From Blasia pusilla (taxonomy: Eukaryota), in contig CM114271.1 in assembly GCA_050084515.1 (NCBI GenBank), positions 49,848,001 through 49,912,000 of the forward strand: a DNA stretch of 64,000 nucleotides, read 5' to 3'. Shown one piece after another: positions 1 to 64,000 of the stretch. How positions within the stretch are numbered: the stretch's first letter is position 1; each line of letters opens with the position of its first letter. Under the pieces are notes generated by a model. That model saw only the letters and a list, made by a program, of their open reading frames with translations, was not told the origin of the DNA and did not search any database. Position numbers and translations under genes: made by a program.

Positions 1-2792
1 ACTATCATGCCCGCCAAGAAGGATGTGTATGGCATCTGGACGGATAGGCAGATGTGTGGAGATTACGGATCTATCAATCGGCAGACAAAGTCCAATAGGT
101 ATGCCATGCCCACCCGTGAGGAGATCTTTGATGCGAATGGGCATGCAAAGGTCTTCAGTTCGTTAGATCTTTGAGCCAGATACCATCAACTGCCTATCAG
201 ATTGGAGGACACTCAGAAGACAGAATTTTGGGGCATCAATCCTAACGGGAAGGATTGCTTGTACTAGTGGCGATTCTTACCATTTGGGTAAAAGAATGCC
301 CCTGTTGAGTTTCAGAGGGTTATGGATAGGATGTTGGTAGGTTTGGATTTTGCTAGGTGTTATATTGATGACATAGTAGTCCTTAGCGCCACGGTTGAGA
401 TCCATGAGCGACATGTAGAGTAGGTATTTTAACGATTGCAGTTACATGGGCTGAAGCTACATCCAGGCAAGTGCAAGTTCTTCTACGACCAGATTGAGTA
501 CTTGGATCATACGATATATCCAGGCGGCCTTGGTGTGCAACAGAAGAAGGTAGAGGCTATTTCACGCATTCCACGCCCTACAGATGTGAGTCAAGTTCGT
601 GCATTCATGGGATTGGCAAACTTCTATCGACGGTATAACAAGGGTTTCATTTCGATTGCAAAGCCGCTAACCTTGATGACCAAGCTGGATCAAGAGTGGC
701 ATTGGGGAATGAGCAAGAGCAAGCATTTTAGATGCTCAAGGAAATAATGACGTCCGCTCCCATATTGAGGAGACCAATCACGGGGCGTCCTTTCCAGTTG
801 CATACCGATTGGAGCATGTTGGGGCTTGGAGCCGTGCTCACCGAGCATGACGATGATGGTAGAGAGTTCATGGTGGCTTATGTTAGTCGCTTGAACAACG
901 CTGCAGAGGCAAAATATAGCTCGTATGAGGGTGAGTGCTTGGTTGCAGTATGGGCTGTCGCACATTTCAGATGTTATCTATTCGGCAATCCCTTTACCAT
1001 CATTATTCATCATCAGCCACTTAAGTGGTTGATGGAGTCTGACAAGCTTACAGGGAAGCTTGCGAGGTGGGCTCTTTTGTTGTAGGAGTTTGACTTCTAG
1101 GTGGTGCATAGACTTGGGACGCTCAACCATAATGCACATGGTTTGAGCCGTAATCCATGCCCGAGTCAGCGAGATGCAACTGGAGCTCGTTGGCATGGTG
1201 AGAGTGATGAGGAGTTGGTGCCAGGATGGCATGCGTCAACCTATTTGGGCTTGTTGGCTATGAAGAGCCAGATTGCTGAGACTTCCATGGCGAGTTTTGA
1301 TAGAGAGTCCTTAGATCTAGAAGCCGGTGAGGAGATGACAGGTGGCCAAGATATTCACGATGATGGAGTGGTCTTGGAGTACGTGCATAGTGGCAACGTC
1401 GCAAGCACAGTGGGTGCTAGAGAGCGGGATCGAATCCTATAGCGAGCCAGACGATTCCAATGGGAGGAGACACATATGTTGCGAGTGTGGAAGGATGGTA
1501 GAGTGCATGTAGTGCCTCATCCTTTGTAGAGAGCACGTTTGGTGCGTCATGCCCATGAGGAGTTGGGTCATTTTGGAATGAAGCGGACGTATAGCTTGCT
1601 CCAGATTCAGTATTGGTGGCGAGGCATGCAGACTGACGTTCAACAATTTGTTGCCAAATGCATGGTGTGTGATCGAGTCAAAGTATCGTTCAATGCTCCG
1701 ACTCCAGAGTTGTATCCATTTTCGATCATGGATTTACGTTATAGATGGATTTTGGATTTTGCAGGACCTTTGCCTTAAACGGAGCGCCATAGTCGTTAAA
1801 TGTTGGTGATGGTTGAGCACTTCTCGAAGTGGATAGAGTTGGTTGCATTGACTGACAAAGCGAGTGAGGGAGTAGCGTATACCTTCCTAGATTGGGTGCT
1901 GAGTCATTACGACGCACCAGCTGAAGTGTTGACATACCAGGGTATAGAGTTCCGCGGGGAGTTTCAGGCCTTGTGTGATCAGGCACTAATCGACCACCTC
2001 ACTACTTTGCGAGATCATCTTGAGGTAGATGGACTAGCAGAGTGGGTTGTGCAAATCGTGAAGAGAGGACTATGCAAGTATGGCTTGTAGAGAGGTCACC
2101 TACGAGATTGGGACCTCTAGTTGCTGTGGTTGGTGATTGGATATAGATTCAGTAGGCATGCATCCTTAGCGTCTTTCTCACCGTACTTGCTTTTGTATGG
2201 TCGAGAGCCAAATTGACCTGCGGCCATTCGTCGAGATGTTGGTGCGGTGTTGAACCTTGATGACCCTAATGTATGGATGCGAGTATGTTCTCAGAGGGCT
2301 GAGTTGTTTCAGAGAGTGATGCCCACGGCGTTTGAGACCTTGGCGATTGCGCAACATCGGAATACATTGAGGTATGTGACTATTCGAGGAGGTGGTTATC
2401 GATCAACCATCCGGAGTTTTCATCAAAGAGACTATGCCTACTTGCAACAGTGGGCATCCACGACCTTGGATGTGACTGCAAGACGCACTATCTTGAGAGT
2501 GCATGAGGTTTTGCCATCCGCTGTTCTCTTATTGGAGGGACGCGATGGTATCGTTTGGAAGGACCACGTGCGTAACTGTGCGCCATGTCATCTTCTGAAA
2601 ATTAACGATATAGTTGATTCGAGCTTAGCAGTAGTTCTTGCCGGCTTGTGGTGTATGTTATGTGGTTCCTCCCGTGGTGCAGCCACTATGCTAGTCTATG
2701 ATGGATATTCGAGAGGATGGCATATGGCATGTTTGACGCCACCTCTCATTAGGGTTCTTTAGGGACGATGGATGTATCCCACATGTACATAG
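1..2792 (+). pseudogene. Gypsy pol (RT-RNaseH-INT-PHD), disrupted by stops and frameshifts
   Basis: ORF fragments 436-747, 732-1085, 1101-1442, 1539-1778, 1800-2090 and 2247-2762 are collinear with the copy at 46057-48850. Confidence 0.93.
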
Positions 2793-3745
2793 TGTAGGTA
2801 GTTCTACATTCCAACTTGTGTCTATGACATGGATGACAAGAATGCGACTAACGATGGGGCCACATGAGCACGCGGCCTTCTTGCTCTTAGCGTTTGAGAG
2901 ATGTATGTCATAGTAGGTAGGGATAGATAGCTATCTGGATTTAGAGGGACCTAACCACCAACTAGGGGAGCGATTGGAGATATTTTGGTACTTCTTGTCT
3001 TGTTGTTTGGATGCCATGAGTTAGCATGGGATCGTGCGTGTTTGTGTGTGTGTTCGGTGACAACGATGTATGTTGTGTAGGGATGTATATACGCACGACA
3101 AGTGTCACGCCTTTTAGGATAGATCGGTGAGATCTAGTAGAGCGCCTTCTTGAGTAGTGGAGAACATGCTTAAGAGGTCGAGGATGACCTATTGAGGCCT
3201 TGGAAAACCTGAGAGAGCAGATTTCCCCTTCATTTCGGCTTATTTGGAGCCATATTGAGTAACTTACTATTTTAGGTAATTGCCATTTTGAATATATGAT
3301 CTACTTTTTATTTTTGGTATATGACGCTTGACCTCCTACATCAGGTCAAGAGCCAAGGAGGTGACTTGAGAGCATTGGTTACCATGGAGAGAGTTTGGGG
3401 GAGGGGAGGGGTATACCTCAAGGAGAGAGAGAGTTTGAGAGCTCATTCTCTCTTTGTTGAACCTCTTGGCACGAGGTGGCAGAGTTATGGTCCCTAGCCT
3501 TGTGAGTGTAACCCAAGCCTCTCATTAGGAGAGTGGTTTTGGTTTGACATTGAGAGAGACATGTGAGAGTGCACATATGTGAGAAATATGGTGTTGTGAG
3601 AGAGATTGGATCTTATTTTATTGGAGCTATTTTGGTACTTCTTGTCTCATTGTTTGGATGCCATGAGTTAGCATGGGATCGTGCGTATTTGTGTGTGTTT
3701 GGTGACAGCAATGTATGTTGTGTAGCGATGTGTATGCGCACGACA
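1..3745 (+). mobile_element. Ty3/gypsy retrotransposon copy 1 (PHD-integrase group), 5' part outside the window; ends PPT-B1-ag-A2-B2
   Basis: Decayed RT (CYIDDIV, 358-378), RNase H (FQLHTDWS, YEGECL), integrase (HAHEELGHFG..CMVC, WILDFAGPL) and PHD remnant to stop 2790-2792. Purine tract AGGGGAGCG 2964-2972; B1 2973-3100; spacer AG; A2 3103-3619 starting TGTCA; B2 3620-3745 ending CGACA. Confidence 0.93.
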
Positions 3746-3746
3746 A

Positions 3747-4078
3747 GGAGTTCTGGGAGGACATGGTGTATTTTCCAAGTATCCGATTGCATGGCATTGG
3801 ACTTGCTTGAAGGAAGCGATGAACAAGGGTTATGCATATGATAGGATTATTTATGACCATGCTGTATATGGCGAGGATAGGTGGTGGTCTTATTACCAAC
3901 ACCACAAAGTTGATCCCACACTTTAGACTCCTTTGAGAGACCATATTTCATGGATTTTATTTTCAGGTGGTGAGATGGATTCATTGTGTCTTAACAAAAT
4001 CTTGTGGCGTTTTGGTGGAGTTTGCAGGATAGCCACTTCTGATACAAAGAGGGTTGAGCCTCTTTGAATACTAGGCAG
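3747..4078 (+). pseudogene. Possible plant mobile domain (PMD, aminotransferase-like) fragment, bounded on the left by gypsy copy 1
   Basis: Manual translation from 3747: GVLGGHGVFSKYPIAWHW...DRWWSYY...SWILFSGGEMDSLCLNKILWRFGGVCRI with two stops. It resembles the PMD C-terminal pattern P-x-A-x-x-W...W-x-P-Y...RVLRQFG. Matched by eye only. Confidence 0.45.
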
Positions 4079-4857
4079 GTAGTATGACTTCATACACAGA
4101 CTCATCGTTTCCTATCTTTTGATTTTGAAAATGACACTCATATCCTTTGGATCAAAGGCCAAAATTGCAAAACTCAATATTTATATCAAGTCAAGTTTGA
4201 AATTTGTCCATTCAACACTTTTTGGAGCACAAAATAATCATTATGGTAGTTGCTAAAACATTTTAGTGAATTTTCTCTTGATTAGGATGTGTCTGTCTGT
4301 AGGTGGAATATTGTATTCATTCATCATTTTTTTCCATCTCCAATAATGAAACTATACCTTACAAGCTAGGTAGCCCATCACCATAAACCATTGCCATGGC
4401 AATAGTCAAATTCATATTGTCAACCTTTCACCACTCCCAAGTGGTTGTGATCAATTGTATCCTTATAAGAAATCATATAAGATCATTTTTTTACAAGGAT
4501 GCTTAATATCTACCCTCATATAATCCATACCCTACTCGGCCCACAACCTTATGGGCCCATTATTACTATACCTTGGCTTGGAAAAAATTGTAGAGTGGTT
4601 AAATGTATTTGGTTTCATACATTATTGATGTATGTTGTGAACCATCTAGCTAATGGAGTCTACTTAATGGGTGACAGATGCAAAGGAGTTAAAATAGTTG
4701 GTCAAAACGATACTGGTGAAAAAACTATATTTCAGGTACTTGACAAGCCCTTCGCACTCTCCCTCTCTTCAATTGTGATTTTCTCACGTCTACAGTAGTA
4801 TATTTAGGCATACATGAATTTTAGGAAAGTTGTATGGTTGTTACATGTTAGGTCTGA

Positions 4858-7800
4858 TTGGAGTCTATTGTCTTGTTGTTATTTGTATTGGATATCCAAA
4901 TAGATATTATCATGAAACCACAAATGATCTCCCAAGGTCGATTGCCTTTTGGTCATCCACATCCAGTCTTAGCACACGATTTCAAATTATGGCAAAGAGA
5001 GCAGGTTTTGGCCCGCAAATTGGGGATTAAGATAGTGAGATGCCCTTGTAATCAATGCAAAGGGGGGACTTATCTATCTCTTCATAGAGTAGAAGAGCAT
5101 CTGAAAACGTTTGAACGCTTCCATCTTTTTTGCATCCCAAAGAGTAGACACAAGTGGGATTCCTCTGACGAGGAGTGGTCAATTCAAGATCAAGAGTCCT
5201 TCAAGGACCAAGCTGAAAAAATCATACACGAAGCCCATCGTGATCTTGACCCTAATTTGCCAAATGACACAACCCAGAGGCAACACTTGGATGTTGATAT
5301 TGATGTTCAAAAAATGTTGAGTGATATGTTTATGCAATATGATCACCTCCATAATGATAAGGATCATGAGGTAGGGGTTGAAGATAGTGGGAATGATCCG
5401 ATGGATAACAAAAATAATGTAGACATTGGAATTGATGATAATCAATTTCCAGAGCTTGCACAAGCATGCAACCCACTTTTTCCAAGGGAAAAGACATCCA
5501 TTTTAGCTTTTGTGATGTTGCTTTTCAATGTTTCTGCTACCCATAACTTACCAAACATTGCTCTTGATGAGATGTTGAAGCTGCTTGGTAAACTTGTTAT
5601 TCCAATAGATAACCATGTTCCTCCTAGTTACTACGCAGCCAAGAAGCTTATAGGAAAGTTTGGATTGAGTTATGATTCATATCATGCATATCCCATGGGA
5701 TGTGTGTTGTTCCGTGGGTATGTGAAAGATTCAACGATCTGCCCAAAGTGCCAAAAATATCGGTTTAAGCAAGTTGGGAAGTCATAAGTACCCTGCAAGG
5801 TTCTTCGCCATTTTCCCATCATCCCAAGGATGCTACGAATATTCAGATGTTTGACATTGTCTGAATTGTTGGTTTGGGCAGCAAGTAACAAGAGTAAAGA
5901 TGGGCTGGTTAGACATGCAGGTGATAGCAAAGTATGGGCTCATGTAGATCAAACTTACCCAGAGTTTAGTCAAGAATTGAGAAATTGTAGATGTGGGCTA
6001 GCTCTTGATGGGGTGAATCCATTCTCGGATAAATCCACTTCCTAGTCAACATGACCAGTATTGTTGGTAAATTATAACTTGCCTCCTTTGTTGCAAACAA
6101 AAAAATTCTTTGTTATGCTTGCACTCCTTATACCTGGTGAGGAGAGTGTAAACGTTGGTAACATTAACACTTATTTTGCCCCATTAGTGGAGGAATTTGA
6201 GGAGCTGTGGAGGGGAGTGGTGCTCCAAGATGTTCGAAGACCTTGTGGGCAGTGGGAGTTTACTTTTAAGGCGATGATTCTTTGGACTATCAATGACTAT
6301 CTTGCATTAGGTACAATCTCAAGGCAAATCCATGGTGGGAAGCTTGTGTGTACCACATGCGGGCCTCATGTAGAATTAGATTTCTCCAAGGAATGTGGCA
6401 AACCCATCTTTGAAGGTCATCGACGATACTTGCCTTGTACACATCCTTGGAGAGGTAGGAAATATGGCATCCATTTTAATGGTAGAGGGGAAACAAGGCC
6501 ACCACCAGAAAGAGTTATAGGTGAGGAGATTCTAGCTTGGGCTGCGGAGAAATTGGAATATGACGAGAGTGGGGGACGAGAAGATGGTCCTTCAGACCCA
6601 TAAAAAAAACAAGAGTCAAGAGGAGAAGTTTGCCTTATTGGCAAGTGTCCTAGAAACTTAAGTTTCCCTCGACCAAAAGTCTTATCAAGATTTGTTTTGG
6701 TTTCAAATTTGTCTTTGACGAGATTCCTTGATAAAAAATCAGCATCTTCTCATTCGCCATACCTTGGATGTCATGCACGTGGAGAAAAAAATTGTTGAGA
6801 ACTTAGTAAAGACAATATTTGGAATTAGAGACACAGTCAAGGTTAGAAGAGACATGGAGGCAAGAAGAGTTCCACCTCATTTGTGGTTGTAGTCGCATCC
6901 GCAAAGAGTATAAGGTCTTGTGAAATCTACTGCAGACTATGAAATGTCTCCTCATGAGTTGATGATAGTTCTTGGTAGAATTCAGGAATTAAAACTGCCC
7001 ACGGGGTATTGTGGTGAGTTGAGGAAGCATGTGGTTAACAAGAAAATGGGAAATATGAAGTCACATGACTACCATGTGTTGATTCATCAAATCCTACCTT
7101 ACTCTCTCCGTAGCCTCATGAAAAAGGAAGTTTGGATGACTATAATGGGGTTAAGTAGGATCTTTAGAAGTATATGTGTCAAAGTCTATGATCCTTCCTA
7201 ACTTGAAAGACTACGTGAGGATACCATTATCACCTTATGTCTATTCGAGATGCATCTTCCTCTTGCCTTCCTTGACGTAATGACCCATTTACTTGTCCAT
7301 TTAACATAGGAACTTGATATTTGTGGGCTAGTGGCTTGTTGTTAGATGTATCCAATAGAGAGAAACATGGGCACAATTATAAAGTACGTCAAGTCTAAAG
7401 CAAGACCAGAGGGTTGCATGTCAGAAGGGTATGTTAAAGATGAAGCCATGGGATATATCACTCAGTATATGAAGAGGTTCAAAGCTATTAGGATGCGTGT
7501 ATGGGATGAAGGCAAGGAAGATGGAGTAATAGGAGAGGAGTTGGAAGGGGCTGGAGTACCCATACTTCTCTCACGCAAGTTGCTACTCCTTGCACATCAC
7601 TACATTCTACATAATACAAAATCAATGGAAGTATGGCATAGGTGAGTGATTGCAGAATTGTTGTTGTGTGAAATTTATTGTTTGTTGTTTGTTTGAATCA
7701 GTAGTAAACTCCATGAGAAATCCTTACTTCATATCTTTCTCTATATCGGGTTTTTTTTCTGCAGGAGGTACAACTTGGAAAAACCCAACTTACCCTTTGA

Positions 7801-8559
7801 AGATTGGATTCACTCAGCTATGATCGCTGAGGCTAAGGGGAAGCCATTACACTTGATCCATTAGCATTTTCCTTTTCCATTCCACCTCAAGTAAAGGTGC
7901 TTTCATACAAAAGTATGAAAGCGTATGGAAACCATTACCGAGTAGAGCGACGGGATGGGGTAAATTCATTTACCACTTTTGATTTTGGCATAGGAGCTTA
8001 CTTTGTGGATGAGAATACAAGTCCATCCAATTGTGAATACTCTTATGTTGGAACCTTGATAGACATAGTCGCTTTTGATTATGGGTTGGTCGATCAACCA
8101 ATAGTGTTGATGAGAGGCAGATGGGTTAGGGCAGATTGGGAGTCCCCTAGAAAATCAACGAGAAGAGATGTTGAAGGCTTCTTGTTAGCCAATCTGAAGT
8201 CTTTCCTATCCAGTTTAGACCAACCCTTTGTTTTTCCATCTCTAGTGAAGCAAGTTTTTTTTGGCGATGCAAGTGAGGGAAGTGGGTGGAAAGTTGTATT
8301 GCGCAAGGAAGCTCACGCACGTCGAGTGTTTGCAGAGGATAGTGAACTGGATCACAGGGATAATGGGGATTATATTGGCTTGCGTGCTCCAATCAGCTTA
8401 CCATAGAGGATTCCTACAGTAAACACACTAGGAGCTATAGAATTGACAAACGAAGAACTAGAAGTAGCACGTAGGGATTTTGCAAATGTAATTCTAGTGC
8501 AGGTTTGTATAGAAGATACCTCATCAAGTGATAAATCTGAACATGAAAGCTTGGACTGA
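4858..8559 (+). pseudogene. CACTA TnpD/TNP2-like transposase pseudogene
   Basis: Motifs RCPCNQC, GLALDGVNPF, VNYNLPP, WTINDY, LPYW|HLLIRHTLDVMHVEK, KSHDYHVL, MYPIER, ARPEGCMSEGY, QPFVFPSLVKQVFF, WKVVL. Probable introns at 6645-6742 and 7642-7764; several in-frame stops. Confidence 0.92.
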
Positions 8560-9556
8560 AGAGTACATAGTTCTGAAGGTTGTTTTAGGTTGTTTCTTTA
8601 TTGATAACCTTGACGATCGGGGCTAGTCTATTTTTTTCCAAAGCAGATTGTGGACATGTGCTTATGGAATCCAAAAGGGAGTTGAGCTGATATAGAAGCA
8701 CTTTTCTCCATTGAAGGTTGTCGTACGCATACATATCGCTACACAACATAAATCGTTGGTCACATCTACACCACACAACACCAATCTTCTCCACACACGG
8801 GTCGATCCACACATGTACAAAAATCAACTCATACATATACATGGAGATCACACAACAAAAATAAAGAGGAGTAAAAACGGCCCACCCGGCCTAAAACTCC
8901 ACTCCTCAATCTACATCGCCATATCGAGCCTCGTCCACCCTGTGTTATCAAGGAATCCGGACGCTAGCACCCTAGTCCTATCTCACACACATACAAGAGA
9001 GGTGCTCCAACGGCCCAACATGAGAAAGATGGCTTAGGACAGCCACCTTCCTCTCTTATATAGGGTTGGGAAGAGCCAAAAGGCTCTTCCCCTAAAAATA
9101 GCCCTCCCCTTGGTAACCTGCGTGCACAGGTTACCAAGGATGGGTGACCTGGTCAACAAGTCACCCGGCTGTAATTAAAAGACCTCAACATGAAAGTTAT
9201 CAGAAATAACGTTCATGACACAATGGACCTATCCTCAACCTCATCCGACACCGTAGGACAAACTTACACTCAAGATAGTCCGCTGGCTCCTACGCCCTAT
9301 CCACGATAGATCTCGGCCTATCGGCTACTCAGATGTGACAGCTGTCGTGCGCATACATATTGCTACACAACATACATCGCTGGTCACATCTACACCACAC
9401 AACACCGATCTTCCCCACACACGGGTCGATCCACACATGTACAAAAATCAACTCATACATATACATGGAGATCACACAACCGCCCCTCTAGCTGGCAGTT
9501 GGATCCCCCAAACTCCAGATAGAAAATATCATATCTCTCTAACATGACCTACTACC

Positions 9557-12500
9557 CTATACACATCTCGGACACATCCATCGTCACGTGGGAACCACAT
9601 CAAGAGGGGAGGTCAGACATGACATATGCCACCCTCGAGAACAACCATCATATACCAACATGGTGGCTGCACCCTTAGCAGATCCGCACAACATAAACCT
9701 CAAGCCTACAAGTACCACTGCCAAGCTCGGATCCACCATCCCATCTACGTTCAAAAGATGACATGGCGCACAATTGCGCACATGATCCTTCCAAACCATA
9801 CCATCCCGTCCCTCCAACATGAGGACTCCGGTCGGTAATATCTTGCGCACACGTAGGATCGTGCGCCCTGCAGTGACATCTAGCGTCGTGGGTGGCGCGT
9901 ATTATAAATACACGTAATCTCTAGGATGAAACCTCATAATCCCTAGACGATAACCTCCTCCACGAATGGTCGCGTACCTCAATGTATCTCTATGTTGGGC
10001 AATAGCTAAGTTCTCAAAGGCCATAGGCATAACTCTACGAAAAACCTCTGCCCTTTGAGAACATGCTTGTACCTAAACATCTGGATCATTAGGATCTAAC
10101 ACCTCCGCCATGTCACGTCGAATCGCTGTAGGTAAATCTGGCTCTCTCCCAAAGAGAAAAAAGTACGGTGAGAATGACGCCAAGGATGTCTGCCGACTAA
10201 AGCGATAACCCATAGCCAACCATGGCAACTGTAGGTCCCACTCCCTCAACTGTCCCCGCTACAAGCCATACTTGCGCAATCCTCTCTTCACCGTCTATAC
10301 CACTCTCTCCGCCAACCCATCCGCCTCAGGATGATCTCTCGACGTGGTACGGTGATCTATCAGCGTCTGATCACACAAGGCCTGAAACTCTCCCTTGAAC
10401 TCGGTACCCTGGTCAGTCAACACCTCCGCCGGTGCACCAAAGTGACTAAGCACACAATCTAGAAACGCATAAGTTGTTCCTTCGCTCGCCTTGTCTGGTA
10501 GTGCCACCAACTCTATCCACTTGGAGAAATGCTCCACCATGACCAACACGTACCTATGATGACGCCCGGTCAATGGCAAAGGTCCCGCAAAGTCTAAACT
10601 CCACTGATAACCAAAACCCATAATCGGAAAAGGATGTAACTGCAGAGTGGGAGCATTGAAGGATGCTCGCACTCTGTCACATACCATATATCTAGCCACA
10701 AACTGCTGTACCCCAATATGCATGGTGCGCCACCAATACTAAACCTAGAGTAAGCTGTAAGTACGCTTTATTCCAAAATGTCCCAACTCCTCATGGGCAT
10801 GTCGCACTACACGTGCTCGCTGGGAAGGATGAGGTTCCATTTGTATCCTACCATCTCCCCATACCCGCAAAATATGAGTCCCCTCCCACCTGAACCTCTT
10901 GGCTCTCTGTAGGATCCGATCCCGCTCCCTAGCACTCACTGTACTTGCTATGACGCCAGTGCGCAAGAACTCCACAACCTCCACGTCATCATGGATATCA
11001 CAACCACCTGTCGCCTCCTCACTAACCTCCGGATCGAAACACTCATCATCCAACCCCACCACTGGAGTCATCACCTGTGACTGACCTGCCATAGTCAACC
11101 AACAAAGATACGCAGATGCATGCCAACCAGGCACCATCTCCTCATCACTCTCTCCGTGCCATCGAGCTCCTCTGTCGTCTCTCTAACTCGGACATGGGTT
11201 ACGACTCAACCCATCCGCATCTTGGTTCAGCCGACCTGGCCTATGAACCACCTCAAACTCATACTCCTGTAGTAATAGAGCCCACCTGGCAAGCTTTCCC
11301 GTAAGCTTGTCGGACTCCATCAACCAAACCTCGCTCTTAATCATCTCTTCTCCCGAGTGATAAGTGTGAAAGGGTTGCCGAATAAATAGCACCTGAAATG
11401 TGCCACGGCCCATACTGCAGCCAAACACTCTCCCTCATAGGAGCTGTACTTTGCCTCTGCAATGTTGTTCGATCGGCTCGCATAAGCCACAACGAACTCC
11501 CTCTCCTCGTCATCCCTCTGAGTAAGCACTACTCCTAGACCCAACATGCACCAATCCGTATGTAACTGGAATGGGGACCCCTAACCAATCTCTGTAAAAC
11601 GGGTGAGGACGTCAACCTGTCCTTGAGCTCCTAAAATGCTCGCTCTTGATCATCTCCCCACAACCAAACCTGATCAAGTCTCGTCAACAAAGTCAAAGAC
11701 TTTGCGATCGTACTAAAACCCTTGACATACCGTTGATAGAAGTTCGCCAGTCCAAGAAATGCTCGGACTCGACTCACATCTGTAGGGCGTGGAATCTGCA
11801 CAATAGCCTCTACCTTCGTCTGCTGAACGCCTAACCCACTCGGGTATATGATGTGTCCCAAGTACTCAATCTACTCTTGAAAGAATCTGCACTTGCCTGG
11901 ATGTAACTTCAGTCCATGTAACTGCAATCGCCGAAACACCTCCTCCAAGTGTTGCTCATGCTCCTCAACCGTCGAACTGAAGATAAGAATATCATCCATG
12001 TAACATCGTACAAAATCCAAGCCAGCCAGAATCCTATCCATCACTCTCTAAAACTCTACAGGCGCGTTCTTCAAACCAAATGGTAAGAACCGCCACTGAT
12101 ACAAGCAATCTCTTCCGAATCGATCTATCCCCCAGAAGGTTGTCTTCTCCCTGTCCTCCAATCTGATAGGAAGCTCATGATAGCCAGCACAAAGATCTAA
12201 AATACTGAAGATCTTTGCATGCCCTACCGCATCAAAGACCTCCTCAGGAGTAGGCATGGCGTACCGATCTGACCTCATCTGTTAGTTGATAGGACGGTAA
12301 TCTCCACACATCCGCCTATCCGTCCAATTGCCATACATATCCTTCTTCTCCGGCATGACTGTGGCATATGCATACTCCCTATGTGATAACTCCACAAGTC
12401 CTGCCTCCAACAAGTCCTGACTCCTGCTCTGAATCAAGGCTCGCTCCATATCAGAATACCTAGACCCTTCAGCGTACCTAAGTCTCTCATACTAAAGGCA

Positions 12501-15500
12501 AAAAAATTGACATGCCCTCTCAAAAACCTATGAACTTGCCGTCGCTCTCCTCCTATCAACTTGAGACCTATCACAGGCTCCCATCGTGACCTCACTTGGA
12601 GAGGACGCAACCTCCGGCTTTGGTTGCTTTGTAGCAACCCTAGCCACCTCCGCAACAGCCACTCCACTCTAACCTCCTACACCATGCTCCACATCCAAAA
12701 AATGAACATGTGCTACTCTAGCCGCTTTCGCACTCTCTGCTCGAACGACGTCCCAAGAAGTCCATGGGTGCCTATCTCTCCTTGTCTCGCCCCCAACCAA
12801 TGCCTGTACAGACCCTTTAGGCAATGGTCCAACTCGTGGATGTGACGGCATGGATGACACTCGCATCCGTCTCTGCTTAGCCATACCTAGGCTGACTATC
12901 CATGTGAGGCAGTTGAGGTCCATCGCCTGCCCCAACACCTATCTCCGGGATGCCTCAGTGATCCCTGGCACCGCCGTAGTACCGGTAGCAAACCCCATGG
13001 CACGCTCGCGCTCATCCCAAATCATGCTTGGCCCTCCTTGACGAAAGGCATGGGATGCTGGGAAGCTCACCAACGTAAGTAAGGCTGCTCTCAACTCCCC
13101 CATCCTATTCGCCATGGCCAACGGTGGTCTATCATCCCGTGTCACCACTTGAGATCGACGGCCTGAGCCCAAAATAGCATCCACTGTGAGATGTGGTGCT
13201 CTCTGGACTCCATCGTATGCTTGACTCAATACCTCTGATGGTATCAGGTTCGTCCACCACAGTCGTGGACGATGGGCACGTGATCCAACTCTTGCCGCAT
13301 CTAATAATATAGCAGGTCCCAACCAAGACCTCACCTGATACACACTCGTCATTAGACATGCACGAGTGTCTCCCAAAAACGGCACGTTCTCCAAGATGTA
13401 CGTTGGAGAACATGTCAGACTCTCTAGTTAGTGTCGTACTACTCGCAACATCTCCCAAAACATCCCTGATCTCGGATCTTGCAATCCAAATCCTCGGCTA
13501 GCTGATGAATGAACCTGACATGGCCATCCAGAAATCACCAAATGAATGGTGCCAACTCTATCCAGATCCTGCGCCCCCACCAAAGAGATGTCGGCGCGTA
13601 GCGTATGTTGATATCCCCGTATCGCAGATACCGGCAACAACTTAGGATACCTCTGGACCAATCTGGCCACGTGACGTAATGATACTCGCCGCGCGGTCTC
13701 ATCTCTCTCCAGATAAAGGTACTGATGCACCCGTATGCCCGCCTGCAATACTGCAGCCAATCCGGTGCTAATCCCTTCGAAGAGATCTAACACCCTAACA
13801 CCCTCCTCTAGGCACTACCACACAACGGGTGTGGTATCCACTCGGGTCAACATCTCCACTCCAAGAGCCCGATCGCCACGTGACTCTCGCTGCTTCGGGA
13901 TAAAAGCATGACTCCACGCCTGCCTCACGAGGTCGTTGGCACTCCTCTGTAGCTCTTGAGTCGTACCCCATAATGGTGAAGAGGTCTCGCTAACATGGGA
14001 AGAGACACCCGCCATGGCCAGTCTCTCCGTGGGACTATCCGCTACTGGGACATCCTCCGCATGTGTGTTCCCCTCCAACAACTCTCCTGGCCAACTAACA
14101 CTACCTGTGAAAGCCGCCAACGTGGTCATAGACTCGCCTCGTGATCGACCACCTGGTTCGGCAAACTGCACGGGTAACTGACTCATCCGGCCGTCACCTG
14201 ACCGCCATCTTGGTTGATAAGCAACGGTCTCCTCCTAGAAGTCAAGGATGAATCCTCGGGGATATAACATTGTACTCCCCACCAACACATCGAACGAGTC
14301 AGCTGGTGTCGTAATTGCACGTGTGCGCACCATAGCACTATCCGTCTCATGCTCTGGCAAGACTCTGACAACTATCTCCTGTCGAGTCATAGACTGCGTG
14401 GGTGACACGCCCCCAATCGAGGTGTGTATCTGGAAGGGACAAGGTTCAATGTCGGCCTTCCGTAACCCCAACGCTAAACACGCCGCCTTCGCTAACATCA
14501 AGGGTTACGCTCCCAAATCAAGTAGGACGCGTTGCGGGTGGTATACTATTCCCGTCGGACTAACCAAGCAAAATACTCCAACTCGGTTATTCAGTAACAC
14601 TACTCCATGTGTCACTACTGCTCGCTCTATGGCCGGTCAAGCTGGCATATCTACCAACTTCGCCGCCCCCGCATGCCATGACTCTGTGGGGAACGTCCCG
14701 AGCACCAGCTCCTCAACCTATGAACAAAAAGCAATCATCTCTCCACGCTCATACAATATGGCGGCCAACCGGAACACCTCAGCTGGTCCAAGTCCCAACG
14801 TCGCCAACTCTATGGCGGAAAATAGTGGAGTCTGACTCACTCTGATGGCCATCTCCAACACTATGGTCGACACTGACTCCACTCGAGCCGGCATAGGAGT
14901 TGTCACTCCAACTCCTCGTGACGTCGACGTAGGTACCTGAGCTGTACGCACCGTTGGTCGTCGAGGCACCATCGATGGTGTCTGTAGTGCCTCCGACAAT
15001 GTGAATGACTGTGGAACCCTGGCCTGCCGCCCATCGATCCCCTCTAGTGGGTCAATCTCAACTCCACCTCTTGGTGCCTCTCGTAGCACCCCGAGTCACC
15101 ACTGCAGCTACCTCAACCAGGGCTGCACTACACATAAACCCCAAACTGGCGAGATCCTCACCCGGGTCAGGGTAAGAGGTAGAAGTTGGAGTCACACTAG
15201 CTGCTCGCAGCTCCGTGTCTTCCCTAAGCTACATTATCGTCGTGGCAGCAATCCTCTGCTCCAACTGATCGATGCGTGAGAGAAGTGCTGGATTTGGTGC
15301 TCCTACTCCATCTCCTCTGGCTGGTGGTGGTCCTATACCACCACGTCCAGGAAGGACTTCGTGACCTCCTTCAGGTCAACCGCCCCTAGGCCCTCGTCCT
15401 ACCTCTGGAGGTGCCCCTCGGCGAAGGTTAAAACATCTATCCCTAGTGTGACCATATCTGTGGCAATAGTCACACTGGTGCTATGGTGGGGCCATCCTCT

Positions 15501-16629
15501 ATAGCTCTTGAGCAATCGGAGGCACTGGTGGTCCTCTCCCATGCTGTGGGTTGTCTCTCTGCCTATGGGCCCCTCCACATGTCCAACAAGACCACATTGG
15601 TCCCTGCTAGGCAACATATGTAGGTACGGGTGGTTGCCTCATAGGCTCATGGTACTCGCCTTGCTCTCTGGGCACACTGGCCCACTCCTGTAGTACTGGT
15701 GCTCACTGTGGCACCTGTGGGGTCACCGTCGCTCATGGACCCGTTGACTCTCGAGAAAATCCAACGGTCACTACCTGCTCCTCACTCATGTTGAGCTTAA
15801 TACGCTCAGACAACTCAAAGACCACCTTCAATGTGGGCTTCGCTGTGTGAATCAGCACCGCATCTCGGACTCTCCTCCATAGTTCTCGGTCTAGAACCCC
15901 GTACCAATATTGGACTGACTGCGCCTCAGTCACTCCATACGCAGCAATGATCAACCTCCTCATGCGTGTGAATGCCTCTCTCAGACTCTCATCCGATCCT
16001 CGCTGAAAATCATGTAGACTCTTCAGCTTGTCGGTGCATACGCCCTGGTAGCTCTTCCCCAACTGTCGGAAGAACTCCACTGTGGGGCTGAAGCTGGGTG
16101 GCCCTCTACCACCAGAGGTCTCTGCCACACCGCCTGTCTCACTACCCTCCTCTACATCTAGTCTCCGGGTTGATGGTGTGGGTCTCTCTCCTCTCACAAT
16201 CCTATCATATGCCTTGCGACCACTAGTGGACACATACCCTGGAGCCCAATACATCCTCCAAGCATTGATCTCTACTGAATATAGTGATCAAAACTCCATG
16301 TAGTCATCCATTGGAGGACCCTCCAAGTGTTGTAACAACCCCTTCCATGCCATGAAAGGGTTGAACCGTATCGGGGTCTGTATCTCTTGGAAGTTGCACC
16401 ACGTGTCGAACTCTTGGATAAAATCATCTAAGTCGATGGTGCGCACTGCACCCGCAAAACAACGCATGCCCCGATGGCCCATGTCGTCCATCTCCTGCCA
16501 AGTACTACTCTCTTTGTCTGCGATCTCGTCACCGGACCCAGTGTCTAGTGATGACAATCCAGCCACGGATGGATGTCGAGGTAGCTCCTCACTAGTAACC
16601 CCTTGGTATCTCACTCCACTCCGTGTCAC
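9557..16629 (-). pseudogene. gag-pol of copy 2: Gag (CCHC-like knuckles about 15420-15590), protease (about 14235-14530), DNMT (about 12905-13796), RT (YMDD about 11992-12003), RNase H, DDE integrase, PHD
   Basis: Collinear ORF fragments 16288-16629, 15733-16254, 14235-14501, 13428-13793, 12939-13394, 12048-12278, 11631-11861, 11341-11547, 10745-11137, 10295-10723 and 9584-9850. Confidence 0.92.
12905..13796 (-). pseudogene. C5 cytosine DNA methyltransferase domain (DNMT3-like motifs) inside the retrotransposon pol
   Basis: Motif I VLDLFEGISTG, II YLYLERD, IV ISGWPCQ (catalytic Cys), VI YILENVP, VIII RAHRPRLWWTNL, IX ERERAMGF, X RR*VLGQAMD, in canonical order. Confidence 0.9.
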
Positions 16630-17855
16630 ACCACTACTACTGCTCGCACTACCCCGTTCTTCCGAACCCTGGAAGAACGCCGTGATGACAAACCCTGTCT
16701 CACCCGCTCAAGCACTCAAACTCACCAAGAGTCTCGCACACGCCTCACTAGCTCACCTATACTAACATCAATCCCGTGATGACATACCCGGCCTCACGCA
16801 CACTCAACACTTGGGCTCACCAAGTGCCTCCCAACTGACTCACCTAATGTAGCGACACTCTCTCAGGTCATACACGCGACTCCTACTCGGAAATTGTCGT
16901 ATATCCACCAACATGCTACACATGAAAAGAATCTACACTTGTCACCATCGTTGCACCCACCTAGCACCAGCTACTACCCGCTACCTAGCACTCTCAATCA
17001 CACACGACAAGTGCAGGAAAAGGGACTCGAATGGGTAACATGATCACGCCCTCCAACTTGCTGCACCGTCAACATGCACTCCTTCACGTAATATGATAAC
17101 CTCGACAACACAATACTCTCCTCGACCAACATGTCGATCCTCCCGTCAACAGATGCGGACAACCTCTCGGCATCATGCGCACTGCCCCTCCATCTTCAAC
17201 TCTCGCAACGCCCTGTCGCGGCCCAAAAACATCATATCGCGCAAACCTCTCCGTCCATCCCCACACGCGGCATGTAACTGACTCACCCTGGTTGGCTCCC
17301 ACCTACCATGTATGCCCTGTCCGACCACGTGAACATGATCTTGACCACATCCGGACTCTCAACCACGTCGCCATCCAACCACGTTCGATCCTACCACGTT
17401 GGAGGGGGGAAACCTGGCCTGTGGCCCTATGCGAGCCCCTTAGGCCCTAAATGTGCGGGGGGCTTGGCCTGCATCCCTATGGGCCTCCCCAACTTTTAGG
17501 GAGGGAGCAATAAATGATGGGGGGGGGGGGCGCCGCCGTAACCCTAGCCTTCGCGACCTAACCTAGCCGCCTTTACTTGATAGCCCCCCGACGGCTGCAA
17601 AACCCAAACCTGCCCTTTTCTTCTCTCTCCCGACACCCTCACTCGCGTACACCCGCCGCCCTACCACACACTACACTCGACTGCTGTCCCACGTCAATCT
17701 GTACCAGCAAAATCTAAGAAAAACAGACAGCGCTTCCCCCACGGCCTTTCGAACAAAAAATGACAAATACGACGCCAACCAACGTCTCCACGGGCTCCCG
17801 ACCAAGGCAACTCGTTTGCCTACCTGCAAACAACAAATTCCCACCAGCCCCTTGA

Positions 17856-17869
17856 CATCTTTCTCATGT
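17856..17869 (-). promoter_or_regulatory. Putative self-priming primer-binding site of copy 2
   Basis: Element-strand ACATGAGAAAGATG directly after A1 is the exact reverse complement of element-strand CATCTTTCTCATGT at 18044-18031, which lies about 25 nt downstream of TATATAA (18075-18069). Confidence 0.75.
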
Positions 17870-18345
17870 AAAAATAAAGAGTAGTAAAAACGGCACACCC
17901 GGCCTAAAACTCCAATCTTCAATCTACATCGGCATATCGAGCCTCATCCACCCTGTGTTATCAAGGAATCCGGACGCTAGCACCCTAGTCCTATCTCACA
18001 CACATACAAGAGAGGTGCTCCAACGGCCCAACATGAGAAAGATGGCTTAGGAAAGCCACCTTCCTCTCTTATATAGGGTTGGGAAGAGCCAAAAGGCTCT
18101 TCCTAAAATAGCTCCTCCCTTGATAACCCACAAGACAAAGTTACTAGGGCGGGTGACCTGGTCAACAAGTCACCCGGCTGTAAAAGACCTCAACATGAAA
18201 GTTATCATAAATAACGTTCCTGACACAATGGACCTATCCTCAACCTCATCCGACACCGTAGGACAAACTTACACTCAAGATAGTCCGCTGGCTCCTACGC
18301 CCTATCCACGATAGATCTCGGCCTATCGGCTACTTAGATGTGATA

Positions 18346-23121
<4,776 letters not shown>

Positions 23122-23649
23122 GATCTCTGGATTTGGTGATTTTCAGAAATTTTTAAACTTTCACAATGATTCCATCAGATCATTTGTTTGTAGTTTGGTT
23201 TCCATATGCTCTTGGTTCCTTCTTGCAACTTGTTGAGATGTTAATAATTTGATTCTTCCATACAGTGAATCACCTATTTTTGGGTTTCATCAATTAGAGA
23301 ATGGTTTGATTGTGATGTATCTGTAGTTTTCAGTATTCATTGTAATTGGCATGTACCCTAGAATTACTTGCTTGATATATGTCCCTCTTCTAGACCTTCA
23401 GATTCAGATTTTGTCTATCCTCACCATTGTCTATGCTACTTGTATTCACACATTACTCCTTGGTGGATCTAAAAGAGTCTCTAATTATGTTAAGAGGATT
23501 ATGTTACTTAGATAACCACCACTTACTTACCAAAGTAACTCCTCTGATTTAACAATCACGAGGAGGAGCAAGGGCAAAGTGTGAACAATACATGATATAG
23601 TAATAAACCATAACTGATAGGGTTCTGTGAATTACTAATACGGTATGCA

Positions 23650-24423
23650 AAATAACTCAGACGGCCAAAATATCATTTAGTGGTAAAAATATAGCTAAAC
23701 TAGTCATGATAATAACTCATACAGTCAACACAATGACTCAAATGGTAAGGAAATATGACTTGTACAATCATGAATGACATGAGATAAATGACTCAAACCA
23801 TCCCAATAAATCAAATGGTCAAGAAATATGACTCGTACAGTCATGAATGACATAAGATAAATGACTCAAACCATCAATAAAATATCTCACTTAGTTATGA
23901 AATACGATTATACCACACATAGGGTGACCAAAATAGTCATAATTGAGAACCAATCTAGTCATATTTTATGACTCATGTAGTCATAGGAAATGACTCGCTT
24001 GGTACGTATGACTCAGTCAAGATGTATGACTTGGTCATTTCAACCACTCGTCACTTTGTCATTCCTTCATATCATTACACATATCATCGTCTCATTGAGC
24101 CTAAACAATCCAGCGATCCCAAGTATGACACGAGGTATGACATATGGCAATATTTCATTTGATGCTCACTTTGCCACGTCATTTCTTCTTGCCATGTCAT
24201 ACGCCATCATGGTACTCTGACGTGTCTCTCACACATGACATCTTAGTCATATATCAATGAGTGAGTAGCTAATGACTTCAATCATTTACCAATGTGGTAG
24301 TGAGAGTCATATCTTGTATATGACTTGGTTTATATGACTCTATTGGTTATGAGTCATTTATCGTAAACAATTACTCAACCTAGTCATTTATTAGAGTCAT
24401 ATAATATGCACTTTGTTCTAGTG
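23650..24423. repeat. CACTA subterminal repeat array and right TIR
   Basis: Many ATGACTC/ATGACTT/GAGTCAT motifs in both orientations, ending at CTAGTG (24418-24423). Confidence 0.8.
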
Positions 24424-25563
24424 GTTTTAGGCCTTGCGTGATCAGGCACTGTTCGGCCACCGCACCACTTTGCGAGATCATCCTGACGTGGATTGACTAG
24501 CGGAGAGGTTTGTGCAGACGGTGAAAAGAGGACTACGCAAGTATGGCTTGCAGAGAAGTCACCTAGGAGATTGGAACCTCTAGTTGCCGTGATTGGCGAT
24601 GGGATACACATTTAGCAGGCAGGCATCCTTAGCGTCTTTCTCACCGTACTTGCTACTTTATGGCCGAGAGCTAGATTTACCTACGGCCATTCGTCGAGAT
24701 GTTTATGAGGTGTTGAACCTTGATAACCCTAATGTATGGATGTGAGCATGTTCTCAGAGGGTTGAGTTTTTTTGGAGAGTGATGCCCATGGCATTTGAGA
24801 ACTTGGCGATTGCGTAGCATCAGGATACGTTGAGATATGCGGCTATTCGGGGAGGTGATTATCGACCTACCATTCGGAGGTTTCATTAAGGAGACTATGT
24901 CTACTTGTAGCAGACGGCATCCATGACGTTGGATGTGAATGTAGGGCGCACCATCTTGAGAGTGCGTAAGGTTTTGCCATATGTTGTTCTCTTGTTGGAG
25001 GGACGCGATGGTATGGTTTGGAAGGATCATGTGCGTAACTGTGCGTCATGCCACCTTCCTAAGATTGACGGTACAGTTTATCCGAGGTTAGTAGTAGTTC
25101 CTGCAAGGTTGCGATGTATGTTGTGTGGTTATGTCCGTGGTGCAGCCACTATGCTAGTCTGTGATGCATGTTCAAGAGGATGGCATATGGCATGTTTGAC
25201 ACCACCTCTCATTAGGGTTCCTCAACGACGATGGATGTGTCCCAGATGTACATAGAGTAGGTAGTTCCAGATTTGGACTTGTGTCTATGACATGGATGAG
25301 AAGAAGGCGACTAACGATGAGGCCACATGAGCACCTGGTCTTTTTGCTCTTAGCGTCCGAGAGATGTATGTTATGGTAGGTAGGGATAGATGGCTATCTA
25401 GAGTTAGAGGGACCTAACTACCAGCTAGGGGGGCGATTGGAGATATTTTGGTATTTCTTGTTTCGTTGTTTGGATGTCATGAGTTAGCATGGGATTGTGC
25501 GTGTTTGTGTGCATGTTTGTTGACAGCGATGTATGTTGTGTAGCGATGTGTATGCGCACGACA
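24424..25563 (+). mobile_element. 3' part of gypsy copy 3 (INT C-terminus, PHD, PPT, single B repeat), split by the CACTA insertion
   Basis: Starts mid-integrase directly after the CACTA TIR (GTTTTAGGCCTTGCGTGATCAGG, compare 1961-1983). PHD in ORF 24923-25255; purine tract AGGGGGGCG 25427-25435; B 25436-25563 ending CGACA; no A repeat follows. Confidence 0.88.
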
Positions 25564-25682
25564 CTTTGTAAAGACTTGTGAAATCAACAAATACACATCC
25601 ACACAACACTCCATAACCTTCTTATTATGGAGCCAAACCCAATATCATGTTGAGAGATTTGGATGACACTCACAAGATATAA

Positions 25683-25765
25683 GTATATAGTAAAAGAGGA
25701 GAAGAGTATATAGTAAAGGAGGAGGATAAGTATATAGTAAAAGAGGATAAGAGTATATAGTAAAG
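25683..25765. repeat. Minisatellite, about 4 imperfect copies of GTATATAGTAAAAGAGGA(N)
   Basis: Direct reading of the sequence. Confidence 0.85.
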
Positions 25766-26674
25766 GTATAATATATAATTAAAAGAGGATGGGGTTTGAG
25801 GAACCCTTCCTCCCGTATTGACACGTGTAATGTTTAACACAAGAGCTAACAAGTAGTAGATTTAACGGACGTCTTTCCCATGCGATGATTTTTTCACCCA
25901 TGCAGGATGCTAGTTACTAAAAATAACAACTAATGTACAACCGTGATTGATAATGTTTCACAAAAAGTTATTTCCTTTTTATTCCAAATTTTTGTTTCAT
26001 ATTATTTATGGTGTACCAACTAAAAAATTAAATAAGAAGAACTTCTCTCAAAATAATATATAGACAAAACTAGGAAACGCACCCTCATCCCTCTTTCATG
26101 AGTGGGAATTCATAAAGCACGTCATAAGTGAATGTACGTACCGCATTGGAACCACTCCCACGTAGTCGGACCCGCGGACCGCGTCGAACTTAGTGTCAAC
26201 TGGATGCCCACGGACAAACCGGACTGCGCTACCGAAGATCTGACTGACTTCGCAGTCCATACTGTACAGTGGGTGGATATGCTATGGGTGCTCGATTCAT
26301 GTACCACAGTAGACACGCCTGAGAATTTGACCCGTCTGTTCAGAATTTGGTGGTCGCAGGAAGGAAGATCTGAACGCGCTCTGGAGATCTGCGCATAGCG
26401 TCGAATCCGATACAAGTCAGGTGGCGATGCAGGCAGAGAAGATGGAATGAACTTTCAACTCCTAGCGCGCGGATCCTTCTCTTCAGGAAACAGCGCATGG
26501 AGGAAAAGATGGTAGCGGGAGTCACTTAGGGTAGTGATGCGTCCAAGTACTGCAGGAGCAGGATCCAAGTATTGCAAGAAAGAATGAGGAACAGGGAGTG
26601 GGTTTGAAATTGTGGAGTTGGAGAGCGCAGGTGATACAATTTTCTGATTACGGAGTGGACTGACGCGAGTGAAA

Positions 26675-29600
26675 ATGAGTGTCGAGCCCTTTCGCCGGTG
26701 CGTTTCATCCCGTAAATGTTCCCATGGCTTTGTCGAATTTTGAGCACATCGAGGAGAGGGTAAAGAAAACTGAGATTGTCTCCTGTTGAGTCAATCACAG
26801 AGAAGGTGGAATGAACCGACTTTGTCATGCGAGTGAATATTTGTGGTGGTCCGCTGTGCAGTTTAGTAAAGCTGGTGGCAAGGGCCTTTTACGATGAAGA
26901 AATTCCACCGAAGGGAGCTAATCGTAGCAAGTCGGACAAGTCAGATAACAAAGGAATCGCTGTTGTCATTCTTGATGCTCTCACGAGAAGGCAGTGGGTG
27001 AAAGAGGAAGATCTGGCGAGGGACTTACGGTTGCATCCAAAACAGCTGCGTCGGACGCTACGGGTTTTAGAAGAAGAGCTTCTGATTTTGAGGGAACACC
27101 GCCGCGAGGTAATTATGGGTCCAATTGTAGTAAACTTGAGGTGCTCTTTGTCCTCTGGATAGAACTGATGTGTTGCAATGATTTCTCCTCGTTGTGTAGA
27201 CCGTGAAGGGTGCGAAGTTATACAATGCTGCAATTGCTGCAGTCAGTGAGCAACCAACGGAGAGAGAGGGTGAAGAAAAACTCAAAGTTCACACGCATTC
27301 TTACTGCTGCTTAGACTACGCGCAGGTGCACGTTTCCCCCATGCTCTTTGCAGCTTTGAGGCGACTGGAATTCGTATTGTGTTTGACAACGAGAGGAACG
27401 CAGATTACCATTCTTGGTACATAGAGCGCAATCGTTGGAACCCATTAGGGTTCGGGATATGACAGAGGCGGGTTTATAGAATGCTGAAGTACTGGATTCT
27501 GAGGAAGGCCGGTTGTGGATCTTTTATGGGTACAAGGAGTTTGCAAAAGTCTATCGGGATTGTATGGGACCTTTAAAGGCAGAAGCTGAATGGTAACTCC
27601 GAAGTGGAGATTCATGCTCTCGTTCTACTGCTCAGCGACGGTCCTTTCCTGTTCTGCAGGTTTTTGACATTGTTCGGTATCGGATACACCGGTCGAAGAA
27701 GAAAATCAAAGATGAATTGGAAGATAGGAATACGATCCAGGAGTATATCTGCCCCAGTGCTACTTGTGGACGCCGGTTAGTGTACTTCTGCTGACAAACT
27801 CTTCGGATTCGGTAACGTTTGTTAGGAATTGGACGTCATTCTTGGCGAAACCCCTTCGTTGATGTCGGTTTTTAGCCTAGACTAGTTTGGCAAACTTGCA
27901 GCACTGTTCTGGAGCAGATACATCGAGGCAATGAATCTGAACGGGAGATTGTCTTTGGCTATGCAGATACTCAGCACTGGACGCTCTGCGTTTGATTAAC
28001 GTTTTTGATGGGAACTTTCACTGCGAGAATTGTGATGGGGAGCTCGTCGCTGAGAGCGATAAGTTAGCTGCTGCAGAGCTGGGTGATGGAGATGGGGAAG
28101 ATAATGCTCGTCGAAGGAGGAGGGAGAAGCTGAAAGAGCTTTATGAAAAATTGGAGGTGAGAAGTTAGGGTTGATCTGTATGTTTCGGCGTTCAGTTAAT
28201 TTGATTATTGCACTCTACTCTTCACTGCATATCTTTCCTGGCTCCTTGCTTTCACTTCGTATGTTTAGAGTCTCCTCTGGTTACTCGGCTCTTTGACAAT
28301 GAAGGAGCTGTATCTATGTGTACAGAAACAATTGAAGCCCCTGGTGGACCAATTGACCCGAGTGAAGGACTTGGCTCCGCCGGATTTTGGTAGCTTGGAG
28401 GCCTGGGAAAAGAGGGCCATTGCTGCTGGTAGAATACCTGGGAATGATGCCTCATCCAGTGATCTGCCAAAGCCATCACATGGGCAAGGGATATCAGGAA
28501 CACCTATGCCATTTCTGGGAGAAACAAAGGTAAAGAATGTTCTGTTATCAGTTTGGACGTTAATTTTTGTAATCAGTTTTCCCTCTAATATCGTACTGCA
28601 AATATCTGTACTGCACACAGATGACTCTTGGTTCAGTTCCGTTCTTCTTAGTCTCCAGTGGGCAGACTTCTTGTGAACTCATGGACTGATTGTTGGCTGT
28701 CTTTGCATTGTTTAGGTGGAGGTGGCATTGGCTGGAGGGGATTCCAAGAAGGAGGAAGGTGTAGAAGAGGCTGCACAACTGAAGGTTCTACCTCCATGGA
28801 TGATCCGTCAAGGCATGACATTGACAGCTTCTCAGAGAGGAGAAGGAAGGACTGAGGTAAAGACTGAAGATGGCGCAATACCTACAGACCTGGATGTGAA
28901 GGATGTGAAACCTGCAGAAGAAGACAAGGAGGAAGTTCAGCGCAGAATTCAAGAGGAATACCTCAAAGCCTATTATGCAGCCCTCTTGCGTCGACAGCAA
29001 GAATCTGAGCAGCCAAATCCTGGGCCAGAACGTGTTGAAAATGGAGACTCAACTGCCAAGCCCGGAGAAGTAAAAGAAGAGCGGCAGGTTGGAATGAAAG
29101 CCAAGAGAGAAGATGGCGAAGAAGAAGAGGAGGAAGTTGAATGGGAGGAGGATGCTGCTGCAACAGGTATGGGCCTTAGTTTATGTATGCATCTGAATGG
29201 GATTCTAAGGGAGCATTAGATTTAGTGTGATCTCTATTGCTTATTGAAATGTGTTTCCTAACTAGGCGGTATTGACCCATAGCCCTGTAGCTTCTTAACC
29301 ATCAGTTTTACTCATAGAGCTCATCGCTCAACAAATCAAGATCGGAAGAAGGTGAGGGAGTGAGTAATCATTTTCTAAAAGTTAGTAAGCCTTCCAAGGT
29401 TTTGAGTAGAGCTTTGAAGTCTTTCAGATGACCATACCCAATCAAAAGTCTACCTATTTGTGATATTGTAGACTTTGACATGGGACTAGTAGAGAAGGAC
29501 GGGAATGTTCCTTCCTTCTGAAGCACAACAATTGCTAATTTTGTTTGCACAAGTCAGAAGCAGGACAAGTACCTTAATGGATTCTATGGTGGCATACAGG

Positions 29601-29718
29601 GACCATGGAAACTCCTATTGCTTCACAAGAGACGCAATTTGAGAATGGTGTTGCAGTGGACCCAGGCTATGGTGGCGAGTATGAGGATGATGATGATGTA
29701 GATTGGGAAGAAGGTTGA
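26675..29718 (+). CDS. GTF2E1: General transcription factor IIE subunit 1 (TFIIE-alpha); exons 26675-26697, 26862-27108, 27200-27325, 27660-27775, 27967-28156, 28326-28529, 28716-29166, 29600-29718
   Basis: MSVEPFRRLVKLVARAFYD...DALTRRQWVKEEDLA (winged helix), HTHSYCCLDY, zinc ribbon YICPSATCGRRYSALD...FHCENC, KVLPPWMIRQGM, acidic end DDDDVDWEEG*. All inferred introns are GT-AG and in phase. Confidence 0.93.
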
Positions 29719-30411
29719 TGGGAGTATTTTGGGAATGCCATCTTCCAAGCTGCTATTGTTTTTTTGATAAAACAGACAGTTTTGCCTCTCCTCGAAGCAC
29801 GTTGCAGCAAACATGATTGCATGTTTGGGAGCATGAGCAAGTTCTCTGTGTTTACCTTATTCAGATGGGAACAGGGTCCATGCGGGAAACTTAGTTGCCT
29901 ACCGGGATTATGATGCTAAGATGTGATTATGTTTGGATTAACACAAGGAGACATTTCTCCAAAGATGTGGTCCTCCTCCTGCTGCACTTTGAATGTCCAG
30001 TTGGGGAAGATTGTATGTATGTGTTCAGCACAGAGCTAGTCACCAAGTGTAGAGAAAAAAACTATTACTCAACTATGTTTTGACCATTAGTTATGCACAT
30101 GATTCTGCAGTAGAGTTGTGGTGAAAAGAGAGTTCCCAGTTCCCTTAGAAGTAGGCCTGTAAAGAAGCAAACATGTAAAATATTTCAGTACTGCAGATTG
30201 ACTTGCCCTTCTTCCCAATGTTTCAGTCCCGCGTTTGCTTTGCACCTAAATTCACATATTAGCTGTGTGATATGAGTTGTAAATATGCATCTTCTGATCT
30301 AAATGATGCCGCTGGTCTTACCTGAGTACAAGTAAGTTTGTACATATGCGTGGGTGTGAATAATCCCAGGGACACGCTCTTCTTGAATGGGTCCACATCA
30401 TTTCAGGTTTC

Positions 30412-33400
30412 AGTAATTTATTAATCTTTCTCTATGGGAAGATCCCTCATACTTTATGCCCATGGCTATCATTCCTCAAGTATTGTTCTTCAAACAAAAA
30501 TTCTTTGAAGATTGCATTGAAGATTGACTTCTATCCAATGGTAGCCAACAAGAAAAAAAAAATAACATGATACAACACAAGAGTAATTTATTAACTATGG
30601 GAAGATCAAGGCTATCATTCCTCAAGTATTGTAAAATTCTTTCGATTGCATTGAAGAGCTTCTATCCAAGGGTAGCCACGTAACATGATACAACACTTAT
30701 AACATAAGGTCTATCGGACCCGATATAAAATATAGCCCACATTAGACTTCGTGTTGCACTCATATAAGAAATCTTCTTCATTACATCTTGTTCATCAACA
30801 ATTTCTAGATCGTCCTATCCAATCAATCCTTGACATGGCTCAAGAGGATTCAACACTAGTTTACAATTAGACATGTTAAATCTTTCCAGAATTCAATGAA
30901 TGTATCTACCTTGGAAAAGTTTAATCCATCCCTCCTCGCTATTCCAAGTAACCTCATTCTATAGGAAGTTATGGATTTCTCCAAGGTATGTCATCTTGAA
31001 TTCCTTCTTCAATGAGTCCTTTATAAAGTTCAATAGTTTCGCACAATTGCTAATCAAGACAATGTCATCTACATATAAGGCCAAGTATGAATAGTCTTTA
31101 TGTTGTTTAAGAATATAATCATTTGGATATGAAACAAATCTCTTGAAATCAATTGTCACCAAGAAAGAGTTCATCCTTTAGTACCACTTTTCTGACAATT
31201 GTTTCAAGCCACAAATGGCTTTTTGTTGTTTAAGACCCACTCCATGATCCTCTTCATTTGCTATTTTCATATCCAATTTGTATCTCAAGATCAAATAAAA
31301 CATTACTTGAAATCTTAACCCCTCACCAAGAAAGATGTAATCCATTCCCTAAATCTAAGAATATTGTATTGGCACCAAGCTTGCTTTATACCTTTCAATA
31401 CTCTCATTGACATTATACTTAACTTTGAATATCCACTTGCAACCTATAGCTTGCCTATCAATTGGAAGTGTTATCATGGTCAAATTAAGTATTATTTATT
31501 TTCAAAGATTTCATTTTCTCTACAATTTCTTTTTCCTAATGGATGTATTGTGGATTATTGAAAACCTCATCTAAGCTTTCTAGCTCTTCAATTATTATGG
31601 CTTGCTCATTCATTTGATGTGGTTATAGGAGGTGTTGTCATAGGGGCTACCACTCACTTAGAGCTACCCATGATTGGAAAAACTATCAATCCACGTGGAT
31701 CAAATGTCTCTTGATTTTCTTTTGGTTCTTGCAAGTGCAAATTTATTGGTTGTTGCGCTCTTTCTTACAACTGAACATCTTGGGATGCTATTATAGATCC
31801 ATTTGATTTATTCTCCAACCTAAATCCCTTCCTTGATTTGGCATAACCTAGGAAGATGTACTCCATAGACTAGAAGTTGAGCTTCTTCCTTAATTGAGAA
31901 GGAATCAATAAATATGTTGTACAACCAAACACTTGAGGATGAGAGAGATCATTTGCATATCCATGCCATATCTCATGTGGGATTAAGTCATCTTCTAATG
32001 CCTTCGTAGGGGATTTGCTTTGTAGATAGTTCGCAATGAGCAATGTTTCTCTCCAATAAGTGTTGGCAAGACTCCATCATTGGAACATAGGTTTTACAAT
32101 TCTTCCTCTCAGCCAATCAATTATGTTGTGGATTGTGAGGTATGATATATTGTCTATATATTTCTTGTTCTTGGAAAAATTGATTAAACTCTATGGCTTT
32201 AAACTTTCCACCATTATAAAATTGTAAAATCTTTATAATTTTACTTTTTTTTTTTTCTCAGTAGAAATTTTGTATATTTTGAATTTTGTGAAATTTAATG
32301 TTTGTGATTTTAATCTTAAGGGACACACAAGAGTATGTATGGAATAATTGTATGTAAAGTCAAAAAACACCTAAAATCACTATTTGTGAGGATACTTAAT
32401 GGACCACAAACATTTGAATGCACTAAGCCAAGAACAACAAAGGCTTGTGTTCCACTACTAAATGGAAATTCCTCCTTTACTTGTATAGCGTTGATGCACA
32501 TAAGACAACTTGGTAGGTGATTAGAGATTGTATCCTTCAAATCCTTCACCTTGTTGTTTTTTATTAGAACTTTCAATCTGGCTTGGCTTATATAGCCAAG
32601 CCTTTCATATTATAAGGCGGCATGCCCTATCAAAATTGACAAGGCTTTTGTTATACCAATTGATTGGCTTATAGTACTAGTTTCATTTTTTTAATAGCCA
32701 AGGACATCCAATATGTTCTTTGAAGTACATGTTGCAATTAATGCACCTTTCTTATCTTTCAATATACGAGTGTGATTATGAATTATCAATTCCCCACTTG
32801 TGGAGCCAAATTGATCTAGAAAATAAATTCTTTATCAATCTAGTTACATGTAAAACTTCAAGAATTAACATTGTGGATCTATTTGGAAGTGTGAGACAAT
32901 TCGACCCATAACCTATAATACGTTGAGTCGTATTGTCTCCAAGGAATATATATTGAATAATTTTGTTAACAACTAACTTTGTAATCTATAAATATTTCTA
33001 CATCGTGTATCATCAGTATCAACATACCATACATTATTTGGAACTGTGTATGTAGTTGGTGTTATAACATAAAGGCTTTGTATAGTTGAAGTAGTTCGTT
33101 ATTGCTTTTGCAACCTCCTTGGGAAATTCTTGAGAATATGCCTGAATTGCTTTAGATAATAACGCCTTGCGTTGTTGTATTTTCTTTGTTGATTTGAGTT
33201 TGAGGTATGCTTTGAATGGATATTTTTTTCTGTTCATTCCCATGACATTGTACAGTACTAAAGAAACCTCTATATCTAAATGGCATACTTCTTATGAGGT
33301 TGAGTATTGCCTCCTTGTATAAGATTACAATACCTATTGAGGACAATTGTTCTAGAATCATCTTCAATTGATGAATGTGCTTTATAAGTGCCAAGCCTTC

Positions 33401-34200
33401 TCTCATTTTTAATATTTCCAATTGATACTTCAAATATATCTTTGTAACAAAATCCCTTTGCTCAAAAGGATCTATTAATCTTATCCATGCTTCCTCTGAA
33501 GTGCGCAATCCGCTCTAATGGGAGATAATTTCTACCTAATTTTTGGATCAACAAAATTGGACATGGACTGATTAAATTTTCTATCAGATTTCAAATTTAG
33601 TACCAATCTTTTAGTTCTTAAATGAATTTTCTAAAATTCATGTACTTCACGGAAAATGGATCCATTCAATTTGAAGCATGAGGGAAGATTTTAACTCCAA
33701 TTCTATGATTCAAATAAAATCTAGACTCAATTTTCTCTATTAGGCCAAATTAAAACTTCCTCAAGAAGTGATTACAATGTCCTGAATTTGATTTTTTGTA
33801 GCAGTAATCACTTGTTGCATTCAAACCAAGTACAAGTTTGATCCAAATTTGCTACTCACTATATTTTCTCTCAGATTTTGTAGATGCTCTCCAATTCGCA
33901 TAGGTGCTCTCACATTTGTGCAAAAGCTAGCTCTGATACTATGTTGGAACAATAAGGATTACACAATCATAGAAACAAGGTAACAAGCAAGACAGACAAA
34001 TTTCATACATGAGTAAGTGTCAAGAAATGTTACTCCTCGTCACTTGAAAGCTCTCTACAATCCTACTCGACTATAGATATGCAAAGACATTATAGATGCC
34101 TTCCAATCCTATCCTCCTAATTCTACGTATACACAAACACTAATTGGAACAAGATTTGTTATTGTCATTACTTCTAACATAGCGATGATAATTTTCTAAC
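30412..34200 (-). mobile_element. Heavily decayed Ty1/copia retrotransposon; 3' end not recognisable; LTR boundary approximate
   Basis: tRNA-Met-type PBS (plus strand AGCTCTGATACTA, 33929-33941) abuts TGTTGG at 33942. Order on the minus strand: gag (33152-33508), integrase (GLVHSNVCGP, 32316-32576), RT (YLALYVDDIV, 30959-31174), which is the copia order. Confidence 0.85.
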
Positions 34201-34649
34201 AACTTATGCCATATTCACATGTTATGGTCTACTACTACTAAAGATGTTTGCTCTTGCATAAACTAGTTGACAAGTAGTTGTCATTTAGTGTGGAACCCCG
34301 TTCAACATGAAAACGAAAGATCTGAAATCATTCTTTCGTGTAATGATATTTATGAACAACGTGATACATGTATATCTCGATGTATACACAATCCATTCCA
34401 ATAGAAATGGAAGTATTATTTTCCATTCAAATTTGGATTTTCTTACAAAAAGAAACCTTAACAACAAGAGACATGATACAATCTACCGAGAAAGTGGGAA
34501 AAGTTTCTAAGATGGAAAAGTACTCGATAGATAAAGACAAGAAGTGATAAACATTGGATTCAAGCCAAAGGGAGTTAATCCTTGAAACACTTAAAGAAGA
34601 AGAGAAGCATATAGTAGGAATGCATGACTAATTATACAATAATAAAAAT

Positions 34650-35200
34650 TTTAAACTCGCATTAATTTCATATATTAGAAGAGAGTATTAAGGCAGGGTG
34701 GGTTCTTGTTTCTCCAAACTATTAAGATAATCCGCATGTTATGTTTTTATTGAAGGGGTTTCTTGAGGGGATAGATTTAGAGTACCTCTAAACTTTTTGA
34801 ACATTTTAGAGTCAATGGAGTGATCAAGGATAGAGGGTCATTAGATATGTTCTATATAAAAGAGACATTGGAAGAGGTGGTCAAGAAAGATTTACAAGAA
34901 TCTTGCACAAAGAATCTATATGAAAAACACTAGTCCGATGGTCAAGAAAGACTCAAAGAAATTTTATTTAAAAATATCATTGGGTGTATTGTGCATGAAA
35001 GAGATATTGGATTTGATGGCTTGAAAGAAAATGGAGGGATCTTGCAAATAGTGTCACCCAATTTACATGTATAAAGGTAATATAATTGTTGGTGAAATGA
35101 GATCTAGAGGGACGAGAAGGAACACTACATCATGAGTTTTTCTGATAAAAAGACATCACAAAGGATCATGCAAGTGGGGAACCATGGCATGGTCATTCAA
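34650..35200 (+). pseudogene. Possible very old retrotransposon pol remnant
   Basis: Only scattered motif-like strings (GCAGGGTGGGTTCTTGTTTCTCCA resembling GAGxxLVSP; a K-T-S-Q-R-I-M-Q-V-G stretch near 35150 resembling integrase zinc-finger regions). No ORF. Confidence 0.3.
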
Positions 35201-36718
35201 AGAAAGAACGATAGCAAGGTGTTCTTGATTAGTGATTAAGAAATCTGCAAATAACTTGAGAGTCGTGATTGGAGTACACATAGAGACCAAATCACAAAGT
35301 AGGGATGATAAACATCCACAACAAGACCATAGAGGTCATTTGTGCCCTCCTCCTAAATAGAAGATGTCAAATTAGTAGAGATATTTGACTCCACGCATGC
35401 ATGATTGAAACCCTAAATGGTTCTAGTGAGTAGTATATTGAAATCCATAACACATCAGATTTTCAGGAGCGTTCAATAGCTTCATGCGAAGAAACTAGAC
35501 AAAGAATCAATTCTCGCTGTTGGCCACTACCACAAACGCACGTCAATTCAGTTTCGTCGGGGTACTCGCCCCGCCCTCGCAGCTTTTACCCCATGCACCG
35601 GATCTGGGAGCTCGTATAGCAGCACACCGTGAATGGTCCCGGTCCCGGGTTGCTTAGAGCTGCAAGCGGTGCAAATCCTCGCGGTGAGCCCTCATGGAAC
35701 TCTGCTGCGCTATCCACACACTGCACTTGTCGTTTCAAAGTTCTTGATTCAACGGGTTATTGTCGGACTAAGTGATTTTTCCTTTATTGAAGTTGATGTA
35801 AGGCACAGGAAGCGTGATCACAGACAACATGCTGATCATCTTATTCATGGCGAGTTTTTATCCAAAACATCGCTTGCACTATCTACTAATATTTTACAGC
35901 CCAAAGGAGAAGGTCGGCTCCATTGTGTTGGTTGGTCCTTCCAGCCCTAACCCCGAATCTCCAAATCAAAAGCCTCGTTGAATTGATGTGAGCTGTCCTC
36001 GCTGTGGATTGCGCGTCCCAATCCAGCGGGAAGAAGTAGATGCGATGTGACCGGTTCAAGTTAGCATTATCATGTACATTACTAATTCTTGACCAAAACT
36101 ACGTAGTAGAGATAGATCTTCCTTGATGTTCGACGCAAGAGCAGGGGCACTCGCCACTGGCTATGACTCGCCAGTGATTCAAGTACTAGGTTTAATCCCC
36201 AGGACTTCGTGTGTCCGTCGCCAGAAACCTGATGAATATATGCTGTGTCGAGGGAATGGACTGGAGATCTGCATCCGTCCCGCAAAGGACCTGTAGCATG
36301 AACCATCTTTTCGTAGGCGTATCTTCAAGCTCATCATTCTTCATCATCTGTTCGTAGATCACAATCACCCGCACTGGAAGAACGAAAACGTTCTAGAGAT
36401 AAGATGTGGTGGTGAGGCTGAAACATCCAAGGATTTCAAGGGAATCCATGATGTTGAACATCCAAAACACATCCTAATCAGGCGAACCACTTCCGGACAT
36501 AATGCTGGAGTGTCAATTCCATAGTACTAGACTCAAAAAGTGGTGCCAGGCATCCATCATCATCAAGCGTCAACTGCAACAGCACCAAGGGAGAGGCTTT
36601 CCTTGCCAAGTAGAGAAGGGAGGGCGGTGGTGTGGTTATCCAGATTCATTGCATTTACCAAAAAATGCCATTCATTGCATGGGCCAACGAACCCGACCAT
36701 TTCTCTGTGACCGATTTC

Positions 36719-39679
36719 TCAGACGTTGGAAGGGGAGTCGTGGCCTGTGAAGTCATCCGTGTAGTTTTCGTACGGTTCTGACTCAGGAAAAGAGTCTCCC
36801 ACTCGGATTTCATCCATCAGGTCCACCAGTTGCGCCATTTTGGGGCGCTGCTCAGGGTCTGCTATCACGCAAGCCATGGCAATTTGGAGGAGAGTCACCA
36901 TCTCCTCCTCTATGTGCCTGTTGGACTTGAGCTCCACATCAAACACCTCCGCTGTCCACTCCTCTCTCACCACTGATTGCACCCATTGGGGAAGGTCAAT
37001 GCCTTCTTCTCCGTGCGCCAGTGATTGTTTTGGCTGACGACCTGTGTAAAAACCACTCATTCAAAAGCGTACTTCAGAAATACACACAATTTTCCCATAC
37101 ACCGAAGCCTCGTTCGATTGTCTGATTCTTGGCACTTCAATCGACACTGCTGTTGAAATGCGAATTACGGTCGACAAAAATGCAGTCTTTTCTCAGGAGA
37201 TGACGGTACAATTTGTACGATGGCGTTTTAGTTTCCATCACGGAATTTCGTGGCACGAGACCGCACAAGACACTCAAAGCTCGAAACAAAGAAGTCTTCT
37301 CACATTTTCGGAGTTCAAATCGCGTATTTGTTCCACTGCAGTTTCACAGTTCAGTAAGAATTCTTACCAGTCAAAAGCTCTAGCAGGAGAACTCCGAAGC
37401 TGTACACATCGGCCATCTGAGTGATGCTTTTCGTCTGACTATATTCCGGAGCTCGGTAGCCCGCGGTGCGCTGCGTTGCCATGGCGGGACTCATGAGATA
37501 AACCAGACCAAAGTCCGAAATGCACACCTCGAAGTTCTTGCCCAGGAGAATGTTGGTTGACTTTATATTCCCATGAAACACCTTCTCGAAATCGCACTCT
37601 TTGTGTATATAGGCAAGACCCGCGGCTACTCCCCGAGCGATGTGAACGCGGGAACTCCAATCAAGTGCACTTCGTCCAGGGCCTCTACTACCTGTGTAAT
37701 ACAAATCATCAATAGCTTGGCGTTCTCCCTGTGATCATCGAGTCCCTGGATAGGTAATGGCAAGAAGATTTGCAGAAGTGCTTCTATACGTCATACAGGG
37801 AAGGGAGCTCCATCCACACACACGACCAGATAGAACACCCTGTATTTTCAGACCGTTTCTCAAGAAAGAAATTAATGCAGAGTCGTGGCAGCAATTGTCA
37901 CTGACTTATTCTCACAAACATGAAAAATAGCTTAGTTCAGAATGACTTTGCTTTGTAATTGAATACGGCTGCACTGTTGAGAAGACGGTTCTTCAAAGCA
38001 TCGTATGGGCAACGGCAAACGCTAGCAGACATAACCATTCCCACGCTAATGATATGAGTGCTTTCTCCCAAGCCTGCTGTAAGTAACGCCTGTGAGGCGG
38101 CAATCGTCTCGTGCTCCTAAGGCATTCTCGAGGGCCTCCGCGATCTCGACCTGACTCGAGCTCCACATGAATCCGCTGTTGCCGAAGGACGGCTAGAGCA
38201 GAATTGGTGGACAACAACAACCGACATCAGACATTGGCACAAATCACGGGACAGCAAGTTGATGAACTCTCGGTTGGGGAACTCACCATGAAGCAGGGTG
38301 AAGAGGCTGTGATTCGTCATGTAGTCGTACACAAGAAGTTTTTCCTCTTTCGCATAGTAGTACGCCCGCAGTGGCACGAGATTTGGATGCCTCAGCTTTC
38401 CTAGCAACTCCATGTGCCGCTCGAAATCCTTCCTTCCAGGATCCTTGACGTCCCTCAGCCTCTTCACAACTACTACCACTCCGCTTTCTACAACTGCTTT
38501 GTAGGCGGTGCCGAAGCTGCCCTTTCCAAGCATCTCCGCAGACGCTCGCAGTAGTTCTTCCAAATAAAACCTTTGCGGCGCGTCTTCAAAAAAGATCAGA
38601 TTGGATGAGTCATCCTCCAGGCTCTGAATCGAAAGATGTGAGGACGATCGACTACCGTTCAACTTCCCGTCAACAACTCTGTTCGTGGGCTTCTTCTCGT
38701 CTGCATACCTGGGACTTCTCCTCCAGTAGTAAGCGAAGAAAAAGATAACGACCATCACAACGAGAGTATCTCCCACTACAATTGCAACTACTGCCACCGT
38801 ACTCAGTTTAATCTTCGTACTCTCTAGCACTGGCTCGATCGAGGGAGATGGTGACGGATTGTAGATTGGAGAGATCTCATCAGGGGCTTGAGCAGCAGAT
38901 GGACACGCAGGTGACAACGGCTGGCCGCATAACTCTGAGTTTCCAGCGAAAGAACTTGAGGGAAATTTGGACAAAGAGGCTGGAATTTCTCCACCCAGCT
39001 GATTCCATGAAAGGTTAAGAGCTCCGAGAACGTTACTGGTTATGAGAGGAATCCTTCCTGTGAAAGAATTGTTCTCCAGATGAAGAAGAAGCAAGGATGA
39101 TGAAGCATTCAGATCAGGGATTTGACCGGACAACTTGTTGACAGACAAGTCTAGATTCGACAACCGCCGTGCAGTCGACAAGAACTTGGGGGCGGGACCA
39201 GAGAACTGGTTGTTTTGTAGCCACAACTGCGCAAGACCTGTGCAATTTGACAAATCTGGGATTGCTCCCTTCAACGAATTGAAGGAAAGGACCAGCGTTT
39301 GCAGCTCGTTCAGTTTGCTCAATGTGTTCTCCGCAAACGTACCATTCAGCGCGAGATTGTTCAAGGTAATTTTACTCACACGAAACCTGCGGTTACATTG
39401 GATTCCTTTCCACTTGGAGATCGAGCCATTGGAACAAGGATCATCTCCAAACCAAGACTGGTTCAAAATACCATTCGGGTCAGCCGCCTCTTTGAAAGCA
39501 AACAGACCTTCGGCATCAAGAGTGAGATGCCGAGCGTCACAGTAGTTCAACAAGAGCAGAGCTGAAACCAGCCCAACAAGGACGAATTCGAACCTGCAAC
39601 CCATTCTGATAGAGGAATGCCTCGCACTGACTGAAGCCAACGGAGGACGCAACGATCGCCTGAAATCGTCCCTGCCCAT
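36719..39679 (-). CDS. Leucine-rich repeat receptor-like kinase, LRR-III type; exons 39679(or 39604)-38287, 37691-37368, 37041-36719
   Basis: Signal peptide, W..DPC..WKGIQC cap, about 5 LRRs, [13 protein letters not shown] helix, [68 protein letters not shown]. Two phase-1 GT-AG introns. Confidence 0.95.
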
Positions 39680-42600
39680 GGAGATTAAATTGATAGCGAG
39701 CTCGAGCTGAGGGCTACAGTCCTCACGAAATGAAGCCGTTGCCAGTCAGGGGAAATGCCTCGATTCAGTCGTGAGAAGGTTTGCATTCTAGTCTTGTGAC
39801 ACCTGCGCATCCAACAGCCGAGCATCAAGATTCCTGACCATCATCTACCTGCAGCCACATTGAACTAACTATTCACGCTTCAATTAGATTCTAACATTTT
39901 GAAATCTTGTCCGGCCGACTACCGACGAGTAGTACGGACGAGAACTACTTTAACGCTAGCCACTGTTACTACGTCTACGTCTTCGGCGGAGCTCACAAGC
40001 TGCAAAATGCTTCTCCAACTTCAACTTGTAGTAACATATTATCACCTTCAGTTCCACCACTCTGCACCTGCAATCGCAATGGGTCTTTAACTCTAAAGAC
40101 ATCCTGCCCGCAATCGGCTCGAGATCACTAACGGTTAGAAATCTTCCTTTCCGCAGCGTTCAGTTGTCACCTGCGACCAATAGAACTTACAAAAAATTTC
40201 AGAGCCCACGAAGCTATGAGTGAGATCTCGCCTTCACGGACGACTGCTCTCTCTGACGATGTCCGATGTCCATGTTGTAGCAGCTGCGTGCAACTACAAG
40301 AGTGATAAAGCACTTCTTCGCTTCCCGCGCATTTCCCATCCCCTGTTCGTCCGTACTCATCGTCTTCTCCCCTTCTTTCCTGCCGATCTCAACCTCGAGT
40401 GCAGCCAATTCGTCGAGTCATCTCAAATTCGAGCTTCCGCTATTCATCACAGTTATCCAGGCTCCGACGACTATACAACCGCGGTTGGTCTCACCGTCAA
40501 TTATAAACTAATTCTTTCTGGCTCCCGGGGTACTACCGGCTACTTCATGAGTCATTCCCGGAGATAACGTCGATCTCTCCCTGGAATCAGCCGTCTGTCC
40601 ATCAATCCTCTCGCACTAATTTACCCACCTGGTTCTCCCGGGGAAAACATTCCTCTCCGCATCACACGAATACATAGTCTCCGTTCGGGAATCGGGAGCT
40701 GAACCTATAGAGAACAGGCAAATTGTACGGGTTTCGATGGAGTTGGTCCAGTCCAATGAGTGAGCTGAATTTTGCTGCTTTTCCCGTCTTGGGGCTCATG
40801 TATGGGGAAAGAGTCCGAAAGACCAGCCGCTAAGAGACCCCTGTCTTAAAGAGGTTGGCGCACGTGGCACGGCTGAATTCGCAGTAGTTTTGCCACGTAA
40901 GGGAGTCTTCGTTATTTTTCCGTTGCTAAAGGCCTCATGATACCATCCGAAGGCTGGTATCGGCGGATTTGAATTTCGGGCGACTTTGAGACCGTTGGTG
41001 GTGCATCCGGGGTTCGAGGGTCGGGTTTGCGCGATCGTCGCGACTTGCGCGTTGTCGCGACGTGGAGTTCCTCTCCAACGTTCGTGCCTTCGCCCTCTGC
41101 CACGACGTCTATCCAATCCACGTTGCTTTACTTCTCAAGTTCTTATGGGGATGGAAAACGCGACTTTTTCTCGAATAGATTATGATCCTGTGATTTTCTT
41201 TTCAATCGTATTATGCATTAAAACAAGGTTTTACAGATATTATTAGAAACACATGTCACGTTACAATATCATTATTAATTATTTAAGAGTATGTTGGGAC
41301 TAGTTAGCATGCCTGCACACGAAAAGGATTTTTTCATAATTTATAAATTTTCATTTAAATCTTTTAATATAATTTTTTAATCTTAAAATAATAATATTTT
41401 TAAATTTTTAAATCACGTAATTTTTTAATTAAAATTTAAGAAATAATATCGAACTCTCTTATATAATTTCATCCCTCCATAAGAGTTAAAACAATATGTA
41501 TTTTTCTTACCAAAGTAACATTCATTAATTAAATCACTATTTAATTTTAATTAATGAAATATTTTCCCTTTTTATTGAAATTAATTTTCCTTTCCAAAAA
41601 TATCAAATTTTCATTAGTATGATTCTTTTTAAAACTAATCATGTTTTTTGTTTCAAAATTTACACATAAATTTTACTTTTTAAATATTTAAATAATAATA
41701 ACATTCCACTTTTTCTAAGTAATTTTATTCCTTGAGTTAAATAATACCCCATCCCCTAAGTAATCTCAATCCTTTAATAAAGTTTAAAAAACACGTATTC
41801 CTCCCATCAAAGTGATACTTAATAATTAATCTTGATTAATAAATTTCTCTCTCTCTTCCATTCAAAATCATTTTTCTTTCGCATCACGTGTGAATAAAGG
41901 GAAAAACAAAATTTTGTTGTTATTTTGTTTTATCGTATATTTAGGATCGCCCATTATAATATAGATATTAGTAATGACTCTTTAAGAACATAGGAGGTTC
42001 TTCTTAAACGCTCGATTTCTCCGATCCATTAATTCTCCATTACTAAAAAACCTTACTACATCCTCCAACAATCCCATTTTTCCTGCCAATATGTGACCTT
42101 AAGGGGAAAAATTAATACCATGGTGTTATTTTGTCTTACAATGTCATTTTTTTCATGTAGAGTCTGTCATTATAAGATAGATTAACTCATAAGGTCCATG
42201 GGATGTTTGGTTTTAAATGGTTATTTTCAATTTAAAATTATAAATAAATTTTACTTTTGGGATTTTTTTGCAGGCTCAATGTTGGAAAAATATTATAATA
42301 TTGTTGGAGGATAAATTTTCCAACTATGTTGTTGACAAGTATCCACCTATAATGTTGACAATTGATATCAAACATACTAGGGTTTGATTTTCTCACCATT
42401 TCCCATTTATATATTTCTTTTGTTTATTTTCATTCATATTATAAATCCAATTTCTATCATATTTTAAACAATATGACATAAAATTAATTTTAAAAATACA
42501 ACCAAAAAATATTCTTACCTTTTGTAAAAAAAAGATTGTTGTAGTAAAAGCTAGACAATTAAAGGAATTGAAATCTATAGAGATCAAAAAGTAAACATGA

Positions 42601-45600
42601 ATCAAACAAAACTAATAAAAAATGGTACAAAAACTAAATCTCCAATGTTCTTCCTTTAGATGAATTTGGTTTTATCAAATATCTTATAAATCCATGAATT
42701 ACTAATCTAGTGTTATACCTTCAATTCATTCATGTTTTGTAAACCATATCAATGCACCAATACACTTATAATAGGAGGTATTTTAATTATGAGTTAAAGA
42801 GACATTTATTACACTTAAAAAATACTTGCAATAGACTCCCAAGGTACTTACAAATGAATCATAACTTTGCAACTAAATGAACTATGTCTATTTTATGAGT
42901 ATTCTACAAGAATTCACAAAATATTTGCAAGTAGCTAGCCATAAGATGTCCATGAAGAACTTGAAGAATGCTAGAAAACTCATTAAATGTACCTTGGGCT
43001 TTATACAACATTTCCACATGTTATTGCAAGAAGATCTTTGTTGTCAATCTTTCATCATGGAAAATTTTCTTTTTACAATTTTCGTAATTATTTTTTTACT
43101 CTTCTAGTGCATGATATGAAAAATTCCATGGTCTAGATTTCCTGTCCAAAATACTTCCAAATAAATATTTACATAGGAAATTTAAATGAACTCACATATA
43201 CTCATAAAATAGACTCCAAAATGCCAATTTTCTCAATGTAAAATTTTAGGATTATATTTCTTACTTGCAAAATCACGGGCTTATATGGTATCATATATAT
43301 TTGCCTCTCACTTTGCTATCAACCTTCTTGCATATTACTTATTGATTCACATAAGATTTGAAACTTGGAGATCTTTACTAATTATATTGAGTTGTAGCGG
43401 TTGGTTGTACATTTACTCTGGATTGTATCCAAGCTATGTATATGAATGATGTTTGAAGTAGAAGAAGGATTTATGAGAGTGTCTTGCTTACCAAGTTATT
43501 AGCTAGATTTTGGCAGCATAAATCCTCATTCTTATTATTTTTGAAGTTAATATAATGCTTACAATCAATATTATGCTCAAGTCCTAAAGTAATATTTCTA
43601 TGCTACGTTGCACTCAACACCTTATCCAAGTGAGGTGATGGATGCCAAAGAGTGGATATTTGTAGCCTACAGTATAGTGGAATCCTTCTCAATTGACCTT
43701 CTAACCCTTAACTTACTATATGAAGGTATGAGATAACATATAGATGATTGAGAGTATCTGCACACCATCATCTTTTCTTCTTATTTCTAGAGATCAATTC
43801 TACTCAAGAAATGTAGATATGTAACTTTGAGGGTCCATCAATCCAATGGGAAAAAAATCATTTGTATATGAAAATGGGTATTAAATTCTATTCTTTATGT
43901 ATATATAGAATATATTTGGGGATTTTTACATGACTGTATAAATATGTTGGTATGAAAGGATTGGGTGATTGTTCAATAGTTCCATGGATCTATGTTAATT
44001 TTAGATAAATAATTGAAGATACAAGGAAAATTCATTTGCGCAAGTACTAGCCCCAAAAATGTGAGTATGTTGTAACTACAAGGACTCCCTTCCCAAAACT
44101 TGAAGTGATACACATGCATGGCCATAATTGAGGATGAATTTGAGATGAAGAGAAAAAAATATTTAAAAAAAAATATTTTCATCACATGAAATATTTTAGA
44201 ACAAAATGATTCATTAAGAACATCATTCATTAAGGATCTTAGAATCTAGGATGCATAAAGGCAAATTTCATTTTATGATTGAGATAAGGATCTATGTGAA
44301 TCCTTTCTAGATGAGAGAAATTCTATGGCCATAAATATTTTTATGTGGAGACTAGTTGACTTGCCCTTGCGATGGAATAATTCCCCACCTTCTCATTTAA
44401 AAAAAAGAAATAAATATTCTTAACTTTAGTTTTGAAAAAACTTCATATCTTTTCCCCTTCTTGTTAACATGGGAGCATACCAACACTGTCATTTGGCAGC
44501 TTGAAAAAAAAAACTCAGTTTTCTAACATCATGCAACTTACACCTTTACATGGAGATCTTGGAATTTAAAAATAAACATTGAAAACAAAGATGCTCAAAT
44601 TATTGGCCCAAAAAAGTGCCAAATCAATGAAATAAAGCTAAAGACTAGTGAAAGAAAGACCTAATGATACTCAAGTGTGATCATTTGTAGCATCACATCT
44701 GAAAAAATCATTTTTAAATGAAGATTCTACAAAATTTTGCATCAAAACTAAATTCTATCCTAAACTTGGATTAAGCCTCTAACATGTGATCATATACCAA
44801 GATAACTTACTCATTCTAAGCAGAAGGTGTGGTAGCCATAAATGACATATACTTAAACAGTTGATAGCCAAAACAATATAGTTGTAAAAATAGCTAAAGA
44901 TAAAGGGTCTTCGAGGAATGTTGAGACGTCACATGGTCATGAGTGGATAGACAAAAGGATGACTAACTGATGATACCATGAATTTAATTGACAAGTGTCA
45001 TTGCCAAACTGAATTTCTTTTCATGCCCAAGAGAAGATATCCTAATAAGTCATACACCACATTAGTCACATGAAGCCATGACTCAACTAGCTATAGTAGT
45101 TGTCGTGCGCATACACATCGCTACACAGCATATATCGTTGTCACCGAACACACACACAAACACGGAAGATCCCATGCTAACTCATGGCATCCAAACAACG
45201 AGACAAGAAGAACTAAAATATCTCCAATAAAGTAAGATCCAATCTCTCTCTACACCATCTCACACCATAGCTTTCAAAGGTGTGCACTCTCTCTCATGTC
45301 AAACCAAACCCACTCTCCTAATGAGAGGCTTGGGTTACACTCACAAGACAAGGGACCATAGCTCCGGTGCCTCATGCCAAGAGGTTCAACAAAGAGAGAA
45401 TGAGCTCTCAAGCTCTCTCTCCTTGAGGTATACCCCTCCCCTCTCCCAAGCTCTCTCCATGGTAACCTATTCTCCCAAGTCACCTTCTTGGCTCTTGACC
45501 TGATGTAGGAGAATAAGGGCCACTTACCAAAAATAGAAATTTGATCATATACTCAAAATGGTACTTACCTAAAATAGTAAGTTCCTCAACATGGCTCCAA

Positions 45601-48600
45601 ATGAGCCGAAACGAAGGGGAAACCTGCTCTCTCAGGTTTCTCGGGCCTCAGCACGTCATCCTTGACCTATTGAGCGTGTCCTCCACTACTCACGAAGGCG
45701 CTCTACTAGATCTCACAGATCTATCCTATCTCACTTGACAACTGTCGTGCGCATACACATCGCTACACAACATACATCGCTGTCACCAAACACACACTCA
45801 AACACGCACGATCCCATGCTAACTCATGGCATCCAAACAACGAGACAAGAAGTACTAAAATATCTCCAATCGTCCCCCTAGCTGGTGGTTAAGTCCCTCT
45901 AGCTCCAGATAGCCATCTATCCCTACCTACCATGACATACATCTCTCGGACACTAAGAGCAAGAAAGCCGGGTGCTCATGTGGCCCCATCGTTAGTCGCC
46001 TTCCTATCATCCATGTCATATAAAAAGTTGGAATCGAAACCTACCTAGTATCTCCTCTATGTACATTTGGGACACATCCATCGTCCCCGAGGAACTCTAG
46101 TGAGAGGTGGCGTCAGACATGCCATATGCCAACCTCTCGAACATCCATCACACACTAGCATCGTGGCCACACCACGGACAGAACCACACAACATACAACG
46201 CAAGCCAGCAGGAACTACTGCTAAGCTCGGATCTACTGTACCATTAATGTTAGGAAGGGGATATGGCGCACAATTACGCACATGGTCCTTCCATACCATA
46301 CCATCGTGTCCCTCTAGCAAGAGAACACCGGATAGCAAAACGTCACGCACTCTCAGGATAGTGCGCCCTGTAGTCACATCCAACATCGTTGGTGCCGTCT
46401 GCTGCAAGTAGACATAATCTCCCCGATGAAACCTCAAGATAGTTGGTCGATAAGCACCACCCCAAATAGTCGCATACCTCAACATATCCCGATGCTGCGC
46501 AATCGCCAAGTTCTCGAACGCCATGGGCATCACTCTCCGAAACACCTCAACCCTCTGAGAACATGCTCGCATCCATACATGTGGATCATCAAGGTCTAGC
46601 ACCTCACTAGCATCTCGATGAATGGCCGTAGGTAAATCTGGCTCTCGGCCATAAAGTAGCAAGTACGGTGAAAAAGAAGCTAAGGATGTCTGCGTGCTGA
46701 ATCTGTTTACCTTCGCCAACCAGGGAAAATGGAGGTCCCAATCTCCTAGGTGACCTCTCTGCAAGCCAAACTTGCTTAAACCCCTCTTCACTGTCTGCAC
46801 AACTCTCTCCGCTAATCCATCCGCCTCGGGATGATCTCGCGAAGTCGTGCGATGGTCGATCAGCGCCTGATCACACAAGGCCTGGAACTCACCGTGAAAC
46901 TCGGTACCTTGGTCTATTAACACCTCAGCCGGTGCGCCATAATGACTCAACACTCTGTCAAGGAAGGCATAAGCTACTCCCTCACTCGCTTTGTCAGACA
47001 ATGCAACCAACTCGATCCACTTCGAGAAGTGCTCGACCATCATCAACACATAACGACTGTGACGCTCCGTCAAAGGCAAAGGTCTTGCAAAATCCAAACT
47101 CCATCTATACCCTAAGCCCATGATCGGTAATGGATGCAATTCTGGAGTCGGAGCATTGAACGATGCTCGGACCCGATCACACACCATGCACCTTGCAACA
47201 AACTGCTGAACGTTAGTCTGCATGCCTCGCCACCAATACTGAATCTGGAGCAAGCTGTACGTCCGCTTCACCCCAAAGTGACACAACTCCTCGTGGGCAT
47301 GCTGCACTAGTCATGCTCTCTACAAAGGATGCGGCACTACGCGTACTCTGCCATCCTCCCAAACCCTCAAAACGTGTGTCCCCTCCCAACGGAACCGTCT
47401 GGCCCGCTGTAGGATCCGATCCTGCTCTCTAGCACCCACAGTGCTCGCAACGCTGCCAGTACGAAGATACTCCAAGACTACTCCATCATCATGAATATCT
47501 CGACCATCTGTCATCTCCTCATTGGCCTCGGGATCCAAGGACTCTCCACTAGACCTCGCGATCAAAGTCTCCACACTCTGGCTCTCCATAGCCAACATGC
47601 CTAAATAGGTTGACGCGTGCCATCTTGGCACTGACTCCTCTTCACTCTCTCCATGCCATCGAGCTCCAATCGCATCTCGCTGACTCGGGCATGGGTTACG
47701 ACTCAACCCATCTGCATCCTGGTTGAGCGTCCCAGATCTATGTACCACCTGAAAATCATACTCCTGCAACAACAGAGCCCATCTTGCAAGCTTCCCTGTA
47801 AGCTTGTCGAACTACATCAACCACTTCAGTGGTTGATGATCAATGATGATGGTAAAGGGATTGCCCAATAAGTAACACCTGAAATGCACGACAGCCCACA
47901 CTGAAGCCAAGCACTCATCCTCATACGAGCTGTACTTTGCCTCTAGAGCATTGTTTGAGCGGCTAGCGTAAGCCACTACAAACTCTCTACCCTCATCATC
48001 ATGCTGGGTGAGCACCGCTCCAAGCCCAAACATGCTCCAATCTGTGTGCAATTGGAAAGGACGCCCCCCGATCGGTCTCCTCAAGATGGGCGCGGACGTC
48101 AACCTGTCCTTGAGCAACTAAAATGCTCCCTCCTACTCATTCCCTCAGTGCCACTTGTGATCCACCTTGGTCAGCAAGGTCAGCGGCTTTGCAATCAAAC
48201 TGAATCCCTTGACGTGCCCCCGATAGAAATTCGCCAATCCCATGAATGCGCAAACACGGCTCACATTTGTAGGGCGTGGAATGCATGAGATAGCCTCTAT
48301 CTTTGTCTGCTGAACACCAAGGCCCCTTGGGTATATCGTATGACCCAAGTACTCAATCTGGTCGTAGAAGAACTTGCACTTGCCTGGATGTAGCTTCAGC
48401 CCATGTAATTGCGATCGTCAAAACACCTCCTCTAGATGTTGCTCATGCTCCTCAACTGTGGCGCTGAAGACTACGATGCCATCAATATAACACCTAGCAA
48501 AATGTTGACCAGCCAAAATCCCACCCATGACCCTCTGAAACTCAGCCGGGGCGTTCTTTAACCCAAATGGTAAGAACCGCCACTAGTACAAACAATCCTT

Positions 48601-49474
48601 CCCGTGAGGATCGATGCCCCAAAATGCCGTCTTCTGCCTGTTCTCCAATCTTATAGGCAGCTGATGGTATCCGGCTCGCAAATCCAATGAACTGAAAACG
48701 TTTGCATGACCAATCGTATCAAAGATCTCCTCAGGGGTGGGCATGGTATACCTATCGGACTTCGTCTGCCGATTGATAGGTCGGTAATCCCCACACATCC
48801 GCCTATCCGTCTAGTTGCCATGCACATCCTTCTTGGTGGACATGACAATGGCAGATGCATACTCCCCATGCGACATCTCCACTAGTCTTGCTCCAACCAA
48901 GTCCTAGCTCCTACTGTGAATCAGAGCCCTCTCCATATCATTGTACCTGTAGGCTCGTCGAAAGATCGGCGTATCACTCGACAACTCAATGCGGATCCCC
49001 GGTCCCTTCAGCGTATCCAAATCCTCCATGCTAAACGCAAAGCAGCTCCTATAACTCCTGAGGAACTGATGTATTCGGCGCCGCTCTCCTCCTATCAACT
49101 TAGGGCCCATATCTGGCTCCCAAGTCTCCATCATGACTACGGTAGGACTCTCCGGCGCGAATATCGGTGGTTGCTATGGTGCAATAACACTCGACCGCTC
49201 TCCTACAGCCAACTGCAAACATTGATCTCCTCCACATGCAGTGCCCCGAACTACACTCGATGCTGTGGCTATCATCTCTTGGCGTACCTGCAAAACATCC
49301 CAAGAAGTCCAAGGGTATCTCTCTCGATCCCCTGGTGTGTCGATCTCCTCTGGTCTCGCCCCCAGCCACTGCCTCCACCGTCTCGATAGGCATGGGGCTC
49401 ACCAACGCAACCGCTGTGAGTAGTCGCGATCTCATCCGACGCTGCTCAGCCACTCCCAAGCTAAAGATCCATGA

Positions 49475-50392
49475 CAAGCAGTTCAGGTCCATTGCCTGAC
49501 CCAAGACATGGCGTTGTGATGCCTTTGATAGTGACGGTACTGCCGTCACTCCTGTGGGAAATCCCATTGTCCGCTCTCTCTTGTCGGCGTTGGGCTCCAC
49601 CAACCTCTGAACGTGGTCATCCCAAACCAAGCCAGGACCGGCCTCCTTGTATGCATAGGAAGCAGGAAAACTCTCAAAGGTGGGAAAGGCTGCCCGCGGC
49701 TTGCCTACCTTGTTGACCACAGTCAACCGTGGTCGATCATCGTGCCTCACTGCCTGTGAGCGAAGACCTGGATCCAGAATGGAATCCACTAACAAATGGG
49801 AGGGGCGCTTCACTCTCGCATACGCCCTCCGTAACACCGCATGGGCAAGTTGGTCCACCATAGACGCAGGCGATGGGCTCTAGAACCTACACTCGCCGCA
49901 TCCAAGAACACTGTTGGGCGATCCAGGCATGCACCTGATGAGCACTTGTCACCACCCATGACCTGGAGTCACCTAAGATGGGCACATTCTCCAGAATGTA
50001 GGCTGGAGAATAAGACTGGTGCTCCTGCAACTTCCGTAAGACCCTCAACATCTCCCAAAACAACCTGGATCGAGTACCAGCCAACCCGCTGCCTTGTCCA
50101 GCACTCAATTAGCCCTGACATGGCCAACCAAAAATGACCAAATCAATGGTCCCTACCCGCTCTAAGTCCAGCGCCCCCAACAACGAAATATCAGTCGATA
50201 GGGAACTCTGGTATCCGTGTACCGTGGACGTAGACAATAAGTCGGGAAAATATAGGCGTAATTGCGCCACATGTCGTAGTGAGACGCGCCTTGCAACATC
50301 ATCACTCTCCATATACAGGTACTGTTGTACTCGCACTCCTGCCTGCAAAACAACAGCTAACCAATGCTAATCCTTCCAAAGAGATCAAACAC
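49475..50392 (-). pseudogene. C5 cytosine DNA methyltransferase domain, second copy
   Basis: VFDLFGRISIG, YLYMESDD, IFGWPCQG, RSRLFWEMLRVL, YILENVP, RERTMGFPTGVT, RHVLGQAMDLNCL; frameshifted. Confidence 0.88.
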
Positions 50393-51310
50393 TCAAATAC
50401 CCTGCTCCGGGGTACACCACATAGTGGGTGTGCTATCCAAGGGTGTCATCGTAGCACTCCCTGCTACCTCGGGTTGCTCAGACCCGTCATGCTCCGGTGC
50501 AAACGCCTCGCTCCACGTGGTTTGCTTGTGCTCATCTGCCAATCGTCAAAGCTTCTCAATCGAGCCCCACAGCGACACCTCTCCTCCACGGAATGATGCG
50601 GCTACCATAACACTCCTCTCCATAGAAATGTCAGGAATGGGAGTATCCTCTGCATGCACATGTACCTCAATCAAATCACTAGGCCAAGTGATGGCACTGC
50701 TAAATGCTGCTAAGGTCGCCATCTCTCCTGGCCATTGCTCGATCACTGCACATGTGAATCGAATGGGTAATGAGCTAAGACGCCCATCATCTGACTGCTA
50801 TCGTGGTCGGTAGGACGCTGACTCCTCCGAGTAATCTAGGGAAAAACCTATCAGGTATAACACTGCTCCACCAACCAAGACGTCGTAGGACTCTGCATCA
50901 ATCACTATCGCCTTGGCTCACACCACGGACTCAACTGTAGGATGTCCCGGGCGAATCCTCACGACGACCTCCTGTCGGGTGATATACTGTGTGGTACTCG
51001 CTCCACCCAAGGATGTCTGTATCCGGAATGGACAACGCTCCACATCGGCTCTCGTCAAGCCCAATCCTCTGAATGACGCTTTCCCCAACATCAGGGGTTG
51101 CACTCCTAAATCCAACAAGACGCGCTGCGGACTAAGAGCTCTACCTTTGGGACTCATCAATTGGAAGACCTCTCGTCGGTTATCTAGCAACACAACACCA
51201 GGAGAAGCCATGGCACGCTCTATCGCGGGTCTAGCGGGTATCTCCGCTATCGTGTCGAGATCCTTTCTTCGAGTAAGGGCAGGCCTTCTAGCTGCGGTAG
51301 ACGCGGTCGA

Positions 51311-52513
51311 TGCAAGATCAACTCTCTGAGAAGATCTCTTTTTCAATATAAAATTATTATGTGTACTCTCCATTCTCTCACGACAGGTATCACAAATGGA
51401 AGTGCCGAGGCGATCACTTCTTTGTAACATCGGACCCCAAAATTCCTAACTATAAAATCCCTATAAACTATTTTATGCTTATATACGAGGAAGATAGCAC
51501 AACTAGTATTAAACCTTACTTGAGCAGGCCTATTGACGTCCATGGATCGCTATATAAGGACATACAAAGCACAATCCCATGTCCTTCCATATGTGACAAT
51601 AGGAACGATCACCGGAGTTGGAGATTGAATGACCTGGTTCATGAACGCCTCTCCAAAGTGATAAACTAAATAGCGAGTGAACCATTGCCTATCTACAAAG
51701 AGTATCTTGACATGGTATGGATTAAGGAAAGGAAAATTGGGCACAAGTCGTGCTCCATCCCTATCCATGCTTGACAGACATTCTCTACTCTCCTCAAGAA
51801 GGGGTTTTGGCGGAGTTATTATCCCAAGAGGGGTAATCCACTCTCATTGGGGAAGTAACAAGCCAAAACATTCATTATTTTAGTATGACTAAACTCCTCT
51901 AAGGTGAAAAACCTCTCATCTCCACACACACACACCACACTCTAGAAACCTCTCGAAGAATAAACCATGGTCAAGTTACTCTCCCAGTATGAGTGATCCA
52001 CTCTTATTGGAAAAGCAAGCAATCCCAAAGCCATACACTCAGGAGTGACAGGAGAGACTCAAGATTTGAAATAAAAGGTGATGAACCCTTGAAGGTCCCT
52101 CCTCTTTATATACTCATAAGGGATCCACAAGAGTACGAAATAGAGCTTATCTTATCTTGTGCCACATGGCTTCCTCTCAAGACTTAGCCAATCACATTTT
52201 GACACGAGTAGATTTTCTCTTATCTCTTCCAAAATATCCTCTTTTACCCTCTTGATATTTTCCAAATTATCCCAACTAACCTAGCCACCAACCAAAACTA
52301 CTTTTGCTTTTCATGAAAGCAACTATTTTATTTTTATAAAGTCATCTTTTATTTATTACCTCCTTTTCCTAAAGTTGGGCCCGCATAAAGAGGCACCATA
52401 AAGAGGTTTAAACATAAATTTTTCCTTTTTCTAAGCCAATTTACTTAATACTAATGAAACTCTATCTAACACTTAATGACGAAGGAATTTACATACTAGT
52501 TGATTTTACTATA
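51311..52513. mobile_element. About 1.2 kb AT-rich insertion nested in the gag-protease linker of copy 4; probable solo LTR of another family
   Basis: Abrupt composition change. CGA on both sides (51308-51310, 52514-52516); removing the insert and one CGA restores the frame between ORFs 52544-52759 and 50918-51430. Imperfect inverted ends TGCAAGATCAACT / AGTTGATTTTACT; TATA-like motif near 52107 on the minus strand. Confidence 0.7.
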
Positions 52514-55500
52514 CGACACCGCCATCCTAGCAGCCGCAGCCTGTCATGAATCTGATGTGGACGGCCCGAGCATCTGCTCCAAGGGCAGGTCTATCACCTC
52601 CTCTGCAATCATCTTTGAACGTGATGCAGGAACTCCAACTCCACGCTCACATAGCGTAGCGGCCAGCCGAAAAGCCTCGGCGGGCGTACCCCCAAACGTC
52701 ATAACATCGGAAGTGGAAAATAAAGGAGCGCGGTACACAATGGTGGCCGCTCCCAACAACGTGCTCGACAGATGCCCCTCCTGAGCATCAAAATATGAGT
52801 CGTCGCACTCGCTTCTCCCATTGCCCTCCGTGCTTGCACACCAACAACGCCACCAACTCTCCAGGAACTCTGATCAGGACCCATCGATGGGATCCTCATT
52901 GCCTCGGACAAGGTGAAAGACTGAGGAAGCCTAGTTTGTTTCCTGGCTTCCCCTCGCTGTTGATCCAACTCTGCAGCTGCTCCACGCATCACAAATGCGG
53001 TGGCCTCCATCTGGGCAACCCCGCACATCCAACCAGGATCCTCCATATCTCTGGATGCTCCATATGATGTCGATGCCACTGATCCCATGTCGGGTAATTT
53101 CAATGCCATAGTAGCAATCTGCTCATGTAGCTGATGTATCTGAACAACCATCCTAGCCTCACGCCCGGCATCTTCCTCGGCACGTCTAGGTGGTGGTACT
53201 CTACCTCCTCCACGGGCACCTCCACCACCCTGTCGGGAAACTCCAGCTCCTCGTCCCCCAGCGGGACAACCTAGTGCACGATCTCTAGCCCACCCGGACC
53301 GGCTACTCGCTCTGGTGCCCTCTCTGGCCCTCGGTCCGGACGTAACTCAGGATGTAAACTGAAACACCTGGCGCGTGTATAACCATACCTCCGACAAAAG
53401 TCACAGTGATAACCTCCTGGTGCAGCACCATCTCCTCCTCCATGCTGAGGCACACGTCTATGACTCTGACGAGTGCAATCGCGCTAATGATGGGCTCCAC
53501 CACATGACCAACAAGTAGTAGTAGGTGGCTGCTGTTGAGCCGCATATGAAGGTGCACGTCCCTGTGGCACGGCCTCCTAGTATCCTCCCTAAGCTTGTGG
53601 TACCACAGTCAACCTATCTCGGAGTCCACGTTGCTGCACAGGTAGTGCAGACAATCGTGATTGCTCTCGCCCAGAACCCATGGTGGCTATGCTATCCTCC
53701 GCCATGTTGCGCTCAATGTTCTCGGCGGTCCTGAAAAAATCTCTCAACGTAGGGGAGGTGTTCATAAGAAGCACCCCTCCCGCACCCGTGTCCGCAGGGT
53801 CCGATCCAGCATCGCGTACCATGACTGGTTAGCCTGAGCCTCTGTCACCCCCTGAGTGACGTTGACCAACCGGCGCAAGCAAGTGTAAGCCTCACGCAAA
53901 CTCTCACCCAGGCGCCTCTGGAAGTCGTGGATGCTCCGCAACTTCTCTGTCCGTACCCCCTGGTAGCTCGCCCTCAACTCAACAAAGAACTCAACCACAT
54001 GGTTGAACCTCGGACAAACCCGACTAGACGGTGCAACTGCTCCCGTGCGAGTGACTCCTCCTAAAACGTCACTAGTGGAATAGGAAGTAGCCTCTCTTGA
54101 CTCCTCCTCCTCATCTGGGAATGGCTCCGTCCATGACACATAATGTGGGTCATAGTAGAGCCTCCACGCCTCGATCTCACGTGCATATCTCTGAGAGAAC
54201 TCATGGTAATCGTCCATGGGCATCCCCTCTAAATGTTGGAACATACCGTTCCATGTTGTAAATCGGTTAAACTCTCTAGAGTTCCTGGCCTGCTGGGAGT
54301 CGCACCAACTCCTAAACTCTGCTATGAAATCGTGCAACTCAATCGTGTCTACTGCACCTGAAAACCTACGCGGTCCTCTACCCCGATCGTCCATCTCGTA
54401 CGCCCAACTGGTAGGACCACTCACAATGTGTGGCAATGTGCTCACAAACTCCTCTACATGCTCCTCCTCGTCTGAAGACGACACATAAGGAGATCGAGGT
54501 GGTCTCTCACGTTGAGACCCTCGAAACCTCGCACCACTCTGGGTAAACCCTCCAGAGCTACTCTCAGGTCCACTACCTCGACTCTCAAAATCTTGAAAGG
54601 ACGCCCTGTTGGCCCTCATGCCCCTCTCACACGATCACTCTCAACCTCGCAAGTAATCCCTCAATCTCTCATCCCAAACATGCGGCACTCGATCTACACT
54701 CTCCCTCCCCGAGACGTGTAACGTGCGGCAACAAGCGGCGTGGTGCGGCAAATCGACCATGCTATCATCTCATCGACAACCTACCCTCAACTCCGGACAT
54801 CCCACACAGGTCTATGTCCCCTAAACCACATACATAAATGATGCTCTCAGCATCCACACACCTAATATCCCCAAATAAACTACCCAAATCCCAGAATCCC
54901 TCACACGTGCAGGATAAAGGACCAGAATGGATAACCTGAACACATGTCGATGTAGCTCCTCAGCAACTGCAAATCTCGACCCCAACTCGGTCATGGAGAC
55001 AACTCCTCCAATCAGCAAGTCATACTCCTCCCGTACTGATGGTGCTTAAAACTCTTTGATGGACAGTGCGGTTCTAGCGGAACGGTGCGGCGTTGCAGGT
55101 GGGACGGAACGGCTACGAACGGCACGACCCTCGATGGTGGGATGCGGCACTCGGTGGCATACCCTCCTTAATCAATAATAAACCCACATTCTGCTCCACA
55201 ATGACGGTACGGCTCCGCGATCGAGACAGTGTGGTGCGGTCACGAGCGGAACGACGTGGCAATCGGTGGTACGTTGCGGCTACGGGCGTCACGGCACGGT
55301 ACTCGATCGCCGTCGAGCGGCTACCAATCACAACATAGCAGCATGAAATTAAAACTCAAACACCATAATCGGAGGTCATCTACCATCACTGGTTGATGAC
55401 GAAACTGCGATGACGGTGGCAGCCAAACCAAATTACGTAATGGCAACGCAAGTCAGAGAATCAACGGTGGTTGTGGAAGACCCTCCACTTTGTCATGGCG

Positions 55501-56282
55501 GCAATGGCAACCGAACGGTGGACAACGGCGAATGCAGCTTTGAACAACGCTGGGCAACGGCAACGGCAATGGTGGCTGGTGGACCGTTGACGGTGACGGT
55601 TGACCGTTGATGATGATGACGGACTGTTGACGGTGACGGTTTACCGTTGACATTGACGTTGACGATTGACCGTTGACAATGAAGGTTGATTGTTGATCGG
55701 TGACGGTGACTATGACGGCGACGGCCGCTGCCGGCGTGGCGGCTGGTTTAGGGTTTGAACAATTTAACCTTAAAAATCGCTTAGCAATGGCAGTTTTGCA
55801 AGATTGACTATAACTTTTTACTCGCAACTCCAAATTGCGCACTATTTGTTGCACAACGTGCACAACTTTACGATCTACAAAAATATTAAAAAAATATTTG
55901 GAATTAGACATTCTAGTAAAAACGAACGGGGACTATCGTAAAGCCCAATGTCTCTTTCTCCTACACAAAATTTGGCAGCGCTTCCGCGCTGATTTCTCCC
56001 AACCAAAATGTAAAACCTATAAAAATACAAATCAGCAAGCTACATAGTGCTCCCGAGAGCACCGACATGGAGCAACCCGCCCCCATAGTCAATCCCTATC
56101 AGAAATTGGGCAACGCTTTCACGCGCCACTCTTCCACACAAAAAATTGGCAAATGCAAAGAACAATCAAAGCATCCCTTGCTTCGGTGAGCACTTCCATG
56201 AGCTCCTGAATAGGGAACACGGTCCCCATCTTGAAAAAACAGCGAGTGACCAGCGAGCTCCCCCATGAAGCTCTCTCACTGT

Positions 56283-56298
56283 CTCATTCTGTCTTTGT
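56283..56298 (-). promoter_or_regulatory. Putative self-priming primer-binding site of copy 4
   Basis: Element-strand ACAAAGACAGAATGAG directly after A1 pairs at 15 of 16 positions with element-strand CTCATTCTCTCTTTGT at 56474-56459 inside A1. Confidence 0.72.
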
Positions 56299-57883
56299 AA
56301 AGTAAGATCCAATGTCTCTCTACACCATCTCACACCATAGCTCTCAAAGGTGTGCACTCTCTCTCATGTCAAACCAAACCCACTCTCCTAATGAGAGGCT
56401 TGGGTTTCACTCAAAAGGCAAGGGACCATAGCTCCGGTGCCTCATGCCAAGAGGTTCAACAAAGAGAGAATGAGCTCTCAAGCTCTCTCTCCTTGAGGTA
56501 TACCCCTCCCCTCTCCCAAGCTCTCTCCATGGTAACCTATTCTCCCAAGTCACCTCCTTGGCTCTTGACCTGATGTAGGAGGTCAAGGGCCACTTATCAA
56601 AAATAGAAAGTTGATCATATACTCAAATGGTACTTACCTAAAATAGTAAGTTCCTCAACATGGCTCCAAATGAGCCGAAACGAAGGGGAAACCTGCTCTC
56701 TCAGGTTTCTTGGGGCCTTAGCACGTCATCCTTGACCTATTGAGCGTGTCCTCCACTGCTCACAAAGGCGCTCTACTAGATCTCACCGATCTATCCAAAA
56801 AGACATGATATAGTAGATTGGATCGCCTCAAAAAAAAATAAAATTTGATGACCCAAAAAGTTCAAGTAGGCATGATTCTTCGAAGATCTTCCTTTCCCTA
56901 GAATCAGCATTTTTCAGGAATTATGTCTAAAGAATGAGTGATGGCATGAAGGAATAGTTCCTACAACCAACCAATCTCTAGATGATCCTACCCTAGAAGT
57001 CAGCTTTAATTTTCTAAAACCGATCATATGTTTTGAGGATGATTCTAGAGAGAAGCCATTGGTTACATGACTTTTTTCATGCAATTGATTAAATTCTTGT
57101 AAGATTATGTAGTTAATGATTGCTTAAATGACCTCCATATCATGCAACCTATTATTTGGTTGCATTATATCCACATTATATAGTTGATAATTTTTTGGAT
57201 TAATATATAGGAAATTGATTGATTATAGGGAAAAGATCCTCCTCCCAAATTAAACTAAAAAATTTAAATTTTAAAATGAAATTGGAGATGAATAGTATAT
57301 AGATAGGGGGAACTAAAAAGAGACGTGATGAATCTTTTCAAAACTTGTACAATCAATAGCTTACTAATTGATTAAAATTCCAAGAACTAAATAGCAATAA
57401 AAAAGTAATGAAAGAATTGAAATTTAATCTATTCCTTCTTCTTTTTCATTCTCTGTTTAGCTTAGTATAGGAAAAAATAATAATGTGAAAGAGGCTTCAC
57501 ACATGGCATGAGGAGAGAACTTGACAAAAATATACTAACACGCTCGATAGTATAATTGGGAAGAGGGGTTAATGTAACAGCTTTCTCTAAATGGATCTCT
57601 TTATGTTATTATGTGAATTTGGAATTGATGAGTATAATCTCAATCCCTACAAGATTCATAATAAAAGAACTTCTTTAAGGTGTTCTCCTTTTCAAATGAA
57701 AAAAAATCAAATCAAAATTTGTTACTTAGACTCGATTATATATAAATACTTATATACAATTTTTTTCCAACTTAAGGGATCCCTTATTAACTTTTTCTCA
57801 ATTGAAATTTTTAGAAATGATTTTATTGAATATTTTCAGATCCAACAATTCATTGTGGTACCGACCATTAAACTAGTCTAATT

Positions 57884-58313
57884 TGTCACATCTTTTAGGA
57901 TAGACTGGTGAGATCTAGTAGAGTGCCTTCAAGGATACTAGAGGAAAAGCTCAAGAGGTCGAAGATGATATTTTGAGGCCATGGATAACTTGAGAGAGTA
58001 GGCTTTCCCTTCGTTTTGACTCATTTGAAGCCATATAGAGTAACTTACTATTTGGAGTAAGTTACTATTATTAGTATAGTTGACTTTCCACTTTGGGGAA
58101 GCCAACTATACTAATACATAGTCTCCTACAGCATGTCAAGAGCCAAGGAGGTGACCTGCGAACATAGATTACCGTGGAGAGAGTTAGGGAGAGGGAATTG
58201 GGTATACCCAAAGAGAGGGAGCTTGAGAGCTCATTCTCTCTTTGTTGAACCTTTTGACATAAGGTAGTGGAGCTATGATCCTCCTTGCCCTGTGCGTGTA
58301 AGCCAAGCCTCTC

Positions 58314-58397
<84 letters not shown>

Positions 58398-58577
58398 GTG
58401 TGCACCGTGGAGAGACCATTGTTGTGAGAGTGTTACTTGATTTATTGGAGATATTTTGTTACTTATGGTGTTGATGTTTGGATGGAATGAGTCAGGATGG
58501 GATTGTGTGTGTATGTGTGTGTGTGTGTCTTAGGTAATGACGATGTATGTTGTGTAGCGATGTGTATATGCACGACA
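57884..58577 (+). mobile_element. Solo A-B unit (solo-LTR equivalent) of the copy 1/3/4 subfamily
   Basis: TGTCACATCTTTTAGGATAG...GCACGACA, collinear with 3103-3745. Flanks AATT (57880-57883) and AATC (58578-58581) form a 4-bp TSD with one mismatch. Confidence 0.88.
58317..58395. repeat. (GA)n microsatellite inside the solo unit
   Basis: Pure GA run at a position where the other copies have only a short GAGAGA. Confidence 0.95.
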
Positions 58578-58706
58578 AATCAATGAATGATTATTGTAGT
58601 GTTACTAGCCTAGTTGCGAAGACAATTGTCACATTTTTTCATGGAGTTCAAACTTGTTTGCAAGCATATCACCATTTAGACACACCGTAAGATACAAAAT
58701 TAATAA

Positions 58707-58887
58707 TCTATATCTATATACTAATTAGAGGATGCAATTTTGTGAAACTGCCCCTATGTTTGACATGTGTTACTAAACTTCCCTAAAAATACTTTTGTCA
58801 TCTTAACGGAGTCTGAAAATTGATAAAGAGAATGAAGTTGTTAATGAAGGGCCGTGCATCGCAGGGTCTCTTGCGGGTCCTAACTAG
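58707..58887 (+). mobile_element. Possible short non-autonomous Helitron
   Basis: A|TCTATATCTATATACTAATTAGAGGATG start, GC-rich imperfect hairpin CCGTGCATCGCAGGG near the end, CTAG|T end. Related strings at about 25770-25913 and, inverted, at about 59340-59380. Confidence 0.45.
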
Positions 58888-60812
58888 TTGAAATTAATAG
58901 ATGTAATTCATGTAAAATGCATTTGTAAGGTATCCTTATAATGTGTGGGTGTAAGTAAGCATATTTTCCAACCCGTGCATTGTAAGTTCTTATTGCCCCA
59001 GAAGATTTTCTGTCTGTAATATGATTTATTTTTCTTTATGGTCAAAACTCATATGTCAATCAGATAAGTGTTTGAAAATCAAAACGATATTCTCATAAAA
59101 ACCTTAAGTTAAAAAAATTGTGTTTCCATTTGAATAATTTCTTCCTTGCCTATTCTGCAATGTGTCATGAAAAGAGTATAGACCAATCTATACTATTAAA
59201 CATTAGCATAGTGCATGTGCTATGCATGGATGAAAGTCACCCATGAGAAAAGACATTTCCCTCGTTAATTTAAGTTTGGCTCTTCTTTTAATTTAGTTCT
59301 TGTGGTATATGTGTCATCACATGAGGAGTCCAAAATGTACACGAGAAAAAGGGATCCTCGAACCCCATCCTCTCTTAATCATAAAGATAATTGTTGTTTC
59401 ACATAAACTTACTCCATGTATTAACAACTGCCCTTTGAAGACTTTTAATTGAGAGATTCATGTAGACGAAAAGTGGGGTAGATCGAAAGCAAGAAAAAAG
59501 CATTTGTCCCGATCACCCCTTCATGGATATGAAAGGTGGAGGGAGTAGAACCGAATCCAATTTCACGCACATAGATCATGGTATGATATGGGCGAATGCA
59601 ATGTTAACTTAACTGCTACGGGTACACCCCACATCACATCGCTACGCCCTTGCTAAGAACCCAAACATCTGGAAATGAGAGTGATATAGAGGGCACCTAA
59701 GCTCATTCATATGGGCCGAATGATGAACTCGGTCTACAGAGGACAGAAATGATGAACCTCTATATATCTATATTTTTATGGGAGAGTGCCTTCTTGGTTT
59801 ACAAACATTTCTCTCTATGACACGTGTCAATTGGGTCGAAAAAAATGTGTCTAGAATATGTTTCATACGCTACGAACAGAAAAAAAAAGATTCAAATTTG
59901 TGTGCATCATCATAAGTCGGGCTGCACACTAGAAAACTCTTCAAACACTTCTATATACCCTCTGCGATGCACGGGCACCTTACTAGTATGCATGATGTAA
60001 AACCCATCCGACAAACAAGAGAAGGGGACCCAAAGAGGCAAGTATCCGAAGGTCACAACCGGCCTTGTAAAAGAAGAAGGGGGCATTCCCCCTTTTGGAC
60101 TAGACTCACCAACAACAAACACAATTGATAATAAACTGATTGTGGGTGTGGACATTGAACTCGACGAGAAAACTTCAATGCCGCTCTACTCTGGATCTCG
60201 GATGGAAGGACGTGACACAATCGGGTGTGTGGACCTGACCTGAGTGGTTCTCATGAAGTATCACGATTATCCCTCTCCTGAGCTGCCTGGGGAGTACAGA
60301 ACACCTCCTAAACCCTAAACATCTGAACGAATTCCCGCGTCTAGTCCATGCGAAGGCAGGAATATCGACTCCGAGCAGGTGAAACGGAAGCTTCTGGGCA
60401 CCTCGAAGAAGCAAGATCGGTCCACCTGTGGGTGCCAGGAGGGAGAGTTGTCACTGTTCCCGGACCAGCATCATCGTATGAAGGTTGTCCATCATGCGGC
60501 GCGGACGGTGGACAGAGGCGACACAAATGGCTTTGGCTACGAAGGTCTTCTTCCCATGTAGAAGTAAACTATGTCGATAAATCTGCGAAGGCTTTTTTCA
60601 CTCGTCGAGCCCACCGCTCGCGTTGAATTGTTCCACGTCCAGGCTTTCGTGCTTGATTAGCTGCATCGCCGAGGACCCGTTGTGTCGTGAGAACCGCGTT
60701 CCATCTGTTGCCACACGGGTTACTCCGCTGACCTGGTGAATCATGTCTGCGTCTTGTGTGATCATTAAATTTCTCCGATCTGTTACCCTAGTTGACCCTA
60801 AGCGTGGAGAAA

Positions 60813-61733
60813 TCAGCAGGCAGCACCGTGCCGGTATCCCTTATCCCTGAAGAACCTGGAAGGTCTCTTGGGTGCTGTATTCACCATCGCCCGCAACCTG
60901 TTCCACAGGTTGATCTTCTGCGGACTCCATTTCAATCGCACTTGCTTGTGGAGCTCATCATCTACCCAGACCTTCAAATGCAGGTGAGGCGTGTTCCTGT
61001 AAGTCCCATGGTTGAGAATCATGGACTTGAAGGGAAGCGAGTCGTTCCTCAAGGCCCTCACCGCTACGCTCCAAAGAGCAAAGAGTTCGTCATCTTCAAG
61101 ATCTGCCATCCTCTCAACATGACGCAGAGGAGTGATCACAAATCCTGCTCTCGCTTTTGCATCCACCGAACACTGCACATGGGCCTGATCCTTGAACTCA
61201 GGAAGTATGCATTCGCCAGCAGTGATGAGTGTCCCAGTGCCGGGATACAATGAAGCTTCTGCGAAGCATGAAATGCAACTCCCGGGGGATATCATAGCAG
61301 GGCCTTCTCTCTCTTCGCCATAGAACACCTCTACAACAAACTGATCCTTTTGGTTCCTGATTTTCAAGTGGTAGTCTACTAAACCTCGCTTGTCCTCCAA
61401 CTCTCTGAGAATTTCCTTAAAGAACCGAACCACATCTTTCTCCGAGTTGGCCTCCACAAATCGGCAGAAGTTAGACATCGGCAGACCCGTGACCTCGAAC
61501 CGAATTCCCCCGTTGTAGTCGATGGGTTTCCATTGTGACAAACTCGGTAGGTTCTCTTCTAATTTAGGTTTCTTGTTCGGGCTACTGTCATTGCTTCCAA
61601 AGTCCCCGCTCACTTCCTCTTGAGTTTCCTTCTCGTTCCGCTTCAACATTTCTTCGCGGTTTTCGTCGAGGGCCTCCACACGATGAGAAGCGCTGGAAAT
61701 TGATGCGGGCTGAACAATGGTGGGGCTCCCCAT
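60813..61733 (-). CDS. Intronless protein of about 306 aa with a C-terminal HIT-like (histidine triad fold) domain
   Basis: Open frame from ATG at 61733. CISC, then ..DAKARAGFVITPLRHVERMADLEDDELFALW..MILNHGTYRNTPHLHLKVW, matching the HIT pattern LVIPKRH...DL...E...N.G....PHLHxH. Confidence 0.75.
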   Translation of the reverse strand: MGSPTIVQPASISSASHRVEALDENREEMLKRNEKETQEEVSGDFGSNDSSPNKKPKLEENLPSLSQWKPIDYNGGIRFEVTGLPMSNFCRFVEANSEKDVVRFFKEILRELEDKRGLVDYHLKIRNQKDQFVVEVFYGEEREGPAMISPGSCISCFAEASLYPGTGTLITAGECILPEFKDQAHVQCSVDAKARAGFVITPLRHVERMADLEDDELFALWSVAVRALRNDSLPFKSMILNHGTYRNTPHLHLKVWVDDELHKQVRLKWSPQKINLWNRLRAMVNTAPKRPSRFFRDKGYRHGAAC

Positions 61734-62215
61734 TTCAGAAAATTTCCTCTCTTCCGCTTGATGCCGCAAACTTCCACCAAAACATGGACACACAAGAAAC
61801 AGAAGCGCTTCTGTGTTTCCCTCTCGACTGTGTCAGTTCCGCATAGAAGGAAAAGCAATGCATTTTCTTGCAAGAAAATGCATTTTCACTCTTGGCGCGT
61901 TGAAATGTCCACCGAGAACATAGAATTGAGTAGGAGTTATGAGGCCTTTACGGCCACTCACTTGAGTCCGGAGGGGTAACGGCTGAAACCGGAGGAGGGC
62001 CGCTGCCGGTCTACTGCTTAGGACCGTAGGTCCCATGGGCTACGTAGTCGTGGCGACTATGCAGATGGTCCCCAGAATTTTTTCATCTCATGGTCCCGAT
62101 CACACCACGCATATGGGACGTCCCAATGGTTTGTGATGCACAAAGGCAGGGCGTTAGTCGTTGGGACACTCACTACCTACGATTCCCAATAATGGAGTCG
62201 CGGACGGACAAGTGG

Positions 62216-62650
62216 AGAAAGAGGGGAATTGAAAGACGGGGGAAGGGGAAAGAGGGGAACTAAAAGACGGGGGAAGGGGGAAGAGTTCACTTCAAATTCT
62301 TGCACCGTGCAACTTGAATTCTTTGCTGCAGGATGTGCAATTCTTGGAAATCCACCGCCACGAACAAAGGGAGTTGGATAGGGTGGCGTGTCAGCAAGTT
62401 TGATCAGGTGTTGTCCAATTTCCTTGCTGCAATGCGATTTGAATTCTTGCTATAGGATGTGCAATTCTTGGAAACCCACCGCGCTTAACGAGATTTTAGC
62501 CTCAACGCATATGGAATTGGAGTCGGTATTATGATTGCGCTTCATTTGAAGCTTTCATCTGGTGCTCAAATTTTTTTGTTAGTTTAGGCCGCGGAGTTGG
62601 ATAGGGTTGTGTGTCAGCAAGTTCGATTAGGTGCAGTCCAATTTCCTTGC
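62216..62650. repeat. Cluster of short direct duplications
   Basis: GAGGGGAA..AAAGACGGGGGAAGGGG twice (about 62220-62283); TTGAATTCTT..AGGATGTGCAATTCTTGGAAA.CCACCGC twice; GGAGTTGGATAGGGT..GTGTCAGCAAGTT..CCAATTTCCTTGC twice. Confidence 0.75.
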
Positions 62651-62799
62651 CTTCTCGAAGTCTTTTCAAATTTTGTTCACGTCAATTTTTGTTAGTGGCT
62701 CAAAGATCGGTCCCATGTGCATAATACTCAAAATTGGAGGCAAATAGTAGAGGAAATCAATAGAACTTCACAAGAACTTCACCGACTCTCAACGATTTC

Positions 62800-64000
62800 T
62801 CACTCTCTTGAGTGTGAAGACGGTAGTTACAAAATCGAGTAAGCAGCTTGTTGTAGGCCGAGAAGATTCAGACTTTATGCGGATGAGAATCCTGAACTCG
62901 ATTGGGGATGAATGTATTCTTCAGCAGATTAGTCAACAGTCTCAATCTCAAATCTGTAAGTTAGAAATCTCTTCGCCACTCCATCACTGACCCACAGCTC
63001 GCTCATCGCGCTTGTGTAATAAGTTCATAACAAAGACGGGATCACAATGCTATGAATCTTGAATGTAGCGACGAAGCTGGGGTAGAGATGATTAGAGATA
63101 GAAAAGCGATCCAGACCTTACAGACATGTGCTTATTGAGTGGCTCATTTTCTGGATCTGCCTCACATTGCGAACATTGAAAATTGTGACTCTTTATAACT
63201 TTCCAGCTCACAAAACCACTCTAGAGTTGCTCAAAGTTAGAATGCCCCTCAAGGCCTCTTCTCTTCTTTTATACACTTAGAGATAGGTACAATGAAGACA
63301 AATTAGCTCTACCTATCCTTATGCCACGTATTTTATTCTCATACCATAAGAGGATCTTCTTTGGACTCTAATGTCCCTACCTCATCGAAAGGGCCAGGGC
63401 ATTGTCAGACCAAAAAAGAGAGGATTTGAGCGTTATTTAAGAAATCATGTGAAAAACATGATCGCCGAAAGTTCAAGGATTTATGCGTTCAGTCAATCTA
63501 CGCAGAGCGTTTCTTCCAATGCATCGATAGTTCTTTGGCGCGCCAGAGTTAAGCCTCCGGACCTCAAGAGCTTGCTCCAACCTCATCCTTATCTTACTTT
63601 TCACCAACCTATGGCCCCACTTTCACCTTTATCTCATGTTGGTTGTCTTTACTCTTTTTTCTTGCTTCTTTCATACTTATGCGCTACATGTCATAGGCTC
63701 TAATTTAAGTTTGACTAACAAATCATGGTTACAAACCTCCCCCCAATTAAGACACAACGTCCTCATTGTGAGAACTTTCAAACTCTTGCACTATTAATGG
63801 TGCGTTGGCCAAGTTGGTTGAGGGTTGCCATGTGGCCTCAGATATTCGATATCTTCTCCATAAGACCAAGTATTCAACTCGTTAGTGATAAGCTCCTTGA
63901 GTGCGTTTCTTCAAGATATGTTTCACTTCAAATTCTTCGTGATCTCCTACTATTTGAGGAAGTACATGGTGGGGGGAAAATATTGTCCTCAAACCTTTTA
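62800..64000 (-). mobile_element. 3' end of a chromovirus-type Ty3/gypsy (chromodomain, PPT, 3' LTR from 63733); left LTR boundary uncertain
   Basis: Minus-strand translation of about 63770-63970: EEFEVKHILKKR...VEYLVLWRRYRISEATWQPSTNLANA (chromodomain). Then PPT GGGGGGAGG (63744-63736), 2 nt, and TGTAACC at 63733. Confidence 0.82.

Follow-up and report, generated by a model that had tools for sequence, protein, structure and literature searches.

The locus raises the question of whether a cytosine-5 DNA methyltransferase (C5-MTase; MT) domain, read within the pol region of a transposon, is an inherited part of the element or host sequence that came to lie there. The question was addressed in a stretch of 64 kb (hereafter, the window), in which three related copies, A, B and C, were located. 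In the reading favoured here, to which we give a probability of about 85%, copy A is a decayed Gypsy-type, integrase-bearing retrotransposon from a family with a built-in DNMT3-type MT in its gag-pol, of the same kind as KnitGypsy-Dnmt3 and residing in a liverwort-like host. Retrotransposons carrying the silencing enzyme of their own hosts have been a published curiosity of dinoflagellates and one charophyte alga. The streptophyte kind is now seen in land plants, namely in liverworts and Sphagnum, including at least 16 annotated proteins of Marchantia polymorpha. The features are collected in Table 1.

Table 1. Position of the element features in the window (repeats are named in element orientation).
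Feature	Copy	Position	Strand	Evidence
C5 DNA methyltransferase (DNMT3-like) domain, motifs I-X	A	12861..13814	-	frame reading, Pfam, PDB profile, AlphaFold
gag	A	15079..16491	-	tblastn with relative P0003, residues 1-449
Aspartic protease (PR)	A	14163..14651	-	tblastn with PR segments of relatives; frame translation
Reverse transcriptase (RT; RVT_1)	A	11847..12314	-	Pfam E 1.5e-27
RNase H (RT_RNaseH)	A	11347..11577	-	Pfam E 3.2e-20
Integrase (INT)	A	10328..10828	-	Pfam: H2C2 zinc domain 10664-10828 (E 3.7e-11), DDE core rve 10328-10609 (E 5.4e-14)
PHD finger, integrase C-terminus	A	9563..9691	-	PF00628 E 1.9e-5
Repeat A1, 5' terminal repeat	A	17870..18343	-	97-98% identical to A2
Repeat A2	A	8857..9338	-	repeat comparison
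Repeat B1	A	9336..9480	-	94% identical to B2
Repeat B2, element 3' end	A	8712..8856	-	repeat comparison
Related subfamily	B	45101..56796	-	same domain order and A-coding-B-A-B repeats
Repeat A1	B	56298-56796
Repeat B1	B	45743-45870
Repeat A2	B	45228 to ~45740
Repeat B2	B	45101-45228
Copy cut by window start	C	1..3747	+	RT-RNaseH-INT, then B1 2973-3102, A2, B2 3620-3747

The methyltransferase domain of copy A

The domain was read over 318 residues in one frame with no internal frameshift. The motifs of C5-MTases are known by number and role: motif I is that of SAM, motif IV contains the PC with the nucleophilic Cys, motif VI is ENV and motif VIII is RxR. In copy A, motif I (DLFEGISTG), motif IV (GWPCQ), motif VI (ENV), motif VIII (RAHRPRLWWTNL), motif IX (ERERAMGF) and motif X (VLGQAMD) were found in canonical order. 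The initial annotation had placed the domain at 12905-13796, a span which takes in motif I to X; homology extends it by about 20-45 nt at each end. It had also called the copy broken, and indeed two in-frame stops were located in the domain (13428-13430 and 12939-12941), together with a third directly upstream of its frame (13815-13817).

The HMMER search with PF00145, proposed beforehand as a check, gave a match to copy A with 30 bits and an E-value of 4.6e-7 (cut-off 22), covering profile positions 48-118 of 324. The MT of copy B reached 30.9 bits (E 2.5e-7). Pfam, the PDB profile and the predicted fold all agree, and the observation of a C5-MTase domain in copy A is confirmed, far above chance.

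The kind of methyltransferase was assessed by comparison with proteins of known structure. A phmmer search of the PDB with the MT of copy A retrieved DNMT3A (E 2e-8). With the family profile, DNMT3A (4.4e-29), DNMT3B (1.6e-26) and DNMT3C (2.3e-26) ranked above DRM (2e-16 and 2.6e-13), M.HhaI (2e-9) and DNMT2 (4e-7), while no DNMT1 chain appeared at E ≤ 0.01. The AlphaFold (AF2) model of the domain (pLDDT 90.9, pTM 0.90) gave 219 Foldseek matches against the PDB at E ≤ 0.001, and model and matches display the class I methyltransferase fold with the C5-MTase layout. The best of these matches were all DNMT3A/B/C (E ~1e-16, TM 0.73-0.79 by target length), as the DNMT3-like label given earlier had anticipated. 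Among library representatives, 2422 matched the MT at E ≤ 1e-3, of which 169 reached E ≤ 1e-30.

The alignment with DNMT3A is collinear across motifs I-X, and a short spacing of motifs VIII and IX is shared with the catalytic domains of animal DNMT3A/3B/3C. The identity to the latter is merely 20-23%, and the MT described here lies within a retrotransposon polyprotein. DRM chains aligned with query residues 4-127 only, to their C-terminal residues ~226-348. The motifs run from I to X, unlike the circularly permuted order of DRM (VI-X before I-IV), in line with the argument already drawn from the canonical order. In both the sequence and the structure searches, the other C5-MTase families ranked below DNMT3; as the MT and RT trees described below were built from rows other than canonical DNMT3, DRM or Klebsormidium sequences, and the published trees cover the Klebsormidium copies only, the term 'DNMT3-type' rests on the ranked PDB matches and not on phylogeny.

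Architecture, decay and copies of the element

Copy A is a 9.6-kb element on the minus strand with the order gag-PR-MT-RT-RNaseH-integrase-PHD. Its gag shows eight stops in the alignment and is read in a frame different from that of PR-MT. The active-site tripeptide of the protease is DLG, against DSG in the relatives, whose protease carries PF13650/PF13975, and a stop follows. The whole of copy A has about 25 stops, its reading frame changes several times, and there is practically no chance that it encodes anything functional.

The pol domains of copies A and B (PF00078, PF17917/PF17919, PF17921, PF00665) follow the Ty3/gypsy order. In contrast to the DIRS/Ngaro type, the element has a DDE integrase core (rve) in place of a tyrosine recombinase, and no Pfam match to a phage-integrase domain was obtained at E ≤ 0.01 in either copy. 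The PHD finger of copy B was detected with PF00628 (E 6.7e-10) and matches those of CHD4, PHF12, KDM5B, ATXR5, PHF21A and AIRE; this likeness is, we assume, to readers of unmodified histone H3 tails. It is the sole reader domain in the element.

The designation as a gypsy retrotransposon holds for the domains and has to be amended for the repeats, which are arranged as A-coding-B-A-B and not as two plain LTRs. This layout was found in both copies having both ends (A and B), and B-A-B in all three copies having a 3' end. The A repeats are LTR-like in their identity, yet B sits on both sides of the 3' A in every copy. A conserved purine-rich motif resembling a polypurine tract lies directly ahead of B1 in element orientation, and neither a tRNA-type primer binding site nor a target-site duplication was recognised by eye at the element junctions. 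A joint between 9480 and 17870 in the DNA reads (20+22 reads in the best-supported row) was considered as a solo-LTR, a deletion or a circle junction and rejected. B1 repeats B2 and B2 abuts A2, so that ordinary reads running from B to A map in this way.

The location of the MT, which is flanked by protease and RT and collinear with pol, was confirmed by the Pfam order and by single ORFs in the relatives. This bears on the alternative that a host gene, either domesticated or a canonical DNMT3, merely lies beside transposon remains. No support was found for such a gene, and several observations contradict it: the domain lies within the terminal repeats, where it is collinear and in frame with PR and RT, it is interrupted by stops, and it is multi-copy in the reads. 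Canonical DNMT3s possess companion domains (PWWP/ADD in animals, DUF in land plants; PMC12344493), none of which was detected by Pfam at E ≤ 0.01 in any frame of copies A and B. In the frames of copy A, nothing beyond the element domains was detected at this threshold. A neighbouring host gene is therefore a most improbable explanation.

The multi-copy nature suggested initially is borne out in the window by copies B and C. The MT domain of copy B (~49430-50360) is split across three frames, and about 1.3 kb of additional sequence lies between its gag and PR. Copies A and B share only 57-79% nucleotide identity across segments. The MT region of copy C, if any, falls outside the window. All three copies are dead. 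In a DNA run carrying the same species label, the depth was 31-60 over the MT bins versus 1.6 in the lowest bin. As a point against the favoured reading, no depth was obtained over 12951-13931 at 95% likeness in three RNA runs, of which 6-12% each was read; over the RT-INT bins the depth was 0.1-10.4. The CpG observed/expected ratio was 0.69-0.78 in the elements and 0.66 across the whole window, values too similar to discriminate. The genome had been taken for that of a land plant; a flanking LRR receptor kinase gene is closest to proteins of Marchantia and Riccia, which indicates a liverwort host.

Relatives and descent of the domain

The nearest relatives, at 56-69% identity, are polyproteins without annotation from Marchantia, Calypogeia and Sphagnum. 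Of 44 matches in the protein search, a species name is given for 19, every one of them a bryophyte protein (16 from Marchantia polymorpha, one from Calypogeia and two from Sphagnum). In each of these the MT precedes the RT, and single ORFs among the relatives span PR-MT-RT-RNaseH or gag-PR-MT. A second architecture was met in chlorophyte and metagenomic polyproteins, such as the 'pol' of Scenedesmus sp. PABB004 and MNEG_11595 of Monoraphidium neglectum. They contain an MT of the same family (33-45% identity, E down to 1e-67) and share with the present element the Gypsy-type RT-RNase H and the integrase with a C-terminal PHD finger. They differ in the position of the MT, which in the named chlorophyte members follows RNase H (RT-RNaseH-MT-INT-PHD).

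Both in the MT tree (122 rows) and in the RT-RNaseH tree (52 rows), the two architectures are separated by one branch with an SH-aLRT of 98. The agreement of the trees points to co-descent of the MT with the element backbone. The single congruent split suggests one capture of the MT followed by one relocation within pol, which would represent an unusual and datable domain shuffle.

Selection was estimated by comparing copy A with copy B. For the MT, pN/pS was 0.33 across 284 codons (bootstrap 0.27-0.39), as compared to 0.25 for RT, 0.21 for INT and 0.52 for gag; synonymous sites are saturated (pS 0.71), which makes the ratio a rough one. The value for the MT indicates that the domain was formerly under purifying selection.

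These data also address the possibility that a fragment of a host DNMT3 was caught by chance by, or nested in, copy A alone and is not a feature of the family. It was considered only on account of the decay of copy A, and nothing was found in its favour. Against it, the diverged copy B has the MT at the same place, the 19 named bryophyte proteins keep this order inside single ORFs, the two trees are congruent, and the pN/pS has the value given above. A chance capture has hardly any probability left, and the built-in domain of a retrotransposon family is retained as the explanation.

No Klebsormidium protein was present among the named matches of searches limited by word sharing and length. One alignment search, confined to proteins of 1652-4715 residues, returned algal polyproteins of the second architecture (type II). 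A metagenome scan with the MT alignment kept 80 loci; their best segments were partial, with 21-44% identity, and resemble C5-MTases unrelated to this family. The back-translated pattern proved too unspecific, and these loci were rejected and left unused. The gene identifiers of six Marchantia matches were not found mentioned in the literature, and no description of the bryophyte members was found in the literature searched (main texts of open papers); nothing relevant is contained in PMC11982613, bioRxiv 10.1101/363937, PMC6453930 or PMC9033089.

Possible function and comparison with known elements

The residues expected for catalysis are conserved in the family: Cys99 (PCQ), Glu142 (ENV) and Arg182 (the first Arg of RxR) do not vary among the 32 aligned members, including copy A. 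We lean towards the view that the intact members are active DNA methyltransferases. In these members, the protease would release an MT-containing product, which may use SAM to methylate the cDNA of the element itself or the neighbourhood of integration, and the PHD finger of the integrase may steer integration. Self-methylation of cDNA cannot apply to copy A, because that copy is dead.

Alternatively, the family may keep the MT for a purpose other than DNA methylation, the domain acting on RNA or having a DNA-binding or structural role within the pre-integration complex. Two published points favour this view, as given in PMC5890265: the domain of KnitGypsy-Dnmt3 was inactive in yeast, a result which its authors consider inconclusive, and methylation of RNA was raised for another retrotransposon DNMT. 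It is opposed by the invariant catalytic residues and by the best sequence and structure matches, which are the DNA-methylating DNMT3A/B/C, with the tRNA enzyme DNMT2 scoring 22 orders of magnitude worse than DNMT3A. Moreover, the domains of SymbioDIRS-Dnmt3 methylated CG in yeast (PMC5890265). A role other than DNA methylation is considered improbable, although less so than the two alternatives discussed above, and DNA methylation by intact members is preferred.

The initial annotation had stated that DNMT-carrying retrotransposons were already on record. This is correct, since KnitGypsy-Dnmt3 of the streptophyte alga Klebsormidium nitens was published by de Mendoza et al. in 2018 (PMC5890265) and later named 'Gypsy-DNMT3' of streptophytes (bioRxiv 10.64898/2026.05.21.726589). 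Two recent papers use no narrower host term than 'streptophytes'. The kind is already published for a streptophyte alga, and its bryophyte members are already present, unannotated, in public protein sets.

According to PMC5890265, KnitGypsy-Dnmt3 resembles copy A in having a non-rearranged DNMT3-like domain inside the Pol ORF together with Gypsy-type domains, and resembles copies A and B in its A-coding-B-A-B repeats, a layout which the source gives for DIRS elements and calls common to KnitGypsy-Dnmt3; the likeness is one of published description and not of sequence. Purifying selection on the DNMT is also shared, with a Ka/Ks below 0.2 reported for KnitGypsy-Dnmt3 and the pN/pS obtained here coming from two decayed copies. 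Both hosts are streptophytes, an alga in one case and a liverwort-like land plant in the other. SymbioDIRS-Dnmt3 of Symbiodinium likewise combines a DNMT3-type domain in Pol with A-coding-B-A-B repeats, but uses a tyrosine recombinase where the present element has a DDE integrase; the authors regard the acquisitions in SymbioDIRS-Dnmt3 and KnitGypsy-Dnmt3 as independent (PMC5890265).

A broader and more tentative proposal, which we hold to be possible but rather doubtful as a whole, is that bryophytes harbour still-selected integrase-bearing retrotransposons with split direct repeats and a PHD reader on the integrase, whose DNMT3-type MT would have moved once from the RNase H-integrase to the protease-RT junction, and in intact members would methylate the cDNA of the element itself or its landing sites. 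If this is true, a source of de novo methylation in land plants has so far gone unrecognised, and the numbers of DNMT genes counted in Marchantia and Sphagnum would be inflated by such elements. Marchantia is genetically tractable and has good methylome tools, so that the role of a transposon-borne DNMT3 can be tested there. In gene-family counts, transposon-borne DNMT3 domains can pass for paralogues of the host DNMT3.

Methyltransferase domain of copy A

The methyltransferase (MT) domain of copy A, a decayed Gypsy-type element, was translated in one frame (13814-12861), in which no frameshift was found. Its motifs follow in the order DLFEGISTG, GWPCQ, ENV, RAHRPRLWWTNL, ERERAMGF and VLGQAMD, the first being the SAM-binding motif I and the second motif IV with the nucleophile. 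The catalytic cysteine, the glutamate of ENV and the first arginine of RxR were unchanged in 32 of 32 aligned family members, copy A among them. A search with the Pfam profile PF00145, proposed as a check in the initial annotation, gave a match above the cut-off (E 4.6e-7, 30 bits against 22) that covers only profile positions 48-118 of 324. The remaining parts of the element were located by six-frame Pfam scans and tblastn with relatives (see table). The initial annotation, which had described C5-methyltransferase motifs in canonical order, collinear with a gypsy-type pol and placed between protease and RT, is thereby confirmed by motifs, Pfam match and domain map. The same holds for its statement that the copy is broken by stops, as two lie in frame inside the domain (13428-13430 and 12939-12941) and a third directly before it (13815-17).

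Features of the element copies and related debris (window positions)
Feature	Copy	Position	Strand	Remark
gag	A	16491-15079	-
Protease	A	about 14651-14163	-
Linker	A	between protease and MT	-	about 115 residues, without known domain
MT domain	A	13814-12861	-	318 residues, frame translation
RT	A	12314-11847	-
RNase H	A	11577-11347	-
Integrase H2C2 and DDE core	A	10828-10328	-
PHD finger	A	9691-9563	-
Repeat A	A	17870-18343 and 8857-9338	-	474-482 bp, 97-98% identity
Repeat B	A	9336-9480 and 8712-8856	-	145 bp, 94% identity
Whole element	B	45101-56796	-	domain order as copy A
Repeat A	B	56298-56796 and 45228 to about 45740	-
Repeat B	B	45743-45870 and 45101-45228	-
RT-RNaseH-INT	C	starts at window base 1	+
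Repeat B	C	2973-3102 and 3620-3747	+	3' end B-A-B
Isolated integrase fragment		24425-25252	+	same element group, tblastn with relatives

When the single MT sequence was compared with all PDB chains, DNMT3A ranked best (E 2e-8), next DNMT3C/3B, with weaker matches to DRM (4e-3) and to HaeIII and HhaI (0.02-0.07). A profile built from 32 family members matched DNMT3A (4.4e-29), DNMT3B (1.6e-26) and DNMT3C (2.3e-26) ahead of DRM (2e-16 and 2.6e-13), M.HhaI (2e-9) and DNMT2 (4e-7), and no DNMT1 chain was matched at E<=0.01. Against DNMT3A, the alignment stays collinear across motifs I to X. With DRM chains, the aligned part of the query is confined to its N-terminal third, which pairs with the C-terminal part of DRM, as predicted by the permutation of DRM. 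An AlphaFold2 model with the family alignment as input reached a pLDDT of 90.9 and a pTM of 0.90; among the top Foldseek matches listed against PDB, all were DNMT3A, 3B or 3C catalytic domains (E about 1e-16; TM 0.70-0.79 by target length for isolated domains; identity 20-23%). Profile ranking, collinearity and fold thus agree with the earlier proposal of a DNMT3-like enzyme not permuted as DRM, and the domain is classed as 'DNMT3-type' by ranked similarity to PDB chains.

Terminal repeats, copies and decay

Repeat B flanks the 3' A of copy A on both sides and is not found beside the 5' A. B-A-B ends were observed in all three copies (8712-9480, 45101-45870 and 2973-3747); the 5' end, where visible, bears one A. 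In element orientation the layout is A-coding-B-A-B, not plain LTRs, the layout given by de Mendoza et al. (PMC5890265) for DIRS elements and, in a figure legend, also for KnitGypsy-Dnmt3 of Klebsormidium. The split direct repeats are arranged as in DIRS elements, but the recombinase is a DDE integrase here and a tyrosine recombinase there. Directly before B1, a conserved purine-rich run was detected in all three copies (9481-9500, 45871-45890 and 2955-2972), in element orientation about CTAGAGGGGCG in copy A, CTAGGGGGACG in copy B and CTAGGGGAGCG in copy C. The run resembles a polypurine tract, sited before B and not before A.

Alignments of copy A with intact relatives revealed about 25 stops and at least four frame changes. 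Copy A is dead and cannot make the MT enzyme. Its A repeats differ by only 2-3%, a divergence that predicts less coding decay than is seen; copy A may therefore have been defective already at insertion, or its A repeats may have been homogenised later. In the related copy B, the MT is broken across three frames, and about 1.3 kb between gag and protease (about 51241-52523) has no counterpart in relatives, probably being a nested insertion. The integrase fragment and a stretch resembling repeat A (57884-58060, 80% identical to 3103-3279) are further debris of the family.

In DNA run X18, carrying the same species label, depth was 31-60 over three MT bins and 1.6 in the lowest bin, against 100-480 over RT/INT bins, a ratio that is not one of copy numbers since the 95% read threshold favours the more conserved RT/INT. 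Of 10045 placed reads, 9737 were 95-99% alike and 308 at 99% or more, pointing to MT-bearing relatives in the tens at no more than 5% divergence. Together with the MT of copy B, these bear out the multi-copy group suggested initially. Mismatches between copy A and the DNA reads (8700-18500) were uneven, with A>G plus T>C at 258 places against 101 for C>T plus G>A. Copy A therefore carries A or T at sites of G or C in its relatives, a bias that decay by deamination of methylated cytosines would be expected to leave. In three RNA runs (6-12% of each sampled), depth was zero over 12951-13931, a result compatible with both expression and silence of MT-bearing copies. Depth over RT-INT was 0.1-10.4, from reads oriented as sense transcripts would be; almost all of them were 95-99% alike and hence originate in relatives.

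Relatives, architectures and selection

Across coding segments, copies A and B share 57-79% nucleotide identity. For pN/pS, codons were counted in the frame of copy A, skipping gaps and stops, with 95% bootstrap intervals. The MT gave 0.33 (0.27-0.39; 284 codons, pN 0.234, pS 0.709), RT 0.25 (0.19-0.32; 219 codons, 0.143, 0.578), INT 0.21 (0.16-0.27; 289 codons, 0.141, 0.662) and gag 0.52 (0.43-0.62; 308 codons, 0.342, 0.659). As synonymous saturation and drift since the death of both copies push pN/pS upwards, the value of 0.33 argues that the MT was constrained comparably to the replication enzymes while the family spread.

The MT query retrieved 44 longer proteins; all 19 with a species name are from bryophytes, and their annotation is either hypothetical protein or, in UniRef entries, DNA (cytosine-5)-methyltransferase. 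Identity to the query was 69% for a Calypogeia fissa protein, 46-71% on best local alignments for 16 Marchantia polymorpha proteins (56-67% where nearly the whole query was covered) and 44-52% for two Sphagnum proteins. An exhaustive library search yielded 2422 representatives with E<=1e-3, of which 612 reached 1e-10 and 169 reached 1e-30; many of the matches are polyproteins of 1000-3400 residues. Mapping of gag, protease, MT, RT, RNase H, INT and PHD on 201 family proteins distinguished type I, with the MT upstream of RT as in the window (59), from type II, with the MT between RNase H and integrase (84); 58 were too short for assignment. Each of the 19 bryophyte proteins with a species name belongs to type I; the chlorophyte proteins that have one (two Scenedesmus, one Monoraphidium) belong to type II. 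Complete type II ORFs (RT-RNaseH-MT-INT-PHD) occur in EukProt transcriptome assemblies (P0322, P0323), so some algal members are transcribed.

For the MT, a maximum-likelihood tree was built from 122 domains with 300 or more residues, leaving out shorter assigned proteins. A single branch (SH-aLRT 98) separated its 42 rows of type I from its 80 rows of type II, with copy A in a 13-row clade (support 100) alongside the Calypogeia and Marchantia proteins. An RT-RNaseH tree of 52 stretches gave the identical single split (support 98). Both were quick, unrooted searches on mostly unnamed metagenome proteins, and the simplest reading would be that a PHD-integrase Gypsy lineage captured the MT once and that the domain was afterwards relocated once, in either direction.

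Proposed function, published relatives and neighbouring features

The pol of this family has a built-in, conserved and selected DNMT3-like catalytic domain. The MT would be released from the polyprotein, or act within it, and could methylate new cDNA or the neighbourhood of the insertion. The intact PHD finger of copy B matched that of CHD4 (5e-16), and further those of PHF12, KDM5B, KMT2D, KAT6A, DPF3, ATXR5, PHF21A, AIRE and UHRF1. Many such fingers read the unmodified H3 tail. By analogy with the chromodomains of chromoviruses, it is plausibly an integration-targeting module.

PMC5890265 establishes retrotransposon DNMT3s in dinoflagellates and Klebsormidium and puts forward methylation of cDNA or insertion site for DIRS-type elements, whose DNMT domains methylated CG in yeast; the Klebsormidium domain gave no methylation there, a result its authors call inconclusive. 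Retrotransposon DNMT3s of 'streptophytes' receive a brief mention in PMC12344493 and in bioRxiv 10.64898/2026.05.21.726589. Neither a description of liverwort or moss members nor a mention of six Marchantia gene identifiers was found in full-text searches of the main texts of open-access papers. The element is of a published kind in a new host group, known here from dead copies; the position of the MT in pol is possibly new for that kind.

A plant-type LRR receptor kinase ORF of the host (38117-39745, minus strand) best matched Marchantia paleacea (54%), M. polymorpha (52%) and two Riccia species (52% and 51%), with Calypogeia, lycophytes, ferns and seed plants ranking behind. The land-plant genome presumed initially is accordingly that of a liverwort or a near relative, different from the species matched. 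The kinase part appears to extend past the ORF, its continuation probably lying across an intron. At about 20040-20280 (plus strand) lies a long microsatellite of CT/TC dinucleotides that translates as (SL)n in two frames, and a 167-residue open frame rich in Glu and Lys (28716-29219, plus strand) is possibly a host gene exon.

What the first reader, a model, noticed from the sequence alone, without database searches (positions are those of the whole stretch)
17856..18075. tRNA-independent self-priming signature in copy 2
Seen: no TGG-type tRNA PBS follows A1. Instead the 14 nt after A1 (17869-17856) are the perfect reverse complement of 18044-18031, about 25 nt downstream of TATATAA. Established: fission-yeast Tf1 primes reverse transcription by annealing the first nucleotides of its own mRNA to the PBS. 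Inference: this group self-primes, which also fixes the cDNA end at the end of A and supports the permuted-LTR model.
Basis: partly seen in the sequence, partly recalled or inferred. Interest (0 to 1): 0.75.

Follow-up and report, generated by a model that had tools for sequence, protein, structure and literature searches.

The report
Self-priming in split-repeat Gypsy retrotransposons
An abundant group of plant jumping genes with an unusual split end-repeat layout has no landing site for a host tRNA; instead, in four families with different letters, that site pairs with the likely first 12 to 16 letters of the element's own RNA, so the group probably starts copying itself with its own RNA, a trick proven so far in fission-yeast elements.

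Summary
Observation confirmed: 17869-17856 is the exact reverse complement of 18044-18031, starting at the first base after repeat A1; the partner begins 25 nt after TATATAA. The element (18345-8719, minus strand) is a Ty3/gypsy with DNMT3-like methylase, DDE integrase and PHD finger, laid out A-internal-B-A-B with 4-bp target duplications, like KnitGypsy-Dnmt3. The pair is perfect in 755 family-1 and 1076 family-2 genomic copies. Four families (three here, one from metagenome contigs, RT 40-50% identical) have different PBS letters (10 of 12 columns vary), each pairing with its own repeat (12/12) and not the others' (4-7/12), 30-35 nt after a TATA-like box. No tRNA match among 66 genes (19 anticodons); two tRNA-primed chromovirus families show no self-pairing. 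A|B joints are mostly exact, some with PBS- or PPT-like extra bases, fitting end-joining of PBS- and PPT-defined cDNA ends. Not shown: the start site (RNA reads inconclusive), cleavage, priming; folds favour the duplex in only 7 of 12 copies. Self-priming is known (Tf1; predicted for Tcn1, TAR) but I found no report for this clade, which branches apart from plant chromoviruses. New variant of a known kind.

The parts
18346..18349 (-). Left target-site duplication GCCT (right copy ACCT at 8718-8715; one mismatch)
   Evidence: 13 of 13 complete relatives have a perfect 4-bp duplication
17870..18345 (-). Repeat A1 (476 nt); begins TATCAC here, TGTCAC in the 29 other family-1 loci
   Evidence: 94.3% to A2 over 476 aligned bases
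18069..18075 (-). TATA box (TATATAA)
   Evidence: sequence; same place in 30 of 30 family-1 loci; function inferred
18053..18068 (-). Upstream arm that can hairpin with the primer segment; absent from an RNA starting near 18043, present in the A2 copy near the RNA 3' end
18031..18044 (-). Candidate self-primer CATCTTTCTCATGT; pyrimidine-purine step CA at 18044/18043 puts a likely +1 at 18043 (13-nt primer)
   Evidence: +1 inferred, not measured
18025..18030 (-). 5' arm (TGGGCC) of a short stem right after the primer's 3' end, pairing with 17943-17938
   Evidence: folds; related stems with changed letters in families 2 and 3
17934..17943 (-). 3' arm of that stem (GGCTCG) plus ATAT, which in the fold competes with the PBS for the primer's last four bases
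17856..17869 (-). Primer-binding site ACATGAGAAAGATG, directly after A1
12939..13814 (-). C5 cytosine methyltransferase domain, broken by stops in this copy
   Evidence: PF00145 on 13428-13814; a relative's domain matches DNMT3A best among solved structures
11183..12676 (-). Reverse transcriptase / RNase H region (approximate), broken in this copy
   Evidence: ORF fragments; tblastn match of 304 residues; RVT_1 and RT_RNaseH on a relative's open frame
10295..11182 (-). DDE integrase (zinc-binding H2C2 and rve core), broken in this copy
   Evidence: PF17921, PF00665
9584..9901 (-). Integrase C-terminal region with PHD finger
   Evidence: PF00628, E 0.0035 here and 2.6e-10 in copy 3
9481..9492 (-). 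Polypurine-tract-like GCTAGAGGGGCG directly before B1
   Evidence: similar G-rich tract before B1 in families 2-4
9343..9480 (-). Repeat B1 (138 nt), ending GACA
   Evidence: 95.7% to B2
9337..9346 (-). B1|A2 palindrome GACA-GC-TGTC holding both integration ends head to head
   Evidence: pattern CACGACA-NN-TGTCA found 2528 times in the genome against 13 for the reversed control
8857..9340 (-). Repeat A2 (484 nt), carries a second copy of TATA, hairpin arm and primer segment
8719..8856 (-). Repeat B2, joined without gap to the end of A2; ends CA
56283..56474 (-). Same signature in window copy 3 (family 2): PBS 56298-56283 pairs with 56474-56459, 15 of 16

Best explanation
The element is a Ty3/gypsy retrotransposon of the Gypsy-DNMT3/PHD clade with split repeats (A-internal-B-A-B). 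Pol II starts about 31 nt after the TATA box, at or a few bases before 18043 (inferred). The first 12-16 nt of the RNA fold back 160 nt onto the PBS directly after A (pairing shown; use as primer inferred). As in Tf1, a cut just 3' of the paired stretch, presumably by the element's RNase H, frees a 3' OH at 18031 that primes minus-strand DNA from the last base of A (inferred by analogy). Plus strand starts after the G-rich tract before B1, so the linear cDNA is BA-internal-BA (inferred). Its ends are joined A-end to B-start, and integrase cuts the internal GACA-NN-TGTC palindrome and inserts with a 4-bp duplication, giving A-internal-B-A-B (layout, palindrome, joints and duplications shown; circle and cut inferred). 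In families 1-3 an upstream arm hides the primer copy in the 3' repeat so that it does not compete for the PBS (speculative).
For: Exact 14-bp pair in the Tf1 geometry. Family 1: 22 of 30 loci perfect, all 30 at least 13 of 14 counting G-U; 755 perfect copies genome-wide. Family 2: 21 of 30 perfect over 16 bp, all at least 15; 1076 perfect over 14 bp. Family 3: 10-12 of 12 in 5 of 5 own copies and 4 of 4 metagenome relatives, one (L236) with two double-sided changes; family 4: 9-12 of 12 in 9 of 10, 7 in one. Across families 10 of 12 columns vary; own pairs 12/12, crossed pairs 4-7/12; runs of 14, 16, 12, 15 against 0 of 1000 shuffles each. Primer-to-PBS distance 157-163 nt in families 1-3 (one copy 136) though A is 349-520 nt. 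A pyrimidine-A step 30-35 nt from a TATA-like box in 12 of 12 copies folded. No tRNA match over 6 nt. Controls: two chromovirus families of the same genome carry a TGGTATC-type PBS and self-runs of 5-6. Joints: 77 of 100 exact, 3 with first PBS bases, 5 with an extra G; family 2, 17 exact, 11 +A, 1 +AT, 1 PPT-like of 30, scattered on the tree (10 changes, shuffled mean 10.1). 13 of 13 duplications.
Against: The start site is not measured: RNA reads were few, ran both ways and covered all of A. Folding from the predicted +1 favoured the primer-PBS duplex in 7 of 12 copies (0.68-0.99) and not in 5 (0-0.34); in family 2 an internal look-alike of the PBS wins. The 264-nt leader is no more stable than shuffles (z -1.0). 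If transcription began upstream of the arm, the hairpin would abolish the duplex in family 1 (probability 0.0). Pairing runs 1-5 nt upstream of the predicted +1 in several families, so primer length is uncertain. Within family 2, one position shows 9 primer-only, 7 PBS-only and 1 double change: little coupling inside the family. L062, the copy with the most alike A repeats, has one mismatch, and L091 a broken 3' part. All copies looked at are decayed. Loci were picked by likeness to the query.
Confidence: 0.8

Rival explanations
1. The primer comes from the other copy of the segment: the RNA's 3' end in A2, or a short RNA cut from the arm-primer hairpin, anneals to the PBS. Still tRNA-free, but not Tf1-like.
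For: A2 carries the same segment; the hairpin is stable in families 1 and 2 (z -3.7 and -2.8) and present in family 3; pairing extends a few bases upstream of the predicted +1.
Against: Family 4 has no such hairpin yet keeps the pairing; the segment sits at TATA +30-35 in all four families, as a 5' end would; a polyadenylated 3' end could not prime (established knowledge).
Confidence: 0.08
2. The pairing is a leader structure for packaging, translation or strand transfer; priming is by some other host RNA or protein.
For: Folds show competing helices around the segment, as in a regulatory switch; priming was not observed.
Against: The duplex starts at the first base outside A in families 1-3 and at the commonest A|B joint in family 4; a purely structural helix has no reason to respect the cDNA end; no other PBS was seen after A1.
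Confidence: 0.07
3. The pair works at DNA level, like the internal complementary region of DIRS elements, guiding the jump that joins the ends into a circle.
For: The repeat layout is the one of split-repeat DIRS-order elements (PMC5890265 passages).
Against: The partner is 160 nt inside A, not at an element end; the elements have Gypsy RT, a PPT before B1 and a DDE integrase; priming would then be unexplained.
Confidence: 0.04
4. A host tRNA or tRNA half primes, and the self-complementarity is a by-product.
For: The tRNA set tested was partial: 66 genes, 19 anticodons, no tRNA-Met.
Against: Longest match 5-6 nt; no TGG at the repeat edge; four different PBS sequences would need four different host RNAs, each by chance also present in its own repeat.
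Confidence: 0.01

Closest known systems
Tf1/Tf2 of Schizosaccharomyces pombe and Tj1 of S. japonicus (Tf1/sushi group)
   Same: PBS directly after the 5' repeat pairs with the predicted 5' end of the RNA; no tRNA PBS; Ty3/gypsy enzymes. Tf1: first 11 bases pair with the PBS and RNase H cuts between bases 11 and 12 (PMC7175516 passage; PMC4600332 passages).
   Different: Longer duplex (12-16 bp); split repeats instead of two LTRs; the PBS-defined end is not an integrase end (no CA); DNMT3-like and PHD domains, no chromodomain; mechanism untested here.
KnitGypsy-Dnmt3 of Klebsormidium nitens (Gypsy-DNMT3; PMC5890265)
   Same: [quoted passage not shown]
   Different: That paper's main text has no word on priming (0 hits for 'priming' and 'primer binding') and none for Marchantia; here the group has thousands of copies in a land plant, probably a liverwort.
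Plant Tcn1 chromoviruses and TAR (Houba/Osr-1) copia elements (PMC6317226)
   Same: Self-priming predicted by the same test: 10 bp or more of complementarity starting 0-5 bp after the 5' LTR.
   Different: Those have ordinary LTRs; Tcn1 is a chromovirus and TAR a copia. This clade branches apart from the plant chromoviruses sampled.
Split-direct-repeat tyrosine-recombinase elements (SymbioDIRS-Dnmt3; PAT and Ngaro recalled)
   Same: A-coding-B-A-B layout, which implies integration through a circle.
   Different: This element has a DDE integrase, TG...CA ends and 4-bp duplications, no tyrosine recombinase hit in the frames scanned.
Integrase cleavage of retroviral 2-LTR circle junction palindromes (PMC1905944 abstract; PMC1180852 listing)
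   Same: A DDE integrase can cut an internal palindrome made of two head-to-head ends.
   Different: There it is a side reaction at the ligated cDNA ends; here the palindrome lies inside the reverse-transcribed repeat, has a 2-bp spacer and seems to be the normal route.

Membership tests
Self-primed LTR retrotransposons (Tf1-type mechanism) | 10 bp or more of complementarity between the 5' repeat and the bases starting 0-5 nt after it | tested here: met
   14 bp at offset 0; kept in four families
Self-primed LTR retrotransposons (Tf1-type mechanism) | No tRNA-complementary PBS | tested here: met
   No TGG at the edge; best match 5-6 nt among 66 tRNA genes, 19 anticodons; set partial
Self-primed LTR retrotransposons (Tf1-type mechanism) | The complementary segment is the 5' end of the RNA | tested here: inconclusive
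   TATA and initiator spacing fit in 12 of 12 copies; RNA reads gave no start pile-up
Self-primed LTR retrotransposons (Tf1-type mechanism) | RNase H-dependent cut frees the primer, which is extended by RT | not testable with these tools
   Needs RNA-end mapping or biochemistry
Tf1/sushi group and Tcn1 (chromoviruses) | Chromodomain at the integrase C-terminus (most members) | tested here: not met
   PHD finger in that place; no PF00385 or PF24626 on any PHD- or DNMT-bearing homologue listed
Tf1/sushi group and Tcn1 (chromoviruses) | RT branches inside the chromovirus clade | tested here: inconclusive
   Separate clade (SH-aLRT 100) from 15 plant and algal chromovirus-type rows (95) in a quick tree, but no Tf1, Tf2 or Tcn1 sequence was available
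Tf1/sushi group and Tcn1 (chromoviruses) | Two ordinary LTRs with the PBS after a CA end | tested here: not met
   A1 ends in TTTT; TG and CA lie at the start of A and the end of B
Gypsy-DNMT3 (KnitGypsy-Dnmt3-like) | DNMT3-like C5 methylase inside a Gypsy Pol | tested here: met
   PF00145; best solved matches are DNMT3A, E 4e-6
Gypsy-DNMT3 (KnitGypsy-Dnmt3-like) | A-coding-B-A-B repeats | tested here: met
Gypsy-DNMT3 (KnitGypsy-Dnmt3-like) | RT groups with Klebsormidium elements | tested here: met
   P0031, P0064, P0092 inside the same clade; that these are the published KnitGypsy-Dnmt3 copies was not checked
DIRS-order elements with split repeats (PAT, Ngaro) | Tyrosine recombinase in place of a DDE integrase | tested here: not met
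   rve integrase present, no recombinase hit; 4-bp duplications in 13 of 13
TAR (Ty1/copia) | Copia domain order, integrase before RT | tested here: not met
   Order is methylase, RT, RNase H, integrase, PHD

The most novel reading that the evidence does not exclude
A green-lineage clade of Gypsy elements (streptophyte algae to bryophytes, with chlorophyte kin) evolved self-priming independently of Tf1/sushi and TAR, and coupled it to a life cycle in which the cDNA ends are never used by integrase: they are joined into a circle, and integrase opens an internal GACA-NN-TGTC palindrome. Moving the attachment site inside the repeat would sidestep ragged or primer-blocked cDNA ends (Tf1 keeping its primer on the cDNA is recalled, not checked). 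This would be a natural eukaryotic element that integrates by the circle-junction route as its normal path, and a hint at how split-repeat elements prime.
Probability: 0.4. Interest if true: 0.82.

Novelty: new variant of a known kind. Interest (0 to 1): 0.63.

Why it matters
It supplies a priming mechanism for a described but unexplained group (Gypsy-DNMT3 with DIRS-like repeats), extends tRNA-free priming to a lineage apart from the plant chromoviruses sampled, and pins both cDNA ends on the sequence, which makes the circle-then-cut model of split-repeat elements testable by RNA-end and circular-DNA sequencing. The group is large (over 1800 copies with a perfect pair in this genome) and has Marchantia relatives at 75-84% RT identity, so a model plant is at hand. 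LTR finders that demand TG...CA twin LTRs and a tRNA PBS would be expected to misread such elements.

Tried and rejected
RNA evidence: no RNA holder listed for the stretch; reads of three RNA runs and one contig set laid on 17501-18400 were 122-154 per run, mostly 90-95% alike, in both directions, with no start pile-up near 18044: inconclusive. Search for more own-genome families with PF00145: 26 of 30 loci were closest to family 2 and 4 matched no element. Troyka (CG...CG ends, 3-bp duplications; part 1 of 5 read) does not fit. IMG/VR scan gave 64 loci at 28-41% identity, useful only as outgroups. My 'chromo' label for L311, L281 and L171 was wrong (L311 has no chromodomain-like end) and was dropped. 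No Tf1/Tcn1 reference could be had: the second protein search returned plant and algal sequences only. The careful tree did not finish; support values are SH-aLRT from quick trees. The two own-genome chromovirus families turned out tRNA-type, so they serve as negative, not positive, controls. In one search the free search picked other spots for L236, L240, L270, L313; re-anchored them at the A end and chose the best partner within a 35-55 nt range, which favours high counts a little. L285 (no true repeat pair) and L281 (ordinary LTRs, TGG-type PBS) were left out of the counts; L265 and L308 are near-copies of L264 and L306 and were not counted. Seven of the 20 stretches had no A1 within reach. 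Earlier scan notes: none for this genome or this exact combination.

Full report
Observation. On the minus strand the 14 nt after repeat A1 (17869-17856, ACATGAGAAAGATG) are the exact reverse complement of 18044-18031. TATATAA is at 18075-18069 and the first TGG after A1 is 23 nt in. Chance is excluded: 0 of 1000 shuffles of A1 and 0 of 3000 other internal start points reach 14. The 3' base of the upstream segment pairs with the first base outside the repeat, the geometry needed to prime minus-strand DNA into A.

The element. It spans 18345-8719: A1, PBS, internal region, G-rich tract, B1, GC, A2, B2. The internal region holds a C5 methylase, integrase (H2C2, rve) and PHD finger; RT and RNase H are clear in a relative's open frame and match this copy over 304 residues. 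All frames in this copy are broken by stops. Gag and protease gave no Pfam hit; a DSG motif and a zinc-knuckle-like stretch are visible in a relative. The methylase is closest to DNMT3A among solved structures. Of 20 stretches fetched, 13 gave whole elements, all 13 with a perfect 4-bp duplication outside the start of A1 and the end of B2. The B1|A2 joint CACGACA-NN-TGTCA occurs 2528 times against 13 for the control. Closest named RT homologues are Marchantia (75-84%), then Closterium, Klebsormidium, Calypogeia and Haematococcus; a chromovirus RT of the same genome is 87-89% identical to Riccia proteins. The host is therefore probably a liverwort (inference). The layout and domains match KnitGypsy-Dnmt3 (PMC5890265, passages seen; supplements not opened).

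Conservation and covariation. Family 1 (this copy): 22 of 30 loci pair perfectly and all 30 reach 13 of 14 counting G-U (loci chosen by likeness); 755 genomic copies are perfect. Family 2 (window copy 3): PBS ACAAAGAGAGAATGAG, 21 of 30 perfect over 16 bp, all at least 15; 1076 perfect over 14 bp. Family 3: PBS ACTCAAAGAACT, 10-12 of 12 in 5 own copies and in 4 metagenome relatives; L236 has double-sided changes at positions 2 and 5. Family 4 comes from metagenome contigs of undetermined host with RT 40-50% identical, the same repeat layout and methylase, mostly with PHD: 9-12 of 12 in 9 of 10 elements, 7 in one. Between families 10 of 12 PBS columns vary; each primer pairs 12/12 with its own PBS and 4-7/12 with the others. 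The distance from primer end to PBS is 157-163 nt in families 1-3 (one copy 136) although A ranges from 349 to 520 nt, and 112-124 in family 4. Inside family 2 coupling is weak: at one position 9 copies changed the primer only, 7 the PBS only and 1 both, about 0.07 expected by chance among some 1090 copies. L062 has one mismatch and L091 a broken 3' part.

Controls. Among 66 tRNA genes with 19 anticodons (no tRNA-Met in the set) the longest match to any PBS is 5-6 nt. Two chromovirus families of the same genome have a PBS starting TGGTATC (tRNA-Met type, recalled) and self-runs of 5-6 nt.

Start site and fold. In 12 of 12 copies examined a pyrimidine-A step lies 30-35 nt after the first T of a TATA-like box and leaves a 12-14 nt primer (the spacing rule is recalled; with family 4's end set at its commonest joint the primer is 12 nt). 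For this copy +1 would be 18043. Pairing reaches 1-5 nt further upstream in several families, so the start may be slightly earlier. RNA reads did not settle it. Folds from the predicted +1 favour the duplex in 7 of 12 copies and not in 5; in family 2 an internal look-alike wins, and the whole leader is not unusually stable. An arm between TATA and primer forms a hairpin with the primer in families 1-3 but not 4; with it included the duplex vanishes in family 1, so the model requires a start downstream of the arm.

Does the PBS fix the cDNA end? In the first 100 of 548 family-1 A|B joints, 77 are exact, 7 have same-length substitutions, 3 carry the first PBS bases (A once; ACA twice, 1.3 kb apart, perhaps one event), 5 an extra G (last PPT base or doubled first B base), 4 an extra T, 4 other (counted by hand). 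In family 2, 17 of 30 are exact, 11 +A, 1 +AT, 1 +GGAGCG, PPT-like; the +A could also be an untemplated base, as B starts with A. The variants are scattered on a poorly resolved tree (10 changes, shuffled mean 10.1). This fits joints made anew from a PBS-defined and a PPT-defined end. A circle of BA-internal-BA opened at a B|A palindrome gives the integrated order; HIV-1 integrase can cut such a palindrome (PMC1905944, abstract). The circle itself was not observed.

Comparison. Tf1 pairs its first 11 bases with the PBS and RNase H cuts after base 11 (PMC7175516, passages); Tj1 is proposed to do likewise (PMC4600332, passages). In plants self-priming is predicted for 12% of elements, in Tcn1 and TAR (PMC6317226, passages). 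The element works like Tf1 by every sequence test I could run, but fails Tf1/sushi membership on repeat layout and chromodomain, and its RT forms a separate clade (SH-aLRT 100) from 15 chromovirus-type rows (quick tree, no Tf1 or Tcn1 reference). A 2026 preprint names the group 'streptophytes (Gypsy-DNMT3)' with 0 hits for 'priming' (10.64898/2026.05.21.726589, passages; supplements closed). Nine searches of the open library (listings only, apart from the papers named) showed no report of self-priming in this clade; subscription journals and Repbase reports are not covered. Unchecked notes of this scan describe similar pairing in BEL/Pao, diatom copia and animal Gypsy groups, which suggests the trick arises often and lowers the surprise.

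Verdict. Real feature; interpretation supported; self-priming about 80% likely. Shown: pairing, geometry, cross-family covariation, repeat layout, joints, duplications. Inferred: start site, cut, priming, circle. New variant of a known kind; interest 0.63.

Noticed in passing
window 18068-18031 and 9054-9017 region (A2), minus strand: PBS-like arm between TATA and primer makes a hairpin in families 1-3, not in family 4; it may mask the 3' copy of the primer.
   Followed up: partly
window 18030-18025 with 17943-17934; family 2 about +100: A short stem follows the primer in families 1-3 with changed letters, and its extension competes with the PBS for the primer's 3' end; in family 2 it is an almost full decoy PBS.
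   Followed up: partly
window 57884-58577, plus strand: Solo A-B unit, TGTC...GACA, flanked by AATT/AATC; the solo-LTR equivalent of this group. L111 has a family-1 A-B unit inserted in a family-2 A.
   Followed up: partly
L074, L079, L080; window 25436-25563: 3' ends with internal region and B only, no A2-B2: either B1 x B2 recombination or insertion from a one-repeat circle; duplications not checked.
   Followed up: no
L057, L090, L103: Tandem joints internal-B-A-PBS-internal, where B+A reads as one ordinary LTR between two internal regions.
   Followed up: no
B1|A2 joints genome-wide: The 2-bp spacer is mostly GC, GT or AC in the 100 listed, as expected if GC decayed by C-to-T changes on either strand; the CACGACA-NN-TGTCA core is also seen in family 4.
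   Followed up: no
G000: 5347 first-look candidates for C5 methylase, nearly all of those examined inside these elements; many keep a PCQ motif. A very large load of transposon-borne DNMT3-like domains for a land plant.
   Followed up: no
window 4858-8406, plus strand: CACTA-like transposase fragments (PF02992) between copies 1 and 2.
   Followed up: no
window 38117-39745, minus strand: LRR receptor-like kinase frame, the only clear host gene seen.
   Followed up: no
RNA runs X3, X4 on window 18007-18049: Reads from one other locus carry only this 43-nt piece, including the primer segment, between unrelated flanks (loose ends).
   Followed up: no
L311:6500-7347: An unrelated circular Gypsy-like contig whose end looks like a repeat with an intron-like stretch missing from the second copy.
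   Followed up: no
window 20094-20270 and 58317-58395: Long AT dinucleotide-type repeats; the second lies inside the solo A-B unit.
   Followed up: no

What the first reader, a model, noticed from the sequence alone, without database searches (positions are those of the whole stretch)
49475..50392. Second, diverged DNMT domain at the same pol position in a different subfamily (copy 4)
Seen: the same motif set (DLF, GWPCQG, YILENVP, MGFP, VLGQAMD) at the same PR-RT position, although copies 2 and 4 have unrelated A repeats and visibly diverged Gag. Inference: the DNMT was acquired before the subfamilies split and was retained, which points to a functional domain rather than a one-off gene capture.
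Basis: partly seen in the sequence, partly recalled or inferred. Interest (0 to 1): 0.78.

Follow-up and report, generated by a model that had tools for sequence, protein, structure and literature searches.

The report
Dead DNMT3 domain in liverwort-type retrotransposon
This is a decayed copy of a jumping gene that carries its own DNA cytosine methyltransferase between its protease and reverse transcriptase; such elements were already described in a green alga, and here they turn up in a liverwort-like land plant.

Summary
The region matches Pfam DNA_methylase above its cut-off, and it aligns end to end with intact DNMT domains of liverwort elements.

Copy 4 (45101-56796, minus) is an old Ty3/Gypsy-type element ordered Gag-PR-DNMT-RT-RNaseH-IN-PHD, with split direct repeats. 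Its DNMT is dead: three frameshifts, two in-frame stops, and changes at otherwise invariant residues.

The inference is supported for the lineage, not for this copy.
- Between copies 2 and 4 the DNMT shows pN 0.22 against pS 0.70.
- Motif columns are better kept than the rest.
- DNMT and RT-RNaseH trees agree.
- The same PR|DNMT|RT layout occurs in Marchantia, Calypogeia, Sphagnum, Closterium and Klebsormidium proteins.

The Klebsormidium hit ties the element to the published KnitGypsy-Dnmt3 family (PMC5890265), so this is a new member of a known kind.

Beyond the finding, a sister lineage carries the DNMT between RNase H and integrase. I found no report of these elements in land plants in the searchable literature.

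The parts
56298..56796 (-). A1, the 5' terminal repeat of copy 4
   Evidence: 96.4-96.8% identical to A2 at 45228-45726. No match to the A repeats of copy 2.
53762..54634 (-). Gag region (open 290-aa frame)
   Evidence: ORF listed. phmmer with it matches the N-terminal Gag part of Marchantia and metagenome polyproteins. 52% identity to copy 2 over 192 codons. No Pfam family at E<=0.01.
51246..52521 (.). Nested 1276-bp low-GC insertion between Gag and PR, absent from copy 2
   Evidence: tblastx leaves a gap of 1391 bp in copy 4 against 86 bp in copy 2. GC is 29-45%. DNA contigs of run X1 join 51245 to 52522 (2 contigs, depth 62).
50756..51250 (-). Aspartic protease region (decayed)
   Evidence: 56% identical to copy 2. 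It aligns with the PR of relatives that carry D[ST]GA at the active site; both window copies read DLG there, and this stretch has two in-frame stops. No direct Pfham hit; relatives match Asp_protease_2 weakly, at 21.9-22.8 bits against a cut-off of 24.3.
49433..50437 (-). DNMT3-like C5 cytosine methyltransferase domain, motifs I to X in canonical order, broken
   Evidence: PF00145 at E 3.5e-9. tblastn with intact Calypogeia and Marchantia domains gives four pieces in three frames with two in-frame stops. Motif positions.
48064..48948 (-). Reverse transcriptase
   Evidence: 72% identity to copy 2 over 295 aa. The C-terminal part hits RVT_1 weakly. Aligns with the RT of relatives.
47575..48066 (-). 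RNase H
   Evidence: RT_RNaseH_2 at E 9.7e-29 and RT_RNaseH at 2.8e-28. 78-82% identity to copy 2.
46198..47310 (-). Integrase (H2C2 zinc domain and DDE core)
   Evidence: Integrase_H2C2 at E 8.3e-14 and rve at 2.6e-12, in the open 417-aa frame 46057-47310.
46063..46197 (-). PHD finger at the integrase C-terminus
   Evidence: PF00628 at E 2.6e-10, residues 372-416 of the 417-aa frame. The same domain is found in relatives of both architectures.
45743..45870 (-). B1 repeat, directly preceded by a purine-rich tract
   Evidence: 93.8% identical to B2. Junction sequences read.
45228..45726 (-). A2 repeat
   Evidence: Pairs with A1.
45101..45228 (-). B2 repeat, the 3' end of copy 4
   Evidence: Pairs with B1. 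Copy 1 aligns up to position 45100.
12864..13838 (-). Comparator: DNMT domain of copy 2, one frame with three in-frame stops
   Evidence: Translation P0002. PF00145 at E 5.7e-7. Best solved-structure matches are DNMT3A/B/C. It has PCQV in place of the family-invariant PCQG and lacks 12 residues before motif IX.

Best explanation
Copy 4 is an old, inactivated insertion of a Ty3/Gypsy-type retrotransposon of the Gypsy-DNMT3 lineage, the family first described as KnitGypsy-Dnmt3 in Klebsormidium nitens. The host looks like a liverwort. In intact relatives a single Gag-Pol frame encodes Gag, protease, a DNMT3-type C5 cytosine methyltransferase domain, RT, RNase H, integrase and a C-terminal PHD finger. 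The element is bounded by split direct repeats (A1 ... B1-A2-B2).

Shown: the DNMT domain entered this retroelement lineage long before the two subfamilies in the window diverged. It was then inherited together with RT and was kept under purifying selection with its catalytic motifs intact. In copy 4, and in copy 2, it has since decayed along with the rest of the element.

Inferred: in active elements the domain is made as part of the polyprotein and released or kept fused by the protease. It lacks the regulatory PWWP/ADD parts of host DNMT3, so it would act as an unregulated de novo methyltransferase on the element's newly made cDNA or on chromatin at the integration site. The integrase PHD finger would tether the complex to histone tails. 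Methylating its own DNA would let a new copy look like host DNA, or limit its own expression.
For: Identity of the domain:
- PF00145 is hit above its cut-off in both copies.
- A family profile hits DNMT3A at E 3.8e-24, plant DRM at 3.6e-14, M.HhaI at 7e-9 and DNMT2 at 3e-7.
- Motif order is canonical.

Retroelement context:
- Copy 4 has RNase H, integrase and PHD Pfam hits.
- PR and DNMT share one frame in copy 2.
- Of the best 150 of 2421 database relatives, 91 carry PR, RT, RH, IN or PHD beside the DNMT.
- Of 80 metagenome loci, 73 are PR|DNMT|RT, 2 are RH|DNMT|IN and 5 are undetermined.
- L001 and L022 have Gag to IN in one frame without stops.

Same lineage as the published family:
- P0065 is GAQ93235.1 of Klebsormidium nitens with PR-DNMT. 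It falls on the type-A side of the tree.
- The split direct repeats match the legend of Fig. 4c in PMC5890265.

Selection:
- pN 0.222 against pS 0.701 between copies 2 and 4.
- Motif columns are better kept than the rest.
- In 412 unsaturated pairs among 45 metagenome loci (RT-RH pS 0.1-0.45), median DNMT omega is 0.47, 0.35 and 0.24 by divergence bin, against 0.44, 0.34 and 0.30 for RT-RH. Every pair is below 1. The pairs are not independent.

Co-inheritance:
- Architecture changes once on the DNMT tree (110 labelled rows with FastTree; 26+30 rows with IQ-TREE, SH-aLRT 98) and once on the RT-RH tree (8+38 rows, support 100).

Decay of copy 4:
- Breaks are listed.
- Copy 4 has G22R, D121G, E276K, E295K and R298Q at columns kept in 95% or more of relatives.
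- Repeat pairs are 3-6% diverged.
- Copy 4 has A/T where family contigs have G/C at 68 places, against 9 the other way (run X1).

Host: the LRR receptor kinase ORF is most like Marchantia paleacea (54%), M. polymorpha (51%) and Riccia (50%).
Against: - No activity has been shown for this class. The KnitGypsy-Dnmt3 domain gave no methylation in yeast, which the authors call inconclusive (PMC5890265 section 10).
- dS between copies 2 and 4 is saturated (pS 0.70; NG86 fails for several segments; the ML run for IN gave an implausible 0.83), so no exact omega can be given.
- The codon alignments come from ungapped tblastx pieces, which favours conserved stretches.
- The DNMT evolves faster than RT, RH and IN (pN 0.22 against 0.13-0.14).
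- Copies 2 and 4 are only weakly sister in the DNMT tree (support 92 and 86) but strongly in RT-RH (95). Synonymous divergence is also higher in the 5' half (0.70-0.76) than in the 3' half (0.62-0.65). A mosaic history is therefore possible.
- DNMT3 assignment rests on similarity ranking against solved structures. No host DNMT3 sequences were available for a rooted tree.
- The protease is assigned by alignment only.
Confidence: 0.85

Rival explanations
1. The domain is retained but non-catalytic: a pseudo-enzyme kept for DNA or SAM binding, or as a structural spacer in Pol. Purifying selection would then not reflect methylation.
For: KnitGypsy-Dnmt3 produced no methylation in yeast (PMC5890265 section 10). 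The DNMT evolves faster than RT and IN.
Against: The residues that do the chemistry are the best-kept columns in 41 type-A relatives: Cys of PCQ 100%, Glu of ENV 100%, RxR of motif VIII 95-100%, Gly of motif I 97%. They are also invariant or nearly so in a mixed type A/B alignment. The yeast result is uninformative, because human DNMT3B also failed there.
Confidence: 0.12
2. The two subfamilies share the DNMT through recombination (template switching between co-packaged RNAs) after they diverged, not through simple vertical descent.
For: Synonymous and amino-acid divergence differ between the 5' half (Gag-PR-DNMT: pS 0.70-0.76, 52-60% identity) and the 3' half (RT-IN: pS 0.62-0.65, 74-81% identity). 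The two copies are strongly sister in RT-RH (95) but only weakly so in the DNMT tree.
Against: The DNMT is the more diverged part, so it was not recently passed between the subfamilies. If anything, the RT-IN half was exchanged. Every named relative of the bryophyte clade has the DNMT at the same site, so both parental lineages would have carried it anyway. pS values near saturation are noisy.
Confidence: 0.2
3. Two independent captures of a host DNMT3 by related elements explain the two copies, or the two pol positions PR|RT and RH|IN.
For: The published view is that DNMTs were acquired by retrotransposons repeatedly (PMC5890265; bioRxiv 10.64898/2026.05.21.726589, passages read). No host DNMT3 outgroup was available here, so one capture followed by relocation cannot be told from two captures for the type A / type B split.
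Against: For copies 2 and 4, both domains sit in one 100%-supported clade of 17 element-borne sequences, at the same position and with the same flanking linkers. For A against B, both share the integrase PHD finger and closely related RT-RH and DNMT sequences, each tree needing a single change.
Confidence: 0.05
4. The motifs are a chance resemblance, or a host DNMT gene fragment lying next to a transposon, and not part of pol.
For: The two longest open pieces of copy 4 alone gave no Pfam hit at E<=0.01.
Against: PF00145 is hit at E 3.5e-9 once the in-frame stop is read through. tblastn gives E 1e-109 to intact element-borne domains. PR and DNMT are in one continuous frame in copy 2 and in intact relatives.
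Confidence: 0.01

Closest known systems
KnitGypsy-Dnmt3 of Klebsormidium nitens (de Mendoza et al. 2018, PMC5890265; sections 9-11 read)
   Same: A DNMT3-type domain sits inside the Pol ORF of a Gypsy-type element. Repeats are arranged as in DIRS elements, while the domains are Gypsy-like. The DNMT is under purifying selection (the paper gives Ka/Ks < 0.2). A K. nitens protein (GAQ93235.1) with PR-DNMT falls in the same type-A group.
   Different: The host here is liverwort-like, a land plant. The window copies are about 35-40% identical to the K. nitens domain's group and sit in a separate bryophyte clade. The paper describes the acquisition as specific to the K. nitens lineage, whereas the relatives found here span several streptophyte groups.
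Type-B relatives: RT-RNaseH-DNMT-IN-PHD polyproteins (e.g. 'pol' of Scenedesmus sp. PABB004, KAF8056149.1, and many unnamed contigs)
   Same: They have the same DNMT family (35-43% identity to copy 2), related RT-RH, and the same integrase PHD finger.
   Different: The DNMT lies between RNase H and integrase instead of between protease and RT. The two layouts are separated by one branch in both trees.
Host DNMT3A/3B/3C catalytic domains (solved structures)
   Same: They are the best sequence matches among solved structures (profile E 3.8e-24). Motif order is the same, including the DNMT3-like motif VIII and motifs IX-X.
   Different: No PWWP or ADD regulatory domains were detected in the polyproteins scanned. 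The domain is embedded in a retroelement Pol. Identity is only about 25-30% in the aligned core.
SymbioDIRS-Dnmt3 of Symbiodinium (PMC5890265)
   Same: A retroelement-borne DNMT3-type domain inside Pol. Those domains methylate CG de novo in yeast.
   Different: They are DIRS elements with a tyrosine recombinase in dinoflagellates. Here the element has a DDE integrase (rve) and Gypsy-type RT-RH.
Chromoviruses (Ty3/Gypsy elements with a chromodomain at the integrase C-terminus; mentioned in bioRxiv 10.64898/2026.05.21.726589, passage read)
   Same: A histone-reading module is fused to the integrase C-terminus.
   Different: The module here is a PHD finger (PF00628), not a chromodomain.

Membership tests
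C5 cytosine DNA methyltransferase (Pfam PF00145) | Profile match above the curated cut-off | tested here: met
   Copy 4 piece P0001 scores 37 bits against 22, E 3.5e-9. Copy 2 P0002 scores 29.7 bits, E 5.7e-7.
C5 cytosine DNA methyltransferase (Pfam PF00145) | Motifs I, IV (PCQ Cys), VI (ENV), VIII (RxR), IX and X present in canonical order | tested here: met
   Positions are given. The alignment to DNMT3A is, and to intact relatives. Motif names are recalled from general knowledge of the family.
C5 cytosine DNA methyltransferase (Pfam PF00145) | An open, translatable catalytic domain in this copy | tested here: not met
   Copy 4 has three frameshifts, two in-frame stops and G to R at the conserved glycine of motif I. 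Copy 2 has three in-frame stops and PCQV in place of PCQG.
DNMT3 subfamily | Closer to DNMT3 than to other DNMT classes | tested here: met
   Profile against solved structures: DNMT3A 3.8e-24, DRM 3.6e-14, M.HhaI 7e-9, DNMT2 3e-7. No DNMT1 chain appears at E<=0.001.
DNMT3 subfamily | Placement inside the DNMT3 clade in a tree with host DNMT1, 3, 5 and DRM sequences | not tested
   No tool gave me host DNMT sequences. PMC5890265 reports such a placement for the K. nitens elements (section 9).
DNMT3 subfamily | Motif order not rearranged (this separates DNMT3 from DRM) | tested here: met
   A single collinear alignment runs from motif I to X against DNMT3A.
Gypsy-DNMT3 retrotransposons (KnitGypsy-Dnmt3 type) | DNMT encoded inside the Pol frame of a Ty3/Gypsy-type element | tested here: met
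   Order PR-DNMT-RT-RH-IN in copies 2 and 4. PR and DNMT share one frame in copy 2. L001 and L022 have a single open frame from Gag to IN.
Gypsy-DNMT3 retrotransposons (KnitGypsy-Dnmt3 type) | Sequence kinship with the K. nitens elements | tested here: met
   GAQ93235.1 (P0065) has PR-DNMT and lies on the type-A side with the window copies.
Gypsy-DNMT3 retrotransposons (KnitGypsy-Dnmt3 type) | DIRS-like (split direct) terminal repeats | tested here: met
   A1 ... B1-A2-B2 is seen in copy 4 and copy 2 and in 3 of 5 relatives examined (L032, L040, L026; not in L018 or L058). The published feature was read from the legend of Fig. 4c only.
Gypsy-DNMT3 retrotransposons (KnitGypsy-Dnmt3 type) | Purifying selection on the DNMT | tested here: met
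   pN 0.222 against pS 0.701 between copies 2 and 4. Every one of 423 pairs binned by RT-RH pS below 0.45 has omega < 1.
Gypsy-DNMT3 retrotransposons (KnitGypsy-Dnmt3 type) | DNA methyltransferase activity | not testable with these tools
   The published yeast assay was inconclusive.
Ty3/Gypsy LTR retrotransposons | RT, RNase H and DDE integrase in that order | tested here: met
   RT_RNaseH, Integrase_H2C2 and rve hits. RVT_1 is found in relatives.
Ty3/Gypsy LTR retrotransposons | Two identical long terminal repeats flanking the internal region | tested here: not met
   The 5' end has A only, and the 3' end has B-A-B.

The most novel reading that the evidence does not exclude
Gypsy-DNMT3 elements are not a Klebsormidium peculiarity. 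They would be an old, coherent clade of green-lineage retrotransposons defined by three linked traits: a DNMT3-type methyltransferase in Pol, a PHD finger on the integrase, and split direct repeats. The clade would have two fixed layouts, PR|DNMT|RT in streptophytes including land plants (liverworts, a moss) and RH|DNMT|IN in a chlorophyte-type lineage. It would still have intact members and reach high copy number in at least one liverwort-like genome. If the domain is active, bryophyte genomes, including the model Marchantia polymorpha, would carry many transposon-borne de novo methyltransferase genes that are left out of current accounts of their methylation machinery.
Probability: 0.35. Interest if true: 0.6.

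Novelty: new member of a known kind. Interest (0 to 1): 0.4.

Why it matters
Cytosine methylation is the host's main weapon against transposons, so a transposon that encodes its own de novo methyltransferase reverses the usual picture. That idea is already in print for a charophyte alga and for dinoflagellates. This window adds four points.
- The same element lineage lives in a land-plant genome. It is there as at least two deeply diverged subfamilies.
- It is high-copy: summed contig depth is in the thousands in two DNA runs.
- The methyltransferase has travelled with RT through that whole history.
- Many Marchantia polymorpha gene models named 'hypothetical protein' are pieces of such elements. 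This matters for anyone counting DNMT genes or reading methylation mutants in that model plant.

The locus itself is a dead copy and has no function of its own.

Tried and rejected
- Whole-genome search of the window's own assembly: no genome is held. No census of intact copies in the host was possible.
- Pfam on the separate open pieces of copy 4's DNMT (85 aa, 259 aa), on Gag and on PR: no family at E<=0.01.
- NG86 with Jukes-Cantor correction failed for Gag, the linker, motif VIII, the TRD and motifs IX-X, because pS reached 0.75 or more. YN00 failed for five of six regions. The ML estimate for IN (omega 0.83, dS 0.20) contradicts the raw counts and was discarded.
- Earlier notes of this scan: none exist for this genome. 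One word search gave a diatom case.
- Literature: searches for Marchantia gene identifiers of the hits found 0 papers. Searches for 'Gypsy-DNMT3' and variants found only PMC5890265 and one 2026 preprint. The search Marchantia + DNMT3 + retrotransposon gave 13 papers. In the four I opened I read only the passages holding my search terms, and none describes a transposon-borne DNMT3 in liverworts. Supplements and figures were not seen, so a mention there is possible.
- Sequencing runs: no RNA holder was listed for 49300-50700.
- RNA reads laid on the stretch (X22, X23; 6-12% of each run read): 518 and 759 reads, of which only 11 and 7 are 99% or more alike. They therefore come from other copies. 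Depth on the DNMT bins (49360-50397) was 0-0.7. This says nothing on expression of the DNMT in active copies.
- Names for type-B relatives: 10 more clusters were looked up and none carried an organism name.
- A 12-nt direct repeat at 51275 and 52581 was considered as the target-site duplication of the nested insert. The contig joints place the boundaries at 51245/52522 instead, so it was dropped.
- Target-site duplications and a primer-binding site for copy 4 were looked for by eye without a clear result.
Full report
**What is at the coordinates**

The window holds several copies of one retroelement family. A self-comparison gives:
- copy 4 on the minus strand at about 45100-56800;
- copy 2 on the minus strand at about 8700-18350;
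- copy 1 on the plus strand at 5-3746, which is 85% identical to the RT-to-end part of copy 4 and is cut by the window start;
- a fragment at 24424-25566.

Scanned alone, the two longest open pieces gave no Pfam family at E<=0.01. Once the in-frame stop after GWPCQG is read as X, the stretch 49883-50366 (P0001) matches PF00145 DNA_methylase at E 3.5e-9, 37 bits against a cut-off of 22. tblastn with the intact DNMT domains of a Calypogeia fissa and a Marchantia polymorpha protein covers 50437-49433 at E 1e-109 and 3e-103. By homology the domain runs from 49433 to 50437.

**State of the domain in copy 4**

The tblastn match comes in four pieces in three frames:
- 50437-50360;
- 50360-49920;
- 49917-49846;
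- 49849-49433.

That makes three frameshifts, near 50360, 49918 and 49849-49837. There are two in-frame stops. One lies just before motif I (50393-50395). The other lies directly after PCQG (50109-50111, TAA). The last piece (139 aa, motifs IX-X and the region before them) is open and 70% identical to the Calypogeia domain.

At columns where 95% or more of 41 relatives agree, copy 4 has five changes: G to R at the glycine of motif I, D to G, E to K twice, and R to Q.

Copy 2's domain (12864-13838, P0002) is in one frame. It has three in-frame stops, PCQV in place of the invariant PCQG, and lacks 12 residues before motif IX. Both copies are relics.

**The element around it**

Pfam gives RNase H (E 1e-28), Integrase_H2C2 (8e-14), rve (3e-12) and a PHD finger (3e-10) downstream on the same strand.

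The protease region (50756-51250) has no Pfam hit of its own. It aligns with relatives whose active site reads D[ST]GA, and those relatives weakly match Asp_protease_2. Both window copies read DLG there.

The order is Gag, PR, DNMT, RT, RNase H, IN, PHD.

The ends are not ordinary LTRs. In element orientation the layout is A1 (56796-56298), internal part, B1 (45870-45743), A2 (45726-45228), B2 (45228-45101). Further points on the repeats:
- Copy 2 has the same layout.
- So do 3 of 5 metagenome relatives examined (L032, L040, L026). L018 showed one repeat pair and L058 none.
- A purine-rich tract precedes B1.
- The B1-A2 junction of copy 2 is a perfect 10-nt palindrome.
- The A repeats of copies 2 and 4 share no detectable similarity, while the B repeats are 85-92% alike over their first ~50 nt.
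- Repeat pairs differ by 3-6%, so both insertions are old.

Copy 4 also carries a 1276-bp low-GC insertion between Gag and PR (51246-52521). Copy 2 lacks it, and contigs of a DNA run bridge across it.

**What kind of methyltransferase**

Copy 2's domain finds DNMT3A, 3B and 3C first among solved structures (E 2e-8), then plant DRM (0.003), then bacterial enzymes.

A profile of 15 family members (A1) sharpens this:

| Target | E-value |
|---|---|
| DNMT3A | 3.8e-24 |
| DRM | 3.6e-14 |
| M.HhaI | 7e-9 |
| DNMT2 | 3e-7 |

No DNMT1 chain appears at E<=0.001. The alignment is collinear from motif I to X, so the domain is not rearranged as in DRM. I could not place it in a tree with host DNMT genes, because no tool gave me such sequences.

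**Relatives**

A HMMER scan of 1.84 billion representatives with copy 2's domain gave 2421 proteins at E<=1e-3, of which 171 are at E<=1e-30.

Of the best 150, 91 carry protease, RT, RNase H, integrase or PHD segments homologous to the window's beside the DNMT. The other 59 are DNMT-only fragments.

Two layouts appear:
- PR-DNMT(-RT-RH-IN), which I call type A. This is the window's layout.
- RT-RH-DNMT-IN-PHD, which I call type B.

Pfam on full-length examples confirms both.

Named type-A proteins come from:
- Marchantia polymorpha, with many 'hypothetical proteins' at 55-71% identity to copy 2;
- Calypogeia fissa (68%);
- Sphagnum fallax;
- Closterium;
- Klebsormidium nitens, GAQ93235.1.

The only named type-B protein is 'pol' of Scenedesmus sp. 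PABB004.

Of 80 metagenome loci fetched, 73 are type A, 2 are type B and 5 are undetermined. L001 and L022 have every domain found on the contig, Gag through IN, in one frame without a stop. L058 and L070 are open type-B elements.

The host of the window looks like a liverwort. Its LRR receptor kinase ORF is 54% identical to Marchantia paleacea, 51% to M. polymorpha, 50% to Riccia and 38% to Calypogeia.

Between copies 2 and 4, using in-frame tblastx pieces, the figures are:

| Region | Amino-acid identity | pN | pS |
|---|---|---|---|
| Gag | 52% | 0.302 | 0.758 |
| PR | 57% | 0.259 | 0.744 |
| PR-DNMT linker | 39% | 0.377 | 0.806 |
| DNMT (313 codons) | 60% (I-VI), 79% (VIII), 51% (target-recognition part), 73% (IX-X) | 0.222 | 0.701 |
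| RT-RH | 74% (RT), 81% (RH) | 0.129 | 0.624 |
| IN | 76% | 0.138 | 0.650 |

Synonymous sites are near saturation, so exact omega values are unreliable. NG86 gives 0.20 (bootstrap 0.11-0.30) for motifs I-VI and fails elsewhere. Replacement change is nevertheless far below silent change. The DNMT is more constrained than Gag, PR and the linkers, and less than RT, RH and IN.

Motif columns are identical at 50 of 62 positions against 129 of 228 elsewhere (Fisher p 3e-4). Across 41 type-A relatives the majority-residue fraction is 0.80 in 64 motif columns against 0.57 in 236 others (p 2e-12). The catalytic Cys, the ENV Glu and one Arg of motif VIII are invariant.

For unsaturated data I used the metagenome loci. 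Among 990 pairs from 45 loci with both domains covered, I took the 412 pairs with RT-RH pS of 0.1-0.45. Their median omega by divergence bin is:

| Domain | Bin 1 | Bin 2 | Bin 3 |
|---|---|---|---|
| DNMT | 0.47 | 0.35 | 0.24 |
| RT-RH | 0.44 | 0.34 | 0.30 |

All pairs are below 1. These pairs share loci and include dead copies, which pushes omega upward.

- FastTree on 143 DNMT domains puts all 40 type-A rows on one side and all 70 type-B rows on the other, so there is 1 change among 110 labelled rows.
- IQ-TREE on 26 type-A and 30 randomly drawn type-B rows gives the same split with SH-aLRT 98.
- The RT-RH tree (8 type A, 38 type B) also needs one change, with support 100.
- Within type A, both window copies lie in a 100%-supported clade of 17 rows with the Marchantia, Calypogeia and Sphagnum sequences.
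- The two copies are sisters with support 95 in RT-RH, but only 92 (FastTree) or 86 (in an unresolved trio with P0164, IQ-TREE) in the DNMT tree.

This last point, together with the higher silent divergence of the 5' half, leaves room for recombination between subfamilies. That would not change the main conclusion, since every relative in the clade has the DNMT at the same place.

**Reads**

Two DNA runs of one coded organism hold the family as thousands of short contigs at 95-99% identity. Summed depth is 2000-4100 over the DNMT and 4500-12000 over RT-IN.

Copy 4 has A or T where these contigs have G or C at 68 places, against 9 the other way (run X1). That fits GC-to-AT decay after insertion.

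Contigs depart from the window at 50362 and 49845, which are two of the three frameshift sites. Those breaks therefore distinguish copy 4 from other copies.

RNA reads are few. They are almost all 95-99% alike and so come from other copies.

**How it likely works**

Shown:
- The domain is a DNMT3-type fold with the catalytic motifs kept in the family.
- It is translated within Gag-Pol in intact relatives.
- It is co-inherited with RT.
- It is under purifying selection.

Inferred:
- After protease processing the domain acts as an unregulated de novo cytosine methyltransferase. It would act on the element's cDNA or on chromatin at the insertion site. The integrase PHD finger would supply chromatin contact.
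- The benefit would be disguise as host DNA or self-limitation. The authors of PMC5890265 raise both ideas in their discussion.

Activity is unproven. Their yeast test of the Klebsormidium domain gave no methylation and was called inconclusive.

**Comparison with what is known, and novelty**

The element meets the tested features of the Gypsy-DNMT3 class of de Mendoza et al. 2018:
- a DNMT in Pol;
- kinship with a K. nitens element protein;
- DIRS-like repeats;
- purifying selection.

It fails one defining feature of ordinary LTR elements, namely two full LTRs.

It is a new member of a known kind. Three things appear to go beyond the papers I could search:
- the presence in liverwort-type and moss genomes;
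- the number of Marchantia gene models that are pieces of such elements;
- the second, clade-defining position of the DNMT between RNase H and integrase.

PMC5890265 speaks of an acquisition 'in the K. nitens lineage'. A 2026 preprint says 'streptophytes (Gypsy-DNMT3)'. [quoted passage not shown] I saw no figures or supplements, so wider sampling may already be shown there.

I did not test it. It suggests that the type-B position may be older or wider than the green lineage.

**Verdict**

- Observation: confirmed.
- Interpretation: supported for the lineage.
- The locus itself: a dead copy.
- Kind: already known.
- Interest: moderate (0.4), mainly for the extension to land plants and the two fixed layouts.

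Noticed in passing
45101-45870 and 56298-56796 (copy 4); 8719-9480 and 17870-18343 (copy 2); L032, L040, L026: The elements have split direct repeats (A1 ... B1-A2-B2) together with a DDE integrase. A purine-rich tract lies directly before B1. The B1-A2 junction of copy 2 is a perfect 10-nt palindrome, resembling an LTR-circle junction. How such an element replicates and integrates is unexplained.
   Followed up: partly
46063-46197 (-): A PHD finger (PF00628, E 2.6e-10) sits at the integrase C-terminus, where chromoviruses carry a chromodomain. Relatives of both DNMT layouts share it. The word PHD does not occur in the main text of PMC5890265.
   Followed up: partly
51246-52521: A 1276-bp low-GC insertion is nested in copy 4 between Gag and PR. 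Other genomic copies lack it, as contigs join 51245 to 52522. The insert is itself high-copy and is the best RNA-covered part of the stretch (70-127x at 52128-52473). Its type was not determined.
   Followed up: partly
database relatives (P0007, P0018, P0112, L058, L070 and others): A sister lineage carries the same DNMT family between RNase H and integrase instead of between protease and RT. The layout changes once on both the DNMT tree and the RT-RH tree. One cluster (P0112) has an identical 2487-aa protein on 10 different contigs, which suggests recent activity in an unnamed organism.
   Followed up: yes
45900-56250: Copy 4 has A/T where the family's contigs have G/C at 68 places, against 9 the other way (run X1; run X2 is similar). 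That is a GC-to-AT decay signature. Several changes at invariant DNMT residues are of this type.
   Followed up: partly
about 51100 (copy 4) and about 14510 (copy 2), minus strand: The protease active site, D[ST]GA in intact relatives, reads DLG in both window copies. That is the same replacement in two diverged dead copies.
   Followed up: partly
copies 2 and 4, 5' half against 3' half: Silent-site divergence is higher in Gag-PR-DNMT (pS 0.70-0.76) than in RT-RH-IN (0.62-0.65). The two copies are firmly sister only in RT-RH. Recombination between subfamilies is possible.
   Followed up: partly
L001, L022 (metagenome contigs): These are apparently intact type-A elements. Every domain found on the contig, Gag through IN, lies in one frame with no stop.
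   Followed up: partly
38117-39745 (-), 6055-6603 (+), about 31075 (-): Other content of the window: an LRR receptor-kinase ORF (best hits are liverworts at 50-54%), a CACTA-type transposase fragment (Transposase_21, E 9e-34), and a Copia-like RT motif (YVDDIVL).
   Followed up: partly
Marchantia polymorpha proteins P0165-P0177, P0187-P0190, P0195-P0200: More than 20 annotated 'hypothetical proteins' of the model liverwort are pieces of these DNMT-bearing elements. None of six gene identifiers I searched for appears in the searchable literature.
   Followed up: partly
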